64,000 nt of DNA from an uncultured archaeon (GTDB lineage: Archaea; Nanobdellota; Nanobdellia; Woesearchaeales; CAIVOO01). The notes beneath the pieces were generated by a model that was not told where the DNA came from, did no database searches, and saw nothing but the letters and a program-made list of their open reading frames with translations. Positions within the stretch are counted from its first letter, which is position 1; the number at the start of each line of letters is the position of its first letter. Position numbers and translations under genes: made by a program. The stretch lies in contig CAIMOB010000014.1 in the NCBI GenBank assembly GCA_903842985.1, forward strand, positions 14,897 through 78,896, read 5' to 3'. This document shows positions 1-64,000 of the stretch, piece by piece.

Positions 1-983
1 GAAAGGTTTTCAATCGCCTTTCTCTTTAATTTTTCATCGCCGAGGCATGCGCCTATCCCAAGCGAGGCTTTCTGAAGCCTTCCGCAGGCATTCAGTATTG
101 TCGAGAACTCCCTCACATCCTTGAATGCGCCTTTTTCCCTGACAAGCAGATAATTGTTTGCAAAGATGTCCTCTGGCTTTTCCTCATTCATGCGCTTGAT
201 TATTATTCCCGACGCCAGCTTCTTTTTCTCAGCATCTGTCAGGTCGCAGAGCTTCCTGAATTCATAGCCGTTCCTGTGCGGAATGCCGAGCTCCTGAAGA
301 AACTCGATTGTCCTGAATTCGTCGCCGTAAATCTCGGGGATTTTTGGCTCGCAGTACTGCAGAAGCTTGTGTATGGGCTTTGAGTAGGTGCCGAAGAACT
401 TGAAGCCCCTCTTCACCTCTATCAAATCCCGCTCGATTGCCGTCTGCAGGATTTCGTCGTTCAGCTTTTCAAAGCCGTTGTCCTCCTGGACATCGCCGAT
501 TGCGCCGACAATTGCAATGTGCGCAAGGTCGATGTTTTTTGGGTCAAGCTCGCTTGCAAACAGATAAACAATCCCCGAGCCTGAGATTTCCCTTCCGCCG
601 TCTATGCCGTAAACATTCGGGTTGACGTGCACAACAGCCGGATTTTTTGTCTCCTCTTCAATTCCGTGGTGGTCGAATATGAACACATTCTTGCCTATGA
701 GCCTGTCAGCGATTGTCTTCAGCCTTCCTGAGCCGATGTCAACGAAGAAATAATTCTTGTATTTTTCCTTTGCAAACGAGTCAATCAGCTCAGTCGTCAG
801 CTGGGGAACAATTGATATGGAGTAGCGCATGTTTTCGGAATTAAAAACTTTCACAAGAATTGAGCAGGAAGCAATGCCGTCAGCGTCAAGATGCGCAATG
901 ACTCTTGCGGGCTCCTTCTTGTCCAGCTGCCTGAACCTTGCTACAGCTTCCTTTACACTGTCCTTGAACTTTTGATATTTCAA
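1..983 (-). CDS. DHH-family phosphoesterase (RecJ-like/GAN-like); C-terminus lies beyond the window start
   Basis: My reverse-strand translation from 983 gives (M)KYQKFKDSVKEAVARF...VIAHLDADGIASCSIL (DHH motif I, DxDxDG) and later FIFDHHGIEEE (the DHH signature). The ORF is continuous and runs off at position 1. The only in-frame start after the upstream stop is TTG at 981-983, so the start is uncertain. The ORF track missed it because it is partial and has a non-ATG start. uS15 followed by a RecJ-like gene is a common archaeal gene order. Confidence 0.6.
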   Translation of the reverse strand, partial: MKYQKFKDSVKEAVARFRQLDKKEPARVIAHLDADGIASCSILVKVFNSENMRYSISIVPQLTTELIDSFAKEKYKNYFFVDIGSGRLKTIADRLIGKNVFIFDHHGIEEETKNPAVVHVNPNVYGIDGGREISGSGIVYLFASELDPKNIDLAHIAIVGAIGDVQEDNGFEKLNDEILQTAIERDLIEVKRGFKFFGTYSKPIHKLLQYCEPKIPEIYGDEFRTIEFLQELGIPHRNGYEFRKLCDLTDAEKKKLASGIIIKRMNEEKPEDIFANNYLLVREKGAFKDVREFSTILNACGRLQKASLGIGACLGDEKLKRKAIENL

Positions 984-989
984 TATGAT

Positions 990-1445
990 TTATTCTAAGT
1001 AAAATCTTGCCTGTGACGGATCATAGACCCATTCCTTTGGCAGAACCTTTGACTTTTTGTAATACTTGACAAGCCTTCTGATTTTTGACTCGGCGAGGTG
1101 AAGGCCGCGGATTGCCGCCTTGTCTTTTTTGTTTGTCTCAAGATGCTTTTTGATTGCAATGCTTCTTTTAATCAGTGCTGAGATGTCCTCAGGAAGCTTT
1201 TTTGTAAGTTTCTTTTCCTTGAGTATCTGCGTTATTGTGACGCCTGTTATTAATTTGACATCGGGGATTCCATACCTGTCCCTCAGATGAAGCCCAATCT
1301 GTGATGCTGTCAATCCCTCTTTTGCGAGCTTTGCAATAATAAGTTCAATCTCGTTTTTCTTGTAGCTTATCCAAGTTGGAGTTGTTTTTTGCGCAGGCTT
1401 TGTGCTCCCTGCCTTCCCCTTTGCTCCAGAATGCATTCGTGACAT
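990..1445 (-). CDS. rps15: 30S ribosomal protein uS15 (archaeal S15P/S13e)
   Basis: From the internal Met the protein reads MSRMHSGAKGKAGSTKP...LHLRDRYGIPDVKLITG, which fits the archaeal S13e/S15P N-terminus and is about 150 aa. The 34-aa N-terminal extension in the ORF track is probably not translated. Confidence 0.85.
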   Translation of the reverse strand: MSRMHSGAKGKAGSTKPAQKTTPTWISYKKNEIELIIAKLAKEGLTASQIGLHLRDRYGIPDVKLITGVTITQILKEKKLTKKLPEDISALIKRSIAIKKHLETNKKDKAAIRGLHLAESKIRRLVKYYKKSKVLPKEWVYDPSQARFYLE

Positions 1446-1580
1446 TTTATCCCTCCGGCATAAGCGAGCCTTAACCAGCTTATCCTGCATATAACGAGAA
1501 AGGAGGTGGTTTATAAAGGTATCTCTTGCAACCCAATATTTCAAAAAAATTTATAAAGTCTGTTTGCCACAGAGAGTAAA

Positions 1581-1976
1581 ATGATGTACATCCGAGGCGG
1601 ATTGTCAGCAAAGGACATAAGATTTATCCACGGCAAAATGGATTCTGAAGAGCTAAATGAATACGTGGCTGAGTTGACTTTAAAGATGAAAGAGAATGAG
1701 GAGCAGTTTAGAAAATACTTTGAGAATTTAAAGAAACATGTGCATGAATTGGATGAAGAAGCCCGTCAGCAAAGGTACAGGCACGGCGGACTGAGAAGAT
1801 CTGATTTCGTCCTGGACGGAGTCCCAGCTGAAAAGCAAGATCCGATTTTCAAAAGTCCGGAAGATGTCCGCAGGGTACACGACGCAATTGCAAAGGCATG
1901 CGAGCCTGAATTTGAGAAGTTTGACGCAGCAAGAAGAGCTTCATGGGCAGCTTCAATTGACCGAATTCTGGACTGA
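1581..1976 (+). CDS. hypothetical protein
   Basis: A 131-aa ORF with charged, coding-like composition. No family recognised. Confidence 0.35.
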   Translation: MMYIRGGLSAKDIRFIHGKMDSEELNEYVAELTLKMKENEEQFRKYFENLKKHVHELDEEARQQRYRHGGLRRSDFVLDGVPAEKQDPIFKSPEDVRRVHDAIAKACEPEFEKFDAARRASWAASIDRILD

Positions 1977-2015
1977 ATTTCTTACATTTTTCTTCGACAT
2001 CAGTGACGAAAAACT

Positions 2016-2378
2016 TCAGCGAAGCGAGTCCCTCAGGCTCTTGACTGTAACATTTGTTGTGGACATCAGGTAGTTAAGATACTTCTCAATGCCTTCGTCA
2101 GAAACAAACGCAGCCATTCTCTCGCCGGCAAATACCTTTTTTGCCCTGTCATATATTTTAAATGCAGCTGCATACTTGGGATCATTATTGTCATTATTCA
2201 AAAGAATAATCATGTCAGCAATTTCCCTGTTCAGCAGGCGCTGCAGCGGGCTGTAGTCAGCCTTCAGCGCCTCCTTTAACAGCCTGCAGCCCTTCTTCTC
2301 CCCCAGAGTGTAAAAGAAAAACAAATCCCTGACTAATTCCTCTGAATATTTCCTGCCACCCATTTTTTTGTGTAACAA
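2016..2378 (-). CDS. hypothetical protein
   Basis: A 120-aa ORF convergent with the previous ORF. No motif recognised. Confidence 0.4.
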   Translation of the reverse strand: MLHKKMGGRKYSEELVRDLFFFYTLGEKKGCRLLKEALKADYSPLQRLLNREIADMIILLNNDNNDPKYAAAFKIYDRAKKVFAGERMAAFVSDEGIEKYLNYLMSTTNVTVKSLRDSLR

Positions 2379-2408
2379 TAATGTATATAAATATGTTATC
2401 CCTCAGAA

Positions 2409-3806
2409 ATGGCCATGGGGGAGCAGTATCTTGGAAATATGCAGTTCACGGAGCGTGTTAAAGAAGAGGCAAACATAGTTGAATTAATAGGGCAGTATGT
2501 CAAGCTGAAAAAATCAGGCAAAAGCTATGTCGGGCTTTGCCCTTTCCACGATGAGAAAACACCTTCTTTTCACGTGACTGAAAATCCCAAATTATACTAC
2601 TGCTTCGGCTGCGGCGAAGGCGGAGATGTCATTGGTTTTTTCATGAAGAAAGAAGGCATGATATTTCCCGAAGCAAGGGATTATGTTGCAAGGGAATCTG
2701 GGATACCGGTTCCAGTTTTCAAAAGGCAATACAAGGGCACTGTCTTAAACACCAGGGATGCGCTTGGAATTGCGCAGGAATTTTTTTCAAGAAACATAAA
2801 CAATCATGAAGCAGCAGCGTACTGCATGGAAAGGGAGCTTGACGAGGCAACAATAAAGCAGAGGGGCATTGGCTATGCTCTAAACAACTGGCATGCGTTG
2901 AAAAATAACCTTCTGGGCATTGGATTCAAGCTCGAAGACTTGGTAAGCGCAGGGCTTGTTGGGCAGAAGCGCGACTCGCCAGCAGAGTCAAGGAACCCTG
3001 ATGACTACTATGATTTTTTCAGGAACAGGCTCATGTTCCCGCTGAGGGACAGGTTCGGCCTGCTTGTCGGGTTTGCAGGAAGGGCGATTTCAAGCGAAGA
3101 CGAGATAAAATACCTTAACACAGTTTCGCAGACGAGATTCGGGAAGACATTCTACAACAAGAGCGAAATTTTGTTCGGGCTGTCTGAAGCAAGAAATGCA
3201 ATAAGGGAGACAAAGAAAGTGCTCTACACAGAGGGCTACATTGATGAAGTATCTGCCCGCAAAATCGGGATGGAAAATGTTGTTGCTTCTGGCGGAGTGG
3301 CATTTACGCAGAAGCAGGCAAAGATACTTCGCGATGTCGGCGCTGAAGAAATTATTTTCATCATGGACATGGATGAGGCAGGAATAAGAGCTGCAAAAAA
3401 GGCAGTGCAGGTTGCCTATGCCGTGGGGTTGACCCCGCTTCTGGCGTCGATAAGCAATAAAGATATTCAAAGCAATGAAGAGCTCAGAGGATATGGAAAA
3501 ATAGACCTTGATGTATTGGCAAGGCATTATCGCGATCCTGATATGGTAATGGCTTCGCTGACAATAGGCGACGTTATTGAATTTGTACTGAAAACTTCTG
3601 AAAAACCCAAGGAGCCTGAAGCGCAGAATAAATTACTGGAAGAGATAGTGAGCTACTTTTATCTTTTGCCTGCAGGAAGAAAAATGCTGTGGATAAACAA
3701 GGCAGCAAAAGAGCTTGGGATTCCCGAGGATATTGTGCAGGTAAAATATTTTGAAAGGCTGAAGCAGTCTGTTGTTCCAGAGAGAGGATGTTGCAAGGCG
3801 CGCTGA
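2409..3806 (+). CDS. dnaG: bacterial-type DNA primase DnaG (CHC2 zinc-binding domain plus TOPRIM RNA-polymerase domain)
   Basis: CPFHDEKTPSFHV...YYCFGCGEGGDVIGF is the classic DnaG CHC2 zinc finger. The TOPRIM signatures are YTEGYIDEVS (E-G) and FIMDMDEAG (DxD). The archaeal exosome-associated DnaG lacks this zinc finger. Confidence 0.8.
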   Translation: MAMGEQYLGNMQFTERVKEEANIVELIGQYVKLKKSGKSYVGLCPFHDEKTPSFHVTENPKLYYCFGCGEGGDVIGFFMKKEGMIFPEARDYVARESGIPVPVFKRQYKGTVLNTRDALGIAQEFFSRNINNHEAAAYCMERELDEATIKQRGIGYALNNWHALKNNLLGIGFKLEDLVSAGLVGQKRDSPAESRNPDDYYDFFRNRLMFPLRDRFGLLVGFAGRAISSEDEIKYLNTVSQTRFGKTFYNKSEILFGLSEARNAIRETKKVLYTEGYIDEVSARKIGMENVVASGGVAFTQKQAKILRDVGAEEIIFIMDMDEAGIRAAKKAVQVAYAVGLTPLLASISNKDIQSNEELRGYGKIDLDVLARHYRDPDMVMASLTIGDVIEFVLKTSEKPKEPEAQNKLLEEIVSYFYLLPAGRKMLWINKAAKELGIPEDIVQVKYFERLKQSVVPERGCCKAR

Positions 3807-4263
3807 GTTAAAAATTCTTGCAGAGAATTACATTATCGGCCTCCTGACGCACCCAGTGGAGTATATCAAGCCATTTTTTAGGATAATACCGCCGGAAAGC
3901 TCGTTTTTTTCGCCGGAGCTCAGGGAGGTCTATAAAATAATAATTGAGGAGACACCGCAGGAGTTGCCGCTGAAATCACCGTCAAACCACCAGACAGATT
4001 TTGTGGAGGATGATAAAATCGAGAAAGCGTTCAACCATCTGCGAATGAGGTACAAGGAGAAGAAGCTCAAGGCATTTCCAGCAAACCTGATACGCCGGCT
4101 GATGAATGGGGCGCCGAATGATTTTGAGAAGACAGCAACAACCCTGTTCCATATAGCAAAAGAAGACAGGAGAGCCAGGAAGCTGGAGGAGCTCATAAGG
4201 GCCAGCAGGGAATCAGACACAGAAACAGCTGAAAAAATCTCAACAGAGCTGCTGGAGATGTAG
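3772..4263 (+). CDS. hypothetical protein; possibly the detached C-terminal (helicase-interaction) domain of DnaG
   Basis: A 163-aa ORF that starts 35 nt before the primase stop in another reading frame. Combined with the primase it totals about 628 aa, close to full-length DnaG. A frameshift or split gene is plausible. Confidence 0.4.
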   Translation: MFQREDVARRAELKILAENYIIGLLTHPVEYIKPFFRIIPPESSFFSPELREVYKIIIEETPQELPLKSPSNHQTDFVEDDKIEKAFNHLRMRYKEKKLKAFPANLIRRLMNGAPNDFEKTATTLFHIAKEDRRARKLEELIRASRESDTETAEKISTELLEM

Positions 4264-4264
4264 C

Positions 4265-6313
4265 ATGGCTGAAGAATTTGTTTCTATGATTCGCAATGGC
4301 AAAGAAAGTAAATGCAAAATCCAGTCCCTCGCAACAGTTAAAAAGAGGGTTGAAAAATTTTTAGCTGACAATGAGCTTGGCCCCAAAGACCCGATTAACA
4401 AGGTGCAGCTCAGAAGCGCAGACCAAAATTTGTTTTATCAGCTATGCCTTCACAGTTATCTTCTTTCAGGCAAGATGAACGCAACTCCTGCACTGCTTAA
4501 AATGGGATTCAGCACGCCTGTGAAAAGCGATTATGAAATGTCCACTGTCCAGGTTGAAGAATACATCAGGCAGGCGATACCGAAGGAGACTGCTGAGGAA
4601 ATATACAGCGGACACAGGAGGGTGTACCTGAAAAAGCATTTTAGGAACTGCGGCAAGCTGGTGTGGCAGGCATACCGCGGCTGCACAGCCAACGGCAGGT
4701 CGGATTTCAGGAGAGGGAGGCTGGTGGAAATAATAAACAGTCTGTATCCTGACCTTCAGGAAAAATACAACGGCAAAAAGCTCTATCCGCTTCTTCGGGA
4801 AAGAAGGCTTACAGAAAGCTACCTGCATGACAATCTAAGAAAACTGTATTTTGACGAAAAAAGCATTTCAAATTCAGGGCTGCGCGCCCAGCCAAACGGA
4901 AGAAAAATGGTTTATGCAATTGGATGCTCCTCTGCAGACAGGCAGATGGAGCTTTTCGAGAATGAGGCTAATTTCATGAAAAAGGCAGCCAGGCTGATGG
5001 GCATAAAGGGGCTGTCGCACAGCGACCTGTGCATGGATGGACAGGATGCAACGACCTGCATCGGAAACATAGCAGAAGGGCAGCTTTTGTTTTTGCTGGC
5101 TGCTGTGATGAAGTACGACCCCAAGTGCAGGGCAATGGGCAGTGAGTTCAGGGAAATATTCGGCTCAGAGATACACGAAATCTTTTCAAAAAATGAGATA
5201 GACAGGGTGGCGCTTCCAGGCAGCCCAGACGAGTTCTTTTCTGACGGCAGGCTGATATCAGCCAAAGGGGACCTTCTTCTGGAGGTGAAGGTGCAGCAGT
5301 CGCTTGACCGCCGCGGAGTTCCGAATGTCATAAAGAAATACGAAAAACAGAATTACTGGGCAGACGGCGGGAAAATAGACAGGAAAATCATGCTCATCTA
5401 CACGCCTGACGAGCGTCTCAGGAACAACCTGGCGAACAGCGAGCAGTTCACACTGATTGCAGGAGAGCAATTTTCAGAGTTTTATTCCAAAGCAATAGAA
5501 TTAATCAGGAAAAATGAGCCTGGGTTCTTCTGCTCAGCAAAAATCCCAGTCAGCTCGGACACGCTGCTTCATATTAATGACATTGTCTGCGGAAAGCCCC
5601 ATCTGCTGCTGGAGAGAAACAAAAGATGGATGAGGCAGTGGGCAGCTAAAATGCTCAGCGAGAACTACGAATGCCTGCTCAGCGGAGAGAGGGTTCCCGG
5701 CAGGCAGAAGTTTGACTATGAATACATTGCGCCGTTTGAGGATTTCAGAAATTTTTACGGAAAAAAAGCAGACTTCACACTGGAAGAAGACTGCCTGATT
5801 CTGGACCTGGAAACAGCGGGGCTTAACAAGGCAATTGAGCCGATAATCCTGATAGGAATGGCTTACCAGCAGGATGGGAAAATGCAGACGCATGTGCTTT
5901 TTTCCAGGAACCCGAGCGAGGAAAAAAAGGCGCTGCAGGACTTCAAGCGCATAAGCAGCAGGCATAAAAAAGTTGTGACTTTTAACGGCGAGCCCTTTGA
6001 CATTCCATATCTGAGAAAAAGGATGATTGTCAACAGGGTGCTGCCGGATTTGAACATTGAGAACATAGACCACTATCCTAATTTCAGGAAATACGCCCAG
6101 TCTGAGCAGTTCCCAAAGTCAGGGCTGAAGATTTTTGAAAGAAACCAAATCCATAAAAAAAGGGAGAAGGATGTTGATGGAAGCGAGATTCCTGAGATAT
6201 ACTACAACTTCATCTACGGCAGGGAGGATTATCTTATTCCATCAATGATTTCCCACAACCAGCATGACTTGATAACGCTTGCGATGATGCATAAGCTGCA
6301 GGGGAAATACTGA
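4265..6313 (+). CDS. large nuclease-like protein: central PD-(D/E)xK-like motif plus C-terminal RNase H-like (YprB/DnaQ-like) 3'-5' exonuclease domain
   Basis: The C-terminus carries ILDLETAGL ... VTFNGEPFDIPYL ... H..D, a DEDD/RNase-H-like exonuclease signature. Mid-protein, GDLLLEVKVQ...LIYTPDE resembles the D...E-x-K motif of restriction-endonuclease-fold proteins. No Walker A motif is visible. The start codon directly follows the previous stop. Confidence 0.6.
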   Translation: MAEEFVSMIRNGKESKCKIQSLATVKKRVEKFLADNELGPKDPINKVQLRSADQNLFYQLCLHSYLLSGKMNATPALLKMGFSTPVKSDYEMSTVQVEEYIRQAIPKETAEEIYSGHRRVYLKKHFRNCGKLVWQAYRGCTANGRSDFRRGRLVEIINSLYPDLQEKYNGKKLYPLLRERRLTESYLHDNLRKLYFDEKSISNSGLRAQPNGRKMVYAIGCSSADRQMELFENEANFMKKAARLMGIKGLSHSDLCMDGQDATTCIGNIAEGQLLFLLAAVMKYDPKCRAMGSEFREIFGSEIHEIFSKNEIDRVALPGSPDEFFSDGRLISAKGDLLLEVKVQQSLDRRGVPNVIKKYEKQNYWADGGKIDRKIMLIYTPDERLRNNLANSEQFTLIAGEQFSEFYSKAIELIRKNEPGFFCSAKIPVSSDTLLHINDIVCGKPHLLLERNKRWMRQWAAKMLSENYECLLSGERVPGRQKFDYEYIAPFEDFRNFYGKKADFTLEEDCLILDLETAGLNKAIEPIILIGMAYQQDGKMQTHVLFSRNPSEEKKALQDFKRISSRHKKVVTFNGEPFDIPYLRKRMIVNRVLPDLNIENIDHYPNFRKYAQSEQFPKSGLKIFERNQIHKKREKDVDGSEIPEIYYNFIYGREDYLIPSMISHNQHDLITLAMMHKLQGKY

Positions 6314-6387
6314 CTGAGAATTGCCTGAACACAGCAGTTTTCGTCGGGGCTGGTGACAAAACCTGCAGGAAATATCTCCGTTGACAT

Positions 6388-7269
6388 GTGCATATTAAAT
6401 CCACAAATCTTATATACCACTTCTGCACGAAACCGGCCATGGTTAAAGCACTAATCGATCAGCTTGAAAAAATTTTAAATAATAAAGGCTTGCCCAAAAA
6501 AGAGTATTTTGAGCTTATATTTGACACGCTTCTAAGCATTTACCTAAAGAAGAATTACCTTCCTTACGCAGACCAGGCTAAATCAAAAAAAGAATCAGGA
6601 ACAGAAGACGGGAATTTATTCTCAGCAATTCTTGCTTATCTGCCGGACATAAGGGACCCCAGGTTCATAGATGACAAAATTTATGACAAGATGCCTGTTT
6701 TTGAAAGGCTTGAAGACATTGACTTTGACAAGCATATTGAACGATTGTCATTAAAATCCCACGACGGCGCAATTATTTTTGATGATAATTATATCTCAGA
6801 CAGGTACATTGTTTTCAAAAATTTGTCGAATACTGCAATAAAGGTTATCCAGGACAGGGTTGGAGAAACAGAAGCGAAAAAAATCAGGCTTTTGTACGAC
6901 ATTTTGCCTTATTTTGCTCCAAAAACATTTTCAGACCCAAGCGGAAGAGGGGAAATCCAGGCTGGTGCAAAAAGCGAAACAGCTTTTGAACTGCCTCTTG
7001 CAATAGATGGTGCAGTTAGTTTTATGCTGAAGAGCACTGTCTTCAAAAACAATCTGGGAAAAGTCATAATGTGCGACCATTTTGGCTTAAGTTTGGAGGG
7101 CTATCTTGACAATATCCCAAATCTGGATGAAATTTACTATTTGGACAAGGAAAAAAATATTGTAATAATAAAAGAGCATTATCAGTATGATCCAGAGCTA
7201 AGAATAGTTGTGCCATTCAAAAAAGAGATAATAAAACCAAGTTATTTGAATCTGCCTAAGGCTGCTTAA
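6388..7269 (+). CDS. hypothetical protein
   Basis: A 293-aa ORF. The real start may be the internal MVKALIDQLEK. No family recognised. Confidence 0.45.
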   Translation: MHIKSTNLIYHFCTKPAMVKALIDQLEKILNNKGLPKKEYFELIFDTLLSIYLKKNYLPYADQAKSKKESGTEDGNLFSAILAYLPDIRDPRFIDDKIYDKMPVFERLEDIDFDKHIERLSLKSHDGAIIFDDNYISDRYIVFKNLSNTAIKVIQDRVGETEAKKIRLLYDILPYFAPKTFSDPSGRGEIQAGAKSETAFELPLAIDGAVSFMLKSTVFKNNLGKVIMCDHFGLSLEGYLDNIPNLDEIYYLDKEKNIVIIKEHYQYDPELRIVVPFKKEIIKPSYLNLPKAA

Positions 7270-7277
7270 CTTAAAAA

Positions 7278-7688
7278 TTATTTAATTCTGGAAATATCCC
7301 CGTCAATAACAACCGGCTTTACAGCTTCAATCTCAGTTCTGTAATTCATGTCAGGGATTGGGTTCCAGAGGAATATCTTCTGGTTCAGGACATGGGCAAA
7401 TCCGATTTCCATCAGCGTGTTTCCGCCAATATAATTCTTGACATTGTTCTTGTCCAGATTCATGACAAGAAGCGCATCAGCGCCCTGCATTGCTTTCCAG
7501 AAAACGCGGATTGCGTCCCTGTTGTATTTTTGGTAAAGCTTGATTTTCTCCAGTTCCTCTTCTGTTTTGCCTACCAGCGCCTTGTGCAGGTCTGTTACAA
7601 ACGCATCATGGCCCAGCTTTCTCAGCTTGTCGCGTATTTCAAGAATTTTTTCAACAAACTGCATGGAGCCTGCTATTCCGATTCTCAT
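7278..7688 (-). CDS. nucleoside 2-deoxyribosyltransferase-like / DNPH1 (Rcl)-family protein
   Basis: MRIGIAGSMQF... and ...GGNTLMEIGFAHVLNQKIFLW match the Rossmann-like layout of the deoxyribosyltransferase/Rcl family (conserved E in T-x-x-E-x-G). I trimmed the start to the internal Met (MRIGIAG). Confidence 0.5.
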   Translation of the reverse strand: MRIGIAGSMQFVEKILEIRDKLRKLGHDAFVTDLHKALVGKTEEELEKIKLYQKYNRDAIRVFWKAMQGADALLVMNLDKNNVKNYIGGNTLMEIGFAHVLNQKIFLWNPIPDMNYRTEIEAVKPVVIDGDISRIK

Positions 7689-7689
7689 T

Positions 7690-8037
7690 TTACCTGAACA
7701 CAACCTGCCCTTTTGTGAATTTTGAGACATCTGATTTTGTTATGTTTACAAAAGGACCGACTTCCCTGTTTATCTTGTTGTACAATCCCAGCCCTTTCTG
7801 CGTCAGCCTCAGCTGCCTGCTGCTGTAATTGAGATATTTCTTGTTTTCCAAATCCTCAAGGTTCTTGTACAGTGCCCTGATTGATTTGTCGCAGATTTTC
7901 GCCTTCTTCGCCATTTCAATGAAGCTTATTTTCGAGACAGACATTGAAAGCGGAGCATCAGAAAATCTTTTGTTGCACTCCTGCAGGTAGTGGCACAGGG
8001 CATAGAGAACTATTTTGTGCTTTTTGCTGACCCCCAT
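7690..8037 (-). CDS. putative winged-helix DNA-binding protein
   Basis: A small 115-aa protein with an HTH-like segment (SVSKISFIEMAKKAKICDKSIRALYKNLEDLENKKYL). It sits divergent from an intergenic region rich in palindromes. Confidence 0.45.
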   Translation of the reverse strand: MGVSKKHKIVLYALCHYLQECNKRFSDAPLSMSVSKISFIEMAKKAKICDKSIRALYKNLEDLENKKYLNYSSRQLRLTQKGLGLYNKINREVGPFVNITKSDVSKFTKGQVVFR

Positions 8038-8228
8038 TTTACATAGTTAATTATTTGGATTTTTTAAAGGTTTCCCTAGAACACGTTTCCAGCTTTGCTG
8101 GAAACTAGTCAATTATGACACTTGTAAAATAGTCTCTATCCGATCAAACGCTTTCTCTTCTAGAGAAAGGGTTTGTTTTAAAGGTTTCTTTGGAAATATT
8201 TATATACAAAGACGCCCTAAATATATGT

Positions 8229-8522
8229 ATGAAAAGGTTAATTCTGCTGGTTCTTGTGGTTTCGCTAGTCCTGACAGGCTGCGCGAATACAAGCAATAAT
8301 ATAACTGGCGCAGCAGTTGGCGCGCCATGCGAATGCTCTGATTCAGATGGATTGAATCCAAACACAGCAGGAATAACAATCATTAATTCTGATGGCAAGA
8401 CAATCACCAGGCATGACCAATGCATTGCAAATTTTGTCACAGAATATTACTGCGAAGACTGCCAGCTCCTGAGCAAGAACTTCAGGTGCGAGAACGGATG
8501 CAATGAAGGCGCTTGCCAGTAA
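8229..8522 (+). CDS. small Cys-rich secreted lipoprotein (lipobox LTGC)
   Basis: MKRLILLVLVVSLVLTGC signal peptide with a lipobox, followed by a Cys-rich domain. TATA-like TTTATATA at 8199-8206 sits about 25 bp upstream, suggesting a leaderless transcript. The ORF-track start at 8190 is probably too early. Confidence 0.55.
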   Translation: MKRLILLVLVVSLVLTGCANTSNNITGAAVGAPCECSDSDGLNPNTAGITIINSDGKTITRHDQCIANFVTEYYCEDCQLLSKNFRCENGCNEGACQ

Positions 8523-8525
8523 TTA

Positions 8526-9284
8526 CTATTTTCTCATCTGCACAATGCCATCATATCTTTTATAAAACACAATTACAAGAACAGCTGCAAGCGTTCTTAT
8601 AAAACTAAATTTAAACAGTCTCCTTATTAAAAAATTAAGCCTGGGGATTTTATTGGGTTTATCATACAATGCAAAATTTATGTATTCTGCGCGGGGGTAT
8701 ACTCTAAATTCCCTAAAACCTGCCTTCTTTGCAACTTTAACAATCTTTTTAGGAGGCATATCCTTCTCAGTAACACCAAACCTTTTAACAGCATTAACTG
8801 CGTTTATAGTCTTTGAATGGCCCGCGCCAGGTTCAGATACAATGCAAATCCCATTAGGTTTAAGCGAGTTATAAGCTGTTCTTAATGCCTTTTCTTCATT
8901 TACTGCATGATGCAAAGAATCTATAAACACAACACAGTCAAAGTTTGAATAAGAATTAATATTTTTTTCATAATCCCATTGAACAAATCTCAGATTTTTA
9001 AGTTTCTCCTGTGTTTTTTTTGCGGCAGCATGCTTAATTGATTCAGATGATATATCCACCCCAACAACATCATAGCCTCTCTTTGCAAAAAATATGCTTG
9101 TCCACCCTGTTCCGCAGCCCATATCTAATACTTTTGCAGGAGGATTCGGCAATAGAGACATAATTGCGCCCATCTCTGCCATTAATGCTCCGCATGCATC
9201 ATCGGAAAACGGCTTGTTTATTGAGTGCATGACTCCGCATTTTCCAATATTTTTCAGATAATCTATTTCTCCCTGCTTTGTCAT
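8526..9284 (-). CDS. class I SAM-dependent methyltransferase
   Basis: Motif I VLDMGCGTGWTSIFFAKRGYDVVGVDIS. I trimmed the start to Met55 (MTKQGEIDYL) because the longer ORF-track version would read through the tRNA gene. Confidence 0.7.
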   Translation of the reverse strand: MTKQGEIDYLKNIGKCGVMHSINKPFSDDACGALMAEMGAIMSLLPNPPAKVLDMGCGTGWTSIFFAKRGYDVVGVDISSESIKHAAAKKTQEKLKNLRFVQWDYEKNINSYSNFDCVVFIDSLHHAVNEEKALRTAYNSLKPNGICIVSEPGAGHSKTINAVNAVKRFGVTEKDMPPKKIVKVAKKAGFREFRVYPRAEYINFALYDKPNKIPRLNFLIRRLFKFSFIRTLAAVLVIVFYKRYDGIVQMRK

Positions 9285-9329
9285 TTTAAAATACTTCTGC
9301 CCCCAAAATGTTATATGATTTAAGTATGA

Positions 9330-9403
9330 TAGCCCCGGGCGGATTCGAACCGCCGTCCCGAGATCCAAAGTCTCGGATGATTGACCGGCTACACTACGGG
9401 GCT
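9330..9403 (-). tRNA. tRNA-Gln (anticodon UUG)
   Basis: I folded it by hand: AGCCCCG acceptor stem with an A1-U72 pair typical of archaeal tRNA-Gln, anticodon stem CGAGA/UCUCG with loop CUUUGGA (U33, anticodon UUG), T-arm GGCGG-TTCGAAT-CCGCC, discriminator A. CCA is not encoded. Confidence 0.8.
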
Positions 9404-9472
9404 GTATAAAAGACAGATATTGCCTTATTTTTATAAATTTTCGCAATATTTATATATTAATGCTATTTAAGC

Positions 9473-10321
9473 GTGTATATGTCTCATAAACTTATTCAGA
9501 GGAATTTCATAGTTATCTGGATCATTGTATTGCTTTCTCTGGCGCTGGTTTTCACGCTGATTCTTACAGGCTGCCAAAAAACAAAGGTAATAAGCGCAAA
9601 AGAAATCCCAAAGGAAACTGAGAAGCCTGCTGCGCCGGCGCAGCCGAATACAACAGTAAGCACTAAAAACGCAAGCACTGCAAAAAATGTTTCTGCAGAA
9701 GCGAAGCCAGCGGTGACTGCCACAGCTGATTCGTCATCAAAAAAAGACCTGAATCTTGCAGGTGTTTTAGCAGATACTATTTATCCAAAATCCAATGAAA
9801 TTTTTGAAGTGACACTCACTGTTGAAAATGCCGGGCTTGAAAAAATAGATTCGTTCGAATATCTGGTCAATATAATGAAAGACGGCGTGCTTCAAAAATT
9901 TGACAGGGGGGAGAGGAATGAAGGGCTGGTTGCTGGCGGAAAAGTAAAGCTAAGAAGCGAATTTTCACTTTCATCAGCTGGCAAATATACAATTGAAGCC
10001 AGTGTAGACCCCAGCAATGCTGTGAAGGAGTTCGATGAGTCGAACAACGGCAAAACAACTACAATTACTATTGTTGCGCCTTCTGCAGAAACAACGCAGG
10101 AAAATGAAGCGCCTGCACCTGCGCCGTCTGGAACATGCACAGACACTGACAACGGAAAGATTTACACATTGAAGGGAAAGTGCACAGACAGCGGGGCATA
10201 CAGCGCAGGCTTCAATGACTTTTGCATTTCAGCCACAAGGCTGGTTGAAATGTACTGCAAGTCAGGCGAGTGCGTTCAGGAGGAACATGCCTGCAGCTGC
10301 AGTGAAGGTAAATGTAGTTAA
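9473..10321 (+). CDS. secreted lipoprotein with CARDB-like domain and C-terminal Cys-rich module
   Basis: Signal peptide ending LILTGC (lipobox), then an S/T/A/P-rich linker. A CARDB-like segment follows (TLTVENAGLEKIDSFEY...ESNNGKTTTITI). The C-terminal Cys-rich module is paralogous to the one at 8229-8522. TATA box about 30 bp upstream. Confidence 0.6.
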   Translation: MYMSHKLIQRNFIVIWIIVLLSLALVFTLILTGCQKTKVISAKEIPKETEKPAAPAQPNTTVSTKNASTAKNVSAEAKPAVTATADSSSKKDLNLAGVLADTIYPKSNEIFEVTLTVENAGLEKIDSFEYLVNIMKDGVLQKFDRGERNEGLVAGGKVKLRSEFSLSSAGKYTIEASVDPSNAVKEFDESNNGKTTTITIVAPSAETTQENEAPAPAPSGTCTDTDNGKIYTLKGKCTDSGAYSAGFNDFCISATRLVEMYCKSGECVQEEHACSCSEGKCS

Positions 10322-10351
10322 CTTTCAAAAATAAAAAAAGGAGGTGAAAAA

Positions 10352-10735
10352 ATGGCAAGAAAAGACAGACTGAAACTGATTGGAAAGATTGCATTTATAC
10401 TGGGCTTGGTGCTTGCGGTTGTTACACCGATTGTTGCTAAGATTTTCAATGTGCCGGTTGCAAGTTATTATCCCGTTGTGGCAGGCATATTGGTTGTCGT
10501 CGGCCTAATCGTCGGCTTGGTAAACATATCCATCAAGGAGTCAATGTCGTTTTTGGTGGCAGCAGTTGTGCTTGTGCTTATTGCAGGTTACGGCGCCGGC
10601 CAGTTGTTCAGCGCATTGGGCAACTTTGTTGGAGAGATATTGTCGAATATTTTGGGCATGCTGATAACAATGGTTGTGCCTTCAGCAATAATTGTTGCAC
10701 TGAAAGAGATATACATGTTTGCTGAGAAAAAGTGA
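10352..10735 (+). CDS. small integral membrane protein
   Basis: 127 aa with three to four hydrophobic helices. A strong SD (AAAGGAGGTGAAAAA) precedes the ATG. Confidence 0.5.
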   Translation: MARKDRLKLIGKIAFILGLVLAVVTPIVAKIFNVPVASYYPVVAGILVVVGLIVGLVNISIKESMSFLVAAVVLVLIAGYGAGQLFSALGNFVGEILSNILGMLITMVVPSAIIVALKEIYMFAEKK

Positions 10736-10758
10736 ACATTTTTTCTTTTTTTTAAATT

Positions 10759-11718
10759 ATGTGGCATAAAATGTATGATATAATATCTGTGGGAAGCGCA
10801 ACAAGGGACATTTTTGTCTGGACAGCCACAGCAGCAAAGAAGAACATGTTCTGCTATCCTGTCGGCGAGAAGATTCTGGTGGACAGCATTGACTTTCATT
10901 CAGGGGGCGGCGGGACAAATACAGCTGTCTCATTTGCAAAGAAAGGCCTGAAAACAGCATATCTCGGGATGCTTGGCAGGGACAGCAATGGCATTTACAT
11001 CAGGACTTTGCTTGACGCCTTTGGCGTTGATTTCATAGGGAGCATCGGCAAAGAGATGACCGGCGTCTCGATAATCCTTGACAGCAGGGCAAAGAAGGAC
11101 AGGACAATTCTCGCTTATAAGGGAGTGAACAACCAGCTTAAGTTCTCCCAAATAAATCTTTCTAAGCTAAAGACAAAATGGTTTTATTTCTGCGCAATGG
11201 AGGGCGAGTCATTCAGGACACTGGAAAAGCTGGCTGATTACGCAAAAAGAAAAAAAATCAAGGTGATGTTCAATCCAAGCTCGTACCTCGCAAAGGAAGG
11301 GATGAGCCACCTGAAAAAAATAATCGCTGCAACAGACATCCTTGTGCTGAACAAGGAGGAAGCGGAATATTTGGCTGGCAGGGGCAGCATGAACGAGCTT
11401 CTCAAAAGGCTCCAGAGGCATGTGAAAATCGTGATTATCACGGACGGAAGCAACGGCGCATTCGCCTACAACGGGCTGCATAGATATTTTGTGAAAAGAA
11501 AAGTAAAAGTTGTGGAGGCAACAGGCGCAGGCGACGCATTCGGCTCCGGATTTTTGGCAGGCATTATTTTGAAGAAGGACATTGAGTTCGCGATGAAGCT
11601 TGCGCAGGCAAATGCCGAGTCTGTTCTGAAATACGTCGGTGCAAAGGACAATCTTCTGGCGACAAACGAGATAAAGAAAGCAATTAAGGAACTGAGAGTT
11701 AAGATTGAAAAACTGTAA
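10759..11718 (+). CDS. PfkB-family carbohydrate/nucleoside kinase (ribokinase-like)
   Basis: GGGGTNTAVSFAKKG (Gly-rich motif) and TGAGDAFGSGFLAGI (PfkB signature 2). Confidence 0.8.
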   Translation: MWHKMYDIISVGSATRDIFVWTATAAKKNMFCYPVGEKILVDSIDFHSGGGGTNTAVSFAKKGLKTAYLGMLGRDSNGIYIRTLLDAFGVDFIGSIGKEMTGVSIILDSRAKKDRTILAYKGVNNQLKFSQINLSKLKTKWFYFCAMEGESFRTLEKLADYAKRKKIKVMFNPSSYLAKEGMSHLKKIIAATDILVLNKEEAEYLAGRGSMNELLKRLQRHVKIVIITDGSNGAFAYNGLHRYFVKRKVKVVEATGAGDAFGSGFLAGIILKKDIEFAMKLAQANAESVLKYVGAKDNLLATNEIKKAIKELRVKIEKL

Positions 11719-11731
11719 GCTTCTAAAACCA
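11717..11731. repeat. 15-bp direct repeat AAGCTTCTAAAACCA (left copy; overlaps the PfkB stop codon)
   Basis: Identical to 12865-12879. I checked this by direct string comparison. Confidence 0.7.
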
Positions 11732-11858
11732 GGCTTATTAAGATGAAACTAAAAGAAGGAGTTAAATTAGGTGCACTTGTGCATGATCTTGAATTAGTTT
11801 ATCAGAGTATACAAAGACACAGATAATTTTATATAATACCTATACTTAATTCTCATTA

Positions 11859-12197
11859 ATGAACTGGATTGAATTATTTGATAAATTAGTTATAGGAATT
11901 GCAACAGAATTGAAATTAAAGTTTTTTAAAACTAGTAGTGGTTATTTGTTATCTCATGAAAATGTTTTTATTGGAGGGGTTTCTTATATTATCGGTAGAA
12001 ACGAAAAATTAAGGATATTGGTTAATCCTGCTCCTGCCAGATTTAAAGGAATGCCTATAGAAAGTATTCCTAAAGTTTCTATATTCTTAGGAAGACCAAT
12101 TGATTTAGGTGATTATACAATGGAAGAGTTACAAGGAAAAAATTCAAAGGCAAAAATAGCCATAATTTCAGCCATAATAAAGCAAATAGGAAAATGA
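11859..12197 (+). CDS. hypothetical protein (AT-rich island)
   Basis: A 112-aa ORF inside the low-GC segment. Confidence 0.35.
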   Translation: MNWIELFDKLVIGIATELKLKFFKTSSGYLLSHENVFIGGVSYIIGRNEKLRILVNPAPARFKGMPIESIPKVSIFLGRPIDLGDYTMEELQGKNSKAKIAIISAIIKQIGK

Positions 12198-12236
12198 TTG
12201 TCTTTCTATCCTCAGCAGATTCGCTAACTTATAGAA

Positions 12237-12818
12237 ATGTTTATAAATTTCATTATACTATTAAATTTAATGAAACGTGAATTAGTATTAGAAAAAGAGG
12301 ATTATGAAGTTTTAAATCCCATTTTAGATATTCAGGAAAAATTCAAAACAGATGGCTGGAAGCCCGAATATGCCCAAGTAATTAAACAATGTGTTTCTAA
12401 TCTTAATAAGATACTTGAAGAAGTAAATAAAGAAGTAAAATACAGAAATGAAAATAAAATGATGATAGGCAGTTCTTTTATAGAATTTTATACTTCGGTA
12501 TATCAAGTATTCAATCTTTGGGAAGATATTCAAACTAGGGATGAAAGTTTTTTAGAATTATTAATTAAGGAAGCACCCGAACTTGTAGAAGTTATCATTC
12601 CTAAAGCAAACAATCTTTGGGATGAAATAAAATTAAACTGTAAGACTATAACTAGTGATCCCATATGGCCAAAGGGTCCAAACTTTATAAGATCACCAAA
12701 AGAACTTGCTAATGGAACTTATGAAGGGATTCCAATTGATGAAATAATAAAGGATGCAGTAGATATTGGTGAATACTTAGATGGATTTGCAAAAGAACAT
12801 TCTGATGTATTGAAATAA
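12237..12818 (+). CDS. hypothetical protein (AT-rich island)
   Basis: A 193-aa acidic ORF inside the low-GC segment. Confidence 0.4.
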   Translation: MFINFIILLNLMKRELVLEKEDYEVLNPILDIQEKFKTDGWKPEYAQVIKQCVSNLNKILEEVNKEVKYRNENKMMIGSSFIEFYTSVYQVFNLWEDIQTRDESFLELLIKEAPELVEVIIPKANNLWDEIKLNCKTITSDPIWPKGPNFIRSPKELANGTYEGIPIDEIIKDAVDIGEYLDGFAKEHSDVLK

Positions 12819-12864
12819 TTACTTTTCGTTCTTTCTCGACTTTGTCAAGAAGAATTTTTGTGCA

Positions 12865-12879
12865 AAGCTTCTAAAACCA
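12865..12879. repeat. 15-bp direct repeat AAGCTTCTAAAACCA (right copy)
   Basis: Identical to 11717-11731. The two copies bracket a low-GC 1.13-kb segment. Confidence 0.7.
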
Positions 12880-13063
12880 AAATGCTTATAAACAGAGGGT
12901 TTCATAATCCAGTACTTCGAGGGTTGATAAGTATTGATTAACTACGACAGAAGACTCGTACACAGAGAAAAAGAGAAAGAAACTGATCCAATTTTGAAAA
13001 ATCTAATCTGGATCATGGCAATCCTTGTGCTGATTTTAATAGTCCTGTAAAAAAGGAGGCGAA

Positions 13064-13831
13064 ATGGCAAAGCTCAGGGTTGAAAAGATTTTAACTAATG
13101 GGAAGAGCCTGCTTCTGGCAATGGACCAGGGGCTTGAGCACGGTCCAAAGGATTTTACAATAAAGACAATCGACCCTGAATATGTTCTCGATATCGCAAG
13201 AAAAGGCGGATACAACGGCATGATTCTTCAGAAAGGGATTGCTGAGAAATATTTTGAAAATTACAAGCAGGACATTCCTTTAATCATAAAAGTCAACGGA
13301 AAGGCTTCGATTGCGCAGATTGACCCTTATGCCAGCCAGCTCTGCTCTGTGAAAAGGGCTGTCCAGCTTGGCGCATCTGCTGTCGGCTACACTATTTATC
13401 TCGGAAGCCCGCAGGAGCCGCATATTTTCAGGGAGTTCTCCAAAATACAGGAGGAGGCGCACCAGTTTGGCCTGCCGATAATTGCCTGGATGTATCCCCG
13501 CGGACCTTTTGTTAAGAATGACATTGATACTGACATTCTTGCCTATGCAGCAAGAGTCGGGCTTGAGCTCGGCGCTGATTTCGTGAAGATGAAGTACAAC
13601 AACGACCCGAAAGGGTATGAGTGGGTTGTGAAATGCGCCGGAAAGACAAAGCTGCTTGTGGCTGGCGGAGAGAAGAAGACAGAAGCACAGCTTTACAAGG
13701 ATGTTCATGAAGTGATGCAGGCAGGAGCCACTGGCATGGCAATCGGCAGGAATGTCTGGCAGTCTGACAAGCCACTGGAAATAACAAAGAACCTGAAGAA
13801 GATTATTTTCGAAGGGAAGAGAATTTTATAA
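13064..13831 (+). CDS. class I aldolase of the DhnA/FbaB family (archaeal fructose-bisphosphate aldolase or AroA'-type)
   Basis: LLLAMDQGLEHGP...VKMKY... is the DeoC/FbaB-family Schiff-base aldolase pattern. SD AAAAGGAGGCGAAATGGC. Confidence 0.75.
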   Translation: MAKLRVEKILTNGKSLLLAMDQGLEHGPKDFTIKTIDPEYVLDIARKGGYNGMILQKGIAEKYFENYKQDIPLIIKVNGKASIAQIDPYASQLCSVKRAVQLGASAVGYTIYLGSPQEPHIFREFSKIQEEAHQFGLPIIAWMYPRGPFVKNDIDTDILAYAARVGLELGADFVKMKYNNDPKGYEWVVKCAGKTKLLVAGGEKKTEAQLYKDVHEVMQAGATGMAIGRNVWQSDKPLEITKNLKKIIFEGKRIL

Positions 13832-14935
13832 TTTTTCTGCGATAACCGCCCTGTCAAACACAAACAGATGAACTTCTTTGTCGCCTAAAAGACTTCTTTC
13901 GTACTTGTTCCTTTCTGTCCAGTAATCTTTTGGCGAGACAGTCATCCTCAGCACAACCTTGCCTGCCTTCTGCCTCTGCAGTGCTTCAAGAATCTTGTCA
14001 AAGTCATCTTCGACAACTTCAAGAACTTTGTAGGCTTTCACAAAATCATTTTTAAGAAGCTTGCCTGAAGTCAGGTAAATATCATTGTCCTGCTCGTAAA
14101 CATAAGCGTTCTTCATCGTCAGCAGAAGCTCTGCAGTCAATTCAGCCTTTTCAACTGCCGGATCAACTTCATAGAAGAAATCCATTATCTTCGGCGCCTT
14201 CTGCTCCTCTGCTATTATGTTTCTCACAACAGATGCGCGGATTACAGCGCCCTGCGGAAGAACAACAGCAGATGCCCTGCATTTTCTCAGCTCGCTAAAA
14301 TAAAGATTCAGCCTGTTAAGCTCGCCATTAAGCGAAAGATACTCTTTTTCGCATTCAAATGGTATATTTTTAATCATCGGCGGGAATTCAATGCAGATTT
14401 TTGGATACAATTTCAGCAGTTTCTCAATGTCAGGCCTCATTGTCTTTATTGTCCTTGCTGTTTCAGACGGCAGGCGTTCAGGGTCGCAGAAGAAGGCATC
14501 AGCATCCTTTAATTTGTCTGCCACTTTCTTGCTCAGTATGTCACCTTCAATGAATTCAATGTTTTTTATTCCAAGCGCCTCAGCATTTAGCTTCGCAAAT
14601 TCAATCTTTCTCCTGTCAATGTCAACTGCGACAACACTTTTGCAGTGCTTTGCAAATGAAAAGCTTTGGAAGCCGACACCGCAGCCCAGGTCAGCTATTT
14701 TATTGCAGCTTAATCTTTTTGCGCGGTACTCGGCAACTTCATAGGGCGTCGCCCACCTCAAGTCATCAAGAAGCATGAATAGTTTGTCAGCCTTCGGATG
14801 CTTTTCCTTTCCCTTTATCCTCGCCTTTGCCAGCTCAAATGTCTCGTTGTCAAACTTCTCAAGAATTATGTCCCTTGAAGCATTCAGCTTCAGCAGTGCC
14901 ATAGCTTCCCTTATGCTTTTATCATTCATAGCCAT
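13826..14935 (-). CDS. class I SAM-dependent methyltransferase (Tgs1/RNA-guanine-N2-MTase-like)
   Basis: Motif I IADLGCGVGFQSFSFA...VVAVDID. Followed by a C-terminal domain of about 200 aa. Confidence 0.55.
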   Translation of the reverse strand: MAMNDKSIREAMALLKLNASRDIILEKFDNETFELAKARIKGKEKHPKADKLFMLLDDLRWATPYEVAEYRAKRLSCNKIADLGCGVGFQSFSFAKHCKSVVAVDIDRRKIEFAKLNAEALGIKNIEFIEGDILSKKVADKLKDADAFFCDPERLPSETARTIKTMRPDIEKLLKLYPKICIEFPPMIKNIPFECEKEYLSLNGELNRLNLYFSELRKCRASAVVLPQGAVIRASVVRNIIAEEQKAPKIMDFFYEVDPAVEKAELTAELLLTMKNAYVYEQDNDIYLTSGKLLKNDFVKAYKVLEVVEDDFDKILEALQRQKAGKVVLRMTVSPKDYWTERNKYERSLLGDKEVHLFVFDRAVIAEKL

Positions 14936-15557
14936 ACCTTCCTTTCAATGGCACGAACATGAAGTTGCCAAGTGTCTTTATTTCTATTTTCCCCTTTATT
15001 TTTCTCATCTGAATCATCTCCTGCGCATGCACAGGGCCCACTGGCGCGACAATTATCCCGTTGCTTTTGAGCTGGTCAATCCACGGCTCAGGTATCTCAG
15101 GGCAGGCGCATGTTGCGATAATCCTGTCAAAAGGCGATTTCCCCCTCAAGCCGAAGCTTCCATCTGCGTGTATGATTTCAACATTTGTTATCTTTTCCTT
15201 CTTCAGGTTTTTTTTCGCGAACGGAATCAATTCCTCAACAACCTCTGTTGAATAAACAAATCCCCTGCTGCATACGGTCGCAATAAGCGCAGCATTGTAG
15301 CCTGAGCCTGCGCCGACCTCCAGAACTTTGTCTGTTTCCTTCAGCTCAAGCGCCTCCAGCATCGTCATTATTGTTGTTGGCTGGGAAATTGTCTGCCCGC
15401 CGAGAATAGGAAGAGGATAATCATTGTAGACATGCGACAAATCCTTCTTGAGAATGAAGTTTTCCCTTTTTATTTTCCTAAACGCGCCAATCAGCCGTTC
15501 GTCTTTGACAATACCATCTTTTTTCCACTTCTCAATCAGCTCTTCTTTGATGTTCAT
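14922..15557 (-). CDS. pcm: protein-L-isoaspartate O-methyltransferase
   Basis: GQTISQPTTIMTMLEAL and VLEVGAGSGYNAALIA are the PIMT signatures. Confidence 0.85.
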   Translation of the reverse strand: MNIKEELIEKWKKDGIVKDERLIGAFRKIKRENFILKKDLSHVYNDYPLPILGGQTISQPTTIMTMLEALELKETDKVLEVGAGSGYNAALIATVCSRGFVYSTEVVEELIPFAKKNLKKEKITNVEIIHADGSFGLRGKSPFDRIIATCACPEIPEPWIDQLKSNGIIVAPVGPVHAQEMIQMRKIKGKIEIKTLGNFMFVPLKGRYGYE

Positions 15558-16489
15558 CTTAGCACAGTAATCTTTTTTGTAAGGCTCTTGTGAATATAAT
15601 AGTTGAATTCCTTTTCTATTTTTAAACCTGCGCCTTTTACCAGCTTCCTGTAATTGACATTGTCAGGGAAGACAACAACTGCCTTGTTTCTCAGCGCTTT
15701 CTTCAGGTTCTTCAGGAATTTTGAGTAAAGCGTCTCGATTTTTTCAGATATTTTGCTGCTTCTTCCATAAGGCAAATCAGTCACAACATAATCTGCCTTC
15801 GGGATTTTCGTGCCGTCTCCTTTGATTAATTTATATCCCTTTACTTTGTAATAGGAAAGATTCTTGTCAGCCATTTTGAGCATTATCTTGTCAATGTCAT
15901 AGCCGACTGCCTTCAGCCCCATCAAGCCTGTTTCCATTAAAATTCCTCCTGAGCCGCAGAAAGGGTCAACAACCTCGCCTTTAACAGCGCCTGACAGATT
16001 AACAAGCGCTTTTGCAAGCTTCGGATGCAGGGAAGTAGGATGGGGCATTGGCCTGAGATGGGTTTTTCTAAGCAGATAATCTTTTTTTGATTCATGAAGC
16101 AGAAGGCAGCAGTAGATTTTTTTGCCAGCAATGATTTCGATTCTTGTGCCTGGCTTTTCCAGGTCAACTTTCGGATTCTTCAGCTTTTTCCAGACAAAGC
16201 CTGCAAGCTGAGCTTCATTTTTTAAAAGCTCTCCTTCAATCCTTAAGCAGAAGCTTTTTTTGTAAATTGAATTCCAGTCAAATTTCTGCAAATCCTTTTC
16301 AAGATTTTTCTTGTCTGTCACAAACAATAATCTGCAGACTTTGTTTGCAAATGCAAGACGCTTCATCAGATTTAAGTCTTCATTTGCTGTGAACAGGATA
16401 TTATCTTCGACTTTTACCTTGCCAAGCAATGCCTCTGCTTCTGCCTTTGCCAAGTCTAATTTTTCTTTGGATAAAAGGAGGAGGTTCAT
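15554..16489 (-). CDS. THUMP-domain tRNA (guanine-N2)-methyltransferase (Trm11/Trm-G10-like)
   Basis: DPFCGSGGILMETGL (motif I) and VTDLPYG (D/NPPY-type motif IV), with an N-terminal THUMP-like region. Confidence 0.7.
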   Translation of the reverse strand: MNLLLLSKEKLDLAKAEAEALLGKVKVEDNILFTANEDLNLMKRLAFANKVCRLLFVTDKKNLEKDLQKFDWNSIYKKSFCLRIEGELLKNEAQLAGFVWKKLKNPKVDLEKPGTRIEIIAGKKIYCCLLLHESKKDYLLRKTHLRPMPHPTSLHPKLAKALVNLSGAVKGEVVDPFCGSGGILMETGLMGLKAVGYDIDKIMLKMADKNLSYYKVKGYKLIKGDGTKIPKADYVVTDLPYGRSSKISEKIETLYSKFLKNLKKALRNKAVVVFPDNVNYRKLVKGAGLKIEKEFNYYIHKSLTKKITVLR

Positions 16490-16917
16490 TTTAATTTATT
16501 CAGCGCTTCAATTGCCCATTCCTTAACATTTGGCAGCAATGCCTCTTTTTCCAAGTCATCTTTAGAAAACCATTTCAAGGGAGTCTGCTCATCGCTTTCT
16601 TTTAGCAGTTCACCGCCTTTTACAATTCCAAAATATATCAGATTAATGTGCTTGTGGTCTTCTTTTATGTGATCCAGATGCAGGTGAACTGGCTGGACAA
16701 TATTTGAAGTTTTTGACCTGTCATAAGGCGAGATTAGTTCAATGTCAAGGCCTGATTCCTCTTTTGCTTCCCTGATAACTGAAGCGCACGGAAGCTCGTT
16801 TGGCTCAATATGCCCGCCAACAGGAATCCAGGTATTTATTTTCTTGTTCCAAGTCAATAGAACTTTGCTGTCTCTGACAACGAAAACAGTTGATAAAAAT
16901 TCGCGGACAATGTTCAT
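16486..16917 (-). CDS. NUDIX hydrolase
   Basis: Nudix box GGHIEPNELPCASVIREAKEESGL. Confidence 0.75.
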   Translation of the reverse strand: MNIVREFLSTVFVVRDSKVLLTWNKKINTWIPVGGHIEPNELPCASVIREAKEESGLDIELISPYDRSKTSNIVQPVHLHLDHIKEDHKHINLIYFGIVKGGELLKESDEQTPLKWFSKDDLEKEALLPNVKEWAIEALNKLK

Positions 16918-16970
16918 TTTTTAGTTAAATCAACGCGTTTTTATATACTTTACCCTTATATCTTTACAAT

Positions 16971-17327
16971 ATGGAAACATTTAAAAACCTTTACCCCTTA
17001 CTAACTGCCATGAAGCGGGGTAGACCAGTTAAATCAGCCATTAGGCAGAATATTGTTGAGATTCTTTACTACCTTGGAGAGGGCTACGGCTATGTCATTT
17101 ACAAGATTTACAGGACTGTGTTCCCAGCCTGCACCCAGAAATCTATCTACTATCACTTGAAAAAAGGAGTGATGACCGGAGAGTTTGTTGAAGCGAAAAG
17201 AGAGAAGGAAAAGGGTGACTTTTCCTGGGGCTCAGAGGTTGAGAAGGTCTATTACAAGCTTGGCCCAAAGGCCCAGGCAAAAGGAGAGCCAAGGGTTAAG
17301 GAATACGTTTCAAAACTAAAGAAGTAA
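16971..17327 (+). CDS. hypothetical protein, possible winged-helix fold
   Basis: A 118-aa basic protein. No clear family. Confidence 0.4.
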   Translation: METFKNLYPLLTAMKRGRPVKSAIRQNIVEILYYLGEGYGYVIYKIYRTVFPACTQKSIYYHLKKGVMTGEFVEAKREKEKGDFSWGSEVEKVYYKLGPKAQAKGEPRVKEYVSKLKK

Positions 17328-17331
17328 AACC

Positions 17332-17940
17332 ATGTCCAAGTACGTTTCAAAAACAGACAAGTTCCTGAGAGTTTTAGGTTTTTCAGCAGGAATTTCATTT
17401 CTTCTTGCGATTCTTGCCGGGATTTTCATCGACACAAGCACAGCTGTCTACATATTCATATTTTCATTCATTTATTTTCTTCTTATTTTCCTTTACCTTT
17501 ACAAGACAAAAAACCTGCATTTCAACATACTGATAAAGGCGCATCACATAAAAAACGTGGTTTACAAAATAGAGCACCACATTGTTGACCTGCCTGCTTC
17601 AAAAACATCTTTTTGGGTCGGAACAGCGATACTTGCGCTGGCAATAATATTCTTCACATTAAAAAATAATTTTATTTTTGTGTTCATGCTGATTGTTTTG
17701 CTTATTTTCAACCATTTTTATTTCTTCAGGCACACAGTATACCTATATTTCACAAAGACTGGTCTTGCCATTGATTATGGGCATTTCATAACTATGACAA
17801 GATGGAATGAGTTTGACAGGGTCGAGATAAAAGGCAGGTACGCAAGATTTTATCTAAAGGAGAAGAAAGTGCATAGGACAATCCCTGTTGACAATGTGAA
17901 AGAGTTCAAGAAGGTTGTAAAGAAGTTTATTAAGGGTTAG
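17332..17940 (+). CDS. hypothetical membrane protein
   Basis: Multiple hydrophobic helices followed by a C-terminal soluble domain. Confidence 0.45.
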   Translation: MSKYVSKTDKFLRVLGFSAGISFLLAILAGIFIDTSTAVYIFIFSFIYFLLIFLYLYKTKNLHFNILIKAHHIKNVVYKIEHHIVDLPASKTSFWVGTAILALAIIFFTLKNNFIFVFMLIVLLIFNHFYFFRHTVYLYFTKTGLAIDYGHFITMTRWNEFDRVEIKGRYARFYLKEKKVHRTIPVDNVKEFKKVVKKFIKG

Positions 17941-18290
17941 TTCAATAGCATTTTTTCAACTGTCATATTATAATCATTAATGCGAACAGTTTCATTTATT
18001 TCTTTCAATTTAAATTCAACCATCAATAGTTTGGCCAGTTCCTCAAGGCATATTTTCATCTTCTTTTTCTTTTTAACGCCTTTTCCGTCATCGAGAATCA
18101 TTGCAACAGAAACTTCCCTATCATTCCGCTTCTTTTTTATGCAGTAGACGATCGTTTCGCCTTTTACATTTTTGAATGAAGCGCCGAAATATCTGTCTTC
18201 CCAGTTGTATACATATCCATTTGTGCATCTTATAACAGAATCCACATAATAGCCGCCACTCCTTACACCGCCGCCAGGTAAAGACTTCAT
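17937..18290 (-). CDS. hypothetical protein
   Basis: A 117-aa ORF. No motif recognised. Confidence 0.35.
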   Translation of the reverse strand: MKSLPGGGVRSGGYYVDSVIRCTNGYVYNWEDRYFGASFKNVKGETIVYCIKKKRNDREVSVAMILDDGKGVKKKKKMKICLEELAKLLMVEFKLKEINETVRINDYNMTVEKMLLN

Positions 18291-18335
18291 GTTTTTTAAT
18301 AAGCCTGTGTTCTTTATAAATTTTATCTAAAATAA

Positions 18336-19040
18336 TCACTTAATCTTCTTCAGGAATCCAAACAAAGCATTCAACTCCCTCTTCGTCAGCATTGCCTTGC
18401 CAATCATGCGCTTCCAGAGTGTTTTCTGCGTCTGCTTCTTTTCCTTGGTTGAGAACTCCATCTTGTCAAGCACTTTGCTGACATTCTTCAGGAAAGCCTC
18501 TTTTTCCCTTTTGCCTGCAAACAGAATCTTTTCCTTTACCCTGTCACTTCCTCTTTTCTTGTAAATCTCATACAGGACAATTGCAGCTGCATGCGAGACA
18601 TTCATTGTCTCGTAATTCTTTGATGTCGGAATTGTTACAATAAAATCGCAGATTTCAATCTCCCTGTTCCTCAGTCCAATGCCCTCCCTGCCGAATATCA
18701 ACCCGATTTTCTTGTTTATCTTAACCTTGTCAGCCAGCTCTTCCGGGCTTAGAGGCGAGCGGGGGATGTTGTAGTCAGTGCCTATCTTGGCTGTTGTACC
18801 AATTAAATAATCAAACTGCTTCAGATAGCTGAAATCCTTGACTTTTGCATTCTTTAGAATCTTCAATGCAGAGTGCTTCGCCCTGAGAATAGCGTCTTTA
18901 TCCAGATGATTGCACTTCGGATTAATAAGAACAAGCTCAGCAAAGTCGAAATTTGCCATGGCCCTTGCAACTGCACCGACATTGGATGAATGCTCCGGCT
19001 CTATTAATATGACTGAAATCATATACAAAAGTAATACCAA
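18336..19040 (-). CDS. SpoU/TrmH-class RNA 2'-O-methyltransferase (TrmJ-like)
   Basis: N-terminal ISVILIEPEHSSNVGAVARAMANFDFAELVLINP matches the SPOUT TrmJ/TrmH family. Confidence 0.75.
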   Translation of the reverse strand: MVLLLYMISVILIEPEHSSNVGAVARAMANFDFAELVLINPKCNHLDKDAILRAKHSALKILKNAKVKDFSYLKQFDYLIGTTAKIGTDYNIPRSPLSPEELADKVKINKKIGLIFGREGIGLRNREIEICDFIVTIPTSKNYETMNVSHAAAIVLYEIYKKRGSDRVKEKILFAGKREKEAFLKNVSKVLDKMEFSTKEKKQTQKTLWKRMIGKAMLTKRELNALFGFLKKIK

Positions 19041-19064
19041 AACATTTAAAAATCCTCTTATCCT

Positions 19065-20090
19065 ATGCGGAGTTGTATGTCACCGCTAAAACAAATCTTA
19101 CTAAAAGAAGACCTGTTTTCAGATATTCTGGGGCAGGACAACGCAAAGAAACAGCTGAAATCAGCCCTGCTTGCAGGCAGGCACGTTCTTATTCTCGGCC
19201 CGCCAGGCATAGGAAAGACAACCCTGGCAAAGAACCTTGCAAAGATTCTGCCGGACTTGACAGTCAATGACTGCAGCTTCAACTGCCTTCCGGACAATCC
19301 AGTCTGCCCTGAGTGCAAGTCAAAGAAGCAGAAGACAAAGAAAACAAAGGGCATTGAAAGGTTTGTAAGGATTCAGGGAAGCCCTGACCTAACAGCAGAG
19401 GATTTGATAGGCGACATTGACCCGATAAAGGCAATGAAATTTGGGCCTTTGTCATTAGAAGCATTTTCGCCGGGAAAAATATTCAGGGCAAACAACGGAG
19501 TTCTCTTTTTTGACGAGCTGAACAGATGCCCTGAAAAGCTTCAGAACGCGCTTCTGCAGGTTCTTCAGGAAGGAAAGGCAACAATCGGAAGCTATGATGT
19601 TGACATCGAGTCAAGCTTCATCTTCATCGGAACAATGAATCCCAAGGACACAAGCACAGAAAGGCTGTCAGATGTTTTAATGGACAGGTTTGACGTTGTC
19701 TATATGAATTATCCGGAGACAGCTGAGACAGAGAAGGAGATAGTGAAGAGGCACGGCAAAAGCTTCAAAGAAATTGAATTCCCAAACAACATCTTGAACT
19801 TGACAGTCGGGTTTGTAAGAAACTTGAGGGATGACAGCAAGCTTGAAAAAGTTCCAAGTGTCAGGGCAACATTGGGATTGTACGAGAGAGCGCAGGCAAA
19901 TGCATTAATGAAAAACAAAAAAGTAGTCAGCTTCGCAGATGTTGAAGAGGCAATGCTTTCTGTCATTTCACATAGGATAAGATTAAAGCCAACTGCAGAA
20001 TATCTTCAAAGCCCTGCTGAATACATAAAAGACGAGTTCAAGAAGTTTGCAGAGCACAATAAAATAACTGAAAAGGGTGATTATCCGTAG
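19065..20090 (+). CDS. MoxR-like AAA+ ATPase with a Cys-rich (zinc-ribbon-like) insertion
   Basis: Walker A LILGPPGIGKTTLAK and Walker B/sensor VLFFDELNRCPEKLQNALLQVLQEG. Between them is the insert CSFNCLPDNPVCPECKSKK. Confidence 0.7.
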   Translation: MRSCMSPLKQILLKEDLFSDILGQDNAKKQLKSALLAGRHVLILGPPGIGKTTLAKNLAKILPDLTVNDCSFNCLPDNPVCPECKSKKQKTKKTKGIERFVRIQGSPDLTAEDLIGDIDPIKAMKFGPLSLEAFSPGKIFRANNGVLFFDELNRCPEKLQNALLQVLQEGKATIGSYDVDIESSFIFIGTMNPKDTSTERLSDVLMDRFDVVYMNYPETAETEKEIVKRHGKSFKEIEFPNNILNLTVGFVRNLRDDSKLEKVPSVRATLGLYERAQANALMKNKKVVSFADVEEAMLSVISHRIRLKPTAEYLQSPAEYIKDEFKKFAEHNKITEKGDYP

Positions 20091-21282
20091 CAGAGAGGAA
20101 ACTGAGCAGGCAGCTGCTAAATTAGGCAACCTTGAAGAGATTGAGGAGATGTCAGGCAAGCTTGAGATGCAGAATCTTGAGCCTAAGCTGATGCATTCTG
20201 TTATTGAAAACGACAAGGAAATAATTGATGAAGGCAAATTAATCAAGGAAGCATACAACCAGGGGCTTTCAAACTTTATCCCTGACATTATGTTTGAGCA
20301 GCTGGTAAAGAATTTCTCAATGGCAAAGCAGATTTACGGCGAGACAATCATTAAGCTTACAACAGGCTATGACGCAGATTATATTGAAAAAAATATCAAG
20401 ATTCCTGAGTTTCAGAAGGTGATAAAGAAGGCAATAGAGGAAAAGGTAAAAAAGCTGAAAAAAGATAAGGTGCTGGATAATGAAAATTCATTAAATGACG
20501 CTTCTTTGGAGCTCGCTTCAATGATAATGTATCTTGAGGAGCTTGATAATATAACACCGAAAGGCATTTACGGCGAAAAAATACACAAGAAAATCTCGCT
20601 TTACGGCGACAAGGAGGATTACAGGAATTTCACAAAAGATACAAGATACAGGGACATTGCAGTCAAGCATTCTGTCAAGACAGCAATAAGAAGAGGGCAC
20701 GAAAAGCTTGAGATGGTTGATTTGAAGGCATTTGAAAGAGGAAGCAAGGGAAAGGCAGTCATAATCTATGCAATGGATTCATCAGGCTCGATGAAAGGCA
20801 AGAAAATTGATTCGTCAAAAAAAGCAGGCATTGCTTTGGCATTCAAGGCGCTGAAGGAGAAGGACGAAGTTGGCCTGATTATATTCGGAGACGAGCTAAA
20901 GGCAGTCATCCCGCCGACACAGGACTTCGCAAGACTGCTCAAGGAAATCACAAGGATAAAGGCTTCAAAGGAGACAAACATTGCGCTGCCGCTGAAGAAA
21001 TGCATTGAGCTGTTCCCTTCAGAGGATGTTACAAAGCATTTGATTCTACTCACAGATGCAATCCCAACTGTAGGCGAAGAGCCTGAGAAAGAAACAATAA
21101 ACGCAGCAATCGAAGCAAGGGAGAAAGGGATTACAATTTCCCTGATTGGCATAAACTTAGATAAGAAAGGAAAGGAGCTGGCAAAGAAGATTGTCGATAT
21201 CGGGCAAGGAAAACTGTACATTGCGAAGAAATTGGATGAGATTGACAAAATAGTATTGGAAGACTATTATAATATTGTATAG
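20077..21282 (+). CDS. von Willebrand factor A domain protein (MoxR partner)
   Basis: MIDAS-like [13 protein letters not shown]...HLILLTDA. The MoxR-VWA pairing is a well-known arrangement. Confidence 0.7.
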
Positions 21283-21317
21283 ATAAATTTATAAAACAAC
21301 TAATCTGGTTAGAAAAT

Positions 21318-22256
21318 ATGAAGACTATTTTAGTGACTGGCGGGGCAGGGTTCATAGGAAGCCATTTGTGCGAATACCTTCTTCATAAAGGTGATTTTGT
21401 AATCTGCGTTGACAATCTTTTTACAGGAAGCAAAGAAAACATAAGACATCTTCTGCAGAACAGCAATTTCAAGTTCATAGAACATGACATAATAGACCCT
21501 TTGCACATTGAAGACAGGAAAATAGACCAAATCTATAATCTTGCCTGCCCAGCCTCACCTGTTCATTACCAGTTCAATCCAATAAGAACAATAAAGGCAA
21601 ATACACTTGGCGTCATAAATGTGCTTGGGCTTGCAAAAAAACACAAAGCAAGGATTCTTCAGGCGTCAACCTCAGAGGTTTATGGAGACCCGACAGAGCA
21701 TCCGCAGACAGAGAGCTACAGGGGCAATGTGAACACAATCGGGCCGAGGGCATGCTATGATGAGGGCAAGCGGGTTGCTGAAACATTATTTTTTGATTAC
21801 CACAGGGCGCATAAGCTTGAAATAAGGGTTGCGAGAATATTTAATACATACGGCCCGAGAATGGCAAAGAATGACGGAAGAGTTGTCTCAAACTTCATTG
21901 TGCAGGCATTGAACAATGATGACATAACAATTTATGGCAGTGGAAAGCAGACAAGGTCATTTTGTTTTGTTTCTGATTTAGTTCTTGCGCTTCACAAACT
22001 GATGAATGCAGAGAATTTCACAGGGCCGGTAAATCTTGGAAATCCAGAGGAGCTGACTATGACCGAAATTGCAGAGAAAATAATAAATCTGTCTGGCTCA
22101 AGGTCTAAAATGGTTTTTAGGCCGCTGCCTGAAGACGACCCTAAACAAAGAAGGCCCGACATATCGCTTGCAAAAGCGAAGCTTGGCTGGCAGCCGTCTG
22201 TGAAGGTTGATGACGGCCTGAAGAAGACAATTGATTATTTCAGGACAGTATGCTGA
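21318..22256 (+). CDS. NAD-dependent epimerase/dehydratase, UDP-glucuronate decarboxylase (UXS)-like
   Basis: [10 protein letters not shown] Rossmann motif and YDEGKRVAE catalytic region typical of UXS/dTDP-glucose dehydratase-type SDR enzymes. Confidence 0.8.
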
Positions 22257-25200
22257 TTATTTCCTCTCCTCAAATGGATTAACAAACTTGATTTTCTTGA
22301 ACTCCTTTTCATAAATCTCAGGCATCTTCTCCATTGTGAGTATTCTTTTCTTCCATACCTTGTGTGTGTAATGCGTGAGCGCGAATGTGATGTCCTTGCA
22401 TAGCTCCATAGGCAGATTGTATGTACCTTGTATCAGCTCAGCCTTCCACTCAAATTTTTTCTCAAGCTCGAATGCAACAAGATTTTTCAGCTCTTTGTAT
22501 TTTTCGCAGTTCTCCCTTAGAGTGTAAATCTTCCTGTATTCCCTTATCTTGTTCTCGCTGATTAATTTTTCAATTGTTTTGCTGTCTGCTACCAATACTT
22601 TTTTTGGCCAGAAAAGTATGAATAATGAAATCAACAAAGTAATTAATTTGATAATGATTAATGTGATGAAAATTATTTTAATTGTTTCGCTTCCGCCAGA
22701 ATTTGGAGCTGGGCTCTCTTTTTCTGGCGCTTTCTCAGGAGATTTTTCCTCTGTTTTTGCTTCAGCTAATTTTTTCTCCTCTTTTGCAGGTGTTCTTATG
22801 CCAGTTTCGTTTTCCTTTGGTCTTGTTATCAGTGGCGCAACGCCTCCGCCTTTCTTTTCTGTTGTTCCGCCGCTTGGCGCAGGCGTGCTGCTTGGCACAG
22901 CAACTGTTAAATTGTAAATCAAAGAAGCGCCTGTATTTCCAAGCTCATCTGTGCAGTTTACGCTCCAGTTGTACTTTCCATTGGTCAGTGTTCTTGTGAA
23001 GCTCTGCGCCATGCCTTTTGTTATTGTTGTGCCTGTTAAGATTATTGCTTTATTTATTATTAACGAGCAGTTCGAGATGCTGCTTGCATCGCTTACATTG
23101 TAATTGAATGTTGTCGATGCAGTTGTCCTTTTTGTGTTGTTTGCAGGCGACTCAAGCGAAACATCCGGCGCAGTTGTGTCCCTTATTGTTATGTTTATTA
23201 TTATTGAGCGCCTGTTATTCAGCGTGTCATTGACAGAGATGTTCAGCCATTTTGTTCCTATTGGCACTGATGTGCTCTCTTCTATTACGCCCGATGTTTT
23301 GTTTATCTTGAAGTAACCAGTGTCATTAATCCAGTACTGGCTTATGCCACTTGGGTCTGTCGCATTTACTTCATAGTAAAATATATCTCCTGCCTCAAGC
23401 GTCTTGTTTTTAGGCGTCTCTACCCATACGGGAGGGGTTGTGTCAACAATAAAGAATATCTGCTCTGAAGCGATGTTTTTTGAAGTGTCATTTGCATAGA
23501 TGGTTATGTTATTCAATCCTTCCTGACCTAAGAATGTTATGTTCTGGCACGAAGGAAGGTCCAGCCTGCTTCCTGTCACATTCACATACCAGCACTGCGA
23601 GACAGCTGTCTCGTCGCTGACAGTGTAGTTGAGAGTTATTACATTTGAATTGTGAAGCGAGTTGTTCTGCGGCAGAGAGACATCCAGAATAGGCGCTGTT
23701 GCATCAAGTGTGAAGACGATTGGGGTATCTGTATTTGCAGCGATGCTCTGCTTTGGGTTAACTGAGATGTTGTATACCTTATTATAATTTGCCGGAGTGA
23801 AATTCAGTTTTGCATTCACGAAACCATAGATATTAGTGTAGCCATACCATATGCTTTTGCTCCCGTTTGTCACATTCACCAGCCTGTTCACAGCAAAGCT
23901 TCCGTTTGTGTAGTTTACAATGACAGGATAGTACCTTAATAATTTGCCAGTGTACACCCTTACATTGCTTGGCATGTCAACATAGCCATAAATTTTTGGT
24001 GTATTGTTATATACTCTTACAGAGTTTGTGATGTTTGATTTTGGAAGCGTAAAATTAACTACCGAATTTCCCATAATATATGTAAGGTCATTAAAAATAC
24101 AATTCTTGAATTCGTTCTTTGAATAATTCAGTGTGTACATTCTGTTTTTGAAAGTAGAATTCTCAACGAAGTTGATGGAAGAATCTTTGAAATATGCATA
24201 ATAGAGTGCAGTAGAATTAATTATGGTGTTTACTGAATAACCCCCAAAATGCAATTGATCATATGTTTTAATATTTTTGATTAGGTGATTCTTGTTTCCT
24301 GACATATGCAGCTCAGACCCATTCAACAGGCTGTTTGTCAAGTTTAGATTGCCATAGACCCAAATTTTAAAATAGAATAATATATTGCTTCTGATAACAG
24401 AATCTTTTATATTTAGGCTGGCATTTTCACTGACATATATATTTTGATTGCCCGGCGCCTGAATTAGTGTGAATGTTGTGTTTTCAAGCGTCAAGGTGCT
24501 TGTATTTTCCAAGATCAGCGTCTGGTTTTTGAAATATAATATAGTATTGTTGCATATAACATCTGCATTCTCAATTGTCCAATTCGTGCCTGGCGGAGGC
24601 AGCCCGCAGCCAGGAAGAACATAAATATCGTCAGAAGTTTTGAAATATTCATAATTCGTTTCATTGCAGCTTATATTGTAATAGTAAGGTCCTGCGATTG
24701 TGAAGTTTCTTCTGAACTCAAACAATTTTGTTGATGCATTGTAATTCATCTGATTATTTAGGTCAGAGAAGCTTATGTTGCAGCTTCCTGCTGTTACTGG
24801 CGCTCCTGAAGTTCTGTTTGAGTAGTTTGCATAGAATGTTATTTCTTCGTGCGTTGTTCTGTTCATCCAGCCGCCTTCTGGGTCGTTTTCGTCAAATATT
24901 TTTAATTCTGAATTCGTTCCTGCGCTGTAATTCGAGAAACCGGCAACTTCAAATGTGAAATTCTCGCTATCATATCCTCTGCTTTTGCAGTTGGCGCAGA
25001 CAGCCCCGTTCTTTAGGGCAATAGGCGTTTTCTTGAAACTTAGGCTGTAGATTGTCAGATTCGCAGGCTTGTTAAATTCAGAATATTTGCTTGCGTTCAT
25101 ATAAACTGAATTAGCTCCAATCCTGAACGCCTCCGAAGCCCTTGTCAGGTCAGTTGTGCTTCCGAACTTTACCTTGCCATTCTCGGATTTCACTGAATCT

Positions 25201-26957
25201 TCTGTTGAATTTACCTGCAGGACAGCATTAACTGCCTGAAGAACATCTATTCGCGGGAATGTCAGGCCGGTTCTTGAAATGAAAACATTGGTTCTTGTCT
25301 TCAGCAGCTCTCTTACAACACTTGGAGTCGCATTTTTATGGTTAAGCAGCTTTTCCTTCTGATAAATCAATGCAGCAGCGCCTGCGACATGAGGAGTTGC
25401 CATGGATGTTCCGTGTTCTGTACGATAACCAGAGGCGCTGCAAAAAGTGCAGCTGCCTTTTGGCACAGTTGAATTTATCAAGTTTCCCGGCGCAAGCAGG
25501 TCGAGTATTCCTGCAGTTTTTGTGAAAAAGGAAATTGTGTCTACTGTTGCATTTATCGTAGAGCCGTCATTGGAAGAACCAACAGAAGTTGCATTTGGAG
25601 CACAGGCAGGGTATATAATTCCATTATTTCCTGAATCATCAACCACATTGTTTCCAGAAGCAGCCACAACAAAAATATTATTTGCAACAGCAAAATCAAT
25701 ATCATCTGCTATCAGCCCCCCATCAGGCGCTCCAGTGCCATGGCATTGTGTGTAACGATTGGTGTAATCTCCGTTGTCCCCCAGACTCATCGTTATTATG
25801 GAAATATTGTATCTGCTTTGGTTGTTAATGCACCAGTCAATGGCTGCAGCAGTAACTGACAGCGAGCCAGTCCCGTTTGAGTTCAATGCTTTGACCGCAA
25901 TAATCTTTGCATCAGGTGCAACACCTTTTAATTTACCATTTGCAGCAACAATCCCTGCAACGTGTGTTCCGTGGCCGTTGTTATCATAGGGATTATTGTT
26001 TTCAGAAGTGCAGTTTTCATCTGCGCAGAAATTATGCCCGCCAATTATTTTTGAATTGGGGAAGCTGTTTGAGCCGCCGAAATCAGAGTGATTGTATGCA
26101 ATTCCTGTATCAATGACACAGACGCCAACGCCTTTTCCTGTCAGGTTTATCCCGTTTACTTTCTCGCCCCACACCTGGTTTGCCTTTATCAGCGGAACAC
26201 TTTCGCTTAAGCTTATATGAACTGGCTTGTCCTCAACTATTTTTTTGATATCCTTATTTTCCTCTAATTTTTTAAGCTCGTCTTCAGTGACGCTCAATGC
26301 AAGCGCATTGACATTTGAGTATTTTTGCTTGATTTTCGTTTCATTTTTATTAAATGTCTTCTCAATCTCCTTCTGCGCAATGCCTATGTTTTCCCTTCTT
26401 AGTTTATTTTTGTCGCCTGAAACAGCAAACTTCTTTCCTTTCGGCTCGTTTAGTACGACAATAACATTAAACCTTTTCTCTTTCCTGGTTTCGCTCAGAT
26501 TCTTTTCAATCTCTGGCTTCCTTTTTTTCTCAATCCATGTTAAGTTCTGCACAACATAGCTTGCCTTTTTCAGCTCAAGTGTTCCATTTAATTTTATGAT
26601 TAATTCAAAGCTTGTCTGGTTGAATTCGTCGATTGAGCAGGTTTCTTTGCATTTGTCTGCAAAATTTTCAGAACTGCTGGCTATCAAATATGTTCTGTTT
26701 GCAGATTTAAGATAAATCTCAGCACTTCCGTTAACATTTCCAGTCAGCTTGAAGCTTGTCAATCTTGGAACTCTTGGCGATTCAAGGTTAACTGTCAAAT
26801 TCATTGAGGAATTCAATGTCAAATTAATGTCTTTTTCATAGCTTAAATCATTGACATTCTGCCAGAACAATCCAGTTATATTTGGATTAGAGAATGCAAA
26901 GACTAGCGCAACTATCAAGACAATGCCTATGCCCACTTCTTTTAGCTTTAGCCTCAT
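22257..26957 (-). CDS. giant cell-surface subtilisin-like (S8) serine protease/adhesin with C-terminal transmembrane anchor and cytoplasmic tail
   Basis: Signal peptide. The S8 catalytic triad motifs are VIDTGIAYNHSDF (Asp), HGTHVAGIVAAN (His) and GTSMATPHVAGAAALI (Ser). Long N-glycosylation-sequon-rich beta domains follow, then a T/P/E/K-rich linker, one hydrophobic helix (IIFITLIIIKLITLLISLFILFW) and a charged cytoplasmic domain of about 110 aa. Confidence 0.8.
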   Translation of the reverse strand: MRLKLKEVGIGIVLIVALVFAFSNPNITGLFWQNVNDLSYEKDINLTLNSSMNLTVNLESPRVPRLTSFKLTGNVNGSAEIYLKSANRTYLIASSSENFADKCKETCSIDEFNQTSFELIIKLNGTLELKKASYVVQNLTWIEKKRKPEIEKNLSETRKEKRFNVIVVLNEPKGKKFAVSGDKNKLRRENIGIAQKEIEKTFNKNETKIKQKYSNVNALALSVTEDELKKLEENKDIKKIVEDKPVHISLSESVPLIKANQVWGEKVNGINLTGKGVGVCVIDTGIAYNHSDFGGSNSFPNSKIIGGHNFCADENCTSENNNPYDNNGHGTHVAGIVAANGKLKGVAPDAKIIAVKALNSNGTGSLSVTAAAIDWCINNQSRYNISIITMSLGDNGDYTNRYTQCHGTGAPDGGLIADDIDFAVANNIFVVAASGNNVVDDSGNNGIIYPACAPNATSVGSSNDGSTINATVDTISFFTKTAGILDLLAPGNLINSTVPKGSCTFCSASGYRTEHGTSMATPHVAGAAALIYQKEKLLNHKNATPSVVRELLKTRTNVFISRTGLTFPRIDVLQAVNAVLQVNSTEDSVKSENGKVKFGSTTDLTRASEAFRIGANSVYMNASKYSEFNKPANLTIYSLSFKKTPIALKNGAVCANCKSRGYDSENFTFEVAGFSNYSAGTNSELKIFDENDPEGGWMNRTTHEEITFYANYSNRTSGAPVTAGSCNISFSDLNNQMNYNASTKLFEFRRNFTIAGPYYYNISCNETNYEYFKTSDDIYVLPGCGLPPPGTNWTIENADVICNNTILYFKNQTLILENTSTLTLENTTFTLIQAPGNQNIYVSENASLNIKDSVIRSNILFYFKIWVYGNLNLTNSLLNGSELHMSGNKNHLIKNIKTYDQLHFGGYSVNTIINSTALYYAYFKDSSINFVENSTFKNRMYTLNYSKNEFKNCIFNDLTYIMGNSVVNFTLPKSNITNSVRVYNNTPKIYGYVDMPSNVRVYTGKLLRYYPVIVNYTNGSFAVNRLVNVTNGSKSIWYGYTNIYGFVNAKLNFTPANYNKVYNISVNPKQSIAANTDTPIVFTLDATAPILDVSLPQNNSLHNSNVITLNYTVSDETAVSQCWYVNVTGSRLDLPSCQNITFLGQEGLNNITIYANDTSKNIASEQIFFIVDTTPPVWVETPKNKTLEAGDIFYYEVNATDPSGISQYWINDTGYFKINKTSGVIEESTSVPIGTKWLNISVNDTLNNRRSIIINITIRDTTAPDVSLESPANNTKRTTASTTFNYNVSDASSISNCSLIINKAIILTGTTITKGMAQSFTRTLTNGKYNWSVNCTDELGNTGASLIYNLTVAVPSSTPAPSGGTTEKKGGGVAPLITRPKENETGIRTPAKEEKKLAEAKTEEKSPEKAPEKESPAPNSGGSETIKIIFITLIIIKLITLLISLFILFWPKKVLVADSKTIEKLISENKIREYRKIYTLRENCEKYKELKNLVAFELEKKFEWKAELIQGTYNLPMELCKDITFALTHYTHKVWKKRILTMEKMPEIYEKEFKKIKFVNPFEERK

Positions 26958-26958
26958 T

Positions 26959-27228
26959 TTATCCTACATAATCTATTTTGTGCGTTTCTCCTAACAGCTC
27001 AACTGAGTACTTGTCAAACTTGACATTCCAATGGTTAAAAAATTCCTCTATGTCCTGTGATTTACTATCCAAGACAATGAAACAGCCAGGAACAAGAAAA
27101 CGGCCTCTATGTTCGCCAACAACTCCTTCATGGCCATTCCTTCCTTTAAGGGCCTGTACAAATTTGACTTTTGTAAGATTATCTAGCTGAGAAATATTGT
27201 AAACATATATTACCTCTTTTTTGTGCAT
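26959..27228 (-). CDS. hypothetical protein (translationally coupled upstream of the S8 protease gene)
   Basis: An 89-aa ORF whose stop lies 2 nt before the protease start. Confidence 0.4.
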   Translation of the reverse strand: MHKKEVIYVYNISQLDNLTKVKFVQALKGRNGHEGVVGEHRGRFLVPGCFIVLDSKSQDIEEFFNHWNVKFDKYSVELLGETHKIDYVG

Positions 27229-27328
27229 ATCAGTTAACCTATTAACTTAAAACTAATATTTAAATCTTTCGGTTAATAAGTTAACAAATTAAAAAGAATT
27301 TGATGTTTTTTGTTAATGAATTAACAAA

Positions 27329-30300
27329 TCAACAAGCTGGTCCGCCCACTAACCAAGAATCATGGCAGACGCATTTTAAATGGCGGAGATAGCTTTTAAT
27401 TGTGTCATTAAACTCCGCTGCAGTTGACAGCGGAATTGTTTTTACGTATGTCCCTCCAGATGTTTCTTGACAATAGTCAACGTTGTAATTCAATGCATCA
27501 ACCTGCGCTTTTGTAGAAATGTTATTTCCTGGCGTCATATATTCATCCCCTATCTGGGTATTAAGGTCGTCATAGCGGTCCCATACAGCATTGATAGCTA
27601 TTGGCACTATAATCAATGTTGTATTGACATCATACCATGGATCACCCCAGTCAGTTGGCAAAAACTGGAAATAATCCCTGTAAATTGGATCAGCAATTAC
27701 ATCAGCTTCATTTTCTGTCATGTAAACAGTTACATTTTCGTATCGAACAGCTTTGTTCCCTGCCTTGTCTGTTGCAGTTGCTTTTGTAACATAATGCCCG
27801 CTTACATTATATCTAATATTTATCTCTCCCATATCGCTGCCAGGCCCTGAGTAATCAACATCATTGTCTTTTATGCCGTCTCCGCTGGAGTCTGTGTTTA
27901 TGTCTTTGTCTAAGGTAACGTTTATGCTGGCGTCTGTTCTGCCTTCTATGTACACCATCTGCGCAGCAAGTGTTCCTGGCTGCGGCGGATCAAGCGCACT
28001 ATAATAAAACTTATATGGTCCTTCCATTCCTTTGTACTCAGTTAAGTAGCCTCCAATATAACCATAGATCATTTGACCAAAATTAGGCGGTGTTGTGTCC
28101 CTTATGATAAAGAAATCTCCAAGCTTATGCATCTTCCCCCATCTCAAATTATCATATGCATGAATTTCATATCTTCCAGGCCCCCAGTTGCAGGGTATGT
28201 AAACCTTGTAGTTCTTGTTGTGCTGTTTATTGTCGTTTGGCAGGAACAGGTTCTCAGAGGATTTGCTCTGGTTTCCGCAGTAGACAGTTTTTCCGTTTAC
28301 AGCACAGGGAATTGGAGCGCTTTCAACACCGCTTATTGCTGTATGGTTCTCTACAATAAACGTGACAGTTGTGTCATTGTAGCCGTTGTTTATGCCGAAC
28401 ATGTTGAAATTAACATATTCGTTGCAAGTGTAGTTATTATTTCCTTCATACCTTCCTGAATAGATTATGTGCCCATCAACATTCAGGTTCTTGTAGTATG
28501 TTGAGTTCTGGTCAACATCTGAATTGTGCGAACCTGTGTCGCACCAGTCATCATCAAAGTCATTCCAGTTCTTTATGCCGTCATGGTCGCAGTCATCTGT
28601 GTAGGGAGTTGTGTTCTGCGGAGGCCAGGTGTAATTGTACAATTCAACAAGTATGACAGCATCGTTGTAGTCAAAGTCAGGCATGATGCTCTTTTTCACG
28701 TCAAGGTCCTCGAAATAAATTCTCCAGGTGTCATAGTCAAGCCTGTCAACTATTGCATAGCTCGAGTTTGAATAATGGTCATAATCCATTTTCGTTGGGC
28801 AGTATCCTTGCAGGCAGTGCACCCTAATGTACAGCAAAATCTCTGTCAGCGCATTTATCTTCTGCCCATTGTTGAGCACAACAGACTTTCCTGTTGAGGT
28901 GTTCGCGACAAGCATGGCACTGTAGGGCTTTGCAAGGCGAAGGTCTGATTTCAGGCCAGCCTCTGCTTTTTCAAAAAGGACTCTTACGTTGCCTGTTTCA
29001 GGCAGTATTATCAGTTTGTCCGCTGTTGGCTGAGTGCTCATCTTGTGGTCAAAATCCTTTTCATCGGTTCCCTCAATGACAATATTTACATACTTCGTGC
29101 TTGCTGTTGAGAATCCATAATAAGCGCCGTTTGCGTCTGTCACAGCGTCAGGAATAGGCTTCGGCTGCAGTGCAGAGTAATTTCCTGTCATGTTCTCAGC
29201 ATTCCATACTGTGTTGTTGTAAAAGGATATGTTTTCTCCTGCAATTGGCAGGCCGGTGTCTGTGTCAAACACCCTTCCATAGACATTCGGAATCCAGTTT
29301 GAGCAGCTTGGGTAAGTGCCATTCCAGTCAAGGCTGTGAAAGTTGCATACATCCACTGTGCTGTTGCTTCCGTCATAGCATTCGGAATTTACATGGCATG
29401 ACTGATGTGCATGAAGGATTATTGACTTTGAAACATTTTCAATGCCGTCGTTTGCATTCAAAGTTATGTTATAATCTCCGTATTGCGTTGAATTAGGCAT
29501 CCAAATGATTGTTTTATTTATGAAAACAGCTCCAGCAGGAAGGTTCTGCACAGAAATGTTGACTGTCCCATTATCGGGGTCGCTGACATTTATATGTATA
29601 TTCGCGTTGTACGTGCTCCAGGCTTCGCTGTCGCCCGTGAGTATTACAGGAGGAGCGTTCATGTATGTGTTGTTTGCGTAGACATTATTTGAGCTGTTTG
29701 CCCTGTATCCGCCGAAATTGAGCAGGTTTTTTGTTATAGAATTTCCTATTGAATTATAGCCAAGCAAAATTGCAGTTGCACTGTTGTGCGTAACATTGTT
29801 TTTGTAGACTATGTTGTTCTTGTTTCCAATCCCTCTTGATGGAACAATGTCATTCATCAGCAGAACGCCCTCAAATGCATTATTCTTCACGTTGTTGCTT
29901 CTTATCTCGTTGCTGCTTGAGTTGAAAAGCGCGATTCCAGGACCTAAATTGTTCAGGACATTGTTATTAACAATATAATTTAGCCCTGCGCTTCCGACGT
30001 AGATTCCTGAATAAAATCCTCTTTTGCTTTCAGTCACATCAAATCCGCCGTTTCCTGTCAGGTTGTTGCCAACAACATAGTTGTGCACTGCATTGTTGTT
30101 ATTGTTTCCAGTAATCTGTATTCCTGCATTTGAATTGTAGTTCACAATGTTGTTTGTGACATTGTTATAGTCATTGCCGTTCTGGAGCGTGATTCCGTAT
30201 TGCTGGCTTTCAATAATATTATTCTTTATTACATTGTATTTGCAGCTTGTTGCATCATCCAATATCTCTGATGGAACAAGATTAATTCCTCTTTTGGTAT

Positions 30301-31369
30301 TGAATCTTAAGGTATTTCCTGAGATTGTGTTATGAGAAGCATCAACAAGCTCGATGCCAGCAGTTGTGCTGTTTGTTATGATATTATTGGTTAATATATT
30401 GCTGTTGGAATTTTCAAGATAGATTCCTTTGCTGTACTTCTTAATATTGCAGTTCTTTATTGTGTTGCCATTGTAGCCGTTGCTGTAAATTCCATACCCA
30501 GCGCCATTGCCGACAATTACTGAATTATTACAGTCCAACACAATATTGTTTGCTCCAATCTTCAGTATTCCGTCGCCATTCGCGTCGTTTGTGTTGTATG
30601 TTCCTGCGCAGAGAACTGCGCTTACATTAACAACTAAGTCATCAACAACATGCGCGCACGGCTTCCCGCTTTCCTGTGAAGTGTAATTCGTGAAATGCTG
30701 GACAGTGAATGTCAAATCCCCGTTTGTATAGCTGATAATATTGCAGTCAGTGCATTTGCTGTCGTCTTGTAAGATAACAGGATTGCTGAAAGACAAGCCA
30801 TACAATGTTAATGTTGCCGGCTTGTTCAGCTCCGGCAGATTATTTGAGTCAACTGAAATAAAATTATTGGATATCTGGACATAAGCATCAAGGTTTGTAT
30901 TTGAAATATCAACAGACTGCCCGCTGAAATCGATTTTTCCACTGTTCGGGACTTCAAGCACCAAATCATTGACAGAAGTTAAATCGCTTTCCTGCGAAAA
31001 ATCAGTTGTGTCGCCTGAAAACTCTGTCGCGTCAGGAATGTTTGAGCTTGAACCTGAATTGCTTGAACCGCCTGAACTGCCTCCTGAAGAGGTTTTCTTG
31101 CTTGTACTTGAGCCTGCGAGAATATTATACGTAAACTTTGTTTGGTTTTGGGTTACAGCTGTCTGATTTTTGCTTGGCTCTTGAACTTTATTCTGTGAAC
31201 TTTCATTTACAACCGCAGGAGTCTCATTCGCTTCTGCTGCCTTCAATTCCGAAGAAGCTGTTCTGTCATAAATCACATTCCCTGTAATCACACCTTTGCT
31301 GCAGCCGTAGAGAAATATAGTTAAGACTGCCAGAATCAATACGCCCCATTTTTTATTTTTCTGGTTCAT
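27329..31369 (-). CDS. giant secreted lipoprotein with right-handed parallel beta-helix (NosD/PbH1-type) repeats
   Basis: Signal peptide ending LYGC (lipobox). Repeated N-x-I-x-x-N/beta-helix segments follow (NNIITNSTTAGIELVDASHNTISGNTLRFNTKRGINLV and many more). C-terminal Cys-rich end. Confidence 0.7.
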   Translation of the reverse strand: MNQKNKKWGVLILAVLTIFLYGCSKGVITGNVIYDRTASSELKAAEANETPAVVNESSQNKVQEPSKNQTAVTQNQTKFTYNILAGSSTSKKTSSGGSSGGSSNSGSSSNIPDATEFSGDTTDFSQESDLTSVNDLVLEVPNSGKIDFSGQSVDISNTNLDAYVQISNNFISVDSNNLPELNKPATLTLYGLSFSNPVILQDDSKCTDCNIISYTNGDLTFTVQHFTNYTSQESGKPCAHVVDDLVVNVSAVLCAGTYNTNDANGDGILKIGANNIVLDCNNSVIVGNGAGYGIYSNGYNGNTIKNCNIKKYSKGIYLENSNSNILTNNIITNSTTAGIELVDASHNTISGNTLRFNTKRGINLVPSEILDDATSCKYNVIKNNIIESQQYGITLQNGNDYNNVTNNIVNYNSNAGIQITGNNNNNAVHNYVVGNNLTGNGGFDVTESKRGFYSGIYVGSAGLNYIVNNNVLNNLGPGIALFNSSSNEIRSNNVKNNAFEGVLLMNDIVPSRGIGNKNNIVYKNNVTHNSATAILLGYNSIGNSITKNLLNFGGYRANSSNNVYANNTYMNAPPVILTGDSEAWSTYNANIHINVSDPDNGTVNISVQNLPAGAVFINKTIIWMPNSTQYGDYNITLNANDGIENVSKSIILHAHQSCHVNSECYDGSNSTVDVCNFHSLDWNGTYPSCSNWIPNVYGRVFDTDTGLPIAGENISFYNNTVWNAENMTGNYSALQPKPIPDAVTDANGAYYGFSTASTKYVNIVIEGTDEKDFDHKMSTQPTADKLIILPETGNVRVLFEKAEAGLKSDLRLAKPYSAMLVANTSTGKSVVLNNGQKINALTEILLYIRVHCLQGYCPTKMDYDHYSNSSYAIVDRLDYDTWRIYFEDLDVKKSIMPDFDYNDAVILVELYNYTWPPQNTTPYTDDCDHDGIKNWNDFDDDWCDTGSHNSDVDQNSTYYKNLNVDGHIIYSGRYEGNNNYTCNEYVNFNMFGINNGYNDTTVTFIVENHTAISGVESAPIPCAVNGKTVYCGNQSKSSENLFLPNDNKQHNKNYKVYIPCNWGPGRYEIHAYDNLRWGKMHKLGDFFIIRDTTPPNFGQMIYGYIGGYLTEYKGMEGPYKFYYSALDPPQPGTLAAQMVYIEGRTDASINVTLDKDINTDSSGDGIKDNDVDYSGPGSDMGEINIRYNVSGHYVTKATATDKAGNKAVRYENVTVYMTENEADVIADPIYRDYFQFLPTDWGDPWYDVNTTLIIVPIAINAVWDRYDDLNTQIGDEYMTPGNNISTKAQVDALNYNVDYCQETSGGTYVKTIPLSTAAEFNDTIKSYLRHLKCVCHDSWLVGGPAC

Positions 31370-32031
31370 TTTTTGTTGTACCAGTTAAGCTTTACTACGA
31401 ACGAAGTATTTTCTAAACTATCATCGGCTTGAACTGTTCTTGTCACAGGATTTTTATATGGAAGATCGCCTGAAACAAAATAAGGGCATCCAGCTTCACA
31501 GCCAGTTGATGTCACAGTTGTTGGATAATTTAAGATTACAGACGCATTAGGCATTTCAATTACAGCAATTACATCATTGAGAACAATGCCGTCTGTCAGA
31601 TTTTTGATTCCGAAATTTACATTCACAATGCTTTCTGGAGTTGATGTGCAGTTTGCATCTGTGCTTATGCTGTAATCAGCGCTTACTGTATTAGGGTCAA
31701 TTGGCGAAACAATGCATGCATTAGGGTCATCAGAATTAATTTGCCATGTATGTGTTTCAAGAAGGTAATGCTGCTGCGCAGGAGGCTGCTGCTGCGCAGG
31801 CGGAGAACTGTAGCTTTGCTGCCCGCAGGAAAACGCAGGCTGCGATTGCGTTGTTATTGCCTGATAATCCTTAAAACTAAGGCCATATGCTGATGACACG
31901 CACTCTTCTAATGCGCTTCCCTGCTTTCCTTCGCATACATCCTTGAAATTAGAATCTATACTGCAACCTAGACCAATAAGTGTTGCAGCAATTAAAACAG
32001 GCTTGATTAAAATAGACTTTAATGAATGCAT
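31366..32031 (-). CDS. secreted hypothetical protein (Cys- and Q/P-rich)
   Basis: N-terminal hydrophobic segment ending LIGLGCS (lipobox-like). Overlaps the start of the downstream beta-helix gene by 4 nt, suggesting an operon. Confidence 0.5.
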   Translation of the reverse strand: MHSLKSILIKPVLIAATLIGLGCSIDSNFKDVCEGKQGSALEECVSSAYGLSFKDYQAITTQSQPAFSCGQQSYSSPPAQQQPPAQQHYLLETHTWQINSDDPNACIVSPIDPNTVSADYSISTDANCTSTPESIVNVNFGIKNLTDGIVLNDVIAVIEMPNASVILNYPTTVTSTGCEAGCPYFVSGDLPYKNPVTRTVQADDSLENTSFVVKLNWYNKK

Positions 32032-32123
32032 ATATACCACCCTTAAATGACTAATGTATATACTGCAATATATAAATCTTTCTAGAAATTGGCCTTAACT
32101 ACTTATTTTTCAGTTATAAGAAA

Positions 32124-33638
32124 TTATGAAACAGGCAAATAAATATTAAAAATTGCGCCTTTTCCCGGCTCTGATTCCACATCAATCTGTCCGTTATGCC
32201 TCTTAATTATGGAATATGCAGTTGAAAGCCCAATTCCTGTTCTTCCTTCTTTGGTTGAGAAAAAAGGGTCAAATATCTTAGACAATTTATCTTTGGGAAT
32301 GCCAACTCCATGGTCTTTAACAGCGATTTTTATGTACCTTCCTTCTTGTAAATCTGAATATTCTCTGTTTTTAAATAAAATGTTTTCAGCCTGAATATTA
32401 ATCACACCTCCGTCGGGCATTGCCTGGTTCGCATTCTCCACAAGATTGGCAATAACCTTGCTTATCTGCCCTTCATCTATGTTAACCAGGCCAAGATTAT
32501 CAGCAATATTAAACTCATACTTGACATTAGAGCTGCTCAGTGCAAAATTGGCAGAGTCTTTAATTAGCTTCTCGATTGACACAATCTTTTTGATCGGCGC
32601 TCCTCCGCTTGCAAATGTGACTAATTGGCTGGCCAGATTTTTCCCCCGCAGGGACGCTTTTTCTACATCCTCTATTATTTCATATAATTCCTTATCATCA
32701 CTGTATTGCTCTTTAATGCAGGAAATATTTCCCAGAATGCCTGCCAGCACATTATTGAAATTATGGGCTATGCCTGCTGCAAGATTGCCAATGGCTTCAA
32801 GTTTCTGCATTTTAAGCTTCTGCTCTTCAGCTTTCCTGTGTTCAGTGACATCCCTAAAGAGACCTAAGAGATATGTTTTTCCAGCCAGTGTTATCGGAGT
32901 CGAGTTTATGTCTGAATAAAAAACACTGCCATCTTTTCTTTTTACCGGAATATCTTTAGCCACTGCAATCTCTCTTCTTGCCTGTTTCTCAAACTGCTCT
33001 ATAACATAGGGCAAATCTTCCTTGGGATGAATATCAGCAACTCCTAAATTTTTAATCTCTTCAAGACTATAACCTAACATTTGACAGATTGCATTATTGC
33101 AGTCATCAAATTTTTTGGTCTCATTATCTACCAGGATTATTCCGTCGTTTGCATTATCAAAAATAGTTTTAAATCTTCCCTCGGAATCCCGCAGCGCCTC
33201 CTCCGCCTGCCTGCGTTCGGTGATGTCACGGCACAGCGTAAGAATCTTTGTTACTTCATCTACTTTTATGACAGTCGCATTAATCTCAATTGGAGTAATC
33301 TTGCCTTGAGCATTTATGTAGTCAATATTCAAATTTCTGATTTGGCCCTCTCTAAAACATTTATCGACAGCTTCGGCATTCTTTTCTTTTTCGTAATCAG
33401 CTGTCCATTCAACTACGCTTCTGCCATATATCTGGCTGAGATTCTTATGCCCAGAAAGACGGACATATTCCTGATTTGCATCAATGACCTTGCCTTCTTG
33501 GTCAAGAATTACAAAACCTGTATTAGTTGTTTCAATAAGCCCATTATATAGTGTCAGATTTTTCTGCAATGCCTTTTCAGCTTCCTCCAGCTCCTGAATC
33601 CTTTTTTCCAGTTCTGAATAAGTTAGTTTTTTATTCAT
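32124..33638 (-). CDS. PAS-domain sensor histidine kinase
   Basis: Two PAS-like segments, the H-box AHNFNNVLAGILGN, and the HATPase_c motifs GVGIPKDKLSKIFDPFFSTK...GIGLS. Confidence 0.8.
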   Translation of the reverse strand: MNKKLTYSELEKRIQELEEAEKALQKNLTLYNGLIETTNTGFVILDQEGKVIDANQEYVRLSGHKNLSQIYGRSVVEWTADYEKEKNAEAVDKCFREGQIRNLNIDYINAQGKITPIEINATVIKVDEVTKILTLCRDITERRQAEEALRDSEGRFKTIFDNANDGIILVDNETKKFDDCNNAICQMLGYSLEEIKNLGVADIHPKEDLPYVIEQFEKQARREIAVAKDIPVKRKDGSVFYSDINSTPITLAGKTYLLGLFRDVTEHRKAEEQKLKMQKLEAIGNLAAGIAHNFNNVLAGILGNISCIKEQYSDDKELYEIIEDVEKASLRGKNLASQLVTFASGGAPIKKIVSIEKLIKDSANFALSSSNVKYEFNIADNLGLVNIDEGQISKVIANLVENANQAMPDGGVINIQAENILFKNREYSDLQEGRYIKIAVKDHGVGIPKDKLSKIFDPFFSTKEGRTGIGLSTAYSIIKRHNGQIDVESEPGKGAIFNIYLPVS

Positions 33639-34056
33639 TTTTTCCTTCCAATATCAGGGTGATTGCCTCCTCCATCTCGTTTAATGTGTAGGGTTTGACA
33701 AGAGCGCCTTTAAAATGATATTTTTTAAAATCAGTCATTACTGGATTTTCAGAATAACCGCTTGAAACCATCACTTTGACACCAGGGTCTATTTCAATCA
33801 GTTTTTCTAATGTTTTCTCGCCACCCATGCCGCCTGGGACAGTTAAGTCCAGTATGACAAGGTCAAAAGGCTTGTCTGATTTCCTGGCTTCTTTATACAA
33901 TTCTATTGCTTCAGCGCCGTTTGATGTAAATTCCCCGAGATATCCCAAATTTTTAAGTATCCTTCCAATAGCTTTTATGATTATTTCATCATCATCCATT
34001 ACAAGTATCTTTGCTTTATAATCTGTTTTTTTATCCATTTTAGTGAAAAAACACAC
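33631..34056 (-). CDS. response regulator receiver domain protein (CheY-like, stand-alone)
   Basis: ILVMDDDEIII...DLVILDLTVPGGMGG...VSSGY matches the receiver-domain pattern. It overlaps the kinase start, suggesting an operon. Confidence 0.75.
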   Translation of the reverse strand: MCFFTKMDKKTDYKAKILVMDDDEIIIKAIGRILKNLGYLGEFTSNGAEAIELYKEARKSDKPFDLVILDLTVPGGMGGEKTLEKLIEIDPGVKVMVSSGYSENPVMTDFKKYHFKGALVKPYTLNEMEEAITLILEGKNE

Positions 34057-34127
34057 TACTATTATACCTGAATCAAGTTTATAAACCTTTTGGTATTTAC
34101 CACTACTTAGTTAATATATAACAATGG

Positions 34128-34772
34128 TTAAAAGCTAGAAAATCTCAAAAGCTCATCAGCAGACTCCAGAAGCATACCTATGCCTTCCTTCTTCAGCTTC
34201 TGGACAAACTTATCCTCAATCCTCTTTCTCACATTAGGGTCAAGCATAGCCTTGAATACATTAACATGATTTTTCTCCATCTCCCTTTTTACAATATCAA
34301 AGCAGGACAGCCTATTGCCTGAAATTTCAATGCCTGTATTGAAATATGCCCCATATTTTGCAGTGCCTTCGCAGATTAATTTGCAGCAGACATTCTTTTC
34401 AGCTTCAACAAAATGCCAGACCTCTTCAACTATTACGCTTTTTCTGAAGCCAGGGTCAATGTTTTTGAATGGTTGATAGAAAATGATATCTTCTGTATAG
34501 ACCTCTTTTGGAAGTTTGAGCTCGGAAATCTTTTTTTCAAGCTTTTGCATGTTTTGTTCACCATATATCTCCCTGAGCTGTTCGTCAACACCCTTTGTCA
34601 GAATTTTTTTTAGATTTTGGTTTAGCCTTGCGTAAAACCCCGGATTGTACGGGCACAGCTCATCAACAAAAACAAATGTCGGTGTCAGCAGGGATTTAAC
34701 CCCCCTTCTGCCAAGATATTCAATTGTGTTTTGAATTTCGTCTCCTATTTGCATTTTAAAACCCCAAGCCAA
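34128..34772 (-). CDS. hypothetical protein
   Basis: A 214-aa ORF. No family recognised. Confidence 0.45.
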   Translation of the reverse strand: MAWGFKMQIGDEIQNTIEYLGRRGVKSLLTPTFVFVDELCPYNPGFYARLNQNLKKILTKGVDEQLREIYGEQNMQKLEKKISELKLPKEVYTEDIIFYQPFKNIDPGFRKSVIVEEVWHFVEAEKNVCCKLICEGTAKYGAYFNTGIEISGNRLSCFDIVKREMEKNHVNVFKAMLDPNVRKRIEDKFVQKLKKEGIGMLLESADELLRFSSF

Positions 34773-34856
34773 AAGGTAATTGGCTTGGTTATATAAATTT
34801 TACTATTTAATGGTGGTATCGTTTTATTTATATTTAAGTGATTTTTCCATTACCCT

Positions 34857-35447
34857 ATGAAGATTTTAGGATTCGTTGATGTCCATGGAAACATGTCTGC
34901 GCTGAAAAGCGTGATTAAAAAATCAAAGAAGGCAGATGTGCTGGTGTGCGCAGGTGATTTGTCGATTTTCCAGGAAGGCCTCGAGATATTAATCGCAAAG
35001 CTGAGCAAGGCAAACAAATTAGTCCTGATAATCCCAGGCAACCACGAGGATGAGGGCCTTCTGGCTGATGTGTGCTCTGCCTTTAGCAATGTTCTTTACA
35101 TGCACGAGCGCTCATACCATTTTGGAAAGTATGTCTTCTTTGGCTATGGCGGCGGCGGATTCTCGCAGAAGGACGAAAGGCTCGAGAGGCTGGCGAAGCG
35201 GTTCAAGAAGCACCTGAAAAAGAATGACAAGGTAATTTTGTTCACGCACGCGCCGCCCTATGGGACAAAGCTGGATAAGGTATGGCATGATTATGTTGGG
35301 AATGAGTCAATCAATAAATTCATCAAAATAATAAAGCCAAAACTGCTTATCTGCGGGCACATACACGAAACAGCTGGAAAAAGCGATAAAATTAGCTCAA
35401 CAAAAATAATTAATCCAGGGCCAGAGGGCAAGATAATAGAGATATGA
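34857..35447 (+). CDS. calcineurin-like metallophosphoesterase
   Basis: GFVDVHGN, CAGDLS, IPGNHED and GHIH are the phosphoesterase motifs. Confidence 0.7.
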   Translation: MKILGFVDVHGNMSALKSVIKKSKKADVLVCAGDLSIFQEGLEILIAKLSKANKLVLIIPGNHEDEGLLADVCSAFSNVLYMHERSYHFGKYVFFGYGGGGFSQKDERLERLAKRFKKHLKKNDKVILFTHAPPYGTKLDKVWHDYVGNESINKFIKIIKPKLLICGHIHETAGKSDKISSTKIINPGPEGKIIEI

Positions 35448-36736
35448 AATACAACAAAAACCAGAAAAATCTTTTTGTTAACGGGGCGCTCTGGGCAGTC
35501 TATAACGGGCTGACAAGCGCATTCCTGATTGCGTTTGCTTTTGCGCTGGGCGCTTCGAATGTTGTTATCGGGCTTTTGTCTGCGATTCCATACATCTCAA
35601 TAGTGCTGTCAGAATTCATCGGCGCAAAGCTTGTGGAGTTCTATTCAAGGAAAGGAATATGCGTCACTGCGCACATCCTGGCGAAATTCCTCTGGCTTCC
35701 AATCACGCTGATTCCGATTTTCTTCAAGCAGCATCCGATATTTGTTACAGTCATATTCTACTTTCTAATAGAGTTTTCAGAATACCTTACAGACCCTGCC
35801 TGGACATCGCTTGCAGCTGACATTGTTCCTGAAAAATTAAGGGGAAAGTTCTTTGCAAAAAGAAATATGATTATATGGATTGCAATGATGATTACAAGCA
35901 TTGTTGCGGCTTTTTACCTTGACTTGTTCCCGAAAAACAATTTGTTCGGCTTTGCGTCAATATTCTTTGTAGGCCTTGTTTTCGGGCTGGCTGCAGCGGC
36001 AGTGTTCTGGAGAATAAAAGAGCCGAGCTACAGCGACAATGCACACTATACACTCAGAGAATTTTTTTCAATTGAAGGCGATTTTAGAAAGTTTGTCTTC
36101 ATTGTTTCGTTCTTCTATTTTGCAATAATGATAGCATCGCCTTTCTTTACTGTCTACATGCTTGACAATCTTGGCATGAGCTACACGTTTTTCATGGTTG
36201 CCACTGCAATCTCCATACTTGCAAGGATAGTGATTCAGACGCAGTATGGCAGAATAAGCGATAAATACGGCGACAAGCCCGTTGCAATATTATCAATGTT
36301 CGGCACAGCGCTTATCCCATTAATCTATCTGTTCATAACAAGGCAGAATCTCTGGCTTATTGTTCCTGCGCAAATACTGTCAGGGCTTGTCTGGGCAGGC
36401 GCTGACTTGGCAATTTTTAATCTGCTTCTTGACCTTTCACCGCAGAAGCGGGCAGTTAACGTGGCTGTTTATTCGACAATTACATCAATCCCAATGATTG
36501 TCGCGCCTTTAATCGGCGGTTTCATTGCAGACAATGCATCATTCTTCCTTTCAGGAATTCCATTTGTGTTCACAATCGCTGTTTTCCTGAGGTCAATATC
36601 CTCGCTTTTCATGTTTTCAATAAAAGAGCCAAGGGCAAAGAAGGAGCACCAGGTTGGAGAGGTTTTCCTGAAGCTGATATCTATACATCCGATAAAGGGA
36701 ATTGAGAACAGGATTAGGTCTGTCAGGAGGAAATAG
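35444..36736 (+). CDS. MFS transporter
   Basis: About 12 predicted transmembrane helices, and 430 aa is a typical MFS size. Confidence 0.7.
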   Translation: MKYNKNQKNLFVNGALWAVYNGLTSAFLIAFAFALGASNVVIGLLSAIPYISIVLSEFIGAKLVEFYSRKGICVTAHILAKFLWLPITLIPIFFKQHPIFVTVIFYFLIEFSEYLTDPAWTSLAADIVPEKLRGKFFAKRNMIIWIAMMITSIVAAFYLDLFPKNNLFGFASIFFVGLVFGLAAAAVFWRIKEPSYSDNAHYTLREFFSIEGDFRKFVFIVSFFYFAIMIASPFFTVYMLDNLGMSYTFFMVATAISILARIVIQTQYGRISDKYGDKPVAILSMFGTALIPLIYLFITRQNLWLIVPAQILSGLVWAGADLAIFNLLLDLSPQKRAVNVAVYSTITSIPMIVAPLIGGFIADNASFFLSGIPFVFTIAVFLRSISSLFMFSIKEPRAKKEHQVGEVFLKLISIHPIKGIENRIRSVRRK

Positions 36737-37292
36737 CCAGCAATTCGTCAAGCGCAGATTTTAATTCAGTGATGTTATCGCTTCCGCTGAAATGTTTTTT
36801 GTTTTTCTCAATGATTATCTTTGCCCCGAGCCTGCTCCTGAAGATTTTTGAGTCACTGAGCGGGATTAAAGGGTCATCGTCAGAGAATATTGCAGCAAAC
36901 CTGTGCTTCTTTATTGCATTCCAGTCAATTGGCGTTTCCAGCCAGGGCTTTGCGATTTTCCTGTCTTCATCAGTTTCAAGCGCTGCATCTGTCAGATGAA
37001 CCCAGCCTGCAACGAGGACAGCGCCTCCGATTTTTTTATTTTTGATTGTTTCCAGATATCTCATAATTGTCTGGCAGCCGATGCTGTGCCCCACAAAGAA
37101 AGTTTCTTCATCAGCAGCTCCTACGATTTTCTTTAAATGAGAAACCCAGGTGTTTATTTTGGGATAAGCTGTTTCAGGCATTGCCGGAATCTCAACCTTA
37201 AAGCCTTTTTTCTCAAGCTCCTTCTTCAGCCAGGGAAACCACCCTTCTTTAGGATAACCTCCCCAGCCATGGACTATAAAGACGCGTTTCAT
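36723..37292 (-). CDS. alpha/beta hydrolase of the YdeN/RBBP9 serine-hydrolase family
   Basis: VFIVHGWGGYP... nucleophile elbow GHSIGC. Small, about 190 aa. Confidence 0.6.
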   Translation of the reverse strand: MKRVFIVHGWGGYPKEGWFPWLKKELEKKGFKVEIPAMPETAYPKINTWVSHLKKIVGAADEETFFVGHSIGCQTIMRYLETIKNKKIGGAVLVAGWVHLTDAALETDEDRKIAKPWLETPIDWNAIKKHRFAAIFSDDDPLIPLSDSKIFRSRLGAKIIIEKNKKHFSGSDNITELKSALDELLAISS

Positions 37293-37294
37293 TT

Positions 37295-38218
37295 TTAGAA
37301 TTTAATTTTGCGGGTTTTTAAATCTTTCGTCATCAGCAGCACAACCCTGCTTTCTTTTTTCTCGTCAAAAATTTTATAGCCGCAGTGTTTTCCGATTTTT
37401 TTTGCGAATTCTTTTACTTCATTGTGCAATGGCATGTTTTTTATGTTTAATCTTTTCTGCGATGCGCCCACCCACATGTAGGATTTAACCTCGACAAAGT
37501 CAGGCGCTGCAATTTTTATTAATTTGGCATAGTTCTCCGGCTCAATCATGTTTAGGTTTTTAATCAGCGTAATCCTCAATGTTCTCCTTGTTTTCAGCCC
37601 CTTCATCACCTTCAGGCTTTTCAGCAGCCTTTTCCAGCAGTCCTTAAAGACAGGCGCGCAGATTTTTTTGTATAATTTTTTATTCGGCGCATTGATTGAA
37701 ATGTAAAGCTGTGTAGGATTAAGCCCTTTCAGCTTGTTTGGGAACATTCCGTTTGTCACAACAAAAGAGGTCATTCCTCTTTTGTTAATCTCTTTTATCA
37801 GCTCTTTTAATTTTGAATAGACTGTCGGCTCCCCGCTCAATGAAATCGCGAAATGCATTGGCTTCTTGCTTTCTGCCAGCTTTTTCTTGTCTGATTTGTC
37901 TGTTCCGCCGAAGCCGGCAAGCTTCCAGACCTGCGCCTCGATGCATTTGTCAACAATTTTCTTCGGGCTGTCCTCTTTCTTGATTTTGATGCCGTAGTTG
38001 TACTCAAGTGGGCGCCAGCAGAAGATGCAGGAATTTGAGCAGTAATTCAATGCAGGCGTCATCTGAATGCATCTGTGGGAATTGATGCCGTAGAACTTCT
38101 GCTTGTAGCAGAATCCTTCATTCCTCATTGACTGCTTTGTCCATTCACAGATTTTGACAGCAGAATGCCTGCCCACAAGCTCGTAATGCTGTCTCTCAAG
38201 CAGTTTTTTGAGGTTCAT
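37295..38218 (-). CDS. radical SAM enzyme, tRNA 4-demethylwyosine synthase (Taw1/TYW1)-like
   Basis: CSNSCIFCWRP (CxxxCxxC radical-SAM cluster motif in the Taw1 context). 307 aa. Confidence 0.6.
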   Translation of the reverse strand: MNLKKLLERQHYELVGRHSAVKICEWTKQSMRNEGFCYKQKFYGINSHRCIQMTPALNYCSNSCIFCWRPLEYNYGIKIKKEDSPKKIVDKCIEAQVWKLAGFGGTDKSDKKKLAESKKPMHFAISLSGEPTVYSKLKELIKEINKRGMTSFVVTNGMFPNKLKGLNPTQLYISINAPNKKLYKKICAPVFKDCWKRLLKSLKVMKGLKTRRTLRITLIKNLNMIEPENYAKLIKIAAPDFVEVKSYMWVGASQKRLNIKNMPLHNEVKEFAKKIGKHCGYKIFDEKKESRVVLLMTKDLKTRKIKF

Positions 38219-38270
38219 AGTTTATTAACTAAAAGATAGGTTTAAATATTTTTCTGCCTTTCTCTTTTGT

Positions 38271-38678
38271 ATGTCAATTGACGAAATAGCAAAATTAACT
38301 ACCATTAAACTGCCTGAGCCATTGGAGCTAAAGGAAGCAGAAGAATTAATCAATTATATTGCAAAAAACATGCCTGCAAATATATCTTATAGTGTATTAG
38401 AACATACGCAGTTGTATCACGAACGAGAAACCAAAGGGATTTCAAGTCAGAAAGGATCAATAAGCATCAACGGGCATATAGCCGACCTTCTCGAAGCAGG
38501 GGCTTTTGACACATTTTACTCTGAATCTTCATTTTTTGATGACATTCCTAAGTTAACTGCAATAAAATTCATGCAGGTTCCTGGCTGGGAAATAGAGGAT
38601 TATAGGCCAGAGAACAGAAGAATCTGGGCCAGTGTAAGGACAGCTGTGGTAAAATATTTTTCTGAAAAGAAGAGATAA
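38271..38678 (+). CDS. hypothetical protein
   Basis: A 135-aa ORF. Confidence 0.4.
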   Translation: MSIDEIAKLTTIKLPEPLELKEAEELINYIAKNMPANISYSVLEHTQLYHERETKGISSQKGSISINGHIADLLEAGAFDTFYSESSFFDDIPKLTAIKFMQVPGWEIEDYRPENRRIWASVRTAVVKYFSEKKR

Positions 38679-39602
38679 TCAGACAAACTCCTCTTCCAAG
38701 TCAGAGTCAATGAAGTGGCCGAAATCATACGCTTTCCTGAAAGCCAGCATCACAACCCTGATTTTCTTGTCGTCGTACCTCGGCCTCAGCTTTTTGATTA
38801 TGCCATACATGATTTCGTCGTCTTTCATAATCGCTTCCATCTTTTCAATTGCTTCGGAAACATCCTCTTCCTTCGGAAGCGGCGCGCCAGCCAGCTGTGC
38901 AAGTTCGCTGTAGATGTCTTTCGCAAGCGCACTGTACCTGCGCCTTGTTTCGTCCTGCTGCATCTGTTTTGCCATCTGCTTGGCGAATATTTCTTCATCT
39001 GTTTCAATCGCTTCCTTAAGCTCCTCTTCCAGCAGTATGGCCCTTACAAGATTTGAAATTTTTTGGTGGTTGGATGTATCGTAGAAATACTGCTCCTGGA
39101 AATTCTTGTAGAGCAGGGCTTCATTGAATAATATGAGATTGAAAAGCGCCAGCAAAAGCTCCTTTGCATTTGAAGGCTTCATTTTTATTTTTCTTATCAA
39201 ATGCAGCTCTGCCTCGAGAACATCATGGATTTCATGAAAAATGCCGAGCAGCTTTTCCTGCGTGATGATTTCAGTTTTCCATTTCTCGCTGATTGCGCGG
39301 ATTTCGTCCCTTGTCTTGAGCTTTTTTATGTCATTGAATATTTCTTTGTCAAGCTTCTCTTCCTCTCCTATGCTTATTATCTCTGATGAGACCAATGATT
39401 CTACCTGCTCCAGCGTTTTAATGGTAGAATTCCAATTTGACACTGCTTCATCAACATTCTTGAAATTGAACAGCTTGGACAATTCCTCTTTCCTGGTGAA
39501 ATCAGACAGGTGCTTGTTCCATAAAGGAATGCGCTTGTTCTTGGCAACAATAAATCCCCTTGCAGCGCCCTCCTTTCTCCTGATATGGTTTAGCAGACCC
39601 AT
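38679..39602 (-). CDS. hypothetical protein (helical)
   Basis: A 307-aa ORF. Confidence 0.45.
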   Translation of the reverse strand: MGLLNHIRRKEGAARGFIVAKNKRIPLWNKHLSDFTRKEELSKLFNFKNVDEAVSNWNSTIKTLEQVESLVSSEIISIGEEEKLDKEIFNDIKKLKTRDEIRAISEKWKTEIITQEKLLGIFHEIHDVLEAELHLIRKIKMKPSNAKELLLALFNLILFNEALLYKNFQEQYFYDTSNHQKISNLVRAILLEEELKEAIETDEEIFAKQMAKQMQQDETRRRYSALAKDIYSELAQLAGAPLPKEEDVSEAIEKMEAIMKDDEIMYGIIKKLRPRYDDKKIRVVMLAFRKAYDFGHFIDSDLEEEFV

Positions 39603-39702
39603 ATTCTAACGTAACAGAATGTAATTAATAAATATTTGGGTTTATAGTTTTGATTCAACGCAACATTTTTAAACTCCCTTATTCTTATACATAAAAACGA
39701 GG

Positions 39703-40149
39703 TTGAAAATGGCATTCAAATTAAGGGAAACAGACAGGCACTTTCTTCTGTCATTAGTTGCTGCAACAGGAGTCATTCTTTTTTGGAAGGGGCTTTGGGA
39801 TGGTGTTGGCTCTTTGTGGATACTTCAAAGCCCATGGGTTGACCTCTTTGTTGGGCTTGCGATACTTACATTCTCAGGGCTGATATTCGCGCAGTTTGAT
39901 CCTTTAGGAGGCATAGAAGGGGGAGTAATGAGCGCTGTTCAGAAAATTGCAGTCCATCCGAGGAAACACGAATTTATCATAAAATATTATGATAATATAC
40001 AGAAGAAAGACATAGAGATAAGCGCCAAAAACATAAGGCAGATAGAAAAGAACATTCTGTCGCTGCACGAGAAAGGAAAGGAAATATTCATACCTCTGCA
40101 CAGGGTCAAGTCAATCCACAGATTTGGAAAAACAATTTGGAGGCTGTGA
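39703..40149 (+). CDS. membrane-anchored protein with UPF0248/DUF504-like C-terminal domain
   Basis: N-terminal transmembrane helices. The C-terminal ...IPLHRVKSIHRFGKTIWRL resembles the small archaeal UPF0248 family. Confidence 0.4.
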   Translation: MKMAFKLRETDRHFLLSLVAATGVILFWKGLWDGVGSLWILQSPWVDLFVGLAILTFSGLIFAQFDPLGGIEGGVMSAVQKIAVHPRKHEFIIKYYDNIQKKDIEISAKNIRQIEKNILSLHEKGKEIFIPLHRVKSIHRFGKTIWRL

Positions 40150-40191
40150 TTTTTCAAAACTTTTTTAAATCCATCTCTTTTTTCATTCTAA

Positions 40192-40677
40192 ATGCTCAAA
40201 GAACAAATAGAAAGTGTAGAGAAGAGTCCAGAGTTCAAGAAGCACAAGAATCTTTACCTGGCGCACGTCTTCTTCATGCTGGATGAACCGAATAAGGATA
40301 TTGTGCAGGTAGGCTACTGCACGCCCGAGCAGAAAATAGTCACATTTGTGATAGACGGGAAAAAAATCACAGCAATCCCCGAGGCAATGCCATACAAAAA
40401 CCCGAAGGCAAAAATAAGGAAGCTTGAGATGTCAAATGTGAAAGTCGGGCTTGACGATGCGCTGAAAGCGGCAAAAGAAATTCAGGAGAAGAAGTACAGG
40501 CAGCACGTTCCTTTCAAGCAGATAATCATCCTGCAGAACATTGACGAGGGGCAGGTTTGGAATATTACCTTCATAACTCAGTCATTCAATACACTTAACA
40601 TCAAAATCAGCACAGAAACAGGGAAAGTCGTTAAAGATGAGCTTATATCTTTGGTTGATTTTGACCATTCTTCTTAG
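40192..40677 (+). CDS. hypothetical protein
   Basis: A 161-aa ORF. Confidence 0.4.
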   Translation: MLKEQIESVEKSPEFKKHKNLYLAHVFFMLDEPNKDIVQVGYCTPEQKIVTFVIDGKKITAIPEAMPYKNPKAKIRKLEMSNVKVGLDDALKAAKEIQEKKYRQHVPFKQIIILQNIDEGQVWNITFITQSFNTLNIKISTETGKVVKDELISLVDFDHSS

Positions 40678-41389
40678 AAATCAAATGCAGAATTATTCCT
40701 ACGGCAGCCAGCACAGCTCCGCTAATGAGAAGCTTCAGGAAAATTGATGTGAACGAGCTGAATATTATCTCAGACACCTGTTCAGGGACGTCTCCCATCT
40801 GCGTCTTGAAATAGTTCAGGAAGAAATAATTCAATCCAACAATAACCATGCAGATGCCCGGGTTAATTAGCTTTGACCATCTTCTTGAGGAGATTACGAG
40901 GATAGCCAAAGACATGACAATGCCGGCAAGAAGATAGCACGCAAGCCTAAAATAGAAATCATGCGCTTTTTTTGAAATCAGAAGGAAAAATTTTTCCTGA
41001 CCTTCTGCCTTGTTAAGGCAGTTCATGAAATTGCAGTTGTATACCTTGTAATAAATATTTTCAAACATCGCAACTCCGACAAGCGAAGGCAGTTCAGAAG
41101 CATTTGTTTCCTTTACCTTGGCGCAGTCAATAACTATCTCCTGGTTTTCAAGCGGAAACTCCACTCTGTTAACCAATTTGCATGAGATAAGAAGTGCTGA
41201 CCTGATAAGCGCCAGCTGGTCTGCACTAACCTTGTCGCCCATCTGCTCTTTTACCACATCAGCAAAGAACGGAGCCAGATGGTCATAGTCAGTGAACTTG
41301 TAAAGCCCGTATGGGATGACAGCAAGCGCTAGAAAAATGCAGAAAAATATACATCCGAGATATTTTCCAACGCCTCTTAGTGCGCTCAT
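40643..41389 (-). CDS. hypothetical membrane protein
   Basis: 248 aa with several hydrophobic helices. Confidence 0.45.
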   Translation of the reverse strand: MSALRGVGKYLGCIFFCIFLALAVIPYGLYKFTDYDHLAPFFADVVKEQMGDKVSADQLALIRSALLISCKLVNRVEFPLENQEIVIDCAKVKETNASELPSLVGVAMFENIYYKVYNCNFMNCLNKAEGQEKFFLLISKKAHDFYFRLACYLLAGIVMSLAILVISSRRWSKLINPGICMVIVGLNYFFLNYFKTQMGDVPEQVSEIIFSSFTSIFLKLLISGAVLAAVGIILHLISKKNGQNQPKI

Positions 41390-41598
41390 TTAACATGGAT
41401 GCAGTGCACAGGGCAGACAGCTTCAGCTTCCTTGCAGCAGCCCGCGTCTTTCAGTTCAAGCTCGAAGTTCTCGCCTTTCTGGACCGCGCCCTTCAGCATG
41501 GACTTGCCGTCGTCACCCATCTCAAAAAAGTCAGAGCAGACTCCTGTGCAGGCGCCGCAGCCTATGCATTTCTCTCTTTCGTGTATCACTTTTGCCAT
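41386..41598 (-). CDS. small ferredoxin-like iron-sulfur protein
   Basis: CIGCGACTGVC ... CCKEAEAVCP Cys clusters. Confidence 0.55.
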   Translation of the reverse strand: MAKVIHEREKCIGCGACTGVCSDFFEMGDDGKSMLKGAVQKGENFELELKDAGCCKEAEAVCPVHCIHVK

Positions 41599-42293
41599 TA
41601 GGCTCCTCTTATCCTAACATCTTTTATAAATCTTTTCAGGATTTCAGCAAGCTCCTGCAACTCCTCAAGAGTGTAGGATTTAGCGTCCCTTAATTTTTTG
41701 TCCATGGCGTTCTCCGGCCTGAACCGCTGCAGGCACACCTTCTTTGCGCCCTTCAGCAGCTGACTGATTTTTTCAATTGTTTCGCTGTTGACGAATTTTG
41801 GCACAGCAGTTATCCTGAATTCATATTGAATCTTCCCATTCATCAGGAAACTGGCGCTTTCCCTTAATTTTTTAATGTCAACATCGGCATTTGTTATCTT
41901 GGGATAATCCTCAAAAAGACCTTTTATGTCCATTGCAATGTAATCAACAAGGTTTTCCTCTGCAAGTTTTTTCAGAACGCCGGGAAATGAGCCGTTTGTG
42001 TCAACTTTTACAAAGAGCCCGAGCTTCTTGAATTTTCTGCAAAGCTCCGCAAGCTCAGGATGCATGCATGGCTCTCCGCCCGTGATTACAACAGCGTCAA
42101 CAAAATCAGAATGGCTCTTCAGGTACTCTTCGATTTTCTCTAACCTGACTGTCTCAAGCGTCTCCGGCTCAAGCACAAGCTTCTGGTTGAAGCAGAAGCC
42201 GCACCTGAAGTTGCAGTTAGGCAGGAATACGACAGCGCTTATTTTCCCGTCGTAATCTACAAGAGAATTTTCAATGAAGCCCTTTATTTCCAT
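41598..42293 (-). CDS. nrdG: anaerobic ribonucleoside-triphosphate reductase activating protein (radical SAM)
   Basis: PNCNFRCGFCFN (CxxxCxxC). It sits in the nrdD operon. Confidence 0.75.
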   Translation of the reverse strand: MEIKGFIENSLVDYDGKISAVVFLPNCNFRCGFCFNQKLVLEPETLETVRLEKIEEYLKSHSDFVDAVVITGGEPCMHPELAELCRKFKKLGLFVKVDTNGSFPGVLKKLAEENLVDYIAMDIKGLFEDYPKITNADVDIKKLRESASFLMNGKIQYEFRITAVPKFVNSETIEKISQLLKGAKKVCLQRFRPENAMDKKLRDAKSYTLEELQELAEILKRFIKDVRIRGA

Positions 42294-42540
42294 TATTCAG
42301 TACGACCAAGATGTCTTCCTTTTTCGGCACTTCACCCCTGAAGCCCATCACTTCGTGCTCGTCATTCACAATTATTATTGACGGAGTGCTCATCACAGTG
42401 TAAAAGCTTGCCTCTGCAAGCCCGTCCCTTTCCTCAATATCAAAATATTCAATGGGGCACTGGTCCTTCAGGTCATCGCAGAGTACCTTTGCAGCAGGGC
42501 ATTTTGGGCAGTTTTTTTTCGTGAACAGCTTTATTTTCAT
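42271..42540 (-). CDS. glutaredoxin-like small redox protein
   Basis: The CPKCP active-site motif near the N-terminus. 89 aa. Confidence 0.6.
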   Translation of the reverse strand: MKIKLFTKKNCPKCPAAKVLCDDLKDQCPIEYFDIEERDGLAEASFYTVMSTPSIIIVNDEHEVMGFRGEVPKKEDILVVLNNGNKGLH

Positions 42541-44621
42541 GTGAAAAACCCCTGGTTCCTGTACCTGTCCTTCAGCTCAGCTATCTTTCCCTGGTTCCAG
42601 CCGCTTGTCTTTGAGAAATAACCGGTAACCCTTGTGATGCCGTCGACATTTACGGAGCCGCAGTAGCTGCATTTTTCCTTTATCCCTCTTGCTGTCCTGC
42701 CGCAGTCAAGGCAGTTCGTGAACTCGGGGCTGAATGCTATCTGCGAATTCTGCGTATTCTTGAATGACTTTACAACAAAATTTGCAATTGATTCTGTGCT
42801 TGGCCTGGATTCGCCAAGCCAAATGTGCGATATTGCGCCTGCTTCTATGAGCGGATGGAACAGCCCCTCATCCCTGACCCTGTCAATTGGGTTTATCGGC
42901 TCTGAGATGTTAAGCAGCGTCGAATTTGTGTAGTAAATGCTGTTTGTGCTTATGTCCCCCTTGATTACCTGGCTTGTCTGCAGTGCATAGCTTTTGTAGT
43001 CAAGCTTTGCCATCCTGTATGCAGTTGATTCAGCAGGGGTCTGTTCAAGCACGAACTTGAGCCCAAACTCATCTTTCAGCTTCTCGCATTCCCTGTTCAT
43101 GTGCGCTATAACTTTCAGGCCGAACTTCATCGCCTTGACTGACTGATGAAGCTCTTCGCCTGTCATGTACTGCACAAGTTCGTTCAGGCCCAGCATCCCA
43201 ATCAGGAATGTTGCCCTGTTCAGCCTGTAATAAGGCTCGCCGTCAAGCTCCATTGCAAGAAGATTAAGCGGGCCTTTGCTGCCCAGGTTAAGGATAGAGG
43301 CAATAAATTTCTTTTTCTGCTGATGCGCTTTTGCAACAAGCTTCATCCTGTCTGTGATAATCTCAAACATCCTTGTCTCATCCCTTGATGATTCATAGCC
43401 TATTCTTGGAAGGTTTATTGTGACGTTCTGCATTGCGCTGTATCTCATTTTCCACGGCTGCTTTGCATCCTCCAGGTCAGACGCCTCCAGCTTGAATGCG
43501 AGCCTGCAGCACTCGCTTATCTTTGCAGTGTCGCCTCTGTCCATGACAAAATAGCTGTTTCCCTTCACAGCCGCGACCTCGCATATCTTGTTCAGAATTT
43601 CCTCATTTCCGTCTGTCTTGAAGAATTTGTCTGTGATGTGGATGTCCGGCTTCGGGAAAAAGAACGGCCTTCCTGTCTTGTCTCCTTCAAGGTAGACATC
43701 CATCAGCGTGCTCATGAACCGCTGTGATTCATCAATGTAATCAGAATATGTATTCCCGGTGTAAACGCCGCCGGGGCCTATTGCCTTTACATCTGCAAAG
43801 TGCTTCGGAATCTCCCAGTAAAGGTTTATGTCAGAAAATATTGACTGCCCCCCTCTTGCAACTGCCTGCTGGGCAAACTCAAAAATAAGATTCTGCGAAA
43901 GCTGCTTCAGCTCACTGTCGCCGATGCCTTTAAGGTAAGGCGCGACAAAAATATTCAGGGCGTCCCAGCCGATTGCACCTGCAAAGCTTCCCTGCAGGCA
44001 TGCGCTCATCTTTAGCAGATGCCCAAGCAGTACAAAAGGATGTTTTGCAGGGCCTGCAATTGAGATTGCATTAGGAAGGTTAAGCCCGAATTTCTTGACG
44101 TATTCTATCGAGTTGCCTGAGCAGTAAGGCCTGTCAATCATGCCGAGGTCGTGGAGATGAATCTGCCCCAGCATGTGCGCCTCTGCAACATCCAGCGAGA
44201 AAACATTAAGCAATGCATATTCCTGCTTTATCCCCTCTGCCAGCGTCATGTTCGTGGCTTCTGGCCCGTGCGGGACATTCGCGTTTGCCTTGTTCTGCGC
44301 AGTTATTATGTTTTCAACGTCGTAAACAGGAAATCCCAGCCTTGAGTGCTTTCTTCTTACGTCTTCAAACCCGTATTCGAAAAGCTTTGCGTTTGTCAGC
44401 TCCCTGATCAAGGGCGCAGTGATGTTTCTTATCTTTGTGTTGGCAATCATATTCTCGACTTCTTTGGCAATTATGTGCGCAATCCTCGGGTCTATGCCTG
44501 TCTCCCTCACAAGCGCATCAACAATCCTCTGCGGGTCCCATTTCAGGATGCGCTGGTCAGAAGTCTGTACAAAAAGAATAGAGTCTGTGCTTTCTTTCTT
44601 TGTCGTTATCTGTTCCATCAT
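42537..44621 (-). CDS. nrdD: anaerobic ribonucleoside-triphosphate reductase (class III RNR)
   Basis: C-terminal zinc ribbon CLDCGRTARGIKEKCSYCGS, then the glycyl-radical motif RVTGYFS. Confidence 0.85.
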   Translation of the reverse strand: MMEQITTKKESTDSILFVQTSDQRILKWDPQRIVDALVRETGIDPRIAHIIAKEVENMIANTKIRNITAPLIRELTNAKLFEYGFEDVRRKHSRLGFPVYDVENIITAQNKANANVPHGPEATNMTLAEGIKQEYALLNVFSLDVAEAHMLGQIHLHDLGMIDRPYCSGNSIEYVKKFGLNLPNAISIAGPAKHPFVLLGHLLKMSACLQGSFAGAIGWDALNIFVAPYLKGIGDSELKQLSQNLIFEFAQQAVARGGQSIFSDINLYWEIPKHFADVKAIGPGGVYTGNTYSDYIDESQRFMSTLMDVYLEGDKTGRPFFFPKPDIHITDKFFKTDGNEEILNKICEVAAVKGNSYFVMDRGDTAKISECCRLAFKLEASDLEDAKQPWKMRYSAMQNVTINLPRIGYESSRDETRMFEIITDRMKLVAKAHQQKKKFIASILNLGSKGPLNLLAMELDGEPYYRLNRATFLIGMLGLNELVQYMTGEELHQSVKAMKFGLKVIAHMNRECEKLKDEFGLKFVLEQTPAESTAYRMAKLDYKSYALQTSQVIKGDISTNSIYYTNSTLLNISEPINPIDRVRDEGLFHPLIEAGAISHIWLGESRPSTESIANFVVKSFKNTQNSQIAFSPEFTNCLDCGRTARGIKEKCSYCGSVNVDGITRVTGYFSKTSGWNQGKIAELKDRYRNQGFFT

Positions 44622-44637
44622 AAAACACCTCTTAATT

Positions 44638-45081
44638 TTATTTTTTTAATAATTTAATTTCCTGCTCAAATTCCTTTGGATTGTCAAATGACTTGCAGAC
44701 AGAAGCGAAGCGCATGTAGGCAACCTGGTCAAGCGCCATGAGCTTTTTCATGACCATGTCCCCGATTATGCTGCTTTTTATTTCCGTGCCTTTCCTTTTC
44801 CTTATGCTCGCTTCGATGCAGTCAGCAATCAGATTTATCTTTTCAGCTGTCACAGGCCTTTTTTCGCAGGCAAGCTGCATGCCCTTGATTATTTTCTCCC
44901 TGCTGTAGGGCTCTTTCGCGCCATCGCGCTTCATTACGCAGATGTCGAGCCACTTCACCCTTTCCTGCGTTGTGAATCTTTTTGCGCAGCTCAGGCACTC
45001 CCTCCTGCGCCTTATCTCATTCTCGGAATTTCTCTTGTCGACGACCTTTGTTTCGCTTTTTCGGCAGTAGGGGCATTGCAT
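44638..45081 (-). CDS. nrdR: transcriptional repressor NrdR (Zn ribbon plus ATP-cone)
   Basis: MQCPYCRKSETKVVDKRNSENEIRRRRECLSCAKRFTTQERV is the NrdR N-terminus. I trimmed the start to the Met of MQCPYC. Confidence 0.85.
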   Translation of the reverse strand: MQCPYCRKSETKVVDKRNSENEIRRRRECLSCAKRFTTQERVKWLDICVMKRDGAKEPYSREKIIKGMQLACEKRPVTAEKINLIADCIEASIRKRKGTEIKSSIIGDMVMKKLMALDQVAYMRFASVCKSFDNPKEFEQEIKLLKK

Positions 45082-45087
45082 CTTAAA

Positions 45088-45135
45088 CCACAATATCTTG
45101 TGGTTGTTTTCGTTGAAATACACAAGATATAGTTA
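45088..45135. promoter_or_regulatory. two NrdR-box-like 16-bp elements (CCACAATATCTTGTGG and ACACAAGATATAGTTA), centres 32 bp apart, directly upstream of nrdR
   Basis: The first element is dyad-symmetric (CCACAA/TTGTGG arms). Both approximate the bacterial NrdR-box consensus acaCwAtATaTwGTgt, and the spacing matches the tandem-box arrangement. Confidence 0.5.
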
Positions 45136-45468
45136 TATTAAGTAATAACCTCCCCTATTTAAACATTTATATTTTTTAAAATATCTAGTGCAAAATATAT
45201 GATAGAAAAAGCCACCATACACAAGTAAAAAAAATTTAAATCAACATTATTTTTATTATAGTTATAGCATACACTCTTCAAAATATACTTTTAAGCTTAA
45301 TGATGCTTAAATACTAACTTGAATTACAGCCAATAGATGGCTTTAATGACAAAAAGAGAGGCGGCAGTTGGCAACAAGCCAAAGGACATAAGCTACGAGA
45401 CAATAAAGAACAACAAATCTCTTTCTGAGTTTCTTGAAGAAAAGCAGGAATAAGTCTCAATAGAGAAA

Positions 45469-46098
45469 TTAATGTATCAATCCGACATAGGTCTTTATCT
45501 GGCTGTGAACATCTTCAACAGACTGCATTCCATCAGCATAAAGAATGTTTTCATCTTCCCAGTCGCATCTCAGCCCGCCATAGTTCTTGGCAACCTTTTC
45601 AAGGAATTCGCGCTTTTTTTCAAACATGTCAGCAGTAATATTTCTTCCTGCGCTTTCGCGCCTTCTCATTGACTCTTCAACTGTTATCTGCATTATTACA
45701 ACTAGATCAGGCAAAAGGAGACCTTTGTGGGCTTCGATTATTCTGTTCTCGTTAATTCCCTGCGCAGCCTGGTAGCAGCGGGTTGCGTATTTTCCCCTGT
45801 CCTGTATGACAGAAATTCCTTCATTTAATTTTGGAATAACCCTTTTTTCAGTGTTTACTTTTCTGTCTTTGAGATAAAGGTCAAAGCACAATTCAGCGCT
45901 CTTGTAAATGTCATTTTCTGTTTCAAGAATTTCATATATTCTTTTTCCGTATTCACCCTCGCGGTCAGGCTCCTTCAGGCAAACAACCCTGTGCCCGATG
46001 GATTTAAGGTACGACTCGAGAAGACGAACCTGCGTGCTTTTCCCGCAATAGTCTATTCCGTCGAGGATGATGTAAAGCGGTCGTGGAGTCATTTTCAA
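45469..46098 (-). CDS. tmk: thymidylate (dTMP) kinase
   Basis: P-loop LDGIDYCGKSTQ (GxDGxGKST type) plus LID-like basic residues. Confidence 0.75.
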   Translation of the reverse strand: MKMTPRPLYIILDGIDYCGKSTQVRLLESYLKSIGHRVVCLKEPDREGEYGKRIYEILETENDIYKSAELCFDLYLKDRKVNTEKRVIPKLNEGISVIQDRGKYATRCYQAAQGINENRIIEAHKGLLLPDLVVIMQITVEESMRRRESAGRNITADMFEKKREFLEKVAKNYGGLRCDWEDENILYADGMQSVEDVHSQIKTYVGLIH

Positions 46099-46868
46099 TG
46101 CATTGTCAGCAGCCTGGCTTCAAGCTCCGGATTGTTGTTGCTTCTTTTAAGAACGCTCTCACTGAATTCCTTCCAGTCCATTTTTGTTGTCGCGACAGCA
46201 GTTGTCCAGGTGGGGTCGTAGAGGTGCAGGCCTTTGCTTGATGCAGCCAATCTCCCGTTTTTAACACCAATCTCATTGGCCATATACTGCTTTAGAAGTT
46301 CAAGTCCTCCAAGATTCACAGGGAATCCGCCCCACAAATCCCAGGACCTGAAGTAGACAAAAAAATGCAACGCACCATCTTTGACTCTTGTATCAATCAT
46401 CCTCAGACACGGAGGGTCAGGAAGCAGGATGTCACTTGGTATTCCAACTTCCATTGTTGCCTGGTTTGTTCCAAATCCGCTGTTTCTATACATGTTAATA
46501 ACATTCTGAACTTGATTGACACCATTCCAATTTACAAGCCTTTGGCCATATGTGTACTGTTCATTTTCCTTCTTTATGTCGCTGAACAGGTAATTTGAAA
46601 AATATTCGTCTATGTCAGCCTTGTCTGTTGGAGGAGGAAGAGTTGAGTTTTCAGGTATGGTGGCCACCATGTCCTGATCAGGATGTTTTATGTAAATATA
46701 CACTGGAGGGAATAATATTTCCAGCCTAAACTGGTCTTTGAAACTGCCCCGCGTCACTTTGTAAGTGCTGCCATTCTTCAGAATTCCATGCAGGCACTGG
46801 TGCCATGCGTCATTTATTGTTGTTGCGTTGACAATCAGTTCATCATCATCAATTTCTATTTTTTTCAT
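46095..46868 (-). CDS. thyA: thymidylate synthase, archaeal ThyA type
   Basis: PPCL...FFVYFRSWDLWGGFPVNLGG resembles the ThyA active-site Cys and the RS.D...G.PFN region. The start is uncertain (MKKIEID). Confidence 0.6.
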   Translation of the reverse strand: MKKIEIDDDELIVNATTINDAWHQCLHGILKNGSTYKVTRGSFKDQFRLEILFPPVYIYIKHPDQDMVATIPENSTLPPPTDKADIDEYFSNYLFSDIKKENEQYTYGQRLVNWNGVNQVQNVINMYRNSGFGTNQATMEVGIPSDILLPDPPCLRMIDTRVKDGALHFFVYFRSWDLWGGFPVNLGGLELLKQYMANEIGVKNGRLAASSKGLHLYDPTWTTAVATTKMDWKEFSESVLKRSNNNPELEARLLTMH

Positions 46869-46999
46869 CCAAAACACCACCCAATCTGCACTGGAATTTT
46901 TAATCCAATTATTTAAGCATTTATATCCTGCAGAATAACTATTTTAAAATAGTAAAACATAAATACAGAGTTAAAATAAGATTTTATTGGGGTGTTTAG

Positions 47000-48034
47000 A
47001 TGATTATTGGTCTTACGGGAACTCTTGGCTCTGGAAAAGGAACAGTTGCAGAATTCTTCAGGAAAAAAGGATTTGGCTACCTGTCGCTTTCAGACGAATT
47101 AAGGGATGAGGCGAGAAAAAGAAAGATTGAGATTACAAGGGACAGCCTGCAGGCTCTGGGCAACAAATTAAGGGAGGAGCAGGGTCCAGGTGTGCTTGCG
47201 AAGCTCGTTCTGGAGAGGATAAACAAATACAACTTAATGGATGCTGTGGTTGACGGAATCAGGAACCCTGCTGAGATTGCTGAGCTGAAAAAACTGCCTC
47301 ATTTCTTTCTTGTTGCTGTCGATGCGCCTGAAAAAACAAGATTCGAGAGGATGAAGTCAAGGAACAGGGAGAATGACCCGAAGACATTTGACGCCTTCAA
47401 AAAAGTTGATGCAAGGGACAGGGGAAAGGGAGAAAACGCATCTGGCCAGCAGGTTGGGAAATGCCTGAAGCTGGCTCCTGTTTTAATCAGGAATGACAGT
47501 ACAGTGAACGAGCTCAACAGCAAGGCAGAACTTCTTCTTAAAAAACTTAAGGAAATCGAGATAAAAAGGCCAAGCATAGATGAATATTTTCTTAAAATCG
47601 CTTCTGTTGTCGCAGAGCGCTCAACCTGCAGAAGGCATCACATCGGCGCAGTTATCGCCAGGGACAAGCACCTTCTTACAACAGGTTACAACGGCGCAGC
47701 AGCAGGAATCAAGGACTGCCTTGAGCGCGGCTGCATAAAAGATGAGCTGAAGCTCGCATCCGGCACAAGGCATGAGATATGCAGGGCGATTCACGCAGAG
47801 CAGAATGCAATAATTCAGGCGGGGCTGCACAATGCAGATACAAAAGGCGCAACAATCTACTGCACGCATTCGCCGTGCAATGTCTGCGCAAAGATGATTG
47901 TGAACGCAAAAATAAAAAGATATGTGACCTACGGAACTTATGCTGACAAATCGTTCCTTCCATTATTCAGAGAGGCGAAAATAGAATATGTTGAGATGAA
48001 AGAGCCGAACATGAAGATAAACAAGCTCAAATAA
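47000..48034 (+). CDS. fusion protein: N-terminal P-loop nucleotide/nucleoside kinase plus C-terminal dCMP deaminase (zinc-dependent)
   Basis: N-terminal IIGLTGTLGSGKGTVAEFF (P-loop). C-terminal HAEQNAIIQA ... PCNVCAKMI (H-A-E / PCxxC zinc-binding deaminase motifs). Confidence 0.75.
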   Translation: MIIGLTGTLGSGKGTVAEFFRKKGFGYLSLSDELRDEARKRKIEITRDSLQALGNKLREEQGPGVLAKLVLERINKYNLMDAVVDGIRNPAEIAELKKLPHFFLVAVDAPEKTRFERMKSRNRENDPKTFDAFKKVDARDRGKGENASGQQVGKCLKLAPVLIRNDSTVNELNSKAELLLKKLKEIEIKRPSIDEYFLKIASVVAERSTCRRHHIGAVIARDKHLLTTGYNGAAAGIKDCLERGCIKDELKLASGTRHEICRAIHAEQNAIIQAGLHNADTKGATIYCTHSPCNVCAKMIVNAKIKRYVTYGTYADKSFLPLFREAKIEYVEMKEPNMKINKLK

Positions 48035-48296
48035 GCTCAAGAACCTTTTCTTTTGACCTCAATCCAGACGCAATCCTCACCTGCTTTCCAATAAGCTTTG
48101 AGAAGAACTTGATGACTTCCTTGTTTGCCTTGTCCTTGTCAGCAGGCGCTGCAATGTCAACCCTTATTTCTTCGTCATCGAATCCGGTTATTGCATTGAA
48201 ATTGCAGTCCGGCTTTACCTTTACCTTCAGCCTTCCGTCCTTTTCAATACGCTTAATTAAGAATACTCTCTCCATGTGTGTCCGCACTTCACGCAC
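48027..48296 (-). CDS. DUF167/YggU-family protein
   Basis: 89 aa. The ...AAPADKDKANKEVIKFFSKLIGKQVRIASGLRSKEKVLEL pattern is typical of UPF0235. Confidence 0.55.
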   Translation of the reverse strand: MREVRTHMERVFLIKRIEKDGRLKVKVKPDCNFNAITGFDDEEIRVDIAAPADKDKANKEVIKFFSKLIGKQVRIASGLRSKEKVLELI

Positions 48297-48565
48297 TTGT
48301 AAAACCTTGTTTCCGGCTCGTCAGCTGCCCTTGTCTGCTTTGTCCAGAAATAGGATTTTTCATTGCCGCATTTTGGGCACTGCTCTTCTGTAATTGGCAA
48401 TCTTTCCGCCTTTTCCTCGACAATTTCAATATCTTTCTTCGGCTTTATCTTCTCGCTTATCTCTATCTTGCCGTCTGTTGTCCTGTATCCGCAGGAGCAT
48501 ACCCACATAATTCTTGCGCCTTCTTTCAAAGGCTTCAGCATTGAACCGCATTTCGGGCAGAACAT
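48257..48565 (-). CDS. tfs: transcription factor S / RNA polymerase subunit M (zinc ribbons)
   Basis: N-terminal ribbon FCPKCG...CSCG. C-terminal CPKCGNEKSYFWTKQTRAADEPETRFYKCVKCGHTW (TFIIS-type ribbon with the acidic DE hairpin). Confidence 0.85.
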   Translation of the reverse strand: MFCPKCGSMLKPLKEGARIMWVCSCGYRTTDGKIEISEKIKPKKDIEIVEEKAERLPITEEQCPKCGNEKSYFWTKQTRAADEPETRFYKCVKCGHTWREYS

Positions 48566-49155
48566 CATGGTATCAGCCCCAAAAGTTGTACAAACAGTAT
48601 CTTCACCCAGCCAAGCAATGGAATTCTCAAAACTGCTTTGCCAACTGCTGCACTTTCAGGAACAGCTGTTTCATCAAGCCAGTAGCTTTTTATCTGGTCA
48701 AGGTTATGGTCGCCTTTTGTCTGGAAAACATAAAACCCATTATCATTCTTCTTTGCAACAATCCTGTGGATTATCGGGTCTGGCTTGCCTGCCTTGTAAA
48801 CAAGAATGTCTCCGACTGCGAGCTTCTCAGGCTTTTTCCCGATAAGGATCATTATGTCACCCTTGTTGAAGCCGTTCTTAAAATTAAACCCTGCAAATTC
48901 TTCTTTTGTTATGTTGAAATTTGCATACAGCTCTTTCTGCGATTCCCACCAGCCGTTGAAATTTGAGTCATGCTCCATGCTTGTCGAGACAACTGCAACA
49001 ATCGGGAACGATGTGCCGAACAAAAGCCCGAGTCCCGGATAAACTAGATATTTAATCAATACAAATGCAAGAACTATGTTTACCAGCCAGCTCCATATGG
49101 AATTGTCTTCCCAGATGAAATGCCAGGTCTTTTTCAATAGCTTTATAAATTCCAT
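48565..49155 (-). CDS. signal peptidase I, archaeal/eukaryotic Sec11 type
   Basis: N-terminal transmembrane helix, then catalytic-Ser region VVSTSMEH and the conserved GDIL/HR motifs. Confidence 0.7.
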   Translation of the reverse strand: MEFIKLLKKTWHFIWEDNSIWSWLVNIVLAFVLIKYLVYPGLGLLFGTSFPIVAVVSTSMEHDSNFNGWWESQKELYANFNITKEEFAGFNFKNGFNKGDIMILIGKKPEKLAVGDILVYKAGKPDPIIHRIVAKKNDNGFYVFQTKGDHNLDQIKSYWLDETAVPESAAVGKAVLRIPLLGWVKILFVQLLGLIP

Positions 49156-49194
49156 ATACGATTCAAGATATATAGTCTCTTAAAAAGCTTTCGA

Positions 49195-49800
49195 TTGAAA
49201 ATGAAAAAAACAAACAAAATGCAATCTGAATACTTCGAAGCAACACTCCAGCTGAGGAACCTTAGCGAGGAAATGCTAAACTTAGTCATAGATACACTTG
49301 TAAAGAATAAGATAAACATTGCAAATGAAAAGAAGCACAAGGACGGCATCGACCTTTACATTTCTTCAAACAAATTTGCACTTAGGATTGGAAATGAACT
49401 CAAGAAGAAGTTTGGCGGAACACTGAAGAAAAGCAGGCAGCTGTTCAGCTATGACAAGAGCGCAGGAAAAGATCTTTACCGAGTTACTGTTTTTTTCAAG
49501 GCGCTGGATTTCAAGCCAGGTGACATAGTTAGGTTTGACACCACCATTGTAAGGATAAGACACCTTGGGAAACGGCTGGTTGGAAGGGATGTGAGGACAG
49601 GCAGGGGCGTGAATGTGGAGCTGAAAGGCATAAATCCCGAAAAGCTTCAGATACTGGAGGCAACTGTTTCAAAAAGCTATCCTTGGCTTGAAGTGATTCA
49701 TCCGGAGACGTTCCAGTCAGTCAAGATAGAGAATCCGAAGAAGACGACAAAGGGCAATCTTCATGTGGTTCTTGATGAAGATAAAGTTTATATGGTCTGA
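49195..49800 (+). CDS. hypothetical protein (possible NMD3-like ribosome-biogenesis protein)
   Basis: A 201-aa basic protein. The family assignment is uncertain. Confidence 0.35.
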   Translation: MKMKKTNKMQSEYFEATLQLRNLSEEMLNLVIDTLVKNKINIANEKKHKDGIDLYISSNKFALRIGNELKKKFGGTLKKSRQLFSYDKSAGKDLYRVTVFFKALDFKPGDIVRFDTTIVRIRHLGKRLVGRDVRTGRGVNVELKGINPEKLQILEATVSKSYPWLEVIHPETFQSVKIENPKKTTKGNLHVVLDEDKVYMV

Positions 49801-49983
49801 TAGTTAATTTTATATATGCCAATACATTTCTAAGCTGCATGAAAAAAGGGTTGCTGGTGTTTCTGGCTGTTCTGCTTGCTGTTCCTGTCGTGTTTGCTGC
49901 AACTTATACTGTCTGTTGCATTTTGGTCTGATGTTTGGTTTACAGCAACGCTTTCATTCTCTGCAATTGCAAATGAAAGAGAA

Positions 49984-51216
49984 CTAATTGTCATTACTAT
50001 TGCCATAAAAAAAACTAATATCTCTTTTTTCATCTTTTTGACCTCCCTCTTCTTTTTTCTGGCCTTTATCATCAAGTTCTACTACATTGTACACAAACTG
50101 CTTATCTAGTTTCAGCTTATTTATCCAAGCAGTTGTTGTTAAATCCCCTTTTTCACGCTTAAGAATATCCTCAAACTTTTTTATGGTTTCAAGAGGAGTA
50201 GTAATATCATCATTAATCTTTGCCATGATGGTTTCACCAATCTTCTCTCTTATTTCTTTCAGCCCCTTTTCTTCTTTTTCCAAACTTGCTGCCTGCTGGT
50301 AATCATTTATTAAATTATCCAAATACTCGTTCTTTATTTTCCCTGGGTCGCACACTTCTTTTCTTGAAGAATCATTATTTATTTTATCTGAAATTCTGCT
50401 GCTAATTTCTTTTCCTAAATTTGCTATTTCTTCTATTTTGCTCCTGTCTCCTTCATAACAATTTTCGGCATTCAAAACATCCCGGTAGGCAATCAGCGCG
50501 CTTTTTAATTTAATGGCACCTTTTTCAAGCTCGCCAAGCCAAATCTGGGAAATGTACCCCAGCAAAAGCTCAGGGTCAGTTAGGATTTTTTCCTTTGTAA
50601 TCTGTTTTGCTGACCTCTGCTCTTCAAACTTGACTATGCACCCCCCTAAAAAAGAACCGGCGTATGATGACAGTTCGCGCTTTAACTGCGGAGACAGGTT
50701 CTGCGGTTTTCTGCGATCATCAAGTACAATTACCTGCGCTGATTTTTCTGCTTTCTCTATTTTCCTTCTTTGCATTCCAAGTATTGTGCCATCAATGCTT
50801 GCTGGTTTTTCTTTCAAGCCAGCGGGAATAGTGAATTTTGATGTTTCTGTTGCAGGCTCTTCTGTTCCCATACTAAGCTCTTCAAAATCAGGTTTTCTTG
50901 TTGGCTTAACCTCTTCATAATGTGGCTTTCGGGCTGAATCAGTGTAGGCAATCAGAGTGAAAAGATAGTCCAGTCTTTTTTCAAGTTCGCTTTTGATCTT
51001 TTCAAAAATCTCCGGATGCTCCTTGAAAGTTTTTTCTATCCTGCACATGTACAGAGGGTCCCGCCATAATCTGTCAAACCAATCATAGTCTTCCTTTGTT
51101 GAGTCTTTTATTTCCCCCAGAACAAATGATTTTTTGTTTTCTGCGCCTATTTTTGCTTCTATACCTTCTAGGAATTGCTTTATTCTCTCTTCAGCTACCA
51201 ATTCTTTTACTGCCAT
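49984..51216 (-). CDS. hypothetical protein
   Basis: 410 aa, charged and helical. Confidence 0.45.
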   Translation of the reverse strand: MAVKELVAEERIKQFLEGIEAKIGAENKKSFVLGEIKDSTKEDYDWFDRLWRDPLYMCRIEKTFKEHPEIFEKIKSELEKRLDYLFTLIAYTDSARKPHYEEVKPTRKPDFEELSMGTEEPATETSKFTIPAGLKEKPASIDGTILGMQRRKIEKAEKSAQVIVLDDRRKPQNLSPQLKRELSSYAGSFLGGCIVKFEEQRSAKQITKEKILTDPELLLGYISQIWLGELEKGAIKLKSALIAYRDVLNAENCYEGDRSKIEEIANLGKEISSRISDKINNDSSRKEVCDPGKIKNEYLDNLINDYQQAASLEKEEKGLKEIREKIGETIMAKINDDITTPLETIKKFEDILKREKGDLTTTAWINKLKLDKQFVYNVVELDDKGQKKEEGGQKDEKRDISFFYGNSNDN

Positions 51217-51269
51217 GCTCCCAATAAGAGATATAAAAATTTATAAAGTTAATGTTTTTTAGTTTATAT

Positions 51270-52349
51270 ATGATAAAGCTTGACGGAGCATATATGGAAG
51301 GCGGAGGGCAGATTGTAAGGAATGCGCTGGCGCTCTCTGCAATAACTGGAAAAGGGTTCGAAGTTGACAATATAAGGAAAGGAAGATGTGATTCTGGATT
51401 GAAGCACCAGCATCTTTACTGCGTTAAAGCTGTTTCTGAGCTGTGCGATGCAGAGATTGAAGATGTTGAAATAGGATCAACGCACATAAAATTTATTCCG
51501 AGAAAGATAAAGGCAAAAAATCTTGAGATTGACATCGGCACAGCAGGCTCTGTGACCCTGCTTCTGCAGTCAATTTTAATTCCGGCAATGTTCTCAAACG
51601 CAACAACACACATCCAGATAAGGGGCGGGACAGATGTGAACTGGTCAATGCCTGTTGATTACCTTTACAATATCTTCCTTCCGCATCTGCAAAAATATGC
51701 AGGCATCGATTACAAGCTTGTGAGAAGAGGATACCATCCGAAAGGCAGCGGATTGCTGGAATTGACAATAAGGCCGAAGTACAAATTAAAGGATTTTGAT
51801 TCATTTGAGGATTTTCATAAGTATCTCAAACAGCAGAAAAAGATAAATCTACTTGAACAGGGAAAGCTTCAGCAGATAAAAGGTGTTTCGCATGCATCAA
51901 AACTGCTGGAGAAAGCCAAAGTAGCTGAGAGGCAGGCAGAGGCAGCTAAGCTTGGGCTTTCGAAATACAATGTTCCGGTTGAAATAATCTCAGAATACTG
52001 CGAAACACTCTCGCCTGGCTCAGGCATAACTCTTTGGGCAGTATTCGCTGACAATGAAATCGACTTTGACAACCCAATAAGAATTGGGGCAGATGCATTG
52101 GGCGAGAAAGGCAAGCCGTCTGAAGAGATTGGCAAGGAAGCTGTTGATAACTTGGCGAAGGAAATCAAGTCAGGCGCACCTGTCGACAGCCACCTTGAGG
52201 ATAATTTGATTCCGTTTCTGGGGTTGTTCGGCGGCAGAATCAAGGTGCCGGAGATAACCAGGCACACGCTGACAAACATCTACGTAACAGAGCAGTTCCT
52301 GAATGTGAAATTCAATGTGGATGAGGAGAATAAGATAATAAGTGTTTGA
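51270..52349 (+). CDS. rtcA: RNA 3'-terminal phosphate cyclase
   Basis: MIKLDGAYMEGGGQIVRNALALSAITGK is the RtcA N-terminal signature. I moved the start to this Met. Confidence 0.8.
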   Translation: MIKLDGAYMEGGGQIVRNALALSAITGKGFEVDNIRKGRCDSGLKHQHLYCVKAVSELCDAEIEDVEIGSTHIKFIPRKIKAKNLEIDIGTAGSVTLLLQSILIPAMFSNATTHIQIRGGTDVNWSMPVDYLYNIFLPHLQKYAGIDYKLVRRGYHPKGSGLLELTIRPKYKLKDFDSFEDFHKYLKQQKKINLLEQGKLQQIKGVSHASKLLEKAKVAERQAEAAKLGLSKYNVPVEIISEYCETLSPGSGITLWAVFADNEIDFDNPIRIGADALGEKGKPSEEIGKEAVDNLAKEIKSGAPVDSHLEDNLIPFLGLFGGRIKVPEITRHTLTNIYVTEQFLNVKFNVDEENKIISV

Positions 52350-52396
52350 AAATGTTTTGGGCTTTCGATACTTTTATATAACATAATAATTCTTAT

Positions 52397-53179
52397 ATGC
52401 TCATGAATGTTGAAAAGCACACAAAAAATATGTACAATAAGTTCGGCAGAGAATACCAAAGGACAAGAGAAGAGAGGCATAAAAGCAGGGTGTACAATGA
52501 ATTTCTTGAAGTTCCTTGCATGGTAAAAGCTGTTGGAAACATCAAAGGCAAAAAATTGCTTGATGTTGGCTGCGGCGCAGGGGTTCATATTAAGCATTAT
52601 ATTTCCAAAGGCGCCAAATGCTGCGGCATCGATCTTAGTCAGACTATGATTGAAATGGCGAAACAAAATTGCCCCAATGTCAAGTTTAAGGTTGGTTCTA
52701 TGACAAAATTGCCTTATAAAAATTCTTCATTTGATATAGTTACTGCAAGCCTTAGTATAGATTATATTAAAGACTTGATCCCTATTTTAAAAGAAATTTC
52801 AAGAGTTCTGAAGAAAGGCGGAGTTTTCTATTATTCCAATGAAAGTCCTATTGCTTCAGCAAGAGAAGTATACGAAGATAAAAACTTCAAAATTGTAGGA
52901 ATAGGAAAATTTGTAGATAAGAAAACAGGAAAACAGATAGCTCTTGGCAGAGGATGGGACGAACGGCTTGCAGAATGGGAAATGGTTCCGGGAATGTTGA
53001 TGAAAACATATAATAAAACATTCAGAACGCAATTAAAAAATTTAAGGAAGGCAGGATTTGAATTGATAGATTTTATTGACTGCAAACCTACTCCGGCATT
53101 TAAAAAATACGATTCAAAAGCTTATGAAGTATTCTCAAAATTTCCGCTATTCAGCATTTATGTTTCTCAAAAGAAATAA
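52397..53179 (+). CDS. class I SAM-dependent methyltransferase
   Basis: Motif I LLDVGCGAGVH. 260 aa. Confidence 0.7.
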   Translation: MLMNVEKHTKNMYNKFGREYQRTREERHKSRVYNEFLEVPCMVKAVGNIKGKKLLDVGCGAGVHIKHYISKGAKCCGIDLSQTMIEMAKQNCPNVKFKVGSMTKLPYKNSSFDIVTASLSIDYIKDLIPILKEISRVLKKGGVFYYSNESPIASAREVYEDKNFKIVGIGKFVDKKTGKQIALGRGWDERLAEWEMVPGMLMKTYNKTFRTQLKNLRKAGFELIDFIDCKPTPAFKKYDSKAYEVFSKFPLFSIYVSQKK

Positions 53180-53180
53180 T

Positions 53181-53441
53181 CTATCTAAACCCAATCACCT
53201 GAAGCCCGTATTTCTCAATGTCCTTCTTGGGCCAGAACTTAAGTTCTTTTGTCTTCAGCACATAAGTCACTTTCTTCTTCATGCTTCTGCCTGTGTACTT
53301 CTTCGTCTTAGGATTCCACTCCCTCAGAACTAAAACATCTCCAGAAGCGCATTTAAAATCAGCCAGCCTTATCTCAAATGTCTTTTTTCCTTCTTTTATC
53401 TTCCTGAAATATTCAGGCCAAACCTTTTTTTCTATTCTCAT
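53181..53441 (-). CDS. ASCH/PUA-like domain protein
   Basis: 86 aa. WPEYFRKIKEGKKTFEIRL...GDVLVLRE pattern. Confidence 0.5.
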   Translation of the reverse strand: MRIEKKVWPEYFRKIKEGKKTFEIRLADFKCASGDVLVLREWNPKTKKYTGRSMKKKVTYVLKTKELKFWPKKDIEKYGLQVIGFR

Positions 53442-53451
53442 GTTAGAATTC

Positions 53452-55011
53452 TCAAGCCAGCCCAGCTAACTCAATGTCTGTCTTTAATCCAATGACGTCG
53501 TAATAAATCTTCTTCTTCTGCTCCGCATCAATTCCTCTAAGAAGGGAATATGCGCTCTTTATCTGGTCGTAAATCTGCTTAGCTTCCTTCACATTCCTGA
53601 CTTTCATAGCCTCCCTTGCCCTGTCCATTAATTCATAAATCTCAACGCCTTCAGGCGACTCCTCTTCGACAAGCCTTTCTGCAAAGCTGATGTCCCCGTC
53701 AATTCCCTTCTCCTCTGTAAGATCTGTCTCATATCTCTTTAACTCATTTTTCAAGTATGACCTAAAGCTCAGTTCGTCAACCTTTTCCTTTTCCTTCTCA
53801 ACGCCCTGCATTATGCCTTCAATCTTTCCTTCCTTTTCCTTTATCACGCGTTCCCTCTGCATAATGTCGCCTGCCCTATTGACTATTTTCTGCTTCTTCT
53901 GCACTTCACTCATCAGTTGCCTGTATTTCTTCTCAAGCAGCGGAAGGTTTGCCTTCAATTCCTTGGCTTTCTTCACCTTTTCCTCTCTTTTGCTGACTTC
54001 TTTTTCCCTATTGTTAAGCATCTTCTGCGCTGTTTCAAACTTTGTGAACATTCCTGTTATCTCATCCTCTTTTTCATCAAGCTCTTTCTTGTCTTTTTCA
54101 ATCCTTGAAATGTCAGCAACAAGCTTTTTTTCAGTGGAGTCAATCCTTTTCCTGTCGCTTTCTATTTCATTGAACTTCTTTACAATCTCATCCTCTTTTT
54201 CATCAAGAATCTGCTGGTTTGTTTTGAGAACATTAAGCTTTGTTTCATACTCTATCTTGAGCTTTTCAAGCTCGTTGCTGGTGACAAACACATTGTGCTC
54301 AACATTTCTTTTGTCTGCGCTGAGCTTTATGACATCATTCATCAAATCCTTCTGCTTCTGCTCGAGAAGCCTGACGTTGTCAGTTGCTTCCTTCCTTGTT
54401 CTTTCAAACTCTTTTTCAGCGAGCTGGACAGCATTTTCCCTTGCCTTGAAGCCCATTTCAATTTCTTTATCCTTTAAGTCAGTCCTTGTTATCTTTACTT
54501 CCTTATTGGCAATCTCCTCTGCCTTTTTTCCAATCTGCCTTTCCTTTTCCCTGAAAAGCGTCTCCTTGTCTTCAAGCTCGCGCTTCAGTTTCTTCGCCCA
54601 CTGCTCTGTTTCATAGACAGTTGCCCTCAGGGCATCTCTTTTCTTTTCAAGAGTTTCTATTTCCCTTACAAGCCCCGCCTTATCCTTGTCCAGGTCTTTC
54701 ACCTGTCTTGAAAGCTCTTTGTTAAGGTCGGCAAGCTCGTTTTCCTTTTCATTCAGCGCCTTTTCCTTGTTGTCAGTCGCCTCTTTTTTTGTAAGAATGT
54801 AATCTTCCTGCTCATTCAGCTTTATTTTTTTTGAAGCTATCTCTTTCTCGATTTTTGCAAGAATCTTTTCCTTTTCAGCCAAAGCCTTTTCTTTTTCCTT
54901 CAGCTGGATTTCATTTGAATCTTTCTTTGAGAAGAATCCTTTTTTCTCTGGTTTTTCTGCAATCAATGGAGGTGCCGGTATCTCTGCCTCTTTTTGAGAA
55001 ACTTCTGTCAT
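53452..55011 (-). CDS. long K/E-rich coiled-coil protein
   Basis: 519 aa of heptad-like K/E/L repeats. The 308-aa S/F/L-rich ORF on the opposite strand (53690-54616) is the antisense artefact of this gene. Confidence 0.5.
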   Translation of the reverse strand: MTEVSQKEAEIPAPPLIAEKPEKKGFFSKKDSNEIQLKEKEKALAEKEKILAKIEKEIASKKIKLNEQEDYILTKKEATDNKEKALNEKENELADLNKELSRQVKDLDKDKAGLVREIETLEKKRDALRATVYETEQWAKKLKRELEDKETLFREKERQIGKKAEEIANKEVKITRTDLKDKEIEMGFKARENAVQLAEKEFERTRKEATDNVRLLEQKQKDLMNDVIKLSADKRNVEHNVFVTSNELEKLKIEYETKLNVLKTNQQILDEKEDEIVKKFNEIESDRKRIDSTEKKLVADISRIEKDKKELDEKEDEITGMFTKFETAQKMLNNREKEVSKREEKVKKAKELKANLPLLEKKYRQLMSEVQKKQKIVNRAGDIMQRERVIKEKEGKIEGIMQGVEKEKEKVDELSFRSYLKNELKRYETDLTEEKGIDGDISFAERLVEEESPEGVEIYELMDRAREAMKVRNVKEAKQIYDQIKSAYSLLRGIDAEQKKKIYYDVIGLKTDIELAGLA

Positions 55012-55134
55012 TATTTTACCCCCTCTTAAGTATTAAATTAGTATTTGGTTTATATATTTTTATCACTATCATAAAATGAATACAACAGATATTCTGCAGA
55101 AACCTTTATAAACCACCCCCTTTCCCAAGATACC

Positions 55135-55308
55135 ATGGAAAAGCCATTAGCATGTATATCCTGCAAGAAAAGGATAACAAATGATTCTGGAGCAGTTAGA
55201 TTCATGTGCCCCAAATGCGGGAAATATGAAATAACAAGATGCGGGCACTGCAGAGCAATTGCTGCAAAATACAAATGCCCTGAATGCGGATTTGAAGGTC
55301 CGAATTAA
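55135..55308 (+). CDS. small zinc-ribbon protein (COG2888-like, usually found upstream of aEF-1beta)
   Basis: A 57-aa ORF below the ORF-track size cutoff: MEKPLACISCKKRITNDSGAVRFMCPKCGKYEITRCGHCRAIAAKYKCPECGFEGPN. It has four CxxC pairs, and its stop abuts the ef1b start. Confidence 0.6.
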   Translation: MEKPLACISCKKRITNDSGAVRFMCPKCGKYEITRCGHCRAIAAKYKCPECGFEGPN

Positions 55309-55309
55309 G

Positions 55310-55585
55310 ATGGCCCGCGTTGTAATAACTCTTAACATAATGCCTGAGAGCCCCGATGTGGACTTGGGCGAAGTTCTTTCAGCTGCAAAAAAAGATTTGG
55401 AGAAATTCAATGCAGTTTTCATGCGCTTTGAAGAGGAGCCTGTTGCATTTGGATTAAAAGCATTGAAGCTGACTTTTTCTGTTGATGAAAAAGGCGGGGA
55501 CACAGAGCCCCTTGAAGAAAAAATAAAAACAATTGAAGGCGTCCAGTCAGTTGAAGTTATAAGCGCTTCTAGAGGGCTTGGTTAA
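55310..55585 (+). CDS. ef1b: translation elongation factor aEF-1 beta
   Basis: MARVVITLNIMPESPDVDLGEVL...EEEPVAFGLKALKL. I trimmed the start to this Met. Confidence 0.8.
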   Translation: MARVVITLNIMPESPDVDLGEVLSAAKKDLEKFNAVFMRFEEEPVAFGLKALKLTFSVDEKGGDTEPLEEKIKTIEGVQSVEVISASRGLG

Positions 55586-55966
55586 ATAAGTTATGCTTGG
55601 CTCGTCAACTTTTACACATCCTGTCTTTGCATCAAGTGTCACATAGCCTTCTGAAGGAAACACGTAATCAACCTTAATTCCAATTCCTACAAGATATTTT
55701 CTTGCCTCTTCAACACTTTTTTCCGGCCCGATTATTTTAGCGCTTCCCTGTATCTGCCTTATCAGCTCGCCAATCTCAGCAACATTGTTTATGTTTGCAA
55801 GGCCTATTCCCCTGCTGCTGGCAATCCCGACAACAGCGTTCCCAAGAGTTTCAGAACAGAGCTTTCCTCTCCAGGCAACTGCCTGCTCGCCTCTTGAAAC
55901 ATAATCTGTAATTTCTTTTTCTTTTGCGCCAAAATAAACATTTATGACATTTGTTTCGCTGCTCAT
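55547..55966 (-). CDS. hypothetical protein
   Basis: 139 aa with a Gly-rich segment VVGIASSRGIGLANI. Family not recognised. Confidence 0.4.
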   Translation of the reverse strand: MSSETNVINVYFGAKEKEITDYVSRGEQAVAWRGKLCSETLGNAVVGIASSRGIGLANINNVAEIGELIRQIQGSAKIIGPEKSVEEARKYLVGIGIKVDYVFPSEGYVTLDAKTGCVKVDEPSITYLTKPSRSAYNFN

Positions 55967-56308
55967 TTTTCCTTCACCACCACAAATGGCCTTTTCTTGA
56001 CCCTGAAAAATACCTTTCCGCCCTCAACCTCAACCTGCTTCCAGCTGAAGACGCCATTTTTTACACCCATAAAATTAAATTTCATGAAGCACCCCCCATC
56101 CATGTCCTAAAACCGAAAGCAAAAGCGAACTGATTGCGACGAACGCAAACAGCTTCATGTCAAACACCTTCAAATAATTGAAAATTAAAAACCAGTAAAA
56201 GGGCACTGAGGTGAAAAAGAGTGCCCTCTTACTGACATTGGCAATTCCTTGGCAGGAGCATAAGCCTACTTTATTTCTGATATTTTCTTGTGCGTACATA
56301 TTAAAAAA

Positions 56309-56332
56309 CTGCCCGCCCTCAAGGACGGGCAG
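56309..56332 (-). terminator. intrinsic-terminator-like hairpin with a T-tract, downstream of the HD-GYP gene
   Basis: CTGCCCG-(CCCTCAAGGA)-CGGGCAG is a 7-bp GC-rich stem. On the minus strand it is followed by TTTTTTAA. Confidence 0.4.
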
Positions 56333-56374
56333 CCACCCCCAACAAAACTCCTTAGAGTTTTGAGCATTAAATTT

Positions 56375-57175
56375 TTAGTTCGTCCCTCTGTTCAGTATTT
56401 CATGAAGATTAACTGAATAATTTGTCCCATTCGTGGCGTCGTATCCCTTGGTCAGTATCTGCACAAGCCTTGGATCATATTTTATTCCCGAGTTCATAAT
56501 CAAGTCTTGGATAGCCTCTTCGCAATTTTTCATTTTTTTGTAAGGCCTGTTGTTTGTGGTGATTGCCTCCAGGGAATCCGCAATCCTTATCACCCTTGAC
56601 TCTTCAGGCGGGTTTTTGTAACCCGGATACCCAAATCCGTTAAAATCGGTATGGTGGTAAATAATGCCGTCGATGACGCTAATTGCAGTTCTTTCCGGCA
56701 GAATTTTCAATGAATCTGCAACCAGAATATAGCTGTCCCATGGATGCTTTTTCTTTATCTCGCATTCTTCTGGCGTGAATTTTCCATGCTTCCTGTACAT
56801 TTCAAGGTTCATGTACTTTCCGATATCGTGGAATATTGCGGCAAGCGAGAGTGCAGCCAGATCGTTCCTTCCCATGCCAGAAGCTTGTCCGAGCAGAATG
56901 CTGCATATAGCAACGTCTTCAAAATGACCGCCGCTGTAAAGTTCAGGATTCCATATCTCTTTTGCCGGTTCAAAAATATAACTTAACGCATAATCTACGA
57001 CAAACCTAACTTTTCTTTCAACATTTTCAAGCTCTTTAGCTTCCAGCGGTCTTGATTTTAGCTCGAGTTTGCTGAAAATATCTTCTAGTGTATCCCTTAA
57101 TCCGGTGCCCCTTACTGCTGTTAATGGCTTTCTGTTGTACGATTCATCCAGTCTTAAGTTAAACATTTCGTTCAC
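56375..57175 (-). CDS. HD-GYP domain phosphohydrolase
   Basis: AAIFHDIGK (HD) and IIYHHTDFNGFGYPGY (HHxxDGxGYP). Confidence 0.75.
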   Translation of the reverse strand: MNEMFNLRLDESYNRKPLTAVRGTGLRDTLEDIFSKLELKSRPLEAKELENVERKVRFVVDYALSYIFEPAKEIWNPELYSGGHFEDVAICSILLGQASGMGRNDLAALSLAAIFHDIGKYMNLEMYRKHGKFTPEECEIKKKHPWDSYILVADSLKILPERTAISVIDGIIYHHTDFNGFGYPGYKNPPEESRVIRIADSLEAITTNNRPYKKMKNCEEAIQDLIMNSGIKYDPRLVQILTKGYDATNGTNYSVNLHEILNRGTN

Positions 57176-57189
57176 CTCTTTTTTAACAG

Positions 57190-57249
57190 AGCTATCGCTA
57201 GTTCTGTATCATCATTTTGACAAAGCTATCGCTAGTTCTGTATGATCAT
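57190..57249. repeat. two copies of a 26-bp direct repeat AGCTATCGCTAGTTCTGTAT(C/G)ATCAT, spaced 34 bp
   Basis: Copy 1 is 57190-57215 and copy 2 is 57224-57249, with one mismatch. They lie between the orc1 stop and the HD-GYP start. Confidence 0.65.
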
Positions 57250-57259
57250 GACTTCCCGA

Positions 57260-58447
57260 TTAAATGCTGTCTCTCAACAGCTTCACTGCCTTTGTCTTCA
57301 ATGCCTTGTCAAGCGGAACAGATACTTTCCTGCTCTTCTTTTCCAGGCTTTTCAGCCAGCCAACTTCTGCGCTTATCAATGATGATTCACTTAGGTTCAC
57401 CAAAAATGACCTTATCCTTCTCTCTGTCAGCGGCTCGACATTGTACGACGGGCAGAGCTCCAGGTATTTCCTGTAAATCTCCACGCCGTCCATCTCAAGC
57501 CCTTCTTTTTCGTTCTTCAATATTGCATAATACAATATTTTCTGGTGCTTTGGAAGGCTTGCAATCACATTCAAGACAGAGTTCTCCTCTAGGCTCTTGT
57601 CTGCAGAGTCCACAAGATCAATTGTTATCTTGGTTCTCTTCCTTGCGATTGCCGCCTTTGCGCAGGCATCAACAAGCTCCAGGGCTCTTCGAGCGTCACC
57701 GCCCCGTTGAGCTTCGATTTCCGCTATTTTCCTGATAACTGAATCTGAAACTGTATCTTTCTTCAAAGCCAGCTTGACTCTTTCGTTTATTATGTCGAAA
57801 AGCTCGTCAGCATTGTACGGCGAGAATATTACCTTGACCCTGCCGAACGCTGACTGCGTCTTTGGCTTTATGTAATCTGAAACCCTTACATCATTTGAGA
57901 TTATGATTGTTGATGTATTTGCGCTCACCTGGTTGTTTATCCTGCTCAGCCTGTAAAGTATGTCATCGCCTGATTCTCTCAAGGCGTAATCAACTTCATC
58001 CAGGATAACAAGTACGTTCTTGTTCTCCTTCTTGTTCAGCACCTTGCTGAACTCGTCAACTGTCTTAGCCCTGTTCCACCCCATCTTTGGATATTTTCCT
58101 TCAGGGTCAACTTGACTTAATGTGCTCAGCAGAATAGATGTTTCTGTCCTGTTCTCTGAGCAATTCACGTAAGCCTTTTTCAGTTCAATGTTGCGTTTCC
58201 TTGCCTCCCCCTCTAGCTCATCCAGCAAATCCAGCAAAAGCGCTGTCTTTCCTGTTCCAGGCGGTCCGTAAACGAACACGCACGAAACAGCGGATTTCAT
58301 CAGTATAGGCGCAAGCTCCATAACCAGCTCGTTTTTCTGCTTTGTTCTGTGCAGGAAGCCTGTTGGAGGCCTCAGCGAGAACAAAACATCCCTGTCCTTG
58401 TAGATGGGATTTTCGAGCACGCTTGCGAATGTTATCTCTTTTTCCAT
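57260..58447 (-). CDS. orc1: Orc1/Cdc6 replication initiator
   Basis: Walker A VFVYGPPGTGKTAL and Walker B VLVILDEVDYAL, with a C-terminal winged-helix region. Confidence 0.85.
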   Translation of the reverse strand: MEKEITFASVLENPIYKDRDVLFSLRPPTGFLHRTKQKNELVMELAPILMKSAVSCVFVYGPPGTGKTALLLDLLDELEGEARKRNIELKKAYVNCSENRTETSILLSTLSQVDPEGKYPKMGWNRAKTVDEFSKVLNKKENKNVLVILDEVDYALRESGDDILYRLSRINNQVSANTSTIIISNDVRVSDYIKPKTQSAFGRVKVIFSPYNADELFDIINERVKLALKKDTVSDSVIRKIAEIEAQRGGDARRALELVDACAKAAIARKRTKITIDLVDSADKSLEENSVLNVIASLPKHQKILYYAILKNEKEGLEMDGVEIYRKYLELCPSYNVEPLTERRIRSFLVNLSESSLISAEVGWLKSLEKKSRKVSVPLDKALKTKAVKLLRDSI

Positions 58448-58619
58448 TGTTTTTTGTCACCGTTTATGGCCGTTTCCTTGCCTTTCCAGAGGTGGAGCAC
58501 GACCAAATATATAAATCTTCCGATTTTACCAATAGTCATTAGATTTCCGATTGTTCCGATTGTCGTTTAAGCGCCTGTGGAGGCAAAATTTTAAATATAA
58601 GCACCCACTTGATTTTGGC
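58448..58619. promoter_or_regulatory. candidate replication origin (ORB-like dyads, tandem TTCCGATTG repeats, AT-rich stretch) upstream of orc1
   Basis: TCCAGAGGTGGA dyad at 58485-58496, whose reverse complement contains CTCCAC. CCTGTGGAGG at 58574-58583, whose reverse complement CCTCCACAGG matches the ORB core CTCCACAGG as I recall it. TTCCGATT at 58518, 58545 and 58554. AAATATATAAAT and AAAATTTTAAATATAA are AT-rich stretches. Confidence 0.4.
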
Positions 58620-59192
58620 ATGGCATATGAGATTTTAAAAGACAGGGGTGCCGTGCGCATATTGAAGCTACTGTATGACAACGAGGTCATAAGCAAGAAA
58701 TCATATTCTCTAGAGCTTTCATTTATAAACGAGGCGCTTGGGCCAGTCCAGCTGAATTCAGTCAATGTGCTTATAAAATACGGGCTGATTGTCTCAGATG
58801 ACGGCGAGAACGGAAAAATACTGAGCATAACAGAAAAAGGCAAGCAGTTCATCACAATCCTTGACCAGATTATATTCCTGCTGAACAAGAAGGAAGTTAA
58901 GAAGGAGGCAAGCATCGCAGTGACTTATGATCTGACAGACACAGAGGAGAAGATTCTGCTTGTGCTTTCCAAGATGCAGAAGGAAACAGGCGACTTGGTC
59001 CAGCTGAAGAGCCTGACGCAGGAGATAGGACATTACAAAAAATCAATTTCGCTGTCGAAGCCAATTGCAAGATTGGAGCAGATTGGCCTTGTGTATAAAA
59101 TCAAGAAAGACAAGGCAGTTCTTCTCAGCGTCACAGAATCAGGGGAAAAGGTTATAAACAGGCAGATAGTGAAGGAAATTTCATGGAAATAA
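58620..59192 (+). CDS. tandem winged-helix protein, putative transcription regulator
   Basis: MAYEILKDRGAVRILKLL... looks like two wH-like halves. I trimmed the start to this Met. The longer ORF-track version would run through the candidate origin. Confidence 0.5.
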   Translation: MAYEILKDRGAVRILKLLYDNEVISKKSYSLELSFINEALGPVQLNSVNVLIKYGLIVSDDGENGKILSITEKGKQFITILDQIIFLLNKKEVKKEASIAVTYDLTDTEEKILLVLSKMQKETGDLVQLKSLTQEIGHYKKSISLSKPIARLEQIGLVYKIKKDKAVLLSVTESGEKVINRQIVKEISWK

Positions 59193-59392
59193 ACAAGAAA
59201 ATGACATTCAGGGAAATATTGATGAAGAATCCAAATGCAGCTGAAACTCTGCTTAAGCACGGGCTGCACTGCGTTGGCTGTCCAGTTGCGCAGATGGAAA
59301 CTCTTGAGATGGGCTGCAAGGCGCACGGGATGAACGCGAAAGATATTGATGCTTTGGTCAAAGAGTTGAATAAAACAAAATCTAAGAAATAA
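59183..59392 (+). CDS. DUF1858-like small redox-disulfide protein
   Basis: LHCVGCPVAQMETLEMGCKAHG is a CxGCP-type motif. 69 aa. Confidence 0.5.
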   Translation: MEINKKMTFREILMKNPNAAETLLKHGLHCVGCPVAQMETLEMGCKAHGMNAKDIDALVKELNKTKSKK

Positions 59393-59790
59393 ATACTAAA
59401 TTGCCTCTTTTTTATTCAAAATCACCTTTCTCCCATCCGTGCATGAATCCCGCTTCTTCAGGCGTTATCTCGTCTTCGTCCAAAAGGCGTTCCCTTTCCT
59501 TGTCAGAGTAGAAGTTCAGCTCATTTGTGCTTCCCCTCCTGAACATTTTTGTTATTCTCATGTTATTCCCACCAAGCAGACTATAGTATTTTCGGGCATT
59601 TAAAAGCGATGTATATACATTATATATTTATATCAAAAAAGAATTTTTTAAAGAATGGACAGCCTTGAAAAGATATGCAAAGCGAAATGCAAGGATTACA
59701 GGAAGAACTGCCATTATTCAACAATAAAAGAATGCAGCGCCTACAGGGGTTACGAATTCCAGTGCGCAGAAACAATCTACAAATTTTTAT

Positions 59791-60759
59791 CTAAATATAT
59801 TCTGCCGTTTTAGTGCAGTTTGTCCTGACTCCGTCTCCAAGAAAATGAGTTCTCGATGCTTTGTAGCCTTTCTTCCTAAGATTCTCAATCACTTCGTCTA
59901 TCTTCGGCGTCTGGCTTCTTTTCAGCTTCTTGCAGAGCGAATGTATTGAAAAGAAGCCGACTGCATCTATCTTCGCCTCTTCGTTAATCATCTCCAGGAA
60001 TTTTCTTGTGTCATATGAAGAAAAATCAAGCATCCTCTCTGTCAGCTTCGGGTCCCAGAGATTGCCAAGCCACATCGGGCCTGCCTTCTCAAACATTCCG
60101 TGCTTCTTCAGCACTTCATCAACTTTCTTCTTGCCTTTCTCATTCTTTAAGAAAACTCTCAAATAATGCTCTTTTGAAAATGAAAATATCGGAATCAGCG
60201 CTTTGTCGTACTGTGCGCCAATCAACTGAATCTTCCTTATTAGAATCCTGAGCGCAGCTTCGTGCATCATATGATTATGCAACGGCTCTGCCCAGTATTT
60301 TCTCCTACAGGAATTTGGATATGTGCCTGTAAGCGCAGCAGGGTCTGTTGAAGTCACTGCAAGAACACCCTCTCTCGAAAGCTTCTTAACAGCTGAATCA
60401 AGAAAAGGATTCGGCGTGCCGAACGGGTCAATGTCAATGTAATCAAATCCTTTGTTTTTCAGCAGGAAAAGACTTGCTTCTTCGTTTGAAACAGTTGCCT
60501 TGACTTTGTTCAGCTTCAGATTTTGCTTTATCAGCTTTACAGCTTCCTTTGAATTGTCATTGATGAAAACCTTGACGCCTTTCACTTCCTTCAGAAATCG
60601 AATGCTTCTGACACCTGTCGCAGCCATTATGTCAGCAATTGTCATTTTCCTGCCCAGCGCATTCAATAAAACAACAGAAATGTCCCTGTTCAGCTTCATG
60701 ACTGGATTGTAAAACACGTTCTTTGATGTTTTTATCTTGGCAAGCCCTTCGGTTATCAT
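59791..60759 (-). CDS. trm1: tRNA (guanine26-N2)-dimethyltransferase
   Basis: NPVMKLNRDISVVLL...IADIMAATGVRSIRF matches the Trm1 N-terminus and SAM-binding region. Confidence 0.7.
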   Translation of the reverse strand: MITEGLAKIKTSKNVFYNPVMKLNRDISVVLLNALGRKMTIADIMAATGVRSIRFLKEVKGVKVFINDNSKEAVKLIKQNLKLNKVKATVSNEEASLFLLKNKGFDYIDIDPFGTPNPFLDSAVKKLSREGVLAVTSTDPAALTGTYPNSCRRKYWAEPLHNHMMHEAALRILIRKIQLIGAQYDKALIPIFSFSKEHYLRVFLKNEKGKKKVDEVLKKHGMFEKAGPMWLGNLWDPKLTERMLDFSSYDTRKFLEMINEEAKIDAVGFFSIHSLCKKLKRSQTPKIDEVIENLRKKGYKASRTHFLGDGVRTNCTKTAEYI

Positions 60760-60808
60760 TCCAATAAGAAATTCAATAATTTGTATATAAAACTATCTGG
60801 TTAATACT

Positions 60809-61138
60809 TTAACTATTATTTTGTGTTTGTTGTTCAACGCAGTCATCTAGGAATCCTTTAGGATCTATGGCTCCTTTAGGTCCCCAAAGTGGCTGCAAAC
60901 CAAATTCTAAAAGAAGTCGCTTGTCTTGAGGAGTTAACTCCTTCTTCTCAATTTTATAATCCCATCTGTCCTGGTTCTTAACTTTAGCCTGGTACCCAAT
61001 AGTGCAATTCAAACCCCTGGCCAGAGCTAACATCTGTTCATCAGTCAACTCTCGGCTAGATTTGCAGGTGTACATTTTAATAAATTGAGAGGTATGTGAA
61101 ATATATAAATATTGTTTTGTCATCTGCCCCAAACACAA
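60809..61138 (-). CDS. hypothetical protein
   Basis: A 109-aa ORF. Confidence 0.35.
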   Translation of the reverse strand: MCLGQMTKQYLYISHTSQFIKMYTCKSSRELTDEQMLALARGLNCTIGYQAKVKNQDRWDYKIEKKELTPQDKRLLLEFGLQPLWGPKGAIDPKGFLDDCVEQQTQNNS

Positions 61139-61173
61139 AAAGCTTTAAAAAACAACTCATTTTCTGATATCCT

Positions 61174-62928
61174 ATGGAACGAATAAGAAGCCCAATATGT
61201 GCTGTGCTTGGGCATGTTGACCACGGAAAGACGAAACTTTTAGACCAGATTAGAGGAAGCGCTGTTGTTGCTGGCGAAGCAGGCGGGATAACGCAGGCAA
61301 TCGGGGCTTCAATAATCCCATTAGATACAATCAAAAAAATCTGCGGGCCTCTGCTTGAGAAGCTGAATATAAAATTCACAATCCCAGGGCTATTATTCAT
61401 AGACACGCCAGGGCATGAGGCGTTCACAAGCCTGAGGAAAAGAGGCGGAAACCTGGCAGACATTGCAATCCTTGTTGTTGACATGAATGAGGGATTCATG
61501 CCACAGACAATTGAGTCAGTTGAGATACTGAAGACTTACAAAACTCCTTTCATAATCGCTGCAAACAAGATTGACTTAATCAAGGGCTGGCGGTCTTCAG
61601 GCAATCCAGTGCTGCAGAGCATACAGGGGCAGACAGAAAGCGTGATAACAGAGGTTGAGACAAAGCTTTACAAGATTGTCGAGAAGCTTGCAGAGCTCGG
61701 CCTTAATTCAGAAAGATTTGACAGGGTTGATGATTATACAAAAACAATTGCAATTGTCCCCACTTCAGCAAAGATAGGCGAAGGTGTTCCTGAGCTTCTC
61801 ATGGTAATAACAGGATTGGCGCAGAAATATCTCGGCGAAAGGCTGAAATGCAAGTCAGAGACTGCAAAAGGCACAATCCTTGAAGTGAAGGAGGAGAAGG
61901 GCCTTGGAAAGACAATGGACACAATCATTTACGACGGCTGCCTGAAAGTGAATGACCAGATTGTTGTAGGCGGGCTTCAGGAGCCGATTGTGACAAAAGT
62001 AAGGGCGCTGTTCGAGCCGATGCCTCTTGCAGAGATGCGCGAGAAAAAGACAAGGTTCGAGTCAGTAAGGGAAGTGACAGCTGCAACAGGAGTCAAGATT
62101 TCAGCGCCGAACATTGAAGGGGTTGTAGCAGGAATGCCGCTCATTTCAGTTGGAAAGCAAAACCTTGAAAAAATAAAGGAAGAGGTGCAGAAGGAAGTCA
62201 GCGAAGTCCTTGTCGAGGTTGAGCAGGATGGAATTGTTATCAAAGCAGATACGCTTGGAAGCCTTGAGGCATTGTCAAACCTGCTAAAAGCGAAAAACAT
62301 TCCAGTCAAGAGAGCGATGATTGGCAACATAAGCAAGAAGGATGTTTCAGAGGCAGAGGCGAACCATGAGAAAAATCCGCTTGATGCGGTTGTGCTCGGG
62401 TTCAATGTAGAAATTGAGGCAGAGCAGTCTCCAAAAGTCATGATTCTTACAAACAAAATCATCTACAGGCTGATTGAGGAGTTTGAGAAATGGCAGTTGG
62501 ACGAGAGAAAGAGAATAGAGGCAGGCACAGTTGAATTGCTGACAAGGCCGTGCAAGATACAGGTGCTTTCAGGATATGTTTTCAGGCAGAGCAATCCGGC
62601 GATTGTCGGCTGCGAGATACTTGAAGGGACAGCCACAACGGGGATGCAGCTGATGAAGAACGGCGAGAAAATATCTTCAATAAAGGAGATTCAGGTTGAG
62701 AAGGAAAATGTTTCAAGCGCTGCAAAAGGCCAGAGAATTGCGCTTGCAATGCCTGGCGTGACAATCGGAAGGCAGGTCAAGGAAGGCGATATTTTGTATT
62801 CAATGATTCCAGAGGAGCATTTCAGGAAGCTGAAGGACCTGAGGGAATATCTTTCAGAAGATGAAGTCAGGGCAATAAAGGAAATCGCAGAAATAATGAG
62901 GAAAAAGAATCCTGTCTGGGGAATATGA
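61174..62928 (+). CDS. infB: translation initiation factor aIF-2 (eIF5B homolog)
   Basis: AVLGHVDHGKTKLLD (G1) and DTPGH (G3), with collinear GTPase and beta-barrel domains. 584 aa. Confidence 0.9.
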   Translation: MERIRSPICAVLGHVDHGKTKLLDQIRGSAVVAGEAGGITQAIGASIIPLDTIKKICGPLLEKLNIKFTIPGLLFIDTPGHEAFTSLRKRGGNLADIAILVVDMNEGFMPQTIESVEILKTYKTPFIIAANKIDLIKGWRSSGNPVLQSIQGQTESVITEVETKLYKIVEKLAELGLNSERFDRVDDYTKTIAIVPTSAKIGEGVPELLMVITGLAQKYLGERLKCKSETAKGTILEVKEEKGLGKTMDTIIYDGCLKVNDQIVVGGLQEPIVTKVRALFEPMPLAEMREKKTRFESVREVTAATGVKISAPNIEGVVAGMPLISVGKQNLEKIKEEVQKEVSEVLVEVEQDGIVIKADTLGSLEALSNLLKAKNIPVKRAMIGNISKKDVSEAEANHEKNPLDAVVLGFNVEIEAEQSPKVMILTNKIIYRLIEEFEKWQLDERKRIEAGTVELLTRPCKIQVLSGYVFRQSNPAIVGCEILEGTATTGMQLMKNGEKISSIKEIQVEKENVSSAAKGQRIALAMPGVTIGRQVKEGDILYSMIPEEHFRKLKDLREYLSEDEVRAIKEIAEIMRKKNPVWGI

Positions 62929-63374
62929 AGCTCAAAATTCTTAATTCAAAGGAAATAAAAGAGATAAAGGAGATTATAAAGAATCAGTGGGGCTGCGATT
63001 TCAAAACTGATTTGGCGTTTCTTCTTTCATCAAACAACAGGATTTATGTCGTGAGCAGGGACATTGCGAAATTAGATCTGTCAAAATTGAATACTGAAGT
63101 GATTGGGATGTATTTCGGCGAACTGAAGGACGAGCAGGTGAGGCTTTCGATTGAGGGAAGCCAGCTGATTGGCCCGATTGCGAAGAAGAATGTTGTTGAG
63201 ATAAATGAGAAGGAATACAGGACCTGGCTGAAAGGATATGATCTGGAAAAAGAGACAGATGCAGAAGGCTATGCAATAGTCAGATTCAAGAGTGACTTCA
63301 TCGGCGCAGCAAGGATAAAAGACGGGAAGGTCTTGAACTTTGTGCCGAAGAATCGGCGGATCCTGGCAGATTAA
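62925..63374 (+). CDS. PUA-like domain protein (possibly a Nip7-type ribosome-biogenesis factor)
   Basis: 149 aa. The C-terminal IVRFKSDFIGAARIKDGKVLNFVPKNRRI is PUA-like. It is coupled to infB by a 4-nt overlap. Confidence 0.4.
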   Translation: MKLKILNSKEIKEIKEIIKNQWGCDFKTDLAFLLSSNNRIYVVSRDIAKLDLSKLNTEVIGMYFGELKDEQVRLSIEGSQLIGPIAKKNVVEINEKEYRTWLKGYDLEKETDAEGYAIVRFKSDFIGAARIKDGKVLNFVPKNRRILAD

Positions 63375-63966
63375 GGAAGTTGAATATATCTAAAATCCTT
63401 GTTTCAATGCTCCTGTTTATTTCATAGAGTAGACCGTTGTACATGCAGTTTTTAATTGCATTTTTGATATTTGCCGGCCTTCTGTTGACATAATGGATGT
63501 GGCTGTCTGCAAGTATGTAATAGTCAAGCAGCTCCCTGCTCAGCGAATTGAACATCAGCCTGATTGGCAAGTCTTCATAATCTTTTATTACAAGCTTTTT
63601 CTTTGATATTGTCTTTACCTTTCGTTGTTCCTTTTTACTTTCGTCCTTGAATTCAACAATCTTGAGATTCCCCGCGTAACTCAGTGTTTTTTGGAACCTT
63701 CCTTCAGCAGTTTCGCAGATCTTATGCGGATCTTCAGCATGTCCTTTATTTTTGATGCAGTCTGGGCAGATTTGTTTTATGCCAAAAATGTCGCCGACAA
63801 TTGTGTACTTTTTCTTTGAAGTATGGTCTGCCAGTTTTTGGGCAAATGCTTTTTCATTCCTTTTTCCGTGCTCGCGTTTAACCTCCTCCTCAAGCGTTCT
63901 GTAATCCTCAAATATCTCCCAGGTAATCTTTTGTATAGTTCTTGGTATTGACTTTACCCTTGACAT
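63298..63966 (-). CDS. hypothetical protein (Cys pair CPDC; window end prevents a full view)
   Basis: A 222-aa ORF that overlaps the previous gene by 77 nt, so the start or frame is doubtful. Confidence 0.3.
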   Translation of the reverse strand: MSRVKSIPRTIQKITWEIFEDYRTLEEEVKREHGKRNEKAFAQKLADHTSKKKYTIVGDIFGIKQICPDCIKNKGHAEDPHKICETAEGRFQKTLSYAGNLKIVEFKDESKKEQRKVKTISKKKLVIKDYEDLPIRLMFNSLSRELLDYYILADSHIHYVNRRPANIKNAIKNCMYNGLLYEINRSIETRILDIFNFLNLPGSADSSAQSSRPSRLLSLLRR

Positions 63967-64000
63967 TACAAAATACCTATTTTTTTCGCCAGTGAGGCTC

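What the first reader, a model, noticed from the sequence alone, without database searches (positions are those of the whole stretch)
22257..34056. Surface-protein island: 1566-aa S8 protease-adhesin with a cytoplasmic tail, 1346-aa beta-helix lipoprotein, secreted partner and a PAS histidine kinase/response regulator pair
About 10 kb is devoted to two giant exported proteins on the same strand. The protease has an unusual topology for an exported S8 enzyme: signal peptide, catalytic domain, long beta-rich stalk, a single C-terminal transmembrane helix and a charged cytoplasmic domain of about 110 aa. That suggests outside-in signalling or anchoring. A small 89-aa gene is translationally coupled upstream. 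The beta-helix protein is coupled to a secreted Cys/Q/P-rich partner. A two-component system lies immediately upstream on the same strand. For a likely episymbiotic small-genome archaeon these are candidate host-attachment or host-degradation factors.
Basis: partly seen in the sequence, partly recalled or inferred. Interest (0 to 1): 0.55.

Follow-up and report, generated by a model that had tools for sequence, protein, structure and literature searches.

The report
Archaeal surface protease with PIN-like tail
This stretch of a DPANN-type (Woesearchaeota-like) archaeal genome encodes a fast-evolving cell-surface module (a giant beta-helix protein, a tiny cytoplasmic protein and a giant membrane-anchored protease), and three of its building blocks are unannotated: a nuclease-like (PIN) fold on the protease's inner tail, a new 89-residue protein family, and nuclear-pore-type self-cleaving domains.

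Summary
All six ORFs exist as described. The "island" is three transcription units, not one system. The conserved core is a gene triad: beta-helix giant, then an 86-89-aa protein, then an S8 protease. I found it in five lineages. The two-component system and the 224-aa partner recur only in the syntenic sister genome.

- **p89:** an unannotated ferredoxin-like family (73 homologues) that usually sits inside giant-surface-protein operons.
- **Self-cleaving domains:** both giants carry a Nup98/Nup145-type autopeptidase (S59) domain, with an intact HF|T site in the beta-helix protein and GF|S in the protease.
- **Divergence:** the module is 60-73% identical to the sister genome, against 84-94% for the flanks.

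My reading is a displayed protease/adhesin module. Whether the PIN-like tail cuts RNA or only docks a partner is unresolved.

The parts
22257..26957 (-). S8 gene: a 1566-aa type-I membrane subtilase (signal, pre-region, I9, S8, APD-like domain, beta-rich stalk with Ig-like domains, TM, PIN-like tail)
   Evidence: ORF. Pfam. Homologues. Hydropathy and sequons.
26865..26957 (-). N-terminal hydrophobic signal or anchor of S8 (residues 1-31)
   Evidence: Hydropathy. 116 of 120 homologues have an N-terminal hydrophobic segment. Cleavage was not predicted.
26214..26393 (-). Inhibitor_I9 propeptide (residues 189-248)
   Evidence: PF05922, 24.6 bits against a cut-off of 21.2.
25290..26138 (-). Subtilase catalytic domain (residues 274-556) with D283, H329 and S518
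   Evidence: PF00082, E 2.3e-46. Motifs DTG, HGTH and GTSMA located.
24906..25253 (-). Nup98/S59-like autopeptidase domain of S8 (residues 569-684), ending in GF|SNY (His replaced by Gly)
   Evidence: Motif and alignment to the BH domain. Profile hits to Nup98/Nup145 only. Local HMM scan.
22698..24905 (-). Glycosylation-rich stalk (residues 685-1420): beta-helix-like repeats, three weak Ig-like matches and a K/E/P-rich linker
   Evidence: Weak Glucodextran_B, Big_7 and Big_13 hits. Sequons. This is the most diverged part and holds a 587-residue indel relative to the sister genome.
22587..22691 (-). Single C-terminal transmembrane helix (about residues 1423-1457)
   Evidence: Kyte-Doolittle window up to 2.87. 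A Lys-Lys pair follows directly on the tail side.
22260..22607 (-). Juxtamembrane cytoplasmic PIN-like domain (residues 1451-1566)
26959..27228 (-). p89: an 89-aa cytoplasmic ferredoxin-like protein of an unannotated DPANN family. Its stop codon is 1 nt from the S8 ATG.
27258..27265 (-). TATA-like box (ATTTAAAT, preceded by purine-rich GAAAG) about 30-37 nt upstream of the p89 ATG
   Evidence: Read from the sequence. A near-identical GAAAGATTTATATATT lies upstream of p224. Not tested experimentally.
27310..27327 (-). Perfect 8-bp inverted repeat (TTGTTAAT-TC-ATTAACAA) immediately after the BH stop codon, followed about 14 nt downstream by a T5 run. It is a terminator-like or operator-like element.
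   Evidence: Read from the sequence. No functional test.
27329..31369 (-). BH gene: a 1346-aa exported beta-helix protein with no C-terminal TM
   Evidence: ORF. Pfam. Orthologues align over almost the full length in L004, L005 and L006.
30689..30994 (-). Nup98/Nup145-type (S59) autopeptidase domain of BH (residues 126-227), ending in HF|TNY
   Evidence: As an isolated domain it scores PF04096 36.6 bits against a cut-off of 28.4. In the PDB profile searches, five of six hits at E <= 10 and all 12 hits at E <= 1 are Nup98/Nup145/Nup116 domains. HF[ST] is kept in all four BH orthologues.
29870..30592 (-). Right-handed parallel beta-helix (residues about 260-500)
   Evidence: PF13229 E 1.5e-21 and PF05048 E 3.4e-12. 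TIGR03804 repeats.
31366..32040 (-). p224: a small exported Cys/Gln/Pro-rich protein that overlaps the BH start by 4 nt (probable ATG at 32031). It is not part of the conserved core.
   Evidence: ORF. Hydropathy. No Pfam or NCBIfam match. Present only in L004, at 60% identity.
32124..33638 (-). Cytoplasmic PAS-PAS histidine kinase. It is adjacent to the module, not part of it.
   Evidence: Pfam and NCBIfam. No TM. 91% identical to the sister genome.
33631..34056 (-). Stand-alone receiver-domain response regulator (probable ATG at 34038), with its own TATA-like box upstream
   Evidence: PF00072. Sequence. The orthologue in L004 is 135 aa.

Best explanation
The region holds a conserved cell-surface module of Woesearchaeota-type DPANN archaea, next to an unrelated two-component system.

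**The core triad**
1. BH is exported and held at the membrane only by its N-terminus (a lipobox-like signal). After a Ser/Gly-rich linker it has a Nup98-type autoproteolytic domain with an intact HF|T site. I infer that it self-cleaves there. The 1100-residue beta-helix body would then stay attached non-covalently to a short membrane stub and could be shed.
2. p89 is a small cytoplasmic ferredoxin-like protein made from the same transcript as the protease.
3. S8 is a type-I membrane glycoprotein. It has an I9 propeptide, a subtilase with an intact catalytic triad, a degenerate copy of the autoproteolytic domain (GF|S) that probably serves as a docking domain, and a long glycosylated stalk. A TM helix follows, and directly after it comes a PIN-like domain in the cytoplasm.

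**How it most likely works**
The two giants display a protease and a carbohydrate- or surface-binding beta-helix far from the cell. There they would contact or digest partner-cell or environmental polymers. Their rapid divergence reflects that exposure.

The PIN-like tail is a modular juxtamembrane unit shared by many giant surface proteins. I think it most likely docks a cytoplasmic partner or nucleic acid at the membrane. Residual nuclease activity is possible.

p89, like the HTH and AbrB-like genes found in the same position elsewhere, is most likely a dedicated regulator or assembly factor for the giant protein.

**Shown versus inferred**
- Shown: gene order, domain content, conservation and fold predictions.
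- Inferred: self-cleavage, and the roles of the tail and of p89.
For: **Triad and context**
- The triad is conserved in the window, L004, L005, L006 and L044. BH orthologues align over most or all of their length, at 28-72% identity.
- The two-component system and p224 are absent from L005, L006 and L044.
- Three TATA-like promoters lie upstream of RR, p224 and p89.
- Identity to the sister genome: flanking genes with an assigned function 84-94%, HK 91%, S8 64-66%, BH 71%, p224 60%, p89 73%. S8 also has a 587-residue stalk indel.

**S8 and BH domains**
- S8 triad and I9. All 74 sequons lie outside the TM.
- BH autopeptidase domain: PF04096 at 36.6 bits, above the 28.4 cut-off. PDB profile hits are almost exclusively Nup98/Nup145/Nup116, and the alignments end at the HF|S site.
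- HF[ST] is kept in 4 of 4 BH orthologues, and GF[ST] in 4 of 4 S8 orthologues.

**Tail domain**
- 55 clusters, almost always starting within about 22 aa after a TM helix.
- Ectodomains of the carrier proteins are S8, beta-helix or Ig-like.
- D11 (97% D/E), E71 (91%) and T94 (97%) are conserved.

**p89**
- 73 homologues. Ferredoxin-like model, pLDDT 88.3.
- It sits next to giant exported proteins in most of the loci that have enough flank.
Against: - There are no experimental data of any kind. TM and signal assignments rest on hydropathy only.
- The position expected for the fourth acidic residue is mostly Asn, and the third acidic position is only about 76% D/E across two adjacent columns. 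Catalysis cannot be called either way.
- Self-cleavage is inferred from the motif alone. The S8 copy lacks the His.
- The lipobox is non-canonical in the window protein and absent from the L005 orthologue.
- A minority of p89 loci do not show giant neighbours.
Confidence: 0.6

Rival explanations
1. Integrated signalling island. The surface protease senses contact and signals inward through its tail. The adjacent PAS kinase and response regulator control or receive that signal.
For: All six genes are on one strand and tightly packed. The same arrangement is in the sister genome L004. The tail is a real cytoplasmic domain.
Against: - The two-component system is absent from the three more distant triad loci.
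- It has its own promoter-like element.
- The kinase has no TM segment and diverges like housekeeping flanks, at 91%.
- The receiver has no output domain that would link it to the surface genes.
Confidence: 0.1
2. Membrane-tethered toxin-antitoxin-like or abortive-infection switch. The PIN-like tail is an active VapC-type RNase. It is held in check by the small protein encoded just upstream (p89 here; AbrB/MazE-like or HTH proteins in other lineages). It is released or activated when the ectodomain is engaged or damaged, for example by a virus or a host cell.
For: - The best structural matches are VapC toxins.
- There is a near-invariant Asp/Glu at the end of strand 1, plus conserved Glu71 and Thr94.
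- The upstream small gene is translationally coupled in four of the five triad loci.
- Other PIN-tail giants are preceded by a MazE/AbrB-type gene in L045 (PF04014, 38.9 bits) or by overlapping double-HTH genes in L046, L047/48, L049 and L051. This is the gene order and the domain types typical of VapB antitoxins.
Against: - p89 also precedes giants with no PIN tail: L007, L009 and L011, where tails are Pro/Lys-rich, coiled-coil or absent.
- p89 does not have a known antitoxin fold.
- The fourth catalytic position is Asn in 61% of members.
- No PIN sequence profile matches, and there is no PADLOC hit beyond the subtilase.
- Upstream DNA-binding genes are equally well explained as ordinary transcription factors.
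Confidence: 0.15
3. p89 is a stand-alone prodomain-like chaperone or inhibitor of the S8 protease.
Against: - p89 has no signal peptide or hydrophobic segment, so it should stay in the cytoplasm while the protease is outside.
- S8 already carries its own I9 propeptide.
- Many p89 loci contain no S8 gene at all.
Confidence: 0.05
4. The C-terminal hydrophobic segment is part of a cleaved sorting signal (PGF-CTERM/archaeosortase type), or the tail is a separate gene fused by a sequencing or assembly error.
For: Some distant S8 homologues are annotated with PGF-pre-PGF domains.
Against: - No PGF-CTERM model hit, and I see no PGF tripeptide before the TM.
- The TM is followed by about 110 residues rather than a short basic tail.
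- The same TM-plus-domain junction is in frame in P0002-P0004, P0196 and about 50 other clusters from independent assemblies.
Confidence: 0.02

Closest known systems
Membrane-anchored S8 subtilases of DPANN archaea (annotated only as 'S8 family serine peptidase')
   Same: Signal, I9, an S8 catalytic domain with an intact triad, a long beta/Ig-rich region and a single C-terminal TM. 108 of 120 top homologues share the C-terminal TM.
   Different: Most have a basic tail of about 16 aa. This clade adds a ~115-aa folded PIN-like tail, and it sits in a fixed triad with a beta-helix giant and p89.
VapC / PIN-domain nucleases (PIN domain-like superfamily; Matelska et al. 2017, PMC5499597)
   Different: No sequence-profile match. 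Asn occupies the expected fourth acidic position. The domain is fused after a TM helix to a 900-2700-aa ectodomain rather than being a ~130-aa free toxin.
PIN.COG4956 (YacL/TTHA0540-type PIN-TRAM proteins with four N-terminal TM helices)
   Different: It is mostly bacterial, polytopic at the N-terminus, has a TRAM domain and has no ectodomain. Here the protein is single-pass type I with the PIN-like domain at or near the C-terminus.
Nup98/Nup145N/Nup116 autoproteolytic domain (peptidase family S59, PF04096)
   Same: The BH domain passes the Pfam cut-off when scanned alone. Profile hits in the PDB are almost exclusively this family. The alignment ends at the HF|S cleavage tripeptide.
   Different: It is extracellular, in archaeal surface proteins, and carries a conserved Cys pair (C87 and C90 are invariant). 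Many copies have Gly, Ser or Gln in place of His. Cleavage has not been shown.
SEA and GAIN autoproteolytic modules of mucins and adhesion GPCRs (functional analogy, from general knowledge)
   Same: A self-cleaving domain next to the membrane anchor that leaves a large ectodomain non-covalently attached and able to be shed.
   Different: There is no sequence or fold relationship. It is an analogy of mechanism only.
Cas2 / procarboxypeptidase activation domain / other ferredoxin-like small domains (for p89)
   Same: A beta-alpha-beta-beta-alpha-beta fold of about 80 residues.

Membership tests
Peptidase S8 (subtilase) | Profile match above the curated threshold | tested here: met
   PF00082 at 158.8 bits against a cut-off of 21.8.
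Peptidase S8 (subtilase) | Asp-His-Ser catalytic triad in its conserved motifs | tested here: met
   DTG at 283, HGTH at 329 and GTSMA at 516, so Ser518.
PIN domain-like superfamily | Rossmannoid alpha/beta/alpha fold with a five-stranded parallel sheet | tested here: met
PIN domain-like superfamily | Three or four conserved acidic residues at the C-terminal ends of the core strands | tested here: inconclusive
   D11 is 97% D/E, E71 is 91% and T94 is 97%. Positions 96/97 hold D/E in 25 of 33 members. Position 113 is Asn 61%, Ser 18%, Asp 15%. I could not map these positions onto the model's 3D coordinates.
PIN domain-like superfamily | Sequence-profile match to a described PIN family | tested here: not met
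   No PIN family appeared among the Pfam hits of 33 members at E <= 1. hhalign against one VapC sequence found nothing.
PIN domain-like superfamily | Metal-dependent nuclease activity | not testable with these tools
   This needs a biochemical assay.
VapBC-type toxin-antitoxin pair | A small free PIN toxin preceded by an antitoxin with an AbrB, RHH, HTH or PhD DNA-binding domain | tested here: not met
   The PIN-like domain is the tail of a 1566-aa membrane protein. p89 is ferredoxin-like, not a known antitoxin fold. Other PIN-tail giants do have MazE/AbrB or HTH genes upstream.
Nup98-type autopeptidase (S59, PF04096) | Profile match above the curated threshold | tested here: met
   The isolated BH domain scores 36.6 bits against 28.4. 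Within the full-length protein it scores 27.9, just below. Six of nine tested members match.
Nup98-type autopeptidase (S59, PF04096) | His-Phe-Ser/Thr tripeptide at the C-terminal end of the domain | tested here: met
   This row is for BH: HFT at 225-227, and HF[ST] in all four BH orthologues.
Nup98-type autopeptidase (S59, PF04096) | The same tripeptide in the S8 copy | tested here: not met
   GFS at 673-675, and GF[ST] in all four S8 orthologues.
Nup98-type autopeptidase (S59, PF04096) | Actual self-cleavage | not testable with these tools
   This needs expression of the domain with and without a T227A change.
PGF-CTERM / archaeosortase substrate | PGF motif, a TM and a short basic tail at the extreme C-terminus | tested here: not met
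   No NCBIfam PGF-CTERM hit at E <= 0.01. I see no PGF tripeptide before the TM, and about 110 residues follow it.
Lipobox lipoprotein | [LVI][ASTVI][GAS]C at the end of a signal peptide | tested here: inconclusive
   BH has L-Y-G-C, with Tyr outside the consensus at -2. L006 has a canonical I-A-S-C, and L005 has no Cys. p224 has G-L-G-C. The consensus is quoted from bioRxiv 10.1101/2024.08.27.609747, which also predicts that lipoproteins are widespread in DPANN.
Two-component system functionally tied to the surface genes | Conserved co-occurrence and co-transcription with the module | tested here: not met
   It is present only in the syntenic sister genome and absent from L005, L006 and L044. 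It has a separate TATA-like element.
Cas2 | Ferredoxin-like fold, a conserved catalytic Asp at the end of strand 1, and a CRISPR-cas context | tested here: not met

The most novel reading that the evidence does not exclude
Giant surface proteins of DPANN archaea are transmembrane sensor-nucleases. A VapC-like PIN RNase sits directly under the membrane and is fused through one TM helix to a protease or adhesin ectodomain. It is controlled by the small protein encoded just upstream (p89, or AbrB/HTH proteins in other lineages). Contact with a host or virus outside would then be converted into RNA cleavage inside. This would be an archaeal counterpart of Ire1-type or abortive-infection logic. A second, independent novel point is that the nuclear-pore Nup98 autopeptidase domain has extracellular archaeal relatives that self-cleave surface proteins.
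Probability: 0.15. Interest if true: 0.85.

Novelty: new variant of a known kind. Interest (0 to 1): 0.6.

Why it matters
DPANN archaea live attached to other cells, and their giant surface proteins are the prime candidates for that contact, yet almost nothing in them is annotated. This locus gives a defined, recurrent gene syntax: giant, then small cytoplasmic protein, then giant.

It also yields three testable building blocks:
- a juxtamembrane PIN-like domain shared by about 55 protein clusters;
- a new ~85-aa protein family;
- S59-type self-cleaving domains.

If the tail is an active nuclease, this would be a new way for a cell to couple surface events to RNA turnover. If the S59-like domains self-cleave, it shows how these archaea build surface structures that can be shed. 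It would also give the Nup98 autopeptidase of the eukaryotic nuclear pore a prokaryotic relative. My searches of the held literature found no report of such a relative.

Tried and rejected
**Searches that gave nothing or could not run**
- The word-indexed 5.8-billion-protein search with the 9-sequence autopeptidase alignment returned nothing at E <= 0.001. Not even self-matches appeared, so I treat this as uninformative. I used local HMM scans instead.
- The afdb50 fold library was unavailable.
A narrower subgroup alignment gave five loci.
- PDB sequence searches with the p89 and tail profiles found nothing meaningful.
- Pfam at E <= 10 gave only noise for p89, the tail and p224.
- PADLOC gave only generic subtilase hits.
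- Look-ups for an organism name for the window's own proteins returned none.

**Ideas rejected**
- p89 as a PIN-specific partner: it also occurs with giants that have other tails or none.
- Horizontal acquisition: GC content is 0.38-0.43 across the region, within the range of the rest of the window.
- The tail as a cleaved sorting signal or a gene-fusion artefact.
Full report

Yes.

| Gene | Coordinates | Length |
|---|---|---|
| RR | 33631-34056 | 141 aa |
| HK | 32124-33638 | 504 aa |
| p224 | 31366-32040 | 224 aa |
| BH | 27329-31369 | 1346 aa |
| p89 | 26959-27228 | 89 aa |
| S8 | 22257-26957 | 1566 aa |

Pfam and NCBIfam confirm the stated domains.
- S8 has Inhibitor_I9 and Peptidase_S8. 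D283, H329 and S518 sit in their usual motifs.
- BH has Beta_helix/NosD repeats and a He_PIG Ig domain.
- HK is a soluble PAS-PAS-HisKA-HATPase kinase.
- RR is a receiver-only response regulator.

Hydropathy gives S8 an N-terminal hydrophobic segment, one C-terminal TM at about 1423-1457 and a 109-111-residue Lys/Glu-rich tail. All 74 N-glycosylation sequons lie before residue 1383. S8 has 4.7 sequons per 100 residues, against 1.2 for the kinase. That fits an external ectodomain and an internal tail.

The gene junctions are as claimed. The p89 stop is 1 nt from the S8 ATG, p224 and BH overlap by 4 nt, and RR and HK overlap by 8 nt. Two small corrections apply. RR probably starts at ATG 34038 (135 aa, as in the sister genome), and p224 probably starts at ATG 32031.

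**2. Whose genome is it, and is the topology unusual?**

The protease's 1024 detected homologues include many from DPANN archaea. Named ones are Woesearchaeota, Nanoarchaeota, Aenigmarchaeota and Pacearchaeota. The window also carries an archaeal wyosine-synthesis gene.

Among the 120 best homologues, 116 have an N-terminal hydrophobic segment and 108 have a C-terminal TM helix. The median tail is 16.5 residues, and only nine have tails of 100 residues or more. A C-terminally anchored subtilase is therefore the rule in this group. The unusual feature is the long tail.

**3. The conserved unit is a triad, not the six-gene island.**

I fetched the contigs of the closest homologues. The order beta-helix giant (1002-1361 aa), then an 86-89-aa protein, then an S8 protease with TM and tail recurs in L004, L005, L006 and L044 as well as the window. 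The BH orthologues tested (L004, L005, L006) align over most or all of their length, at 28-72% identity.

The two-component system and p224 occur only in L004. That contig is syntenic with the window on both sides.

Upstream of RR, p224 and p89 there are separate TATA-like elements. The p224 and p89 boxes share GAAAGATTTAWATATT. A perfect 8-bp inverted repeat lies directly after the BH stop, with a T5 run about 14 nt further on. I read this as three transcription units: RR-HK, p224-BH and p89-S8.

Identity between the window and L004:

| Gene(s) | Identity |
|---|---|
| Flanking genes with an assigned function (SpoU, MoxR, VWA, metallophosphoesterase, MFS, three methyltransferases, DeoC) | 84-94% |
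| One unannotated flank ORF (orf202) | 70% |
| HK | 91% |
| RR | 78% |
| p89 | 73% |
| BH | 71% |
| S8 | 64-66% |
| p224 | 60% |

Within S8 the first stalk segment is the most diverged structured region (56%), and the sister protein carries a 587-residue insertion among the Ig-like domains. GC content is unremarkable. So this is a resident, fast-evolving surface module. The kinase behaves like the housekeeping flanks.

**4. The cytoplasmic tail is a recurrent juxtamembrane domain with a PIN-like fold.**

The tails of the four closest homologues align, ending in F-x-N-P-F-E-E. An exhaustive profile search of 1.84 billion representatives found 55 proteins at E <= 1e-3 and 28 at E <= 1e-10.

In almost all of them the domain begins within about 22 residues after a predicted TM helix. 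A few hits had no nearby predicted TM. The carrier proteins have an N-terminal signal and an ectodomain of 300 to 2600 residues. Those ectodomains are S8, beta-helix/NosD or Ig-like. Named members are Woesearchaeota or Nanoarchaeota, apart from one contig labelled as a KSB1 bacterium.

No Pfam family matches any of the 33 members tested. AlphaFold2 on the 33-sequence alignment gives pLDDT 90.4 and pTM 0.83, with five strands alternating with helices.

Column statistics:

| Position in the domain alignment | Conservation |
|---|---|
| 11 (end of strand 1) | D/E in 97% |
| 71 | E in 91% |
| 94 (after strand 4) | T in 97% |
| 96 or 97 | D/E in 25 of 33 members |
| 113 (after strand 5) | Asn 61%, Ser 18%, Asp 15% |

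The window protein has D, E, T, E and N at these positions. Some canonical PIN features are kept and one is replaced. I could not map the residues in 3D, so catalytic competence stays open.

The only membrane-attached PIN group that I found in the superfamily classification is COG4956. It has four N-terminal TM helices, a PIN domain and a TRAM domain, and is mostly bacterial (PMC5499597). That is a different architecture.

**5. p89 is a new small protein family tied to giant-protein operons.**

p89 has no hydrophobic segment and no Pfam, NCBIfam, PADLOC or PDB sequence match. Seventy-three homologues of 78-146 residues were found, all from DPANN-type sources.

I examined 29 species-representative genome loci plus the metagenome loci. 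In most loci with enough flank, p89 sits between large exported proteins. Upstream giants run from 913 to more than 2600 aa. Downstream there is either an S8 protease or a 540-750-aa protein, followed by a 2100-2300-aa giant with a C-terminal TM.

p89 is not specific to the PIN-like tail. Those other giants have Pro/Lys-rich repeat tails, and the L011 protease has a coiled-coil tail.

Conversely, PIN-tail giants of other subgroups have different small genes directly upstream, overlapping or within a few bases:
- a MazE/AbrB-type protein in L045 (PF04014, 38.9 bits);
- double Sigma70_r4-like HTH proteins of about 170 aa in L046, L047/48, L049 and L051.

The general syntax is a small cytoplasmic, often DNA-binding, gene coupled to a giant membrane protein. 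That fits dedicated regulators. It also resembles antitoxin-toxin gene order, which keeps the more exotic reading alive.

**6. Both giants contain a nuclear-pore-type autopeptidase domain.**

Pfam flagged a near-threshold Nup98-96 autopeptidase (S59, PF04096) match in BH. Scanned alone, BH residues about 120-236 score 36.6 bits against a cut-off of 28.4, and six of nine related domains match.

I ran two profile searches of the PDB.
- With the 9-sequence alignment, five of the six hits at E <= 10 were Nup145, Nup98 or Nup116 autoproteolytic domains (best E 0.0019). The sixth was an unrelated lipoprotein at E 0.87.
- With the 25-sequence alignment, all 12 hits at E <= 1 were from that family (best E 0.0023).

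In both cases the alignment ends exactly at the HF|S cleavage tripeptide.

All four BH orthologues keep HF[ST]-x-[YF], and all four S8 orthologues have GF[ST]NY.

From general knowledge of Nup98, PIDD and Unc5CL, the HFS tripeptide is where an N-O acyl shift cleaves the chain, and the two halves stay bound. I therefore infer that BH self-cleaves after F226. Its beta-helix body would then be held non-covalently on a short membrane-anchored stub. The S8 copy, which lacks the His, may be a non-cleaving docking domain.

My searches of the held literature found no report of prokaryotic S59-type domains or of TM-fused PIN domains of this kind. That library is incomplete.

**7. Best reading and its limits.**

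The module displays a protease and a beta-helix protein on long, glycosylated, rapidly diverging stalks. That is consistent with contact with, or digestion of, partner-cell or environmental polymers by an ectosymbiotic archaeon.

The link to the two-component system is not supported. The "unusual topology" claim holds only for the tail.

The tail's function is open. I favour a docking or nucleic-acid-binding role (about 0.45) over an active RNase switch (about 0.15-0.25).

Everything rests on sequence comparison and predicted structures. TM and signal assignments are hydropathy-based. Self-cleavage, nuclease activity and the role of p89 all need experiments.

**8. Verdict.**

- Novelty: a new variant of a known kind. 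It is a surface subtilase/adhesin module with a new juxtamembrane PIN-like domain family, a new small-protein family and unannotated S59-type domains.
- Interest: 0.6.

Noticed in passing
window 27271-27328 (minus strand, BH-p89 spacer): The motif ATTTGTTAA occurs twice about 38 nt apart. The first copy lies inside a perfect 8-bp inverted repeat right after the BH stop. The second overlaps a GTTAAC palindrome just upstream of the TATA-like box. This may be an operator for a regulator.
   Followed up: partly
window 19065-21282 (+): A MoxR-type AAA ATPase and a VWA-domain protein form an overlapping pair next to the module. They are 92-94% identical in the sister genome. This is a classic MoxR-VWA chaperone pair of unknown client.
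   Followed up: no
window 21318-22256 (+) and 34128-34772 (-): The NAD-dependent epimerase/dehydratase gene abutting the S8 stop codon, and the unannotated 214-aa ORF upstream of RR, gave no match in the sister contig L004. L004 has a 137-aa gene and a 256-aa gene at those positions. These are small indels at both edges of the module.
   Followed up: partly
L007 8287-10428, L009 8312-10537, L012 8252-8872 (genes just downstream of p89 homologues): These 700-750-aa proteins begin with K/R-G/A-Q followed by a hydrophobic stretch (for example MKKRGEKRGQVSIFIIMGIVIL). This looks like an archaeal class III (type IV pilin-like) signal peptide.
   Followed up: no
L026, L030, L032, L033, L039, L040 (2100-2300-aa giants two genes downstream of p89): Their cytoplasmic tails of 160-260 aa after the C-terminal TM are Pro/Lys-rich and contain a repeated EFEKLAKLTEEH-like motif. 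This is a different family of tails on giant surface proteins.
   Followed up: no
L049 5735-10828 (C-terminal ~165 aa), also tails of P0063, P0111, P0059, P0024, P0005 and L028: There is a recurring ~35-residue helical repeat, G-x-S/T-x-E-E/Q-I-x(3)-L-x(3)-G/K-W-x(4)-V/I. It occurs in four copies after the PIN-like domain in one subgroup and as a single copy in short tails of other S8 homologues. P0226 gives a RecX_HTH1 hit in such a region.
   Followed up: partly
L045 5705-5995 and 13198-13770: A 2397-aa beta-helix giant with a PIN-like tail is flanked by a MazE/AbrB-type 96-aa gene 5 nt upstream and by a 190-aa protein with a weak bacterial PH-domain match 3 nt downstream.
   Followed up: partly
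window 27329-29400 (BH residues about 660-1346): The C-terminal half of BH has no Pfam match. It contains Asp-rich DxDxDG-like stretches (DDCDHDGIKNWNDFDDDWCD, SGDGIKDNDVD) that resemble calcium-binding thrombospondin type-3-like motifs, and it ends in a Cys-rich segment conserved in L006.
   Followed up: no
L044 (GCA_042576465.1) / P0196: A contig carrying the archaeal-type triad is labelled 'candidate division KSB1 bacterium' in NCBI. Several GTDB records with p89 are titled 'uncultured Methanosarcinales'. These are probably binning or labelling errors.
   Followed up: no

Follow-up and report, generated by a model that had tools for sequence, protein, structure and literature searches.

The window, as we call the whole 64,000-nt stretch of DNA that was analyzed, contains a real, largely ordinary DNA-precursor gene cluster of a tiny DPANN-type archaeon. 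We consider it likely that this locus is resident in the archaeon (DPANN-type, Woese-/Pace-/Nanoarchaeota-like), supplies its dNTPs and dTTP, and consists of exchangeable cassettes rather than one bacterial import. The placement among DPANN draws on the nearest named relatives and on gene order, not on marker genes. We describe in turn 1) the nrd operon, 2) the thymidylate branch, and 3) a kinase–deaminase fusion. Eight dNTP-synthesis ORFs, with families backed by Pfam and NCBIfam, stand where an earlier note on this DNA had placed them: five make up the nrdR-nrdD-thioredoxin-nrdG-ferredoxin operon, thyA and tmk form a pair, and a divergent gene encodes a 344-aa kinase–dCMP deaminase. While the gene content and functional coherence in that note stand, its import of a whole module and its "unusual architecture" do not. 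The claim that every step toward dTTP and dNTPs is clustered was overstated since the island is without dUTPase, Ndk, and DHFR. The HGSD motif of Ndk occurs nowhere in the 64,000-nt window, and no DHFR, ThyX, or Dcd homolog was found within it.

The nrd genes are all on the minus strand, as follows.

44638..45081, minus strand: nrdR, Zn-ribbon and ATP-cone repressor, 147 aa (TIGR00244; Pfam Zn_ribbon_NrdR and ATP-cone)
42537..44621, minus strand: nrdD, class III ribonucleoside-triphosphate reductase with N-terminal ATP-cone (TIGR02487; Pfam NRDD and ATP-cone)
42271..42540, minus strand: small thioredoxin-fold redoxin, 89 aa, CPKC motif (Pfam Thioredoxin_3, 5e-10)
41598..42293, minus strand: nrdG, radical-SAM activase of class III RNR (TIGR02495 NrdG2; Pfam Radical_SAM)
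41386..41598, minus strand: ferredoxin with a single 4Fe-4S cluster, 70 aa (Pfam Fer4_15, 7.6e-14)
40643..41389, minus strand: orf248, 248 aa, possible sixth gene of the operon

NrdR, NrdD, and NrdG score above the cut-offs of TIGR00244 (158.9 bits vs. 124.65), TIGR02487 (400.4 vs. 326.35), and TIGR02495 (181.9 vs. 131.15), respectively, and NrdD matches Pfam NRDD at 2.2e-137. The NrdD translation displays an RVTGY glycyl-radical motif and a C-terminal CxxC...CxxC, and NrdG a CNFRCGFC motif. The small redoxin previously called grx is there, but it is of the thioredoxin fold (Thioredoxin_3/MJ0307-type) and not a classical glutaredoxin; its match to the MJ0307 family TIGR00411 is under the cut-off, and the same gene follows nrdD in three other loci (L085, L087, and L092). 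Stops and starts within the operon overlap (ATGA, TAATG, or a 23-nt overlap) or sit 16 nt apart, in which case the spacing carries a Shine-Dalgarno-like AAGAGGTG. In TAATG, the nrdG stop and the ferredoxin start overlap, and in ATGA, the ferredoxin stop and the ATG of orf248. The nrd genes are tightly coupled, and we take nrdR-nrdD-trx-nrdG-fdx as one translationally coupled operon, possibly including orf248, which has no Pfam match but has a counterpart at the corresponding place in L092, the closest relative, with 70% amino acid identity. By eye, orf248 looks membrane-like. NrdD would reduce NTPs and would probably be re-reduced by the small thioredoxin-fold protein, with the ferredoxin as the likely electron donor of the NrdG activase.

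Upstream of nrdR, we identified the following features.

45088..45103, no strand assigned: putative proximal NrdR box CCACAATATCTTGTGG, 7 nt upstream of the nrdR ATG
45120..45135, no strand assigned: putative distal NrdR box ACACAAGATATAGTTA, 32 bp from the proximal box
45155..45168, minus strand: TATA-like element AAATGTTTAAATAG, putative archaeal nrd promoter, ~20 nt upstream of the distal box
45337..45453, plus strand: conserved 38-aa ORF divergent from nrdR, a gene call on two public contigs

The start of nrdR is the ATG at 45081, correcting an upstream GTG at 45123 from which the reading would pass through the NrdR boxes. The window contains four NrdR-box matches against 0.47 expected by chance, and the single tandem pair is the one upstream of nrdR; within the window, no pair is found ahead of thyA-tmk or the fusion. 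Tandem boxes with the same 32-bp spacing precede nrdR in L002, L003, L039, and L085, and also in L001 and L089, where the second box is weak and was read by eye, making seven DPANN loci including the window. At most of these loci, the boxes sit behind a TATA-like element. This element occurs once in the window, and L002, L003, and L089 carry near-identical ones at the corresponding position. The first 31 codons of the divergent 38-aa ORF differ from those in L092 mostly at third positions.

The bacterial NrdR regulon, as in E. coli and Streptomyces coelicolor, likewise relies on a Zn-ribbon and ATP-cone repressor. In bacteria, NrdR recognizes two partially palindromic 16-bp boxes with a 15- to 16-bp linker at RNR promoters, and it self-regulates when nrdR heads an operon (PMC9110341, PMC13584703). 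The window differs in its apparently archaeal promoter, with the boxes behind the TATA-like element, so the target of NrdR would be TBP/TFB/RNAP and not a sigma-70 holoenzyme. We propose that NrdR binds the two 16-bp boxes, 32 bp apart and just downstream of this element, and would repress its own transcription along with that of the class III reductase, with (d)ATP sensed by the ATP-cone. Since the boxes lie in front of nrdR, whichever reductase gene follows it would come under the same control. To our knowledge, no archaeal NrdR has been studied so far.

Between the nrd operon and the fusion lie the two genes of the thymidylate branch.

45469..46098, minus strand: tmk, dTMP kinase (TIGR00041, 101.2 bits vs. 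cut-off 83.25)
46095..46880, minus strand: thyA-like thymidylate synthase (Pfam PF00303 Thymidylat_synt, 42.1 bits vs. cut-off 24.3)

Gene calls on public contigs start tmk at 46092 and thyA at 46868. The ThyA-like protein scores 106.9 bits against the methanogen-type equivalog TIGR03283, under its cut-off of 174.55, and its catalytic PPC Cys, RSxD motif, and PxN Asn align with solved ThyA structures. ThyA and ThyX are unrelated thymidylate synthases that replace each other sporadically among lineages. ThyX fills the thyA slot of the window in L092 and L087, and a close relative has thyX-tmk exactly at the position of thyA-tmk, the exchange being seen between contigs with flanks 82 to 90% identical in DNA. 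The thy-tmk pair is swapped as a two-gene cassette, with tmk moving along with the thymidylate synthase. This resembles known non-orthologous displacement, in which one thymidylate synthase sporadically replaces the other, but here it is caught in place, and the neighboring tmk is taken along.

These findings bear on the proposal of the earlier note that the regulated module was acquired horizontally from bacteria as a whole. Such a recent gain of the entire nrdR-nrdDG-tmk-thyA-fusion block could draw on NrdR being described as rare in archaea (PMC9110341, PMC12176259), on the best solved-structure match of the window NrdR being the E. coli protein (PDB 9gex, 117 bits), and on relatives of the fusion in several bacterial phyla, with 49 to 54% identity, which interleave with archaeal ones in a neighbor-joining tree (neither this tree nor that of NrdD, also neighbor-joining, has support values). 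Composition could be added, with nrdR, nrdD, and fdx at or slightly over the top of the GC3 range of the window. However, GC3 of nrdR and fdx (0.62 to 0.63) is only slightly over that of all other window genes measured, and nrdD, with 0.58, just reaches the top of their range, so the shift is mild at most. All named proteins among the best 120 NrdR matches are from DPANN archaea (Woese-, Nano-, Aenigm-, or Micrarchaeota), with 51 to 67% identity save for one near-identical relative (93%), and the nrdR-nrdD-nrdG synteny with the same tandem boxes is kept in six further, divergent DPANN loci. The nearest relatives of NrdR and NrdD differ. The closest named relatives of NrdD are Thermoplasmata and Methanomassiliicoccales enzymes (65 to 69% identity), not bacterial ones, and it is just 25 to 37% identical to NrdD behind nrdR in other Woese- and Pacearchaeota; the type of NrdD therefore varies among DPANN loci behind similar NrdRs. 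The exchange of thy-tmk as its own cassette also argues against a single block. Recent import of the whole is thus highly improbable, and NrdR and the fusion turned out to be widespread in sister lineages, the very observation that the earlier note had named as speaking against its proposal. At the base of these DPANN lineages, nrdR may have an ancient bacterial origin.

The third part, the fusion, is a single gene with two domains.

47000..48034, plus strand: fusion gene, 344-aa kinase–dCMP deaminase (AAA_17/18, residues 1 to 130; dCMP_cyt_deam_1, residues 192 to 310)
47000..47560, plus strand: N-terminal half, residues 1 to 187, UPF0200/SSO1041-type NMP-kinase-like P-loop domain (PDB 3h0k/3lw7)
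47561..48034, plus strand: C-terminal half, residues 188 to 344, DCTD/ComEB-type zinc dCMP deaminase (Pfam dCMP_cyt_deam_1, 8e-23)

In our reading, this protein couples a UPF0200-type nucleotide kinase to a dCMP deaminase that serves housekeeping and is under feedback regulation. In a profile search, the deaminase half matches PDB 2hvv at 5.8e-36, and a structure model of the fusion (pLDDT 87) superposes there on S. mutans dCMP deaminase 2hvw with a Foldseek TM of 0.88. Invariant residues are H265-A-E267, P292-C293..C296, and G229-Y-N-G232, corresponding to the HxE, PCxxC, and G[Y/W]N[G/A] allosteric motifs of DCTD/ComEB-type enzymes of the same fold (S. mutans 2HVV/2HVW, T4 1VQ2, human 2W4L, and B. 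subtilis ComEB), to which identity is 38 to 43%. Unlike these single-domain proteins of ~150 to 190 aa, the fusion has a kinase in front, or in an adjacent overlapping gene, and it scores under the ComEB equivalog cut-off (101.7 vs. 219). In characterized dCMP deaminases, the G-Y-N-G site binds dCTP as activator and dTTP as inhibitor. The deaminase half keeps this site along with the catalytic HxE and PCxxC motifs, although the motif alone is no proof of allosteric control since the GYNA motif of CDADC1 is present but unused (PMC12088426).

The architecture is not unusual. The fusion has 1,333 database relatives, the best 120 of which are all full length (~340 aa), and at least 584 species-representative genomes encode the family, either fused or split into a kinase gene and a deaminase gene side by side. 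The fusion lies directly after nrdG in L001, L002, L003, L006, and L089, and ~2.3 kb downstream of it in L017; in L039 and L074 a split or deaminase-only form directly follows nrdG. It adjoins ThyA in the window, L009, and L089, and adjoins ThyX or lies within ~4 kb of it in L087, L092, L088, and L091. At the archaeal loci examined, the neighbors are nrd or thymidylate-synthase genes, and no defense genes were found. Bacterial loci have housekeeping neighbors, none from nucleotide metabolism save a Dcd-like gene adjoining the pair in thirteen Chloroflexota loci.

A P-loop kinase with a dCMP deaminase has already been published as DcdV or anti-phage dCTP deaminase (10.1101/2021.03.31.437871; 10.1101/2021.04.26.441389), which raises the alternative that the fusion is an anti-phage (here anti-viral) enzyme depleting dCTP on infection, near nucleotide genes by chance. 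DcdV (Vibrio cholerae VC0175; NF041025; PADLOC dCTPase) has the same N-terminal P-loop kinase-like and C-terminal zinc dCMP-type deaminase domains. The PADLOC dCTPase model covers residues 1 to 307 of the fusion (1.9e-58), the NCBIfam "anti-phage dCTP deaminase" matches at 1e-43, and a Photobacterium anti-phage enzyme aligns end to end over both domains (hhalign probability 99.6), sharing the kinase motif GQQV...AD..I.N. However, the NCBIfam score of 149.8 is far under the curated cut-off of 400. With 344 aa, against 499 to 576 in the defense enzymes, the fusion lacks the N- and C-terminal extensions and long deaminase insertions and falls under the >350 aa that Tal et al. required in addition to a defense-island score (10.1101/2021.04.26.441389). 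It keeps the regulated-type GYNG, whereas DcdV has GCND (10.1101/2021.03.31.437871; motifs as defined in PMC12088426), and the gap to the divergent thyA, 119 bp, is too short for a DifV-like gene upstream. Its deaminase half resembles ComEB-type proteins more than defense enzymes (25 to 28% identity), and in the neighbor-joining tree the compact family forms a single clade at a clear distance from three defense enzymes. DcdV-type genes occur on plasmids, in islands, or near transposases, whereas the fusion is conserved, in synteny with nrd, thy, and tmk throughout DPANN and with housekeeping genes in bacterial genomes, and no defense or mobile genes adjoin it at the loci examined. A role as a DcdV-type enzyme is therefore very unlikely, and the fusion looks like a member of a widespread, uncharacterized family, an apparent housekeeping relative of the anti-phage enzyme. 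Given the clear two-domain homology, the compact family may nonetheless have a dCTP-directed or conditional activity.

The kinase half is an NMP-kinase-like domain of the UPF0200/SSO1041 type. It matches PDB 3h0k/3lw7 with a profile E of 2.7e-26 and a single-sequence E of 1.6e-17, and the structure model aligns with SSO1041 at a Foldseek TM of 0.89. UPF0200 (Sulfolobus SSO1041; 3H0K and 3LW7, an AMP-bound "adenylate kinase-related protein") shares with it the fold and the motifs P-loop, SD..R, DG[IV]R, R..R...R.R, and I.N, but SSO1041 stands alone and has no assigned function, while the fusion half is tied to a dCMP deaminase. Within the compact family, G7, G12, K13, D32, R35, R88, R114, R117, R121, and R123 are invariant; D32 and the arginines presumably match the NMP-site and LID positions of NMP kinases, by comparison with adenylate kinase. 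We know of no biochemistry for any compact-family member or for UPF0200, so we infer the substrates of both halves.

The N-terminal half might instead lack catalysis and bind nucleotide as a sensor, or serve in assembly, gating the deaminase or bringing it into oligomers. The same may hold in DcdV, whose P-loop domain has an unknown role although the nucleotide-binding motif in it is needed (10.1101/2021.03.31.437871; 10.1101/2021.04.26.441389). That the crystal structure of SSO1041 shows just bound AMP would fit, as would the mostly stand-alone kinase-half relatives of ~185 aa without known function. Such a role is rather doubtful because the adenylate-kinase-like P-loop (GxxxSGKG) is intact throughout the compact family, the invariant D32, R35, R88, R114, R117, R121, and R123 are more typical of a working phosphotransferase, and an allosteric motif is already present in the deaminase half itself.

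We therefore prefer a catalytic kinase, and that it feeds the deaminase is plausible. With its intact GSGKG P-loop and conserved LID and NMP-site arginines, it would convert dCMP to dCDP and back where the pathway branches at dCMP, supplying dCMP from the dCTP output of the reductase or from salvaged nucleotides and balancing dCTP against dTTP. The fusion would make dUMP from deoxycytidine nucleotides, which ThyA would methylate to dTMP for Tmk to convert to dTDP. The link between this kinase and dCMP deaminase, whether by fusion or by adjacency, provides a new contextual clue for UPF0200.

All eight ORFs that an earlier note had listed between positions 41386 and 48034 are present, and their families were confirmed using Pfam and NCBIfam. 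They form an nrdR-nrdD-thioredoxin-nrdG-ferredoxin operon, a thyA-tmk pair, and a divergent gene in which a P-loop kinase is fused to a dCMP deaminase (hereafter the fusion). The reported clustering of dNTP and dTTP genes was borne out, but not the statement that every step is encoded, since the island has no dUTPase, Ndk, or DHFR; no Ndk signature was found in the window. The original observation is thus confirmed and its interpretation partly supported.

Features of the island and of the promoter in front of nrdR (window coordinates where given)
Ferredoxin: single-cluster, family by Pfam/NCBIfam
NrdG: TIGR02495, 181.9 bits vs. cut-off of 131.15; radical-SAM CxxxCxxC present as CNFRCGFC in the translation
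Thioredoxin-fold protein, 89 residues: Thioredoxin_3/MJ0307-like, not a classical glutaredoxin
42537-44621, NrdD: ATP-cone; TIGR02487, 400.4 bits vs. cut-off of 326.35
45088-45103 and 45120-45135, NrdR boxes: directly upstream of nrdR, consensus matches 32 bp apart with a 16-bp linker
45155-45168, TATA-like element AAATGTTTAAATAG: ~20 nt upstream of the distal NrdR box
Tmk: TIGR00041, 101.2 bits, exceeding the curated cut-off of 83.25
47000-48034, forward strand, the fusion: 344 residues

The tests for a class III RNR (NrdD and NrdG cut-offs, diagnostic motifs) were all passed, the NrdD translation showing the glycyl-radical motif RVTGY and a C-terminal Zn site (CLDC...CSYC). The nrd genes are translationally coupled, either by stop/start overlaps or through a 16-nt spacer with a Shine-Dalgarno–like sequence. 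Overlapping the ferredoxin stop codon (ATGA) is a reverse-strand gene (40643-41389) for a 248-residue protein that lacks any Pfam match and looks membrane-like by eye. It is kept at the same position in L092, the closest relative contig (70% amino acid identity), and could belong to the nrd operon as its sixth gene. Upstream of the region, the window carries two very large reverse-strand ORFs, at 22257-26957 (1566 residues) and 27329-31369 (1346 residues). The neighboring genes in the window, encoding TFS, an NMD3-like protein, an MJ1316-domain protein, and DUF167, indicate a cellular archaeon, while synteny with the Woesearchaeota MAG L007 and the names of the closest NrdR and fusion relatives point to a DPANN lineage. 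Rfam and tRNA scans of the window returned a single tRNA-Gln and nothing else, which leaves the island without an associated riboswitch or RNA element. As a whole, the island is a modular nucleotide locus of the ordinary DPANN kind, and its annotation is routine.

NrdR, which starts with the ATG at 45081, exceeds the TIGR00244 equivalog cut-off (158.9 vs. 124.65 bits) and displays a Zn_ribbon_NrdR domain (Pfam, 5.7e-16), with both CxxC pairs seen in the sequence (CPYC and CLSC), followed by an ATP-cone (7.4e-22). Its best solved match is E. coli NrdR (117 bits). The NrdR-box consensus has four matches in the window vs. 0.47 expected by chance, and the sole tandem pair is the one upstream of nrdR. 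This pair of palindromic 16-bp boxes, with a 16-bp linker at a putative RNR promoter, matches the published operator, in which a 15-16-bp linker separates the two 16-bp boxes (PMC13584703, PMC9110341). A 32-bp tandem pair is also found upstream of nrdR in four related loci (L002, L003, L039, and L085), and two others (L001 and L089) have one clear box and a weak partner, read by eye, at the 32-bp position. Most of these loci have a TATA-like element, e.g., A(A/T)ATTTAAATA, in front of the boxes. In the window, given the ~20 nt between this element and the distal box, the predicted boxes should cover the expected archaeal transcription start site. Since there is no further tandem pair elsewhere in the window, NrdR is not predicted to target thyA-tmk or the fusion there. 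Bacterial-style tandem boxes on TATA-type promoters represent a simple test case, in which a bacterial-type repressor is set against the archaeal transcription machinery. Divergent from nrdR, there is a 38-residue ORF on the forward strand (45337-45453, MALMTKREAAVGNKPKDISYETIKNNKSLSEFLEEKQE), in an intergenic region that is conserved more strongly than the flanking genes, with up to 97% nucleotide identity to L092. Within the first 31 codons of the ORF, differences from L092 fall mostly in third position, which suggests that this ORF encodes a real small protein.

The earlier note took the presence of NrdR as a sign that the whole regulated module had been imported from bacteria. Our comparisons speak against this, because its parts differ in history. 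All the named entries among the best 120 NrdR relatives are Woese-, Nano-, Aenigm-, or Micrarchaeota (51-67% identity, bar one near-identical relative at 93%), i.e., the protein is widespread in sister lineages, which the note itself had named as evidence against its proposal, and it is clearly common in DPANN; the literature has described it as "rare in archaea" (PMC9110341, PMC12176259). The closest named relatives of NrdD, in contrast, are Thermoplasmata and Methanomassiliicoccales (65-69% identity), with a single Deltaproteobacteria entry among them. In other Woese- and Pacearchaeota loci, the NrdD encoded after nrdR shares only 25-37% identity with the window protein, whereas the corresponding NrdRs share 49-57%, and the two NrdD types are widely separated in an NJ tree. 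The loci compared for these two types behind similar NrdRs were L039, L074, L089, L085, L086, and L087. A Methanomassiliicoccus locus with the window-type NrdD lacks nrdR. We also considered whether the island might be foreign by composition, but the GC3 shift is slight and not decisive: relative to the other genes measured, nrdR and fdx lie slightly beyond the upper end of the range and nrdD lies at it. The differing relatives of NrdR and NrdD indicate that the parts of the module have separate histories. NrdR looks like a resident gene behind which the reductase has been exchanged among archaea; nrdR itself could still have an ancient bacterial origin. Several NrdD genes in related loci are irregular: the one in L001 (1359-4529) is split into two tblastn segments ~1.35 kb apart, the one in L003 (1281-5006) is oversized, with a 1241-residue ORF, and L085 (7001-9160) has a separate 65-residue C-terminal NRDD fragment. 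Inteins, a split glycyl-radical domain, or assembly errors could account for these irregularities.

A replacement is also apparent in the thymidylate cassette. The window ThyA scores 42.1 bits with Pfam PF00303 (gathering score of 24.3) and falls under the cut-off of the methanogen-type equivalog TIGR03283 (106.9 vs. 174.55 bits). It displays PPC, RSWD, and PVN opposite the PPC, RSGD, and PFN of solved ThyA, which correspond to the catalytic Cys, RSxD, and the dUMP-specifying Asn. Gene order in L092 is identical, and the NrdD and fusion proteins are 98 and 86% identical, respectively. However, where the window encodes ThyA and Tmk (45440-46868), L092 encodes a 450-residue ThyX and a Tmk only 45% identical (5892-7864). 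DNA identity between the two contigs is ~90% immediately left of the cassette and 86% across the entire left flank; it drops to ~50-65% at the tmk stop and recovers to 82% at the thy start, which defines the breakpoints. Since a more distant relative, L087, has tmk-ThyX in the same slot, it is the window lineage that probably acquired thyA-tmk. The replacement between ThyX and ThyA at the same position is good evidence that the divergent ThyA-like gene encodes a working thymidylate synthase. We found no viral source for the cassette: phage records contain no close relatives (≤39% identity, partial matches) and IMG/VR none. Metagenomes gave 42 loci with ThyA relatives (~50% identity), all of them in unrelated contexts that lack homologues of tmk, nrd, and the fusion. 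Matches of Tmk to the PADLOC models VakA and PDC-M51B were judged to reflect generic P-loop kinase similarity rather than defense. Both the two NrdD types behind similar NrdRs and this in-place exchange of thyA-tmk and thyX-tmk between near relatives exemplify the replacement of essential nucleotide genes in reduced genomes.

Each half of the fusion matches a solved structure, while none was found for a full-length relative. S. mutans dCMP deaminase is the match for the deaminase half (E 5.8e-36, TM 0.88), and the kinase half (residues 2-179) matches the UPF0200 protein SSO1041 (E 1.6e-17, profile E 2.7e-26, TM 0.89), an "adenylate kinase-related protein" crystallized with AMP. The fusion structure is predicted with a pLDDT of 87. 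Invariant residues in the kinase half include an adenylate kinase–like P-loop, D32, R35, R88, and four arginines at 114-123. In the deaminase half, the catalytic zinc motifs H265-A-E267 and P292-C293-x-x-C296 are invariant (19 sequences), as is G229-Y230-N231-G232, which corresponds to the G[Y/W]N[G/A] motif of the dCTP/dTTP allosteric site in regulated dCMP deaminases (PMC12088426; 10.1101/2021.03.31.437871). The C-terminal half is, by sequence, a deaminase of the DCTD/ComEB superfamily but not a ComEB equivalog, since it scores 101.7 bits with TIGR02571, under the cut-off of 219.45. Our literature searches on UPF0200/SSO1041, and on DPANN with dCMP deaminase, found nothing relevant.

How widespread is this architecture, which the earlier note called unusual? 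The fusion has 1333 relatives in a 90%-clustered database, the best 120 of which are all full length (~340 residues, 50-86% identity, the exact-match entry aside), and it is carried by at least 584 species-representative genomes, including DPANN archaea, Omnitrophota, Spirochaetota, Elusimicrobia, Chloroflexota, Acidobacteriota, and Planctomycetes. Moreover, the combination of a P-loop kinase with a deaminase has already been published (10.1101/2021.03.31.437871; 10.1101/2021.04.26.441389). The fusion is therefore a new, uncharacterized variant of a known architecture and is not peculiar to the window genome. In many bacteria and one Woesearchaeote, kinase and deaminase are separate adjacent genes, usually overlapping; split pairs that abut or overlap by 4-30 nt occur in Omnitrophota, Planctomycetes, Elusimicrobia, Chloroflexota, and the Woesearchaeote (split-pair loci, with the Chloroflexota Dcd-like set: L005, L019, L023, L031, L040, L045-L047, L052, L054, L056, L069, L076, and L039). 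Given this distribution of fused and split forms, the window gene is the fused version of a conserved gene pair. Among the best 150 kinase-half relatives (50% clustering), ~124 are stand-alone (~185 residues) and ~19 are N-terminal fusions (~280-400 residues). In some kinase-half relatives of 345-395 residues (P0366, P0385, P0395, P0399, P0442, and P0466), the kinase is C-terminal or the match falls into two stretches; they may represent tandem kinases or fusions of another kind.

The genomic context of the family is housekeeping. The fusion or pair is found 1) directly after nrdG in L001, L002, L003, L006, and L089, in split or deaminase-only form in L039 and L074, and ~2.3 kb downstream of nrdG in L017, 2) next to ThyA in the window, L009, and L089, the last also with DHFR, and 3) next to, or within ~4 kb of, ThyX and tmk in L087, L092, L088, and L091. 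Its bacterial neighbors in the loci sampled are housekeeping genes, and 13 Chloroflexota loci have a Dcd-like (PF22769) gene within a few kb of the deaminase gene, in several cases immediately beside the pair. No defense island was seen among the neighbors examined in the sampled loci. In L092, an extra gene (9078-10979) for a 633-residue beta-helix/NosD-like protein, which the window lacks, lies between the fusion and DUF167.

An alternative that we consider unlikely is that the fusion is a DcdV-type defense enzyme, DcdV being a published anti-phage dCTP deaminase (NF041025). Both have a P-loop kinase–like domain followed by a dCMP-type deaminase domain. The fusion matches the PADLOC dCTPase model (1.9e-58) and the NCBIfam "anti-phage dCTP deaminase" (1e-43), and its family profile aligns with a Photobacterium defense enzyme over both domains (probability of 99.6). 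However, it fails every discriminating feature that we examined. It scores 149.8 bits with NF041025, below the curated cut-off of 400, and its 344 residues (DcdV criterion, >350, typically ~500-576) compare with 499, 510, and 520 in plasmid DcdV-type examples and 576 in a published enzyme (10.1101/2021.04.26.441389), the insertions and extensions of these enzymes being absent. At the position of its GYNG, the Photobacterium enzyme has GCND, the motif that replaces the allosteric one in dTTP-insensitive DcdV (10.1101/2021.03.31.437871; PMC12088426). There is no DifV-like gene upstream, the 119-bp region shared with the divergent thyA containing no ORF, whereas each plasmid example has a small ORF upstream. 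The sparse, mobile distribution in defense islands by which DcdV is recognized is not seen; the fusion is syntenic and in housekeeping contexts (15 archaeal loci and the sampled bacterial loci). Finally, its deaminase half shares 38-43% identity with ComEB-type enzymes against 25-28% with defense enzymes, and the compact ~340-residue family forms a clade apart from the latter in an NJ tree.

We conclude that the predicted function of the fusion is that of a housekeeping dCMP deaminase, probably regulated by dCTP/dTTP, joined to a nucleotide kinase. Its deaminase would supply dUMP to ThyA. Because triphosphates are the output of class III RNR and DPANN cells depend on salvage, we favor a kinase half that would interconvert dCMP and dCDP at the dCTP-dTTP branch, the main alternative being that the P-loop domain is purely regulatory. 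We put forward tentatively, as a possibility on which we would not insist, that the compact module, whether fused or split into overlapping genes, is a bifunctional housekeeping enzyme linking class III RNR triphosphates or salvaged dCMP to thymidylate, in which the kinase interconverts dCMP and dCDP and a dCTP/dTTP-regulated deaminase draws off dUMP, and that it is the metabolic ancestor of DcdV, which would have lost the allosteric site and gained insertions and an RNA antidote. The UPF0200 family would, if this is true, gain its first assigned function.

Taken together, these findings are of modest interest for the possible housekeeping ancestry of DcdV, for NrdR operators on archaeal promoters, and for the in-place exchange of thyA/thyX-tmk. 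The compact family appears to be the housekeeping equivalent of an anti-phage enzyme discovered only recently, which offers a concrete hypothesis for the origin of DcdV-type defense enzymes and a context-based clue to the orphan UPF0200 kinases.

Follow-up and report, generated by a model that had tools for sequence, protein, structure and literature searches.

The 48-bp element at 45088-45135 of the window (the whole 64,000-nucleotide stretch of DNA from an uncultured archaeon analyzed here) is very probably the paired NrdR operator of the downstream nrdR-RNR operon, through which the operon would be repressed when dNTPs are plentiful. The evidence consists of the features of the sequence and their statistics, the identity and residues of the repressor, conservation across DPANN and the coupling of the genes. 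The element combines the box positions, the linker length, the location in an RNR-operon promoter and the cognate NrdR of a known NrdR operator with conservation among relatives. A first-pass annotation of this DNA had proposed such an operator, and the proposal is borne out by the sequence itself, by the DNA-reading residues of the repressor and by conserved pairs in relatives.

Operator boxes

The NrdR site consists of two partially palindromic 16-bp boxes that lie 15-16 bp apart (PMC13584703; PMC9110341), and its highly conserved box positions are C4, A6, A8, T9, T11 and G13 (PMC13584703). The corresponding parts in the window are:

45088..45103, minus strand: proximal NrdR box, gene strand CCACAAGATATTGTGG, perfect 6+6 palindrome, 22.0 bits
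45104..45119, minus strand: linker between the boxes, gene strand ATTTCAACGAAAACAA, 16 bp
45120..45135, minus strand: distal NrdR box, gene strand TAACTATATCTTGTGT, imperfect palindrome, 13.2 bits

On the plus strand, the boxes read CCACAATATCTTGTGG (45088-45103) and ACACAAGATATAGTTA (45120-45135). All six conserved positions are present in both boxes (6/6 each), and each box has three mismatches to ACACWATATATWGTGT; the window holds four such matches, with 0.47 expected. The boxes occupy positions -7..-22 and -39..-54 relative to the nrdR ATG, their centres are 32 bp apart, and the pair stops 6 nt short of the ATG. The coordinates, the 32-bp centre spacing and the placement 7-54 bp upstream of the ATG, all given in the first-pass annotation, were recovered when re-derived from the sequence, as was the 6+6 palindrome that it had described as perfect CCACAA/TTGTGG arms in the proximal box; the arms of the distal box form only three of six pairs. 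Its comparison to a bacterial NrdR box is right for the motif, with the six positions in both boxes and the 16-bp linker, but not for the setting, the host being archaeal by its marker proteins and by the relatives of its NrdR.

Both boxes stand out in a scan with a position weight matrix (PWM), symmetrised and built from 22 boxes of bacterial loci only: among all window positions, the proximal box ranks first (22.0 bits) and the distal box second (13.2 bits), giving a pair score of 35.2 bits. Simulated DNA reached at most 16.1 bits in 200 Markov-1 windows (12.8 Mb) and 17.1 bits in 100 x 64 kb (6.4 Mb) with the local AT-rich spacer composition. In NrdR sites, a linker of 15-16 bp sets the box centres 31-32 bp apart, a 26-27 bp spacing being a rarer alternative. 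The 64-kb window contains one correctly spaced core pair, with about 0.025-0.045 expected; the PWM scan found no second box pair elsewhere in it, and the next-best single matches, at 57530 and 33539, are unpaired and lie within ORFs. A box match by chance draws some support from the commonness of single six-position cores, which are not enriched in the window (11 found, about 20 expected). Set against this, the sole correctly spaced pair lies 6 nt from nrdR, its 35.2 bits compare with no more than 17.1 in simulation, and the arrangement recurs in independent loci; the probability of a chance match is close to negligible.

The first-pass annotation expected further boxes at nucleotide-metabolism promoters such as the tmk-thyA side, and this check came out negative: the thyA-tmk/dcd divergent promoter has no NrdR box, its best PWM score being 0.1 bits. 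The negative thyA-tmk result does not refute the operator, because NrdR is described as specific for RNR genes (PMC9110341) and because, across DPANN loci, it is at RNR promoters that the motif is enriched. The regulon visible in the window is the RNR operon alone, as expected for a repressor of this specificity.

Repressor and operon

The boxes precede a compact set of genes, all on the minus strand:

44638..45081, minus strand: nrdR, predicted to bind the boxes, 147 aa, PF22811 58 bits, PF03477 78 bits
44626..44631, minus strand: Shine-Dalgarno-like GAGGTG within the 16-bp nrdR-nrdD gap
42537..44621, minus strand: nrdD, class III (anaerobic) RNR with N-terminal ATP-cone, PF13597 459 bits, PF03477 28 bits
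42271..42540, minus strand: thioredoxin/glutaredoxin-like protein (Thioredoxin_3, Pfam), its ATG overlapping the nrdD stop
41598..42293, minus strand: nrdG-type radical-SAM activase (Pfam), 23-nt overlap with the preceding gene
41386..41598, minus strand: small 4Fe-4S ferredoxin (Pfam), stop/start overlap with nrdG
40643..41389, minus strand: orf248, 248-aa predicted membrane protein without a family match, its start overlapping the ferredoxin stop

The order nrdR-nrdD-grx-nrdG-fdx had been read from the sequence in the first pass, and each of these genes is matched by Pfam; the 16 bp then given between nrdR and nrdD is also what was measured (nrdR stop at 44638, nrdD ATG at 44621). Stop/start overlaps link nrdD to trx, trx to nrdG, nrdG to fdx and fdx to orf248. 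Because its start overlaps the ferredoxin stop, orf248 is probably the last gene of the operon, which by this gene layout would comprise six genes, from 45081 to 40643. With nrdR first in order, the coupling of the genes fits an autoregulated nrdR-RNR operon of the nrdRJ type.

The last nrdR codons (AAATTATTAAAAAAATAA; 44622-44660, minus strand) are AT-rich and include lysine codons, about 20-35 nt upstream of the nrdD ATG. This AT-rich 3' end of nrdR could be a candidate internal TATA-like promoter that frees nrdD from control. The Pfam-identified neighbours of the operon are thymidylate kinase, thymidylate synthase and a kinase-like/dCMP-deaminase fusion. In the last of these (47000-48034, plus strand), a P-loop kinase-like domain (AAA_17/AAA_18) is fused to dCMP deaminase, and the same fusion directly follows nrdR-nrdJ in a Woesearchaeota relative (L085 6477-7450; L086 6671-7450). 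The shared fusion suggests a recurring dNTP-metabolism neighbourhood.

The repressor consists of a Zn_ribbon_NrdR domain and an ATP-cone (Pfam), and its residues 1-145 align with the solved E. coli and S. coelicolor NrdR proteins (E ~1e-32). DNA contacts and specificity have been tied to Zn-ribbon residues D15, R17 and the RRRR stretch by cryo-EM and mutagenesis of the S. coelicolor protein (PMC9110341). In the homologue alignment, D15, R17 and R24-R27 (RRRR) are invariant, as are C3, C6, C29 and C32, which make up both CxxC pairs; the ATP-cone signature is likewise kept in the window NrdR.

The position of the boxes depends on where nrdR starts. The mechanical ORF call begins the gene at a GTG at 45123. 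The ATG at 45081-45079, from which the protein begins MQCPYC, is the universal start in an alignment with 32 homologues, and the distances of the boxes from the gene given above follow from taking this methionine as the start. The public protein of a 93% relative (P0001, 161 aa; L084 637-678) also begins at the upstream GTG, and such a start (window 45082-45123) would put the proximal box and the linker into coding sequence. Because the alignment shows MxCPYC to be the true start, the upstream GTG appears to be a wrongly annotated start codon, by which the operator is concealed.

Conservation across DPANN loci

Archaeal nrdR loci were drawn from species-representative genomes and from contigs encoding the closest proteins, and the 250 nt upstream of nrdR were scored with the bacterial-only PWM. 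Pairs with 15-16 bp linkers, at most 250 bp upstream of nrdR, are present in eight independent DPANN loci and score 26.3-36.1 bits (L085, 26.8; L087, 33.4; L088, 27.4; L090, 26.3; L091, 26.7; L092, 36.1; L094, 29.4; L095, 35.1). A ninth independent locus, L097, has a 38.9-bit pair whose near end is about 245 nt from nrdR, on the upstream side. Among 132,475 background positions in these loci, no score exceeds 12.8 bits; this highest value belongs to a site in L025 that itself resembles a box and lies some 2.1 kb upstream of nrdR. A stricter scan for pairs, which required at least 5/6 core positions per box and covered 80 genome loci, found pairs upstream of nrdR in about 12 bacterial and 0/7 archaeal loci; it missed degenerate partners and was therefore replaced by the PWM. 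A metagenome scan with a single protein yielded three loci, one of them from a close relative. L082 and L083 were rejected as archaeal loci: they group with bacteria and carry a TTGACA -35.

In most archaeal loci collected, nrdR is the first gene of the RNR operon. The class of RNR that follows varies among the pair-bearing loci, being nrdD or a class I/II-type large subunit. L090 has the gene order of the window, nrdR-nrdD-trx-nrdG, and L091 has nrdR-nrdD-nrdG; in L085, L088, L092 and L095, nrdR is followed by a class I/II-type large subunit, and L087 reads nrdR-dcd/dut-RNR. The archaeal box consensus is AYACAATATRTTGTGT, in which A6, T11 and G13 reach 100%, C4 96%, A8 88% and T9 80%; it is partly circular because the boxes were chosen with the bacterial PWM. 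A neighbour-joining tree, drawn without bootstrap, places 19/19 sampled DPANN NrdRs in a single clade, separate from the 73 bacterial sequences included.

Not every DPANN locus has the full pair. In L003, L004, L036 and L096 (operators at 3935-3981, 3947-3993, 3924-3970 and 380-426, respectively), the proximal box is strong and its partner, 15 bp upstream, is only a half-site, ATACAAT or TAACAAA; L006 has a pair with a 13-bp linker (3870-3914), and in L002 and L093 the bacterial PWM detects no box upstream of nrdR. Both boxes are reported to be required for NrdR binding (PMC13584703), yet some relatives have no full pair, so either operator strength must vary or the requirement may differ there. 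The variants with a half-site or a 13-bp linker may be operators of low strength, or they may be read in another way.

In the two closest relatives (L084 and L081; 91-93% NrdR identity), the boxes have changed only at positions 7 and 10, neither of them one of the six conserved positions, and two of the 16 linker positions differ. The closest genomes are 92% alike overall, too similar to show selective constraint on the operator.

The more distant loci bear on whether the boxes are a non-functional relic, left by an nrdR-RNR cassette that was transferred from bacteria with its operator attached. NrdR is mainly bacterial, transferred nrdR-RNR operons are documented in haloarchaea (PMC3019208), and the window NrdR is 42-52% identical to bacterial NrdRs and 47-55% identical to other archaeal ones, all of which would fit such a transfer. 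However, the six positions and the 15-16 bp linker have been retained across the DPANN NrdR clade at 30-40% protein distance, a divergence over which a neutral relic would have decayed. Among the pair-bearing DPANN loci, moreover, the linker sequences are unrelated and the downstream RNR classes differ; the DNA-reading residues of NrdR are invariant, and the operator keeps a consistent position relative to the archaeal TATA box. A relic is very unlikely.

Host and promoter geometry

The host is a DPANN archaeon. The nearest named relatives of its NrdR are from Woesearchaeota, Nanoarchaeota, Aenigmarchaeota and Micrarchaeota, and the window encodes RtcA along with archaeal marker proteins that score above their cut-offs: TFS (TFS_arch; 98 bits, cut-off 65), aIF-2/aIF5B (758 bits, cut-off 555), archaeal signal peptidase I (sigpep_I_arch; 67 bits, cut-off 52) and an Orc1/Cdc6 replication initiator (57260-58447, minus strand; 289 bits, cut-off 181). 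The intergenic DNA flanking the Orc1/Cdc6 gene might hold a replication origin. A full bacterial-type DnaG primase, with a CHC2 zinc finger, a catalytic core and Toprim, is encoded at 2409-3806 (plus strand) in this otherwise clearly archaeal window (TIGR01391, 314 bits, cut-off 283.6). Adjacent genes encode two predicted surface proteins of very large size: an S8 subtilase of 1566 aa (22257-26957, minus strand) and a beta-helix/NosD-like protein of 1346 aa (27329-31369, minus strand) with a weak Nup98-type autopeptidase match of 27.9 bits, just under the cut-off.

As the host is archaeal, the promoter that matters is of the BRE/TATA type, not -35/-10. A bacterial sigma-70 promoter overlapped by the boxes was considered and rejected, given the archaeal host and a gene strand lacking a sigma-70-like site; the promoter/terminator scan gave no sigma-70-like match on the nrdR gene strand and no enrichment of such sites. 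Archaeal elements are found upstream of the operator instead:

45164-45170, minus strand: A-rich BRE-like stretch preceding the TATA box
45156..45163, minus strand: candidate archaeal TATA box TTTAAATA, ending 20 nt before the distal box and 74 nt before the nrdR ATG

The octamer TTTAAATA is invariant in L084 and L081. In 12/12 archaeal loci a TATA-like octamer precedes the operator, with 4-36 nt (mostly 13-28) between its end and the distal box; this count was obtained with a regex partly widened post hoc, the a-priori patterns matching 8/12.

Where window genes have a TATA-like octamer, it mostly lies 22-23 nt from the ATG, with 12 of 28 matches in the 20-24 nt bin. Examples of the 22-23 nt spacing are the genes starting at 1581, 8229, 11859, 16971, 38271, 58620 and 61174. 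This spacing points to mostly leaderless mRNAs and calibrates the distance from TATA to start. Applied to the TATA position at nrdR, it predicts a TSS at about 45133 (+/-3), at position 3 of the distal box and thus on the operator's upstream edge. The operator would then span about -2 to +46 relative to this TSS, and the predicted nrdR leader of about 52 nt would be almost all operator. Together with thyA and dcd, both of which have a GGTG-type Shine-Dalgarno sequence, nrdR is among the few window genes with predicted leaders.

Divergent from nrdR, a 38-aa ORF (MALMTKREAAVGNKPKDISYETIKNNKSLSEFLEEKQE) without a family match occupies 45337-45453 (plus strand). Its ATG follows the end of the octamer CTTAAATA by 23 nt, as is typical of leaderless genes in this genome, and an inverted repeat, TTTAAGC-N8-GCTTAAA (45290-45311), overlaps this TATA. 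L084 and L081 both keep the ORF open and at equal length; 5 of the codon changes are synonymous and 7-8 non-synonymous.

The same geometry bears on the idea that the core promoter (TATA) is formed by the AT-rich box centres or by the linker, the likeness to NrdR boxes being incidental. In its favour, ATAT stands at the box centres and TTT(T)AA opens several archaeal linkers; a TATA placed where the linker begins would set the TSS just past the proximal box. But the linkers of the window (ATTTCAACGAAAACAA), L085, L088 and L094 do not resemble TATA; at 22-23 nt from the nrdR ATG there is no TATA-like octamer, and the perfect TTTAAATA is upstream of the operator. Nor does simulated AT-rich DNA ever approach the observed pair score, and the GC-containing arms (CCACAA/TTGTGG) are not promoter features. 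We give this idea a very low probability indeed.

Alternatively, the palindromes could act in RNA, with hairpins in the leader of about 52 nt controlling translation or stability in place of a protein operator. A hairpin of 6-7 bp, which is also the centroid structure, can fold from the proximal box at a distance of 6 nt from the AUG; the terminator scan flags this hairpin, though on the antisense strand, and no canonical Shine-Dalgarno sequence precedes the nrdR ATG. The right arm of the proximal box (TGTGG) was considered as a Shine-Dalgarno sequence and rejected for poor complementarity to the usual archaeal anti-SD. The leader as a whole shows no significant folding (z = -1.56), 17/200 shuffles folding at least equally well, and the distal box is a poor palindrome with 3/6 arm pairs. 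Across loci, conservation extends beyond mere complementarity to specific bases and a fixed distance between the boxes; terminator-like matches show no enrichment (1 found, 0.9 expected), and an Rfam scan of the window gave tRNA only and nothing in the operator region. Control at the RNA level is therefore highly improbable, and a protein operator is preferred.

Proposed repression

For this operator, binding, its nucleotide dependence and the step of initiation that is blocked are inferred, as is the position of the TSS. By analogy with its bacterial counterparts, NrdR carrying dATP plus ATP (or ADP) would form a tetramer, whose two Zn-ribbon pairs would sit on both boxes, about three helical turns apart, with the DNA sharply bent. 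NrdR loaded with ATP alone would instead form oligomers that do not bind DNA. When dNTPs are plentiful, bound NrdR would turn off transcription of nrdR-nrdD-trx/grx-nrdG-fdx(-orf248) and, sitting on its own promoter, would limit its own synthesis. With the operator placed over the predicted TSS, the step repressed would be the recruitment of RNA polymerase: NrdR on its boxes would occupy about -2 to +46, DNA that the polymerase has to cover, the TATA box would stay free, and RNA polymerase would be kept from the TBP/TFB-promoter complex.

Relation to known systems

The closest parallel is nrdRJ of S. coelicolor, in which nrdR is likewise the first gene of an RNR operon and controls itself, two 16-bp boxes with conserved C4/G13 pairs lie about three helical turns apart, and the Zn-ribbon of NrdR carries the same D15, R17 and RRRR (Rozman Grinberg et al., 2022, PMC9110341). 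The S. coelicolor operon encodes a class II RNR, its linker is 15 bp, and its boxes overlap -35/-10 (PMC9110341). By contrast, the window combines an archaeal host, class III nrdD/nrdG and a 16-bp linker with an operator placed at BRE/TATA and the predicted TSS.

In E. coli, nrdR is not known to be linked to the RNR genes. The nrdDG operons of E. coli and Listeria monocytogenes resemble the operon described here in being class III operons with paired boxes and a 15-16 bp spacer near the start codon; in L. monocytogenes, box 2 is 13 bp from the ATG (PMC12051234, PMC12176259). As described there, these bacterial operons do not include nrdR, and their promoters are of the sigma-70 type; here nrdR leads the operon. 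Among archaea, the haloarchaeal nrdR-nrdA/nrdB operons also begin with nrdR; they belong to Halobacteria, encode class I RNRs and are attributed to recent bacterial transfer (Lundin et al., 2010, PMC3019208). The window differs from them in its DPANN lineage, its class III RNR and an NrdR that belongs to a DPANN-wide clade.

Archaeal repressors such as MDR1, Phr, LrpA and the TrmB family bind downstream of TATA, over the TSS, and block RNA polymerase recruitment. The NrdR operator occupies a similar position relative to BRE/TATA and the predicted TSS, and a similar exclusion of the polymerase, with TBP/TFB bound, is inferred for it. MDR1, Phr, LrpA and TrmB are helix-turn-helix proteins unrelated to NrdR. 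NrdR, by contrast, is built of Zn-ribbons with an ATP-cone, and at two sites it sharply bends the DNA.

Estimates of the archaeal distribution of NrdR vary: it is reported in 22% of archaeal genomes (PMC13584703), as controlling "a few archaeal RNRs" in a study whose box survey was restricted to bacterial genomes (PMC12051234), and as having no archaeal orthologues in a preprint (10.1101/2025.03.28.645925). Within the searchable literature, a full-text search found no paper naming both NrdR and DPANN, and no description or test of archaeal NrdR operators was found there.

Implications

Beyond the single locus, the balance tilts slightly towards a DPANN-wide, vertically maintained NrdR regulon, in which a bacterial-type repressor that senses dATP/ATP would act on the TSS of an archaeal BRE/TATA promoter and the operator would double as a rare leader. 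The type of switch is known; what is added is its archaeal promoter context and its conservation across DPANN. Work on NrdR has treated it as a regulator of bacteria and as a target for antibacterials. In practical terms little is gained: better annotation of the start codon and a 57-bp substrate for binding studies. If true, the circuit would join a very small set of cis-regulatory circuits open to reconstruction in DPANN archaea and would provide a concrete case of NrdR working with the archaeal (eukaryote-like) transcription machinery. It would also indicate that dedicated transcriptional control of dNTP supply is retained in very reduced genomes.
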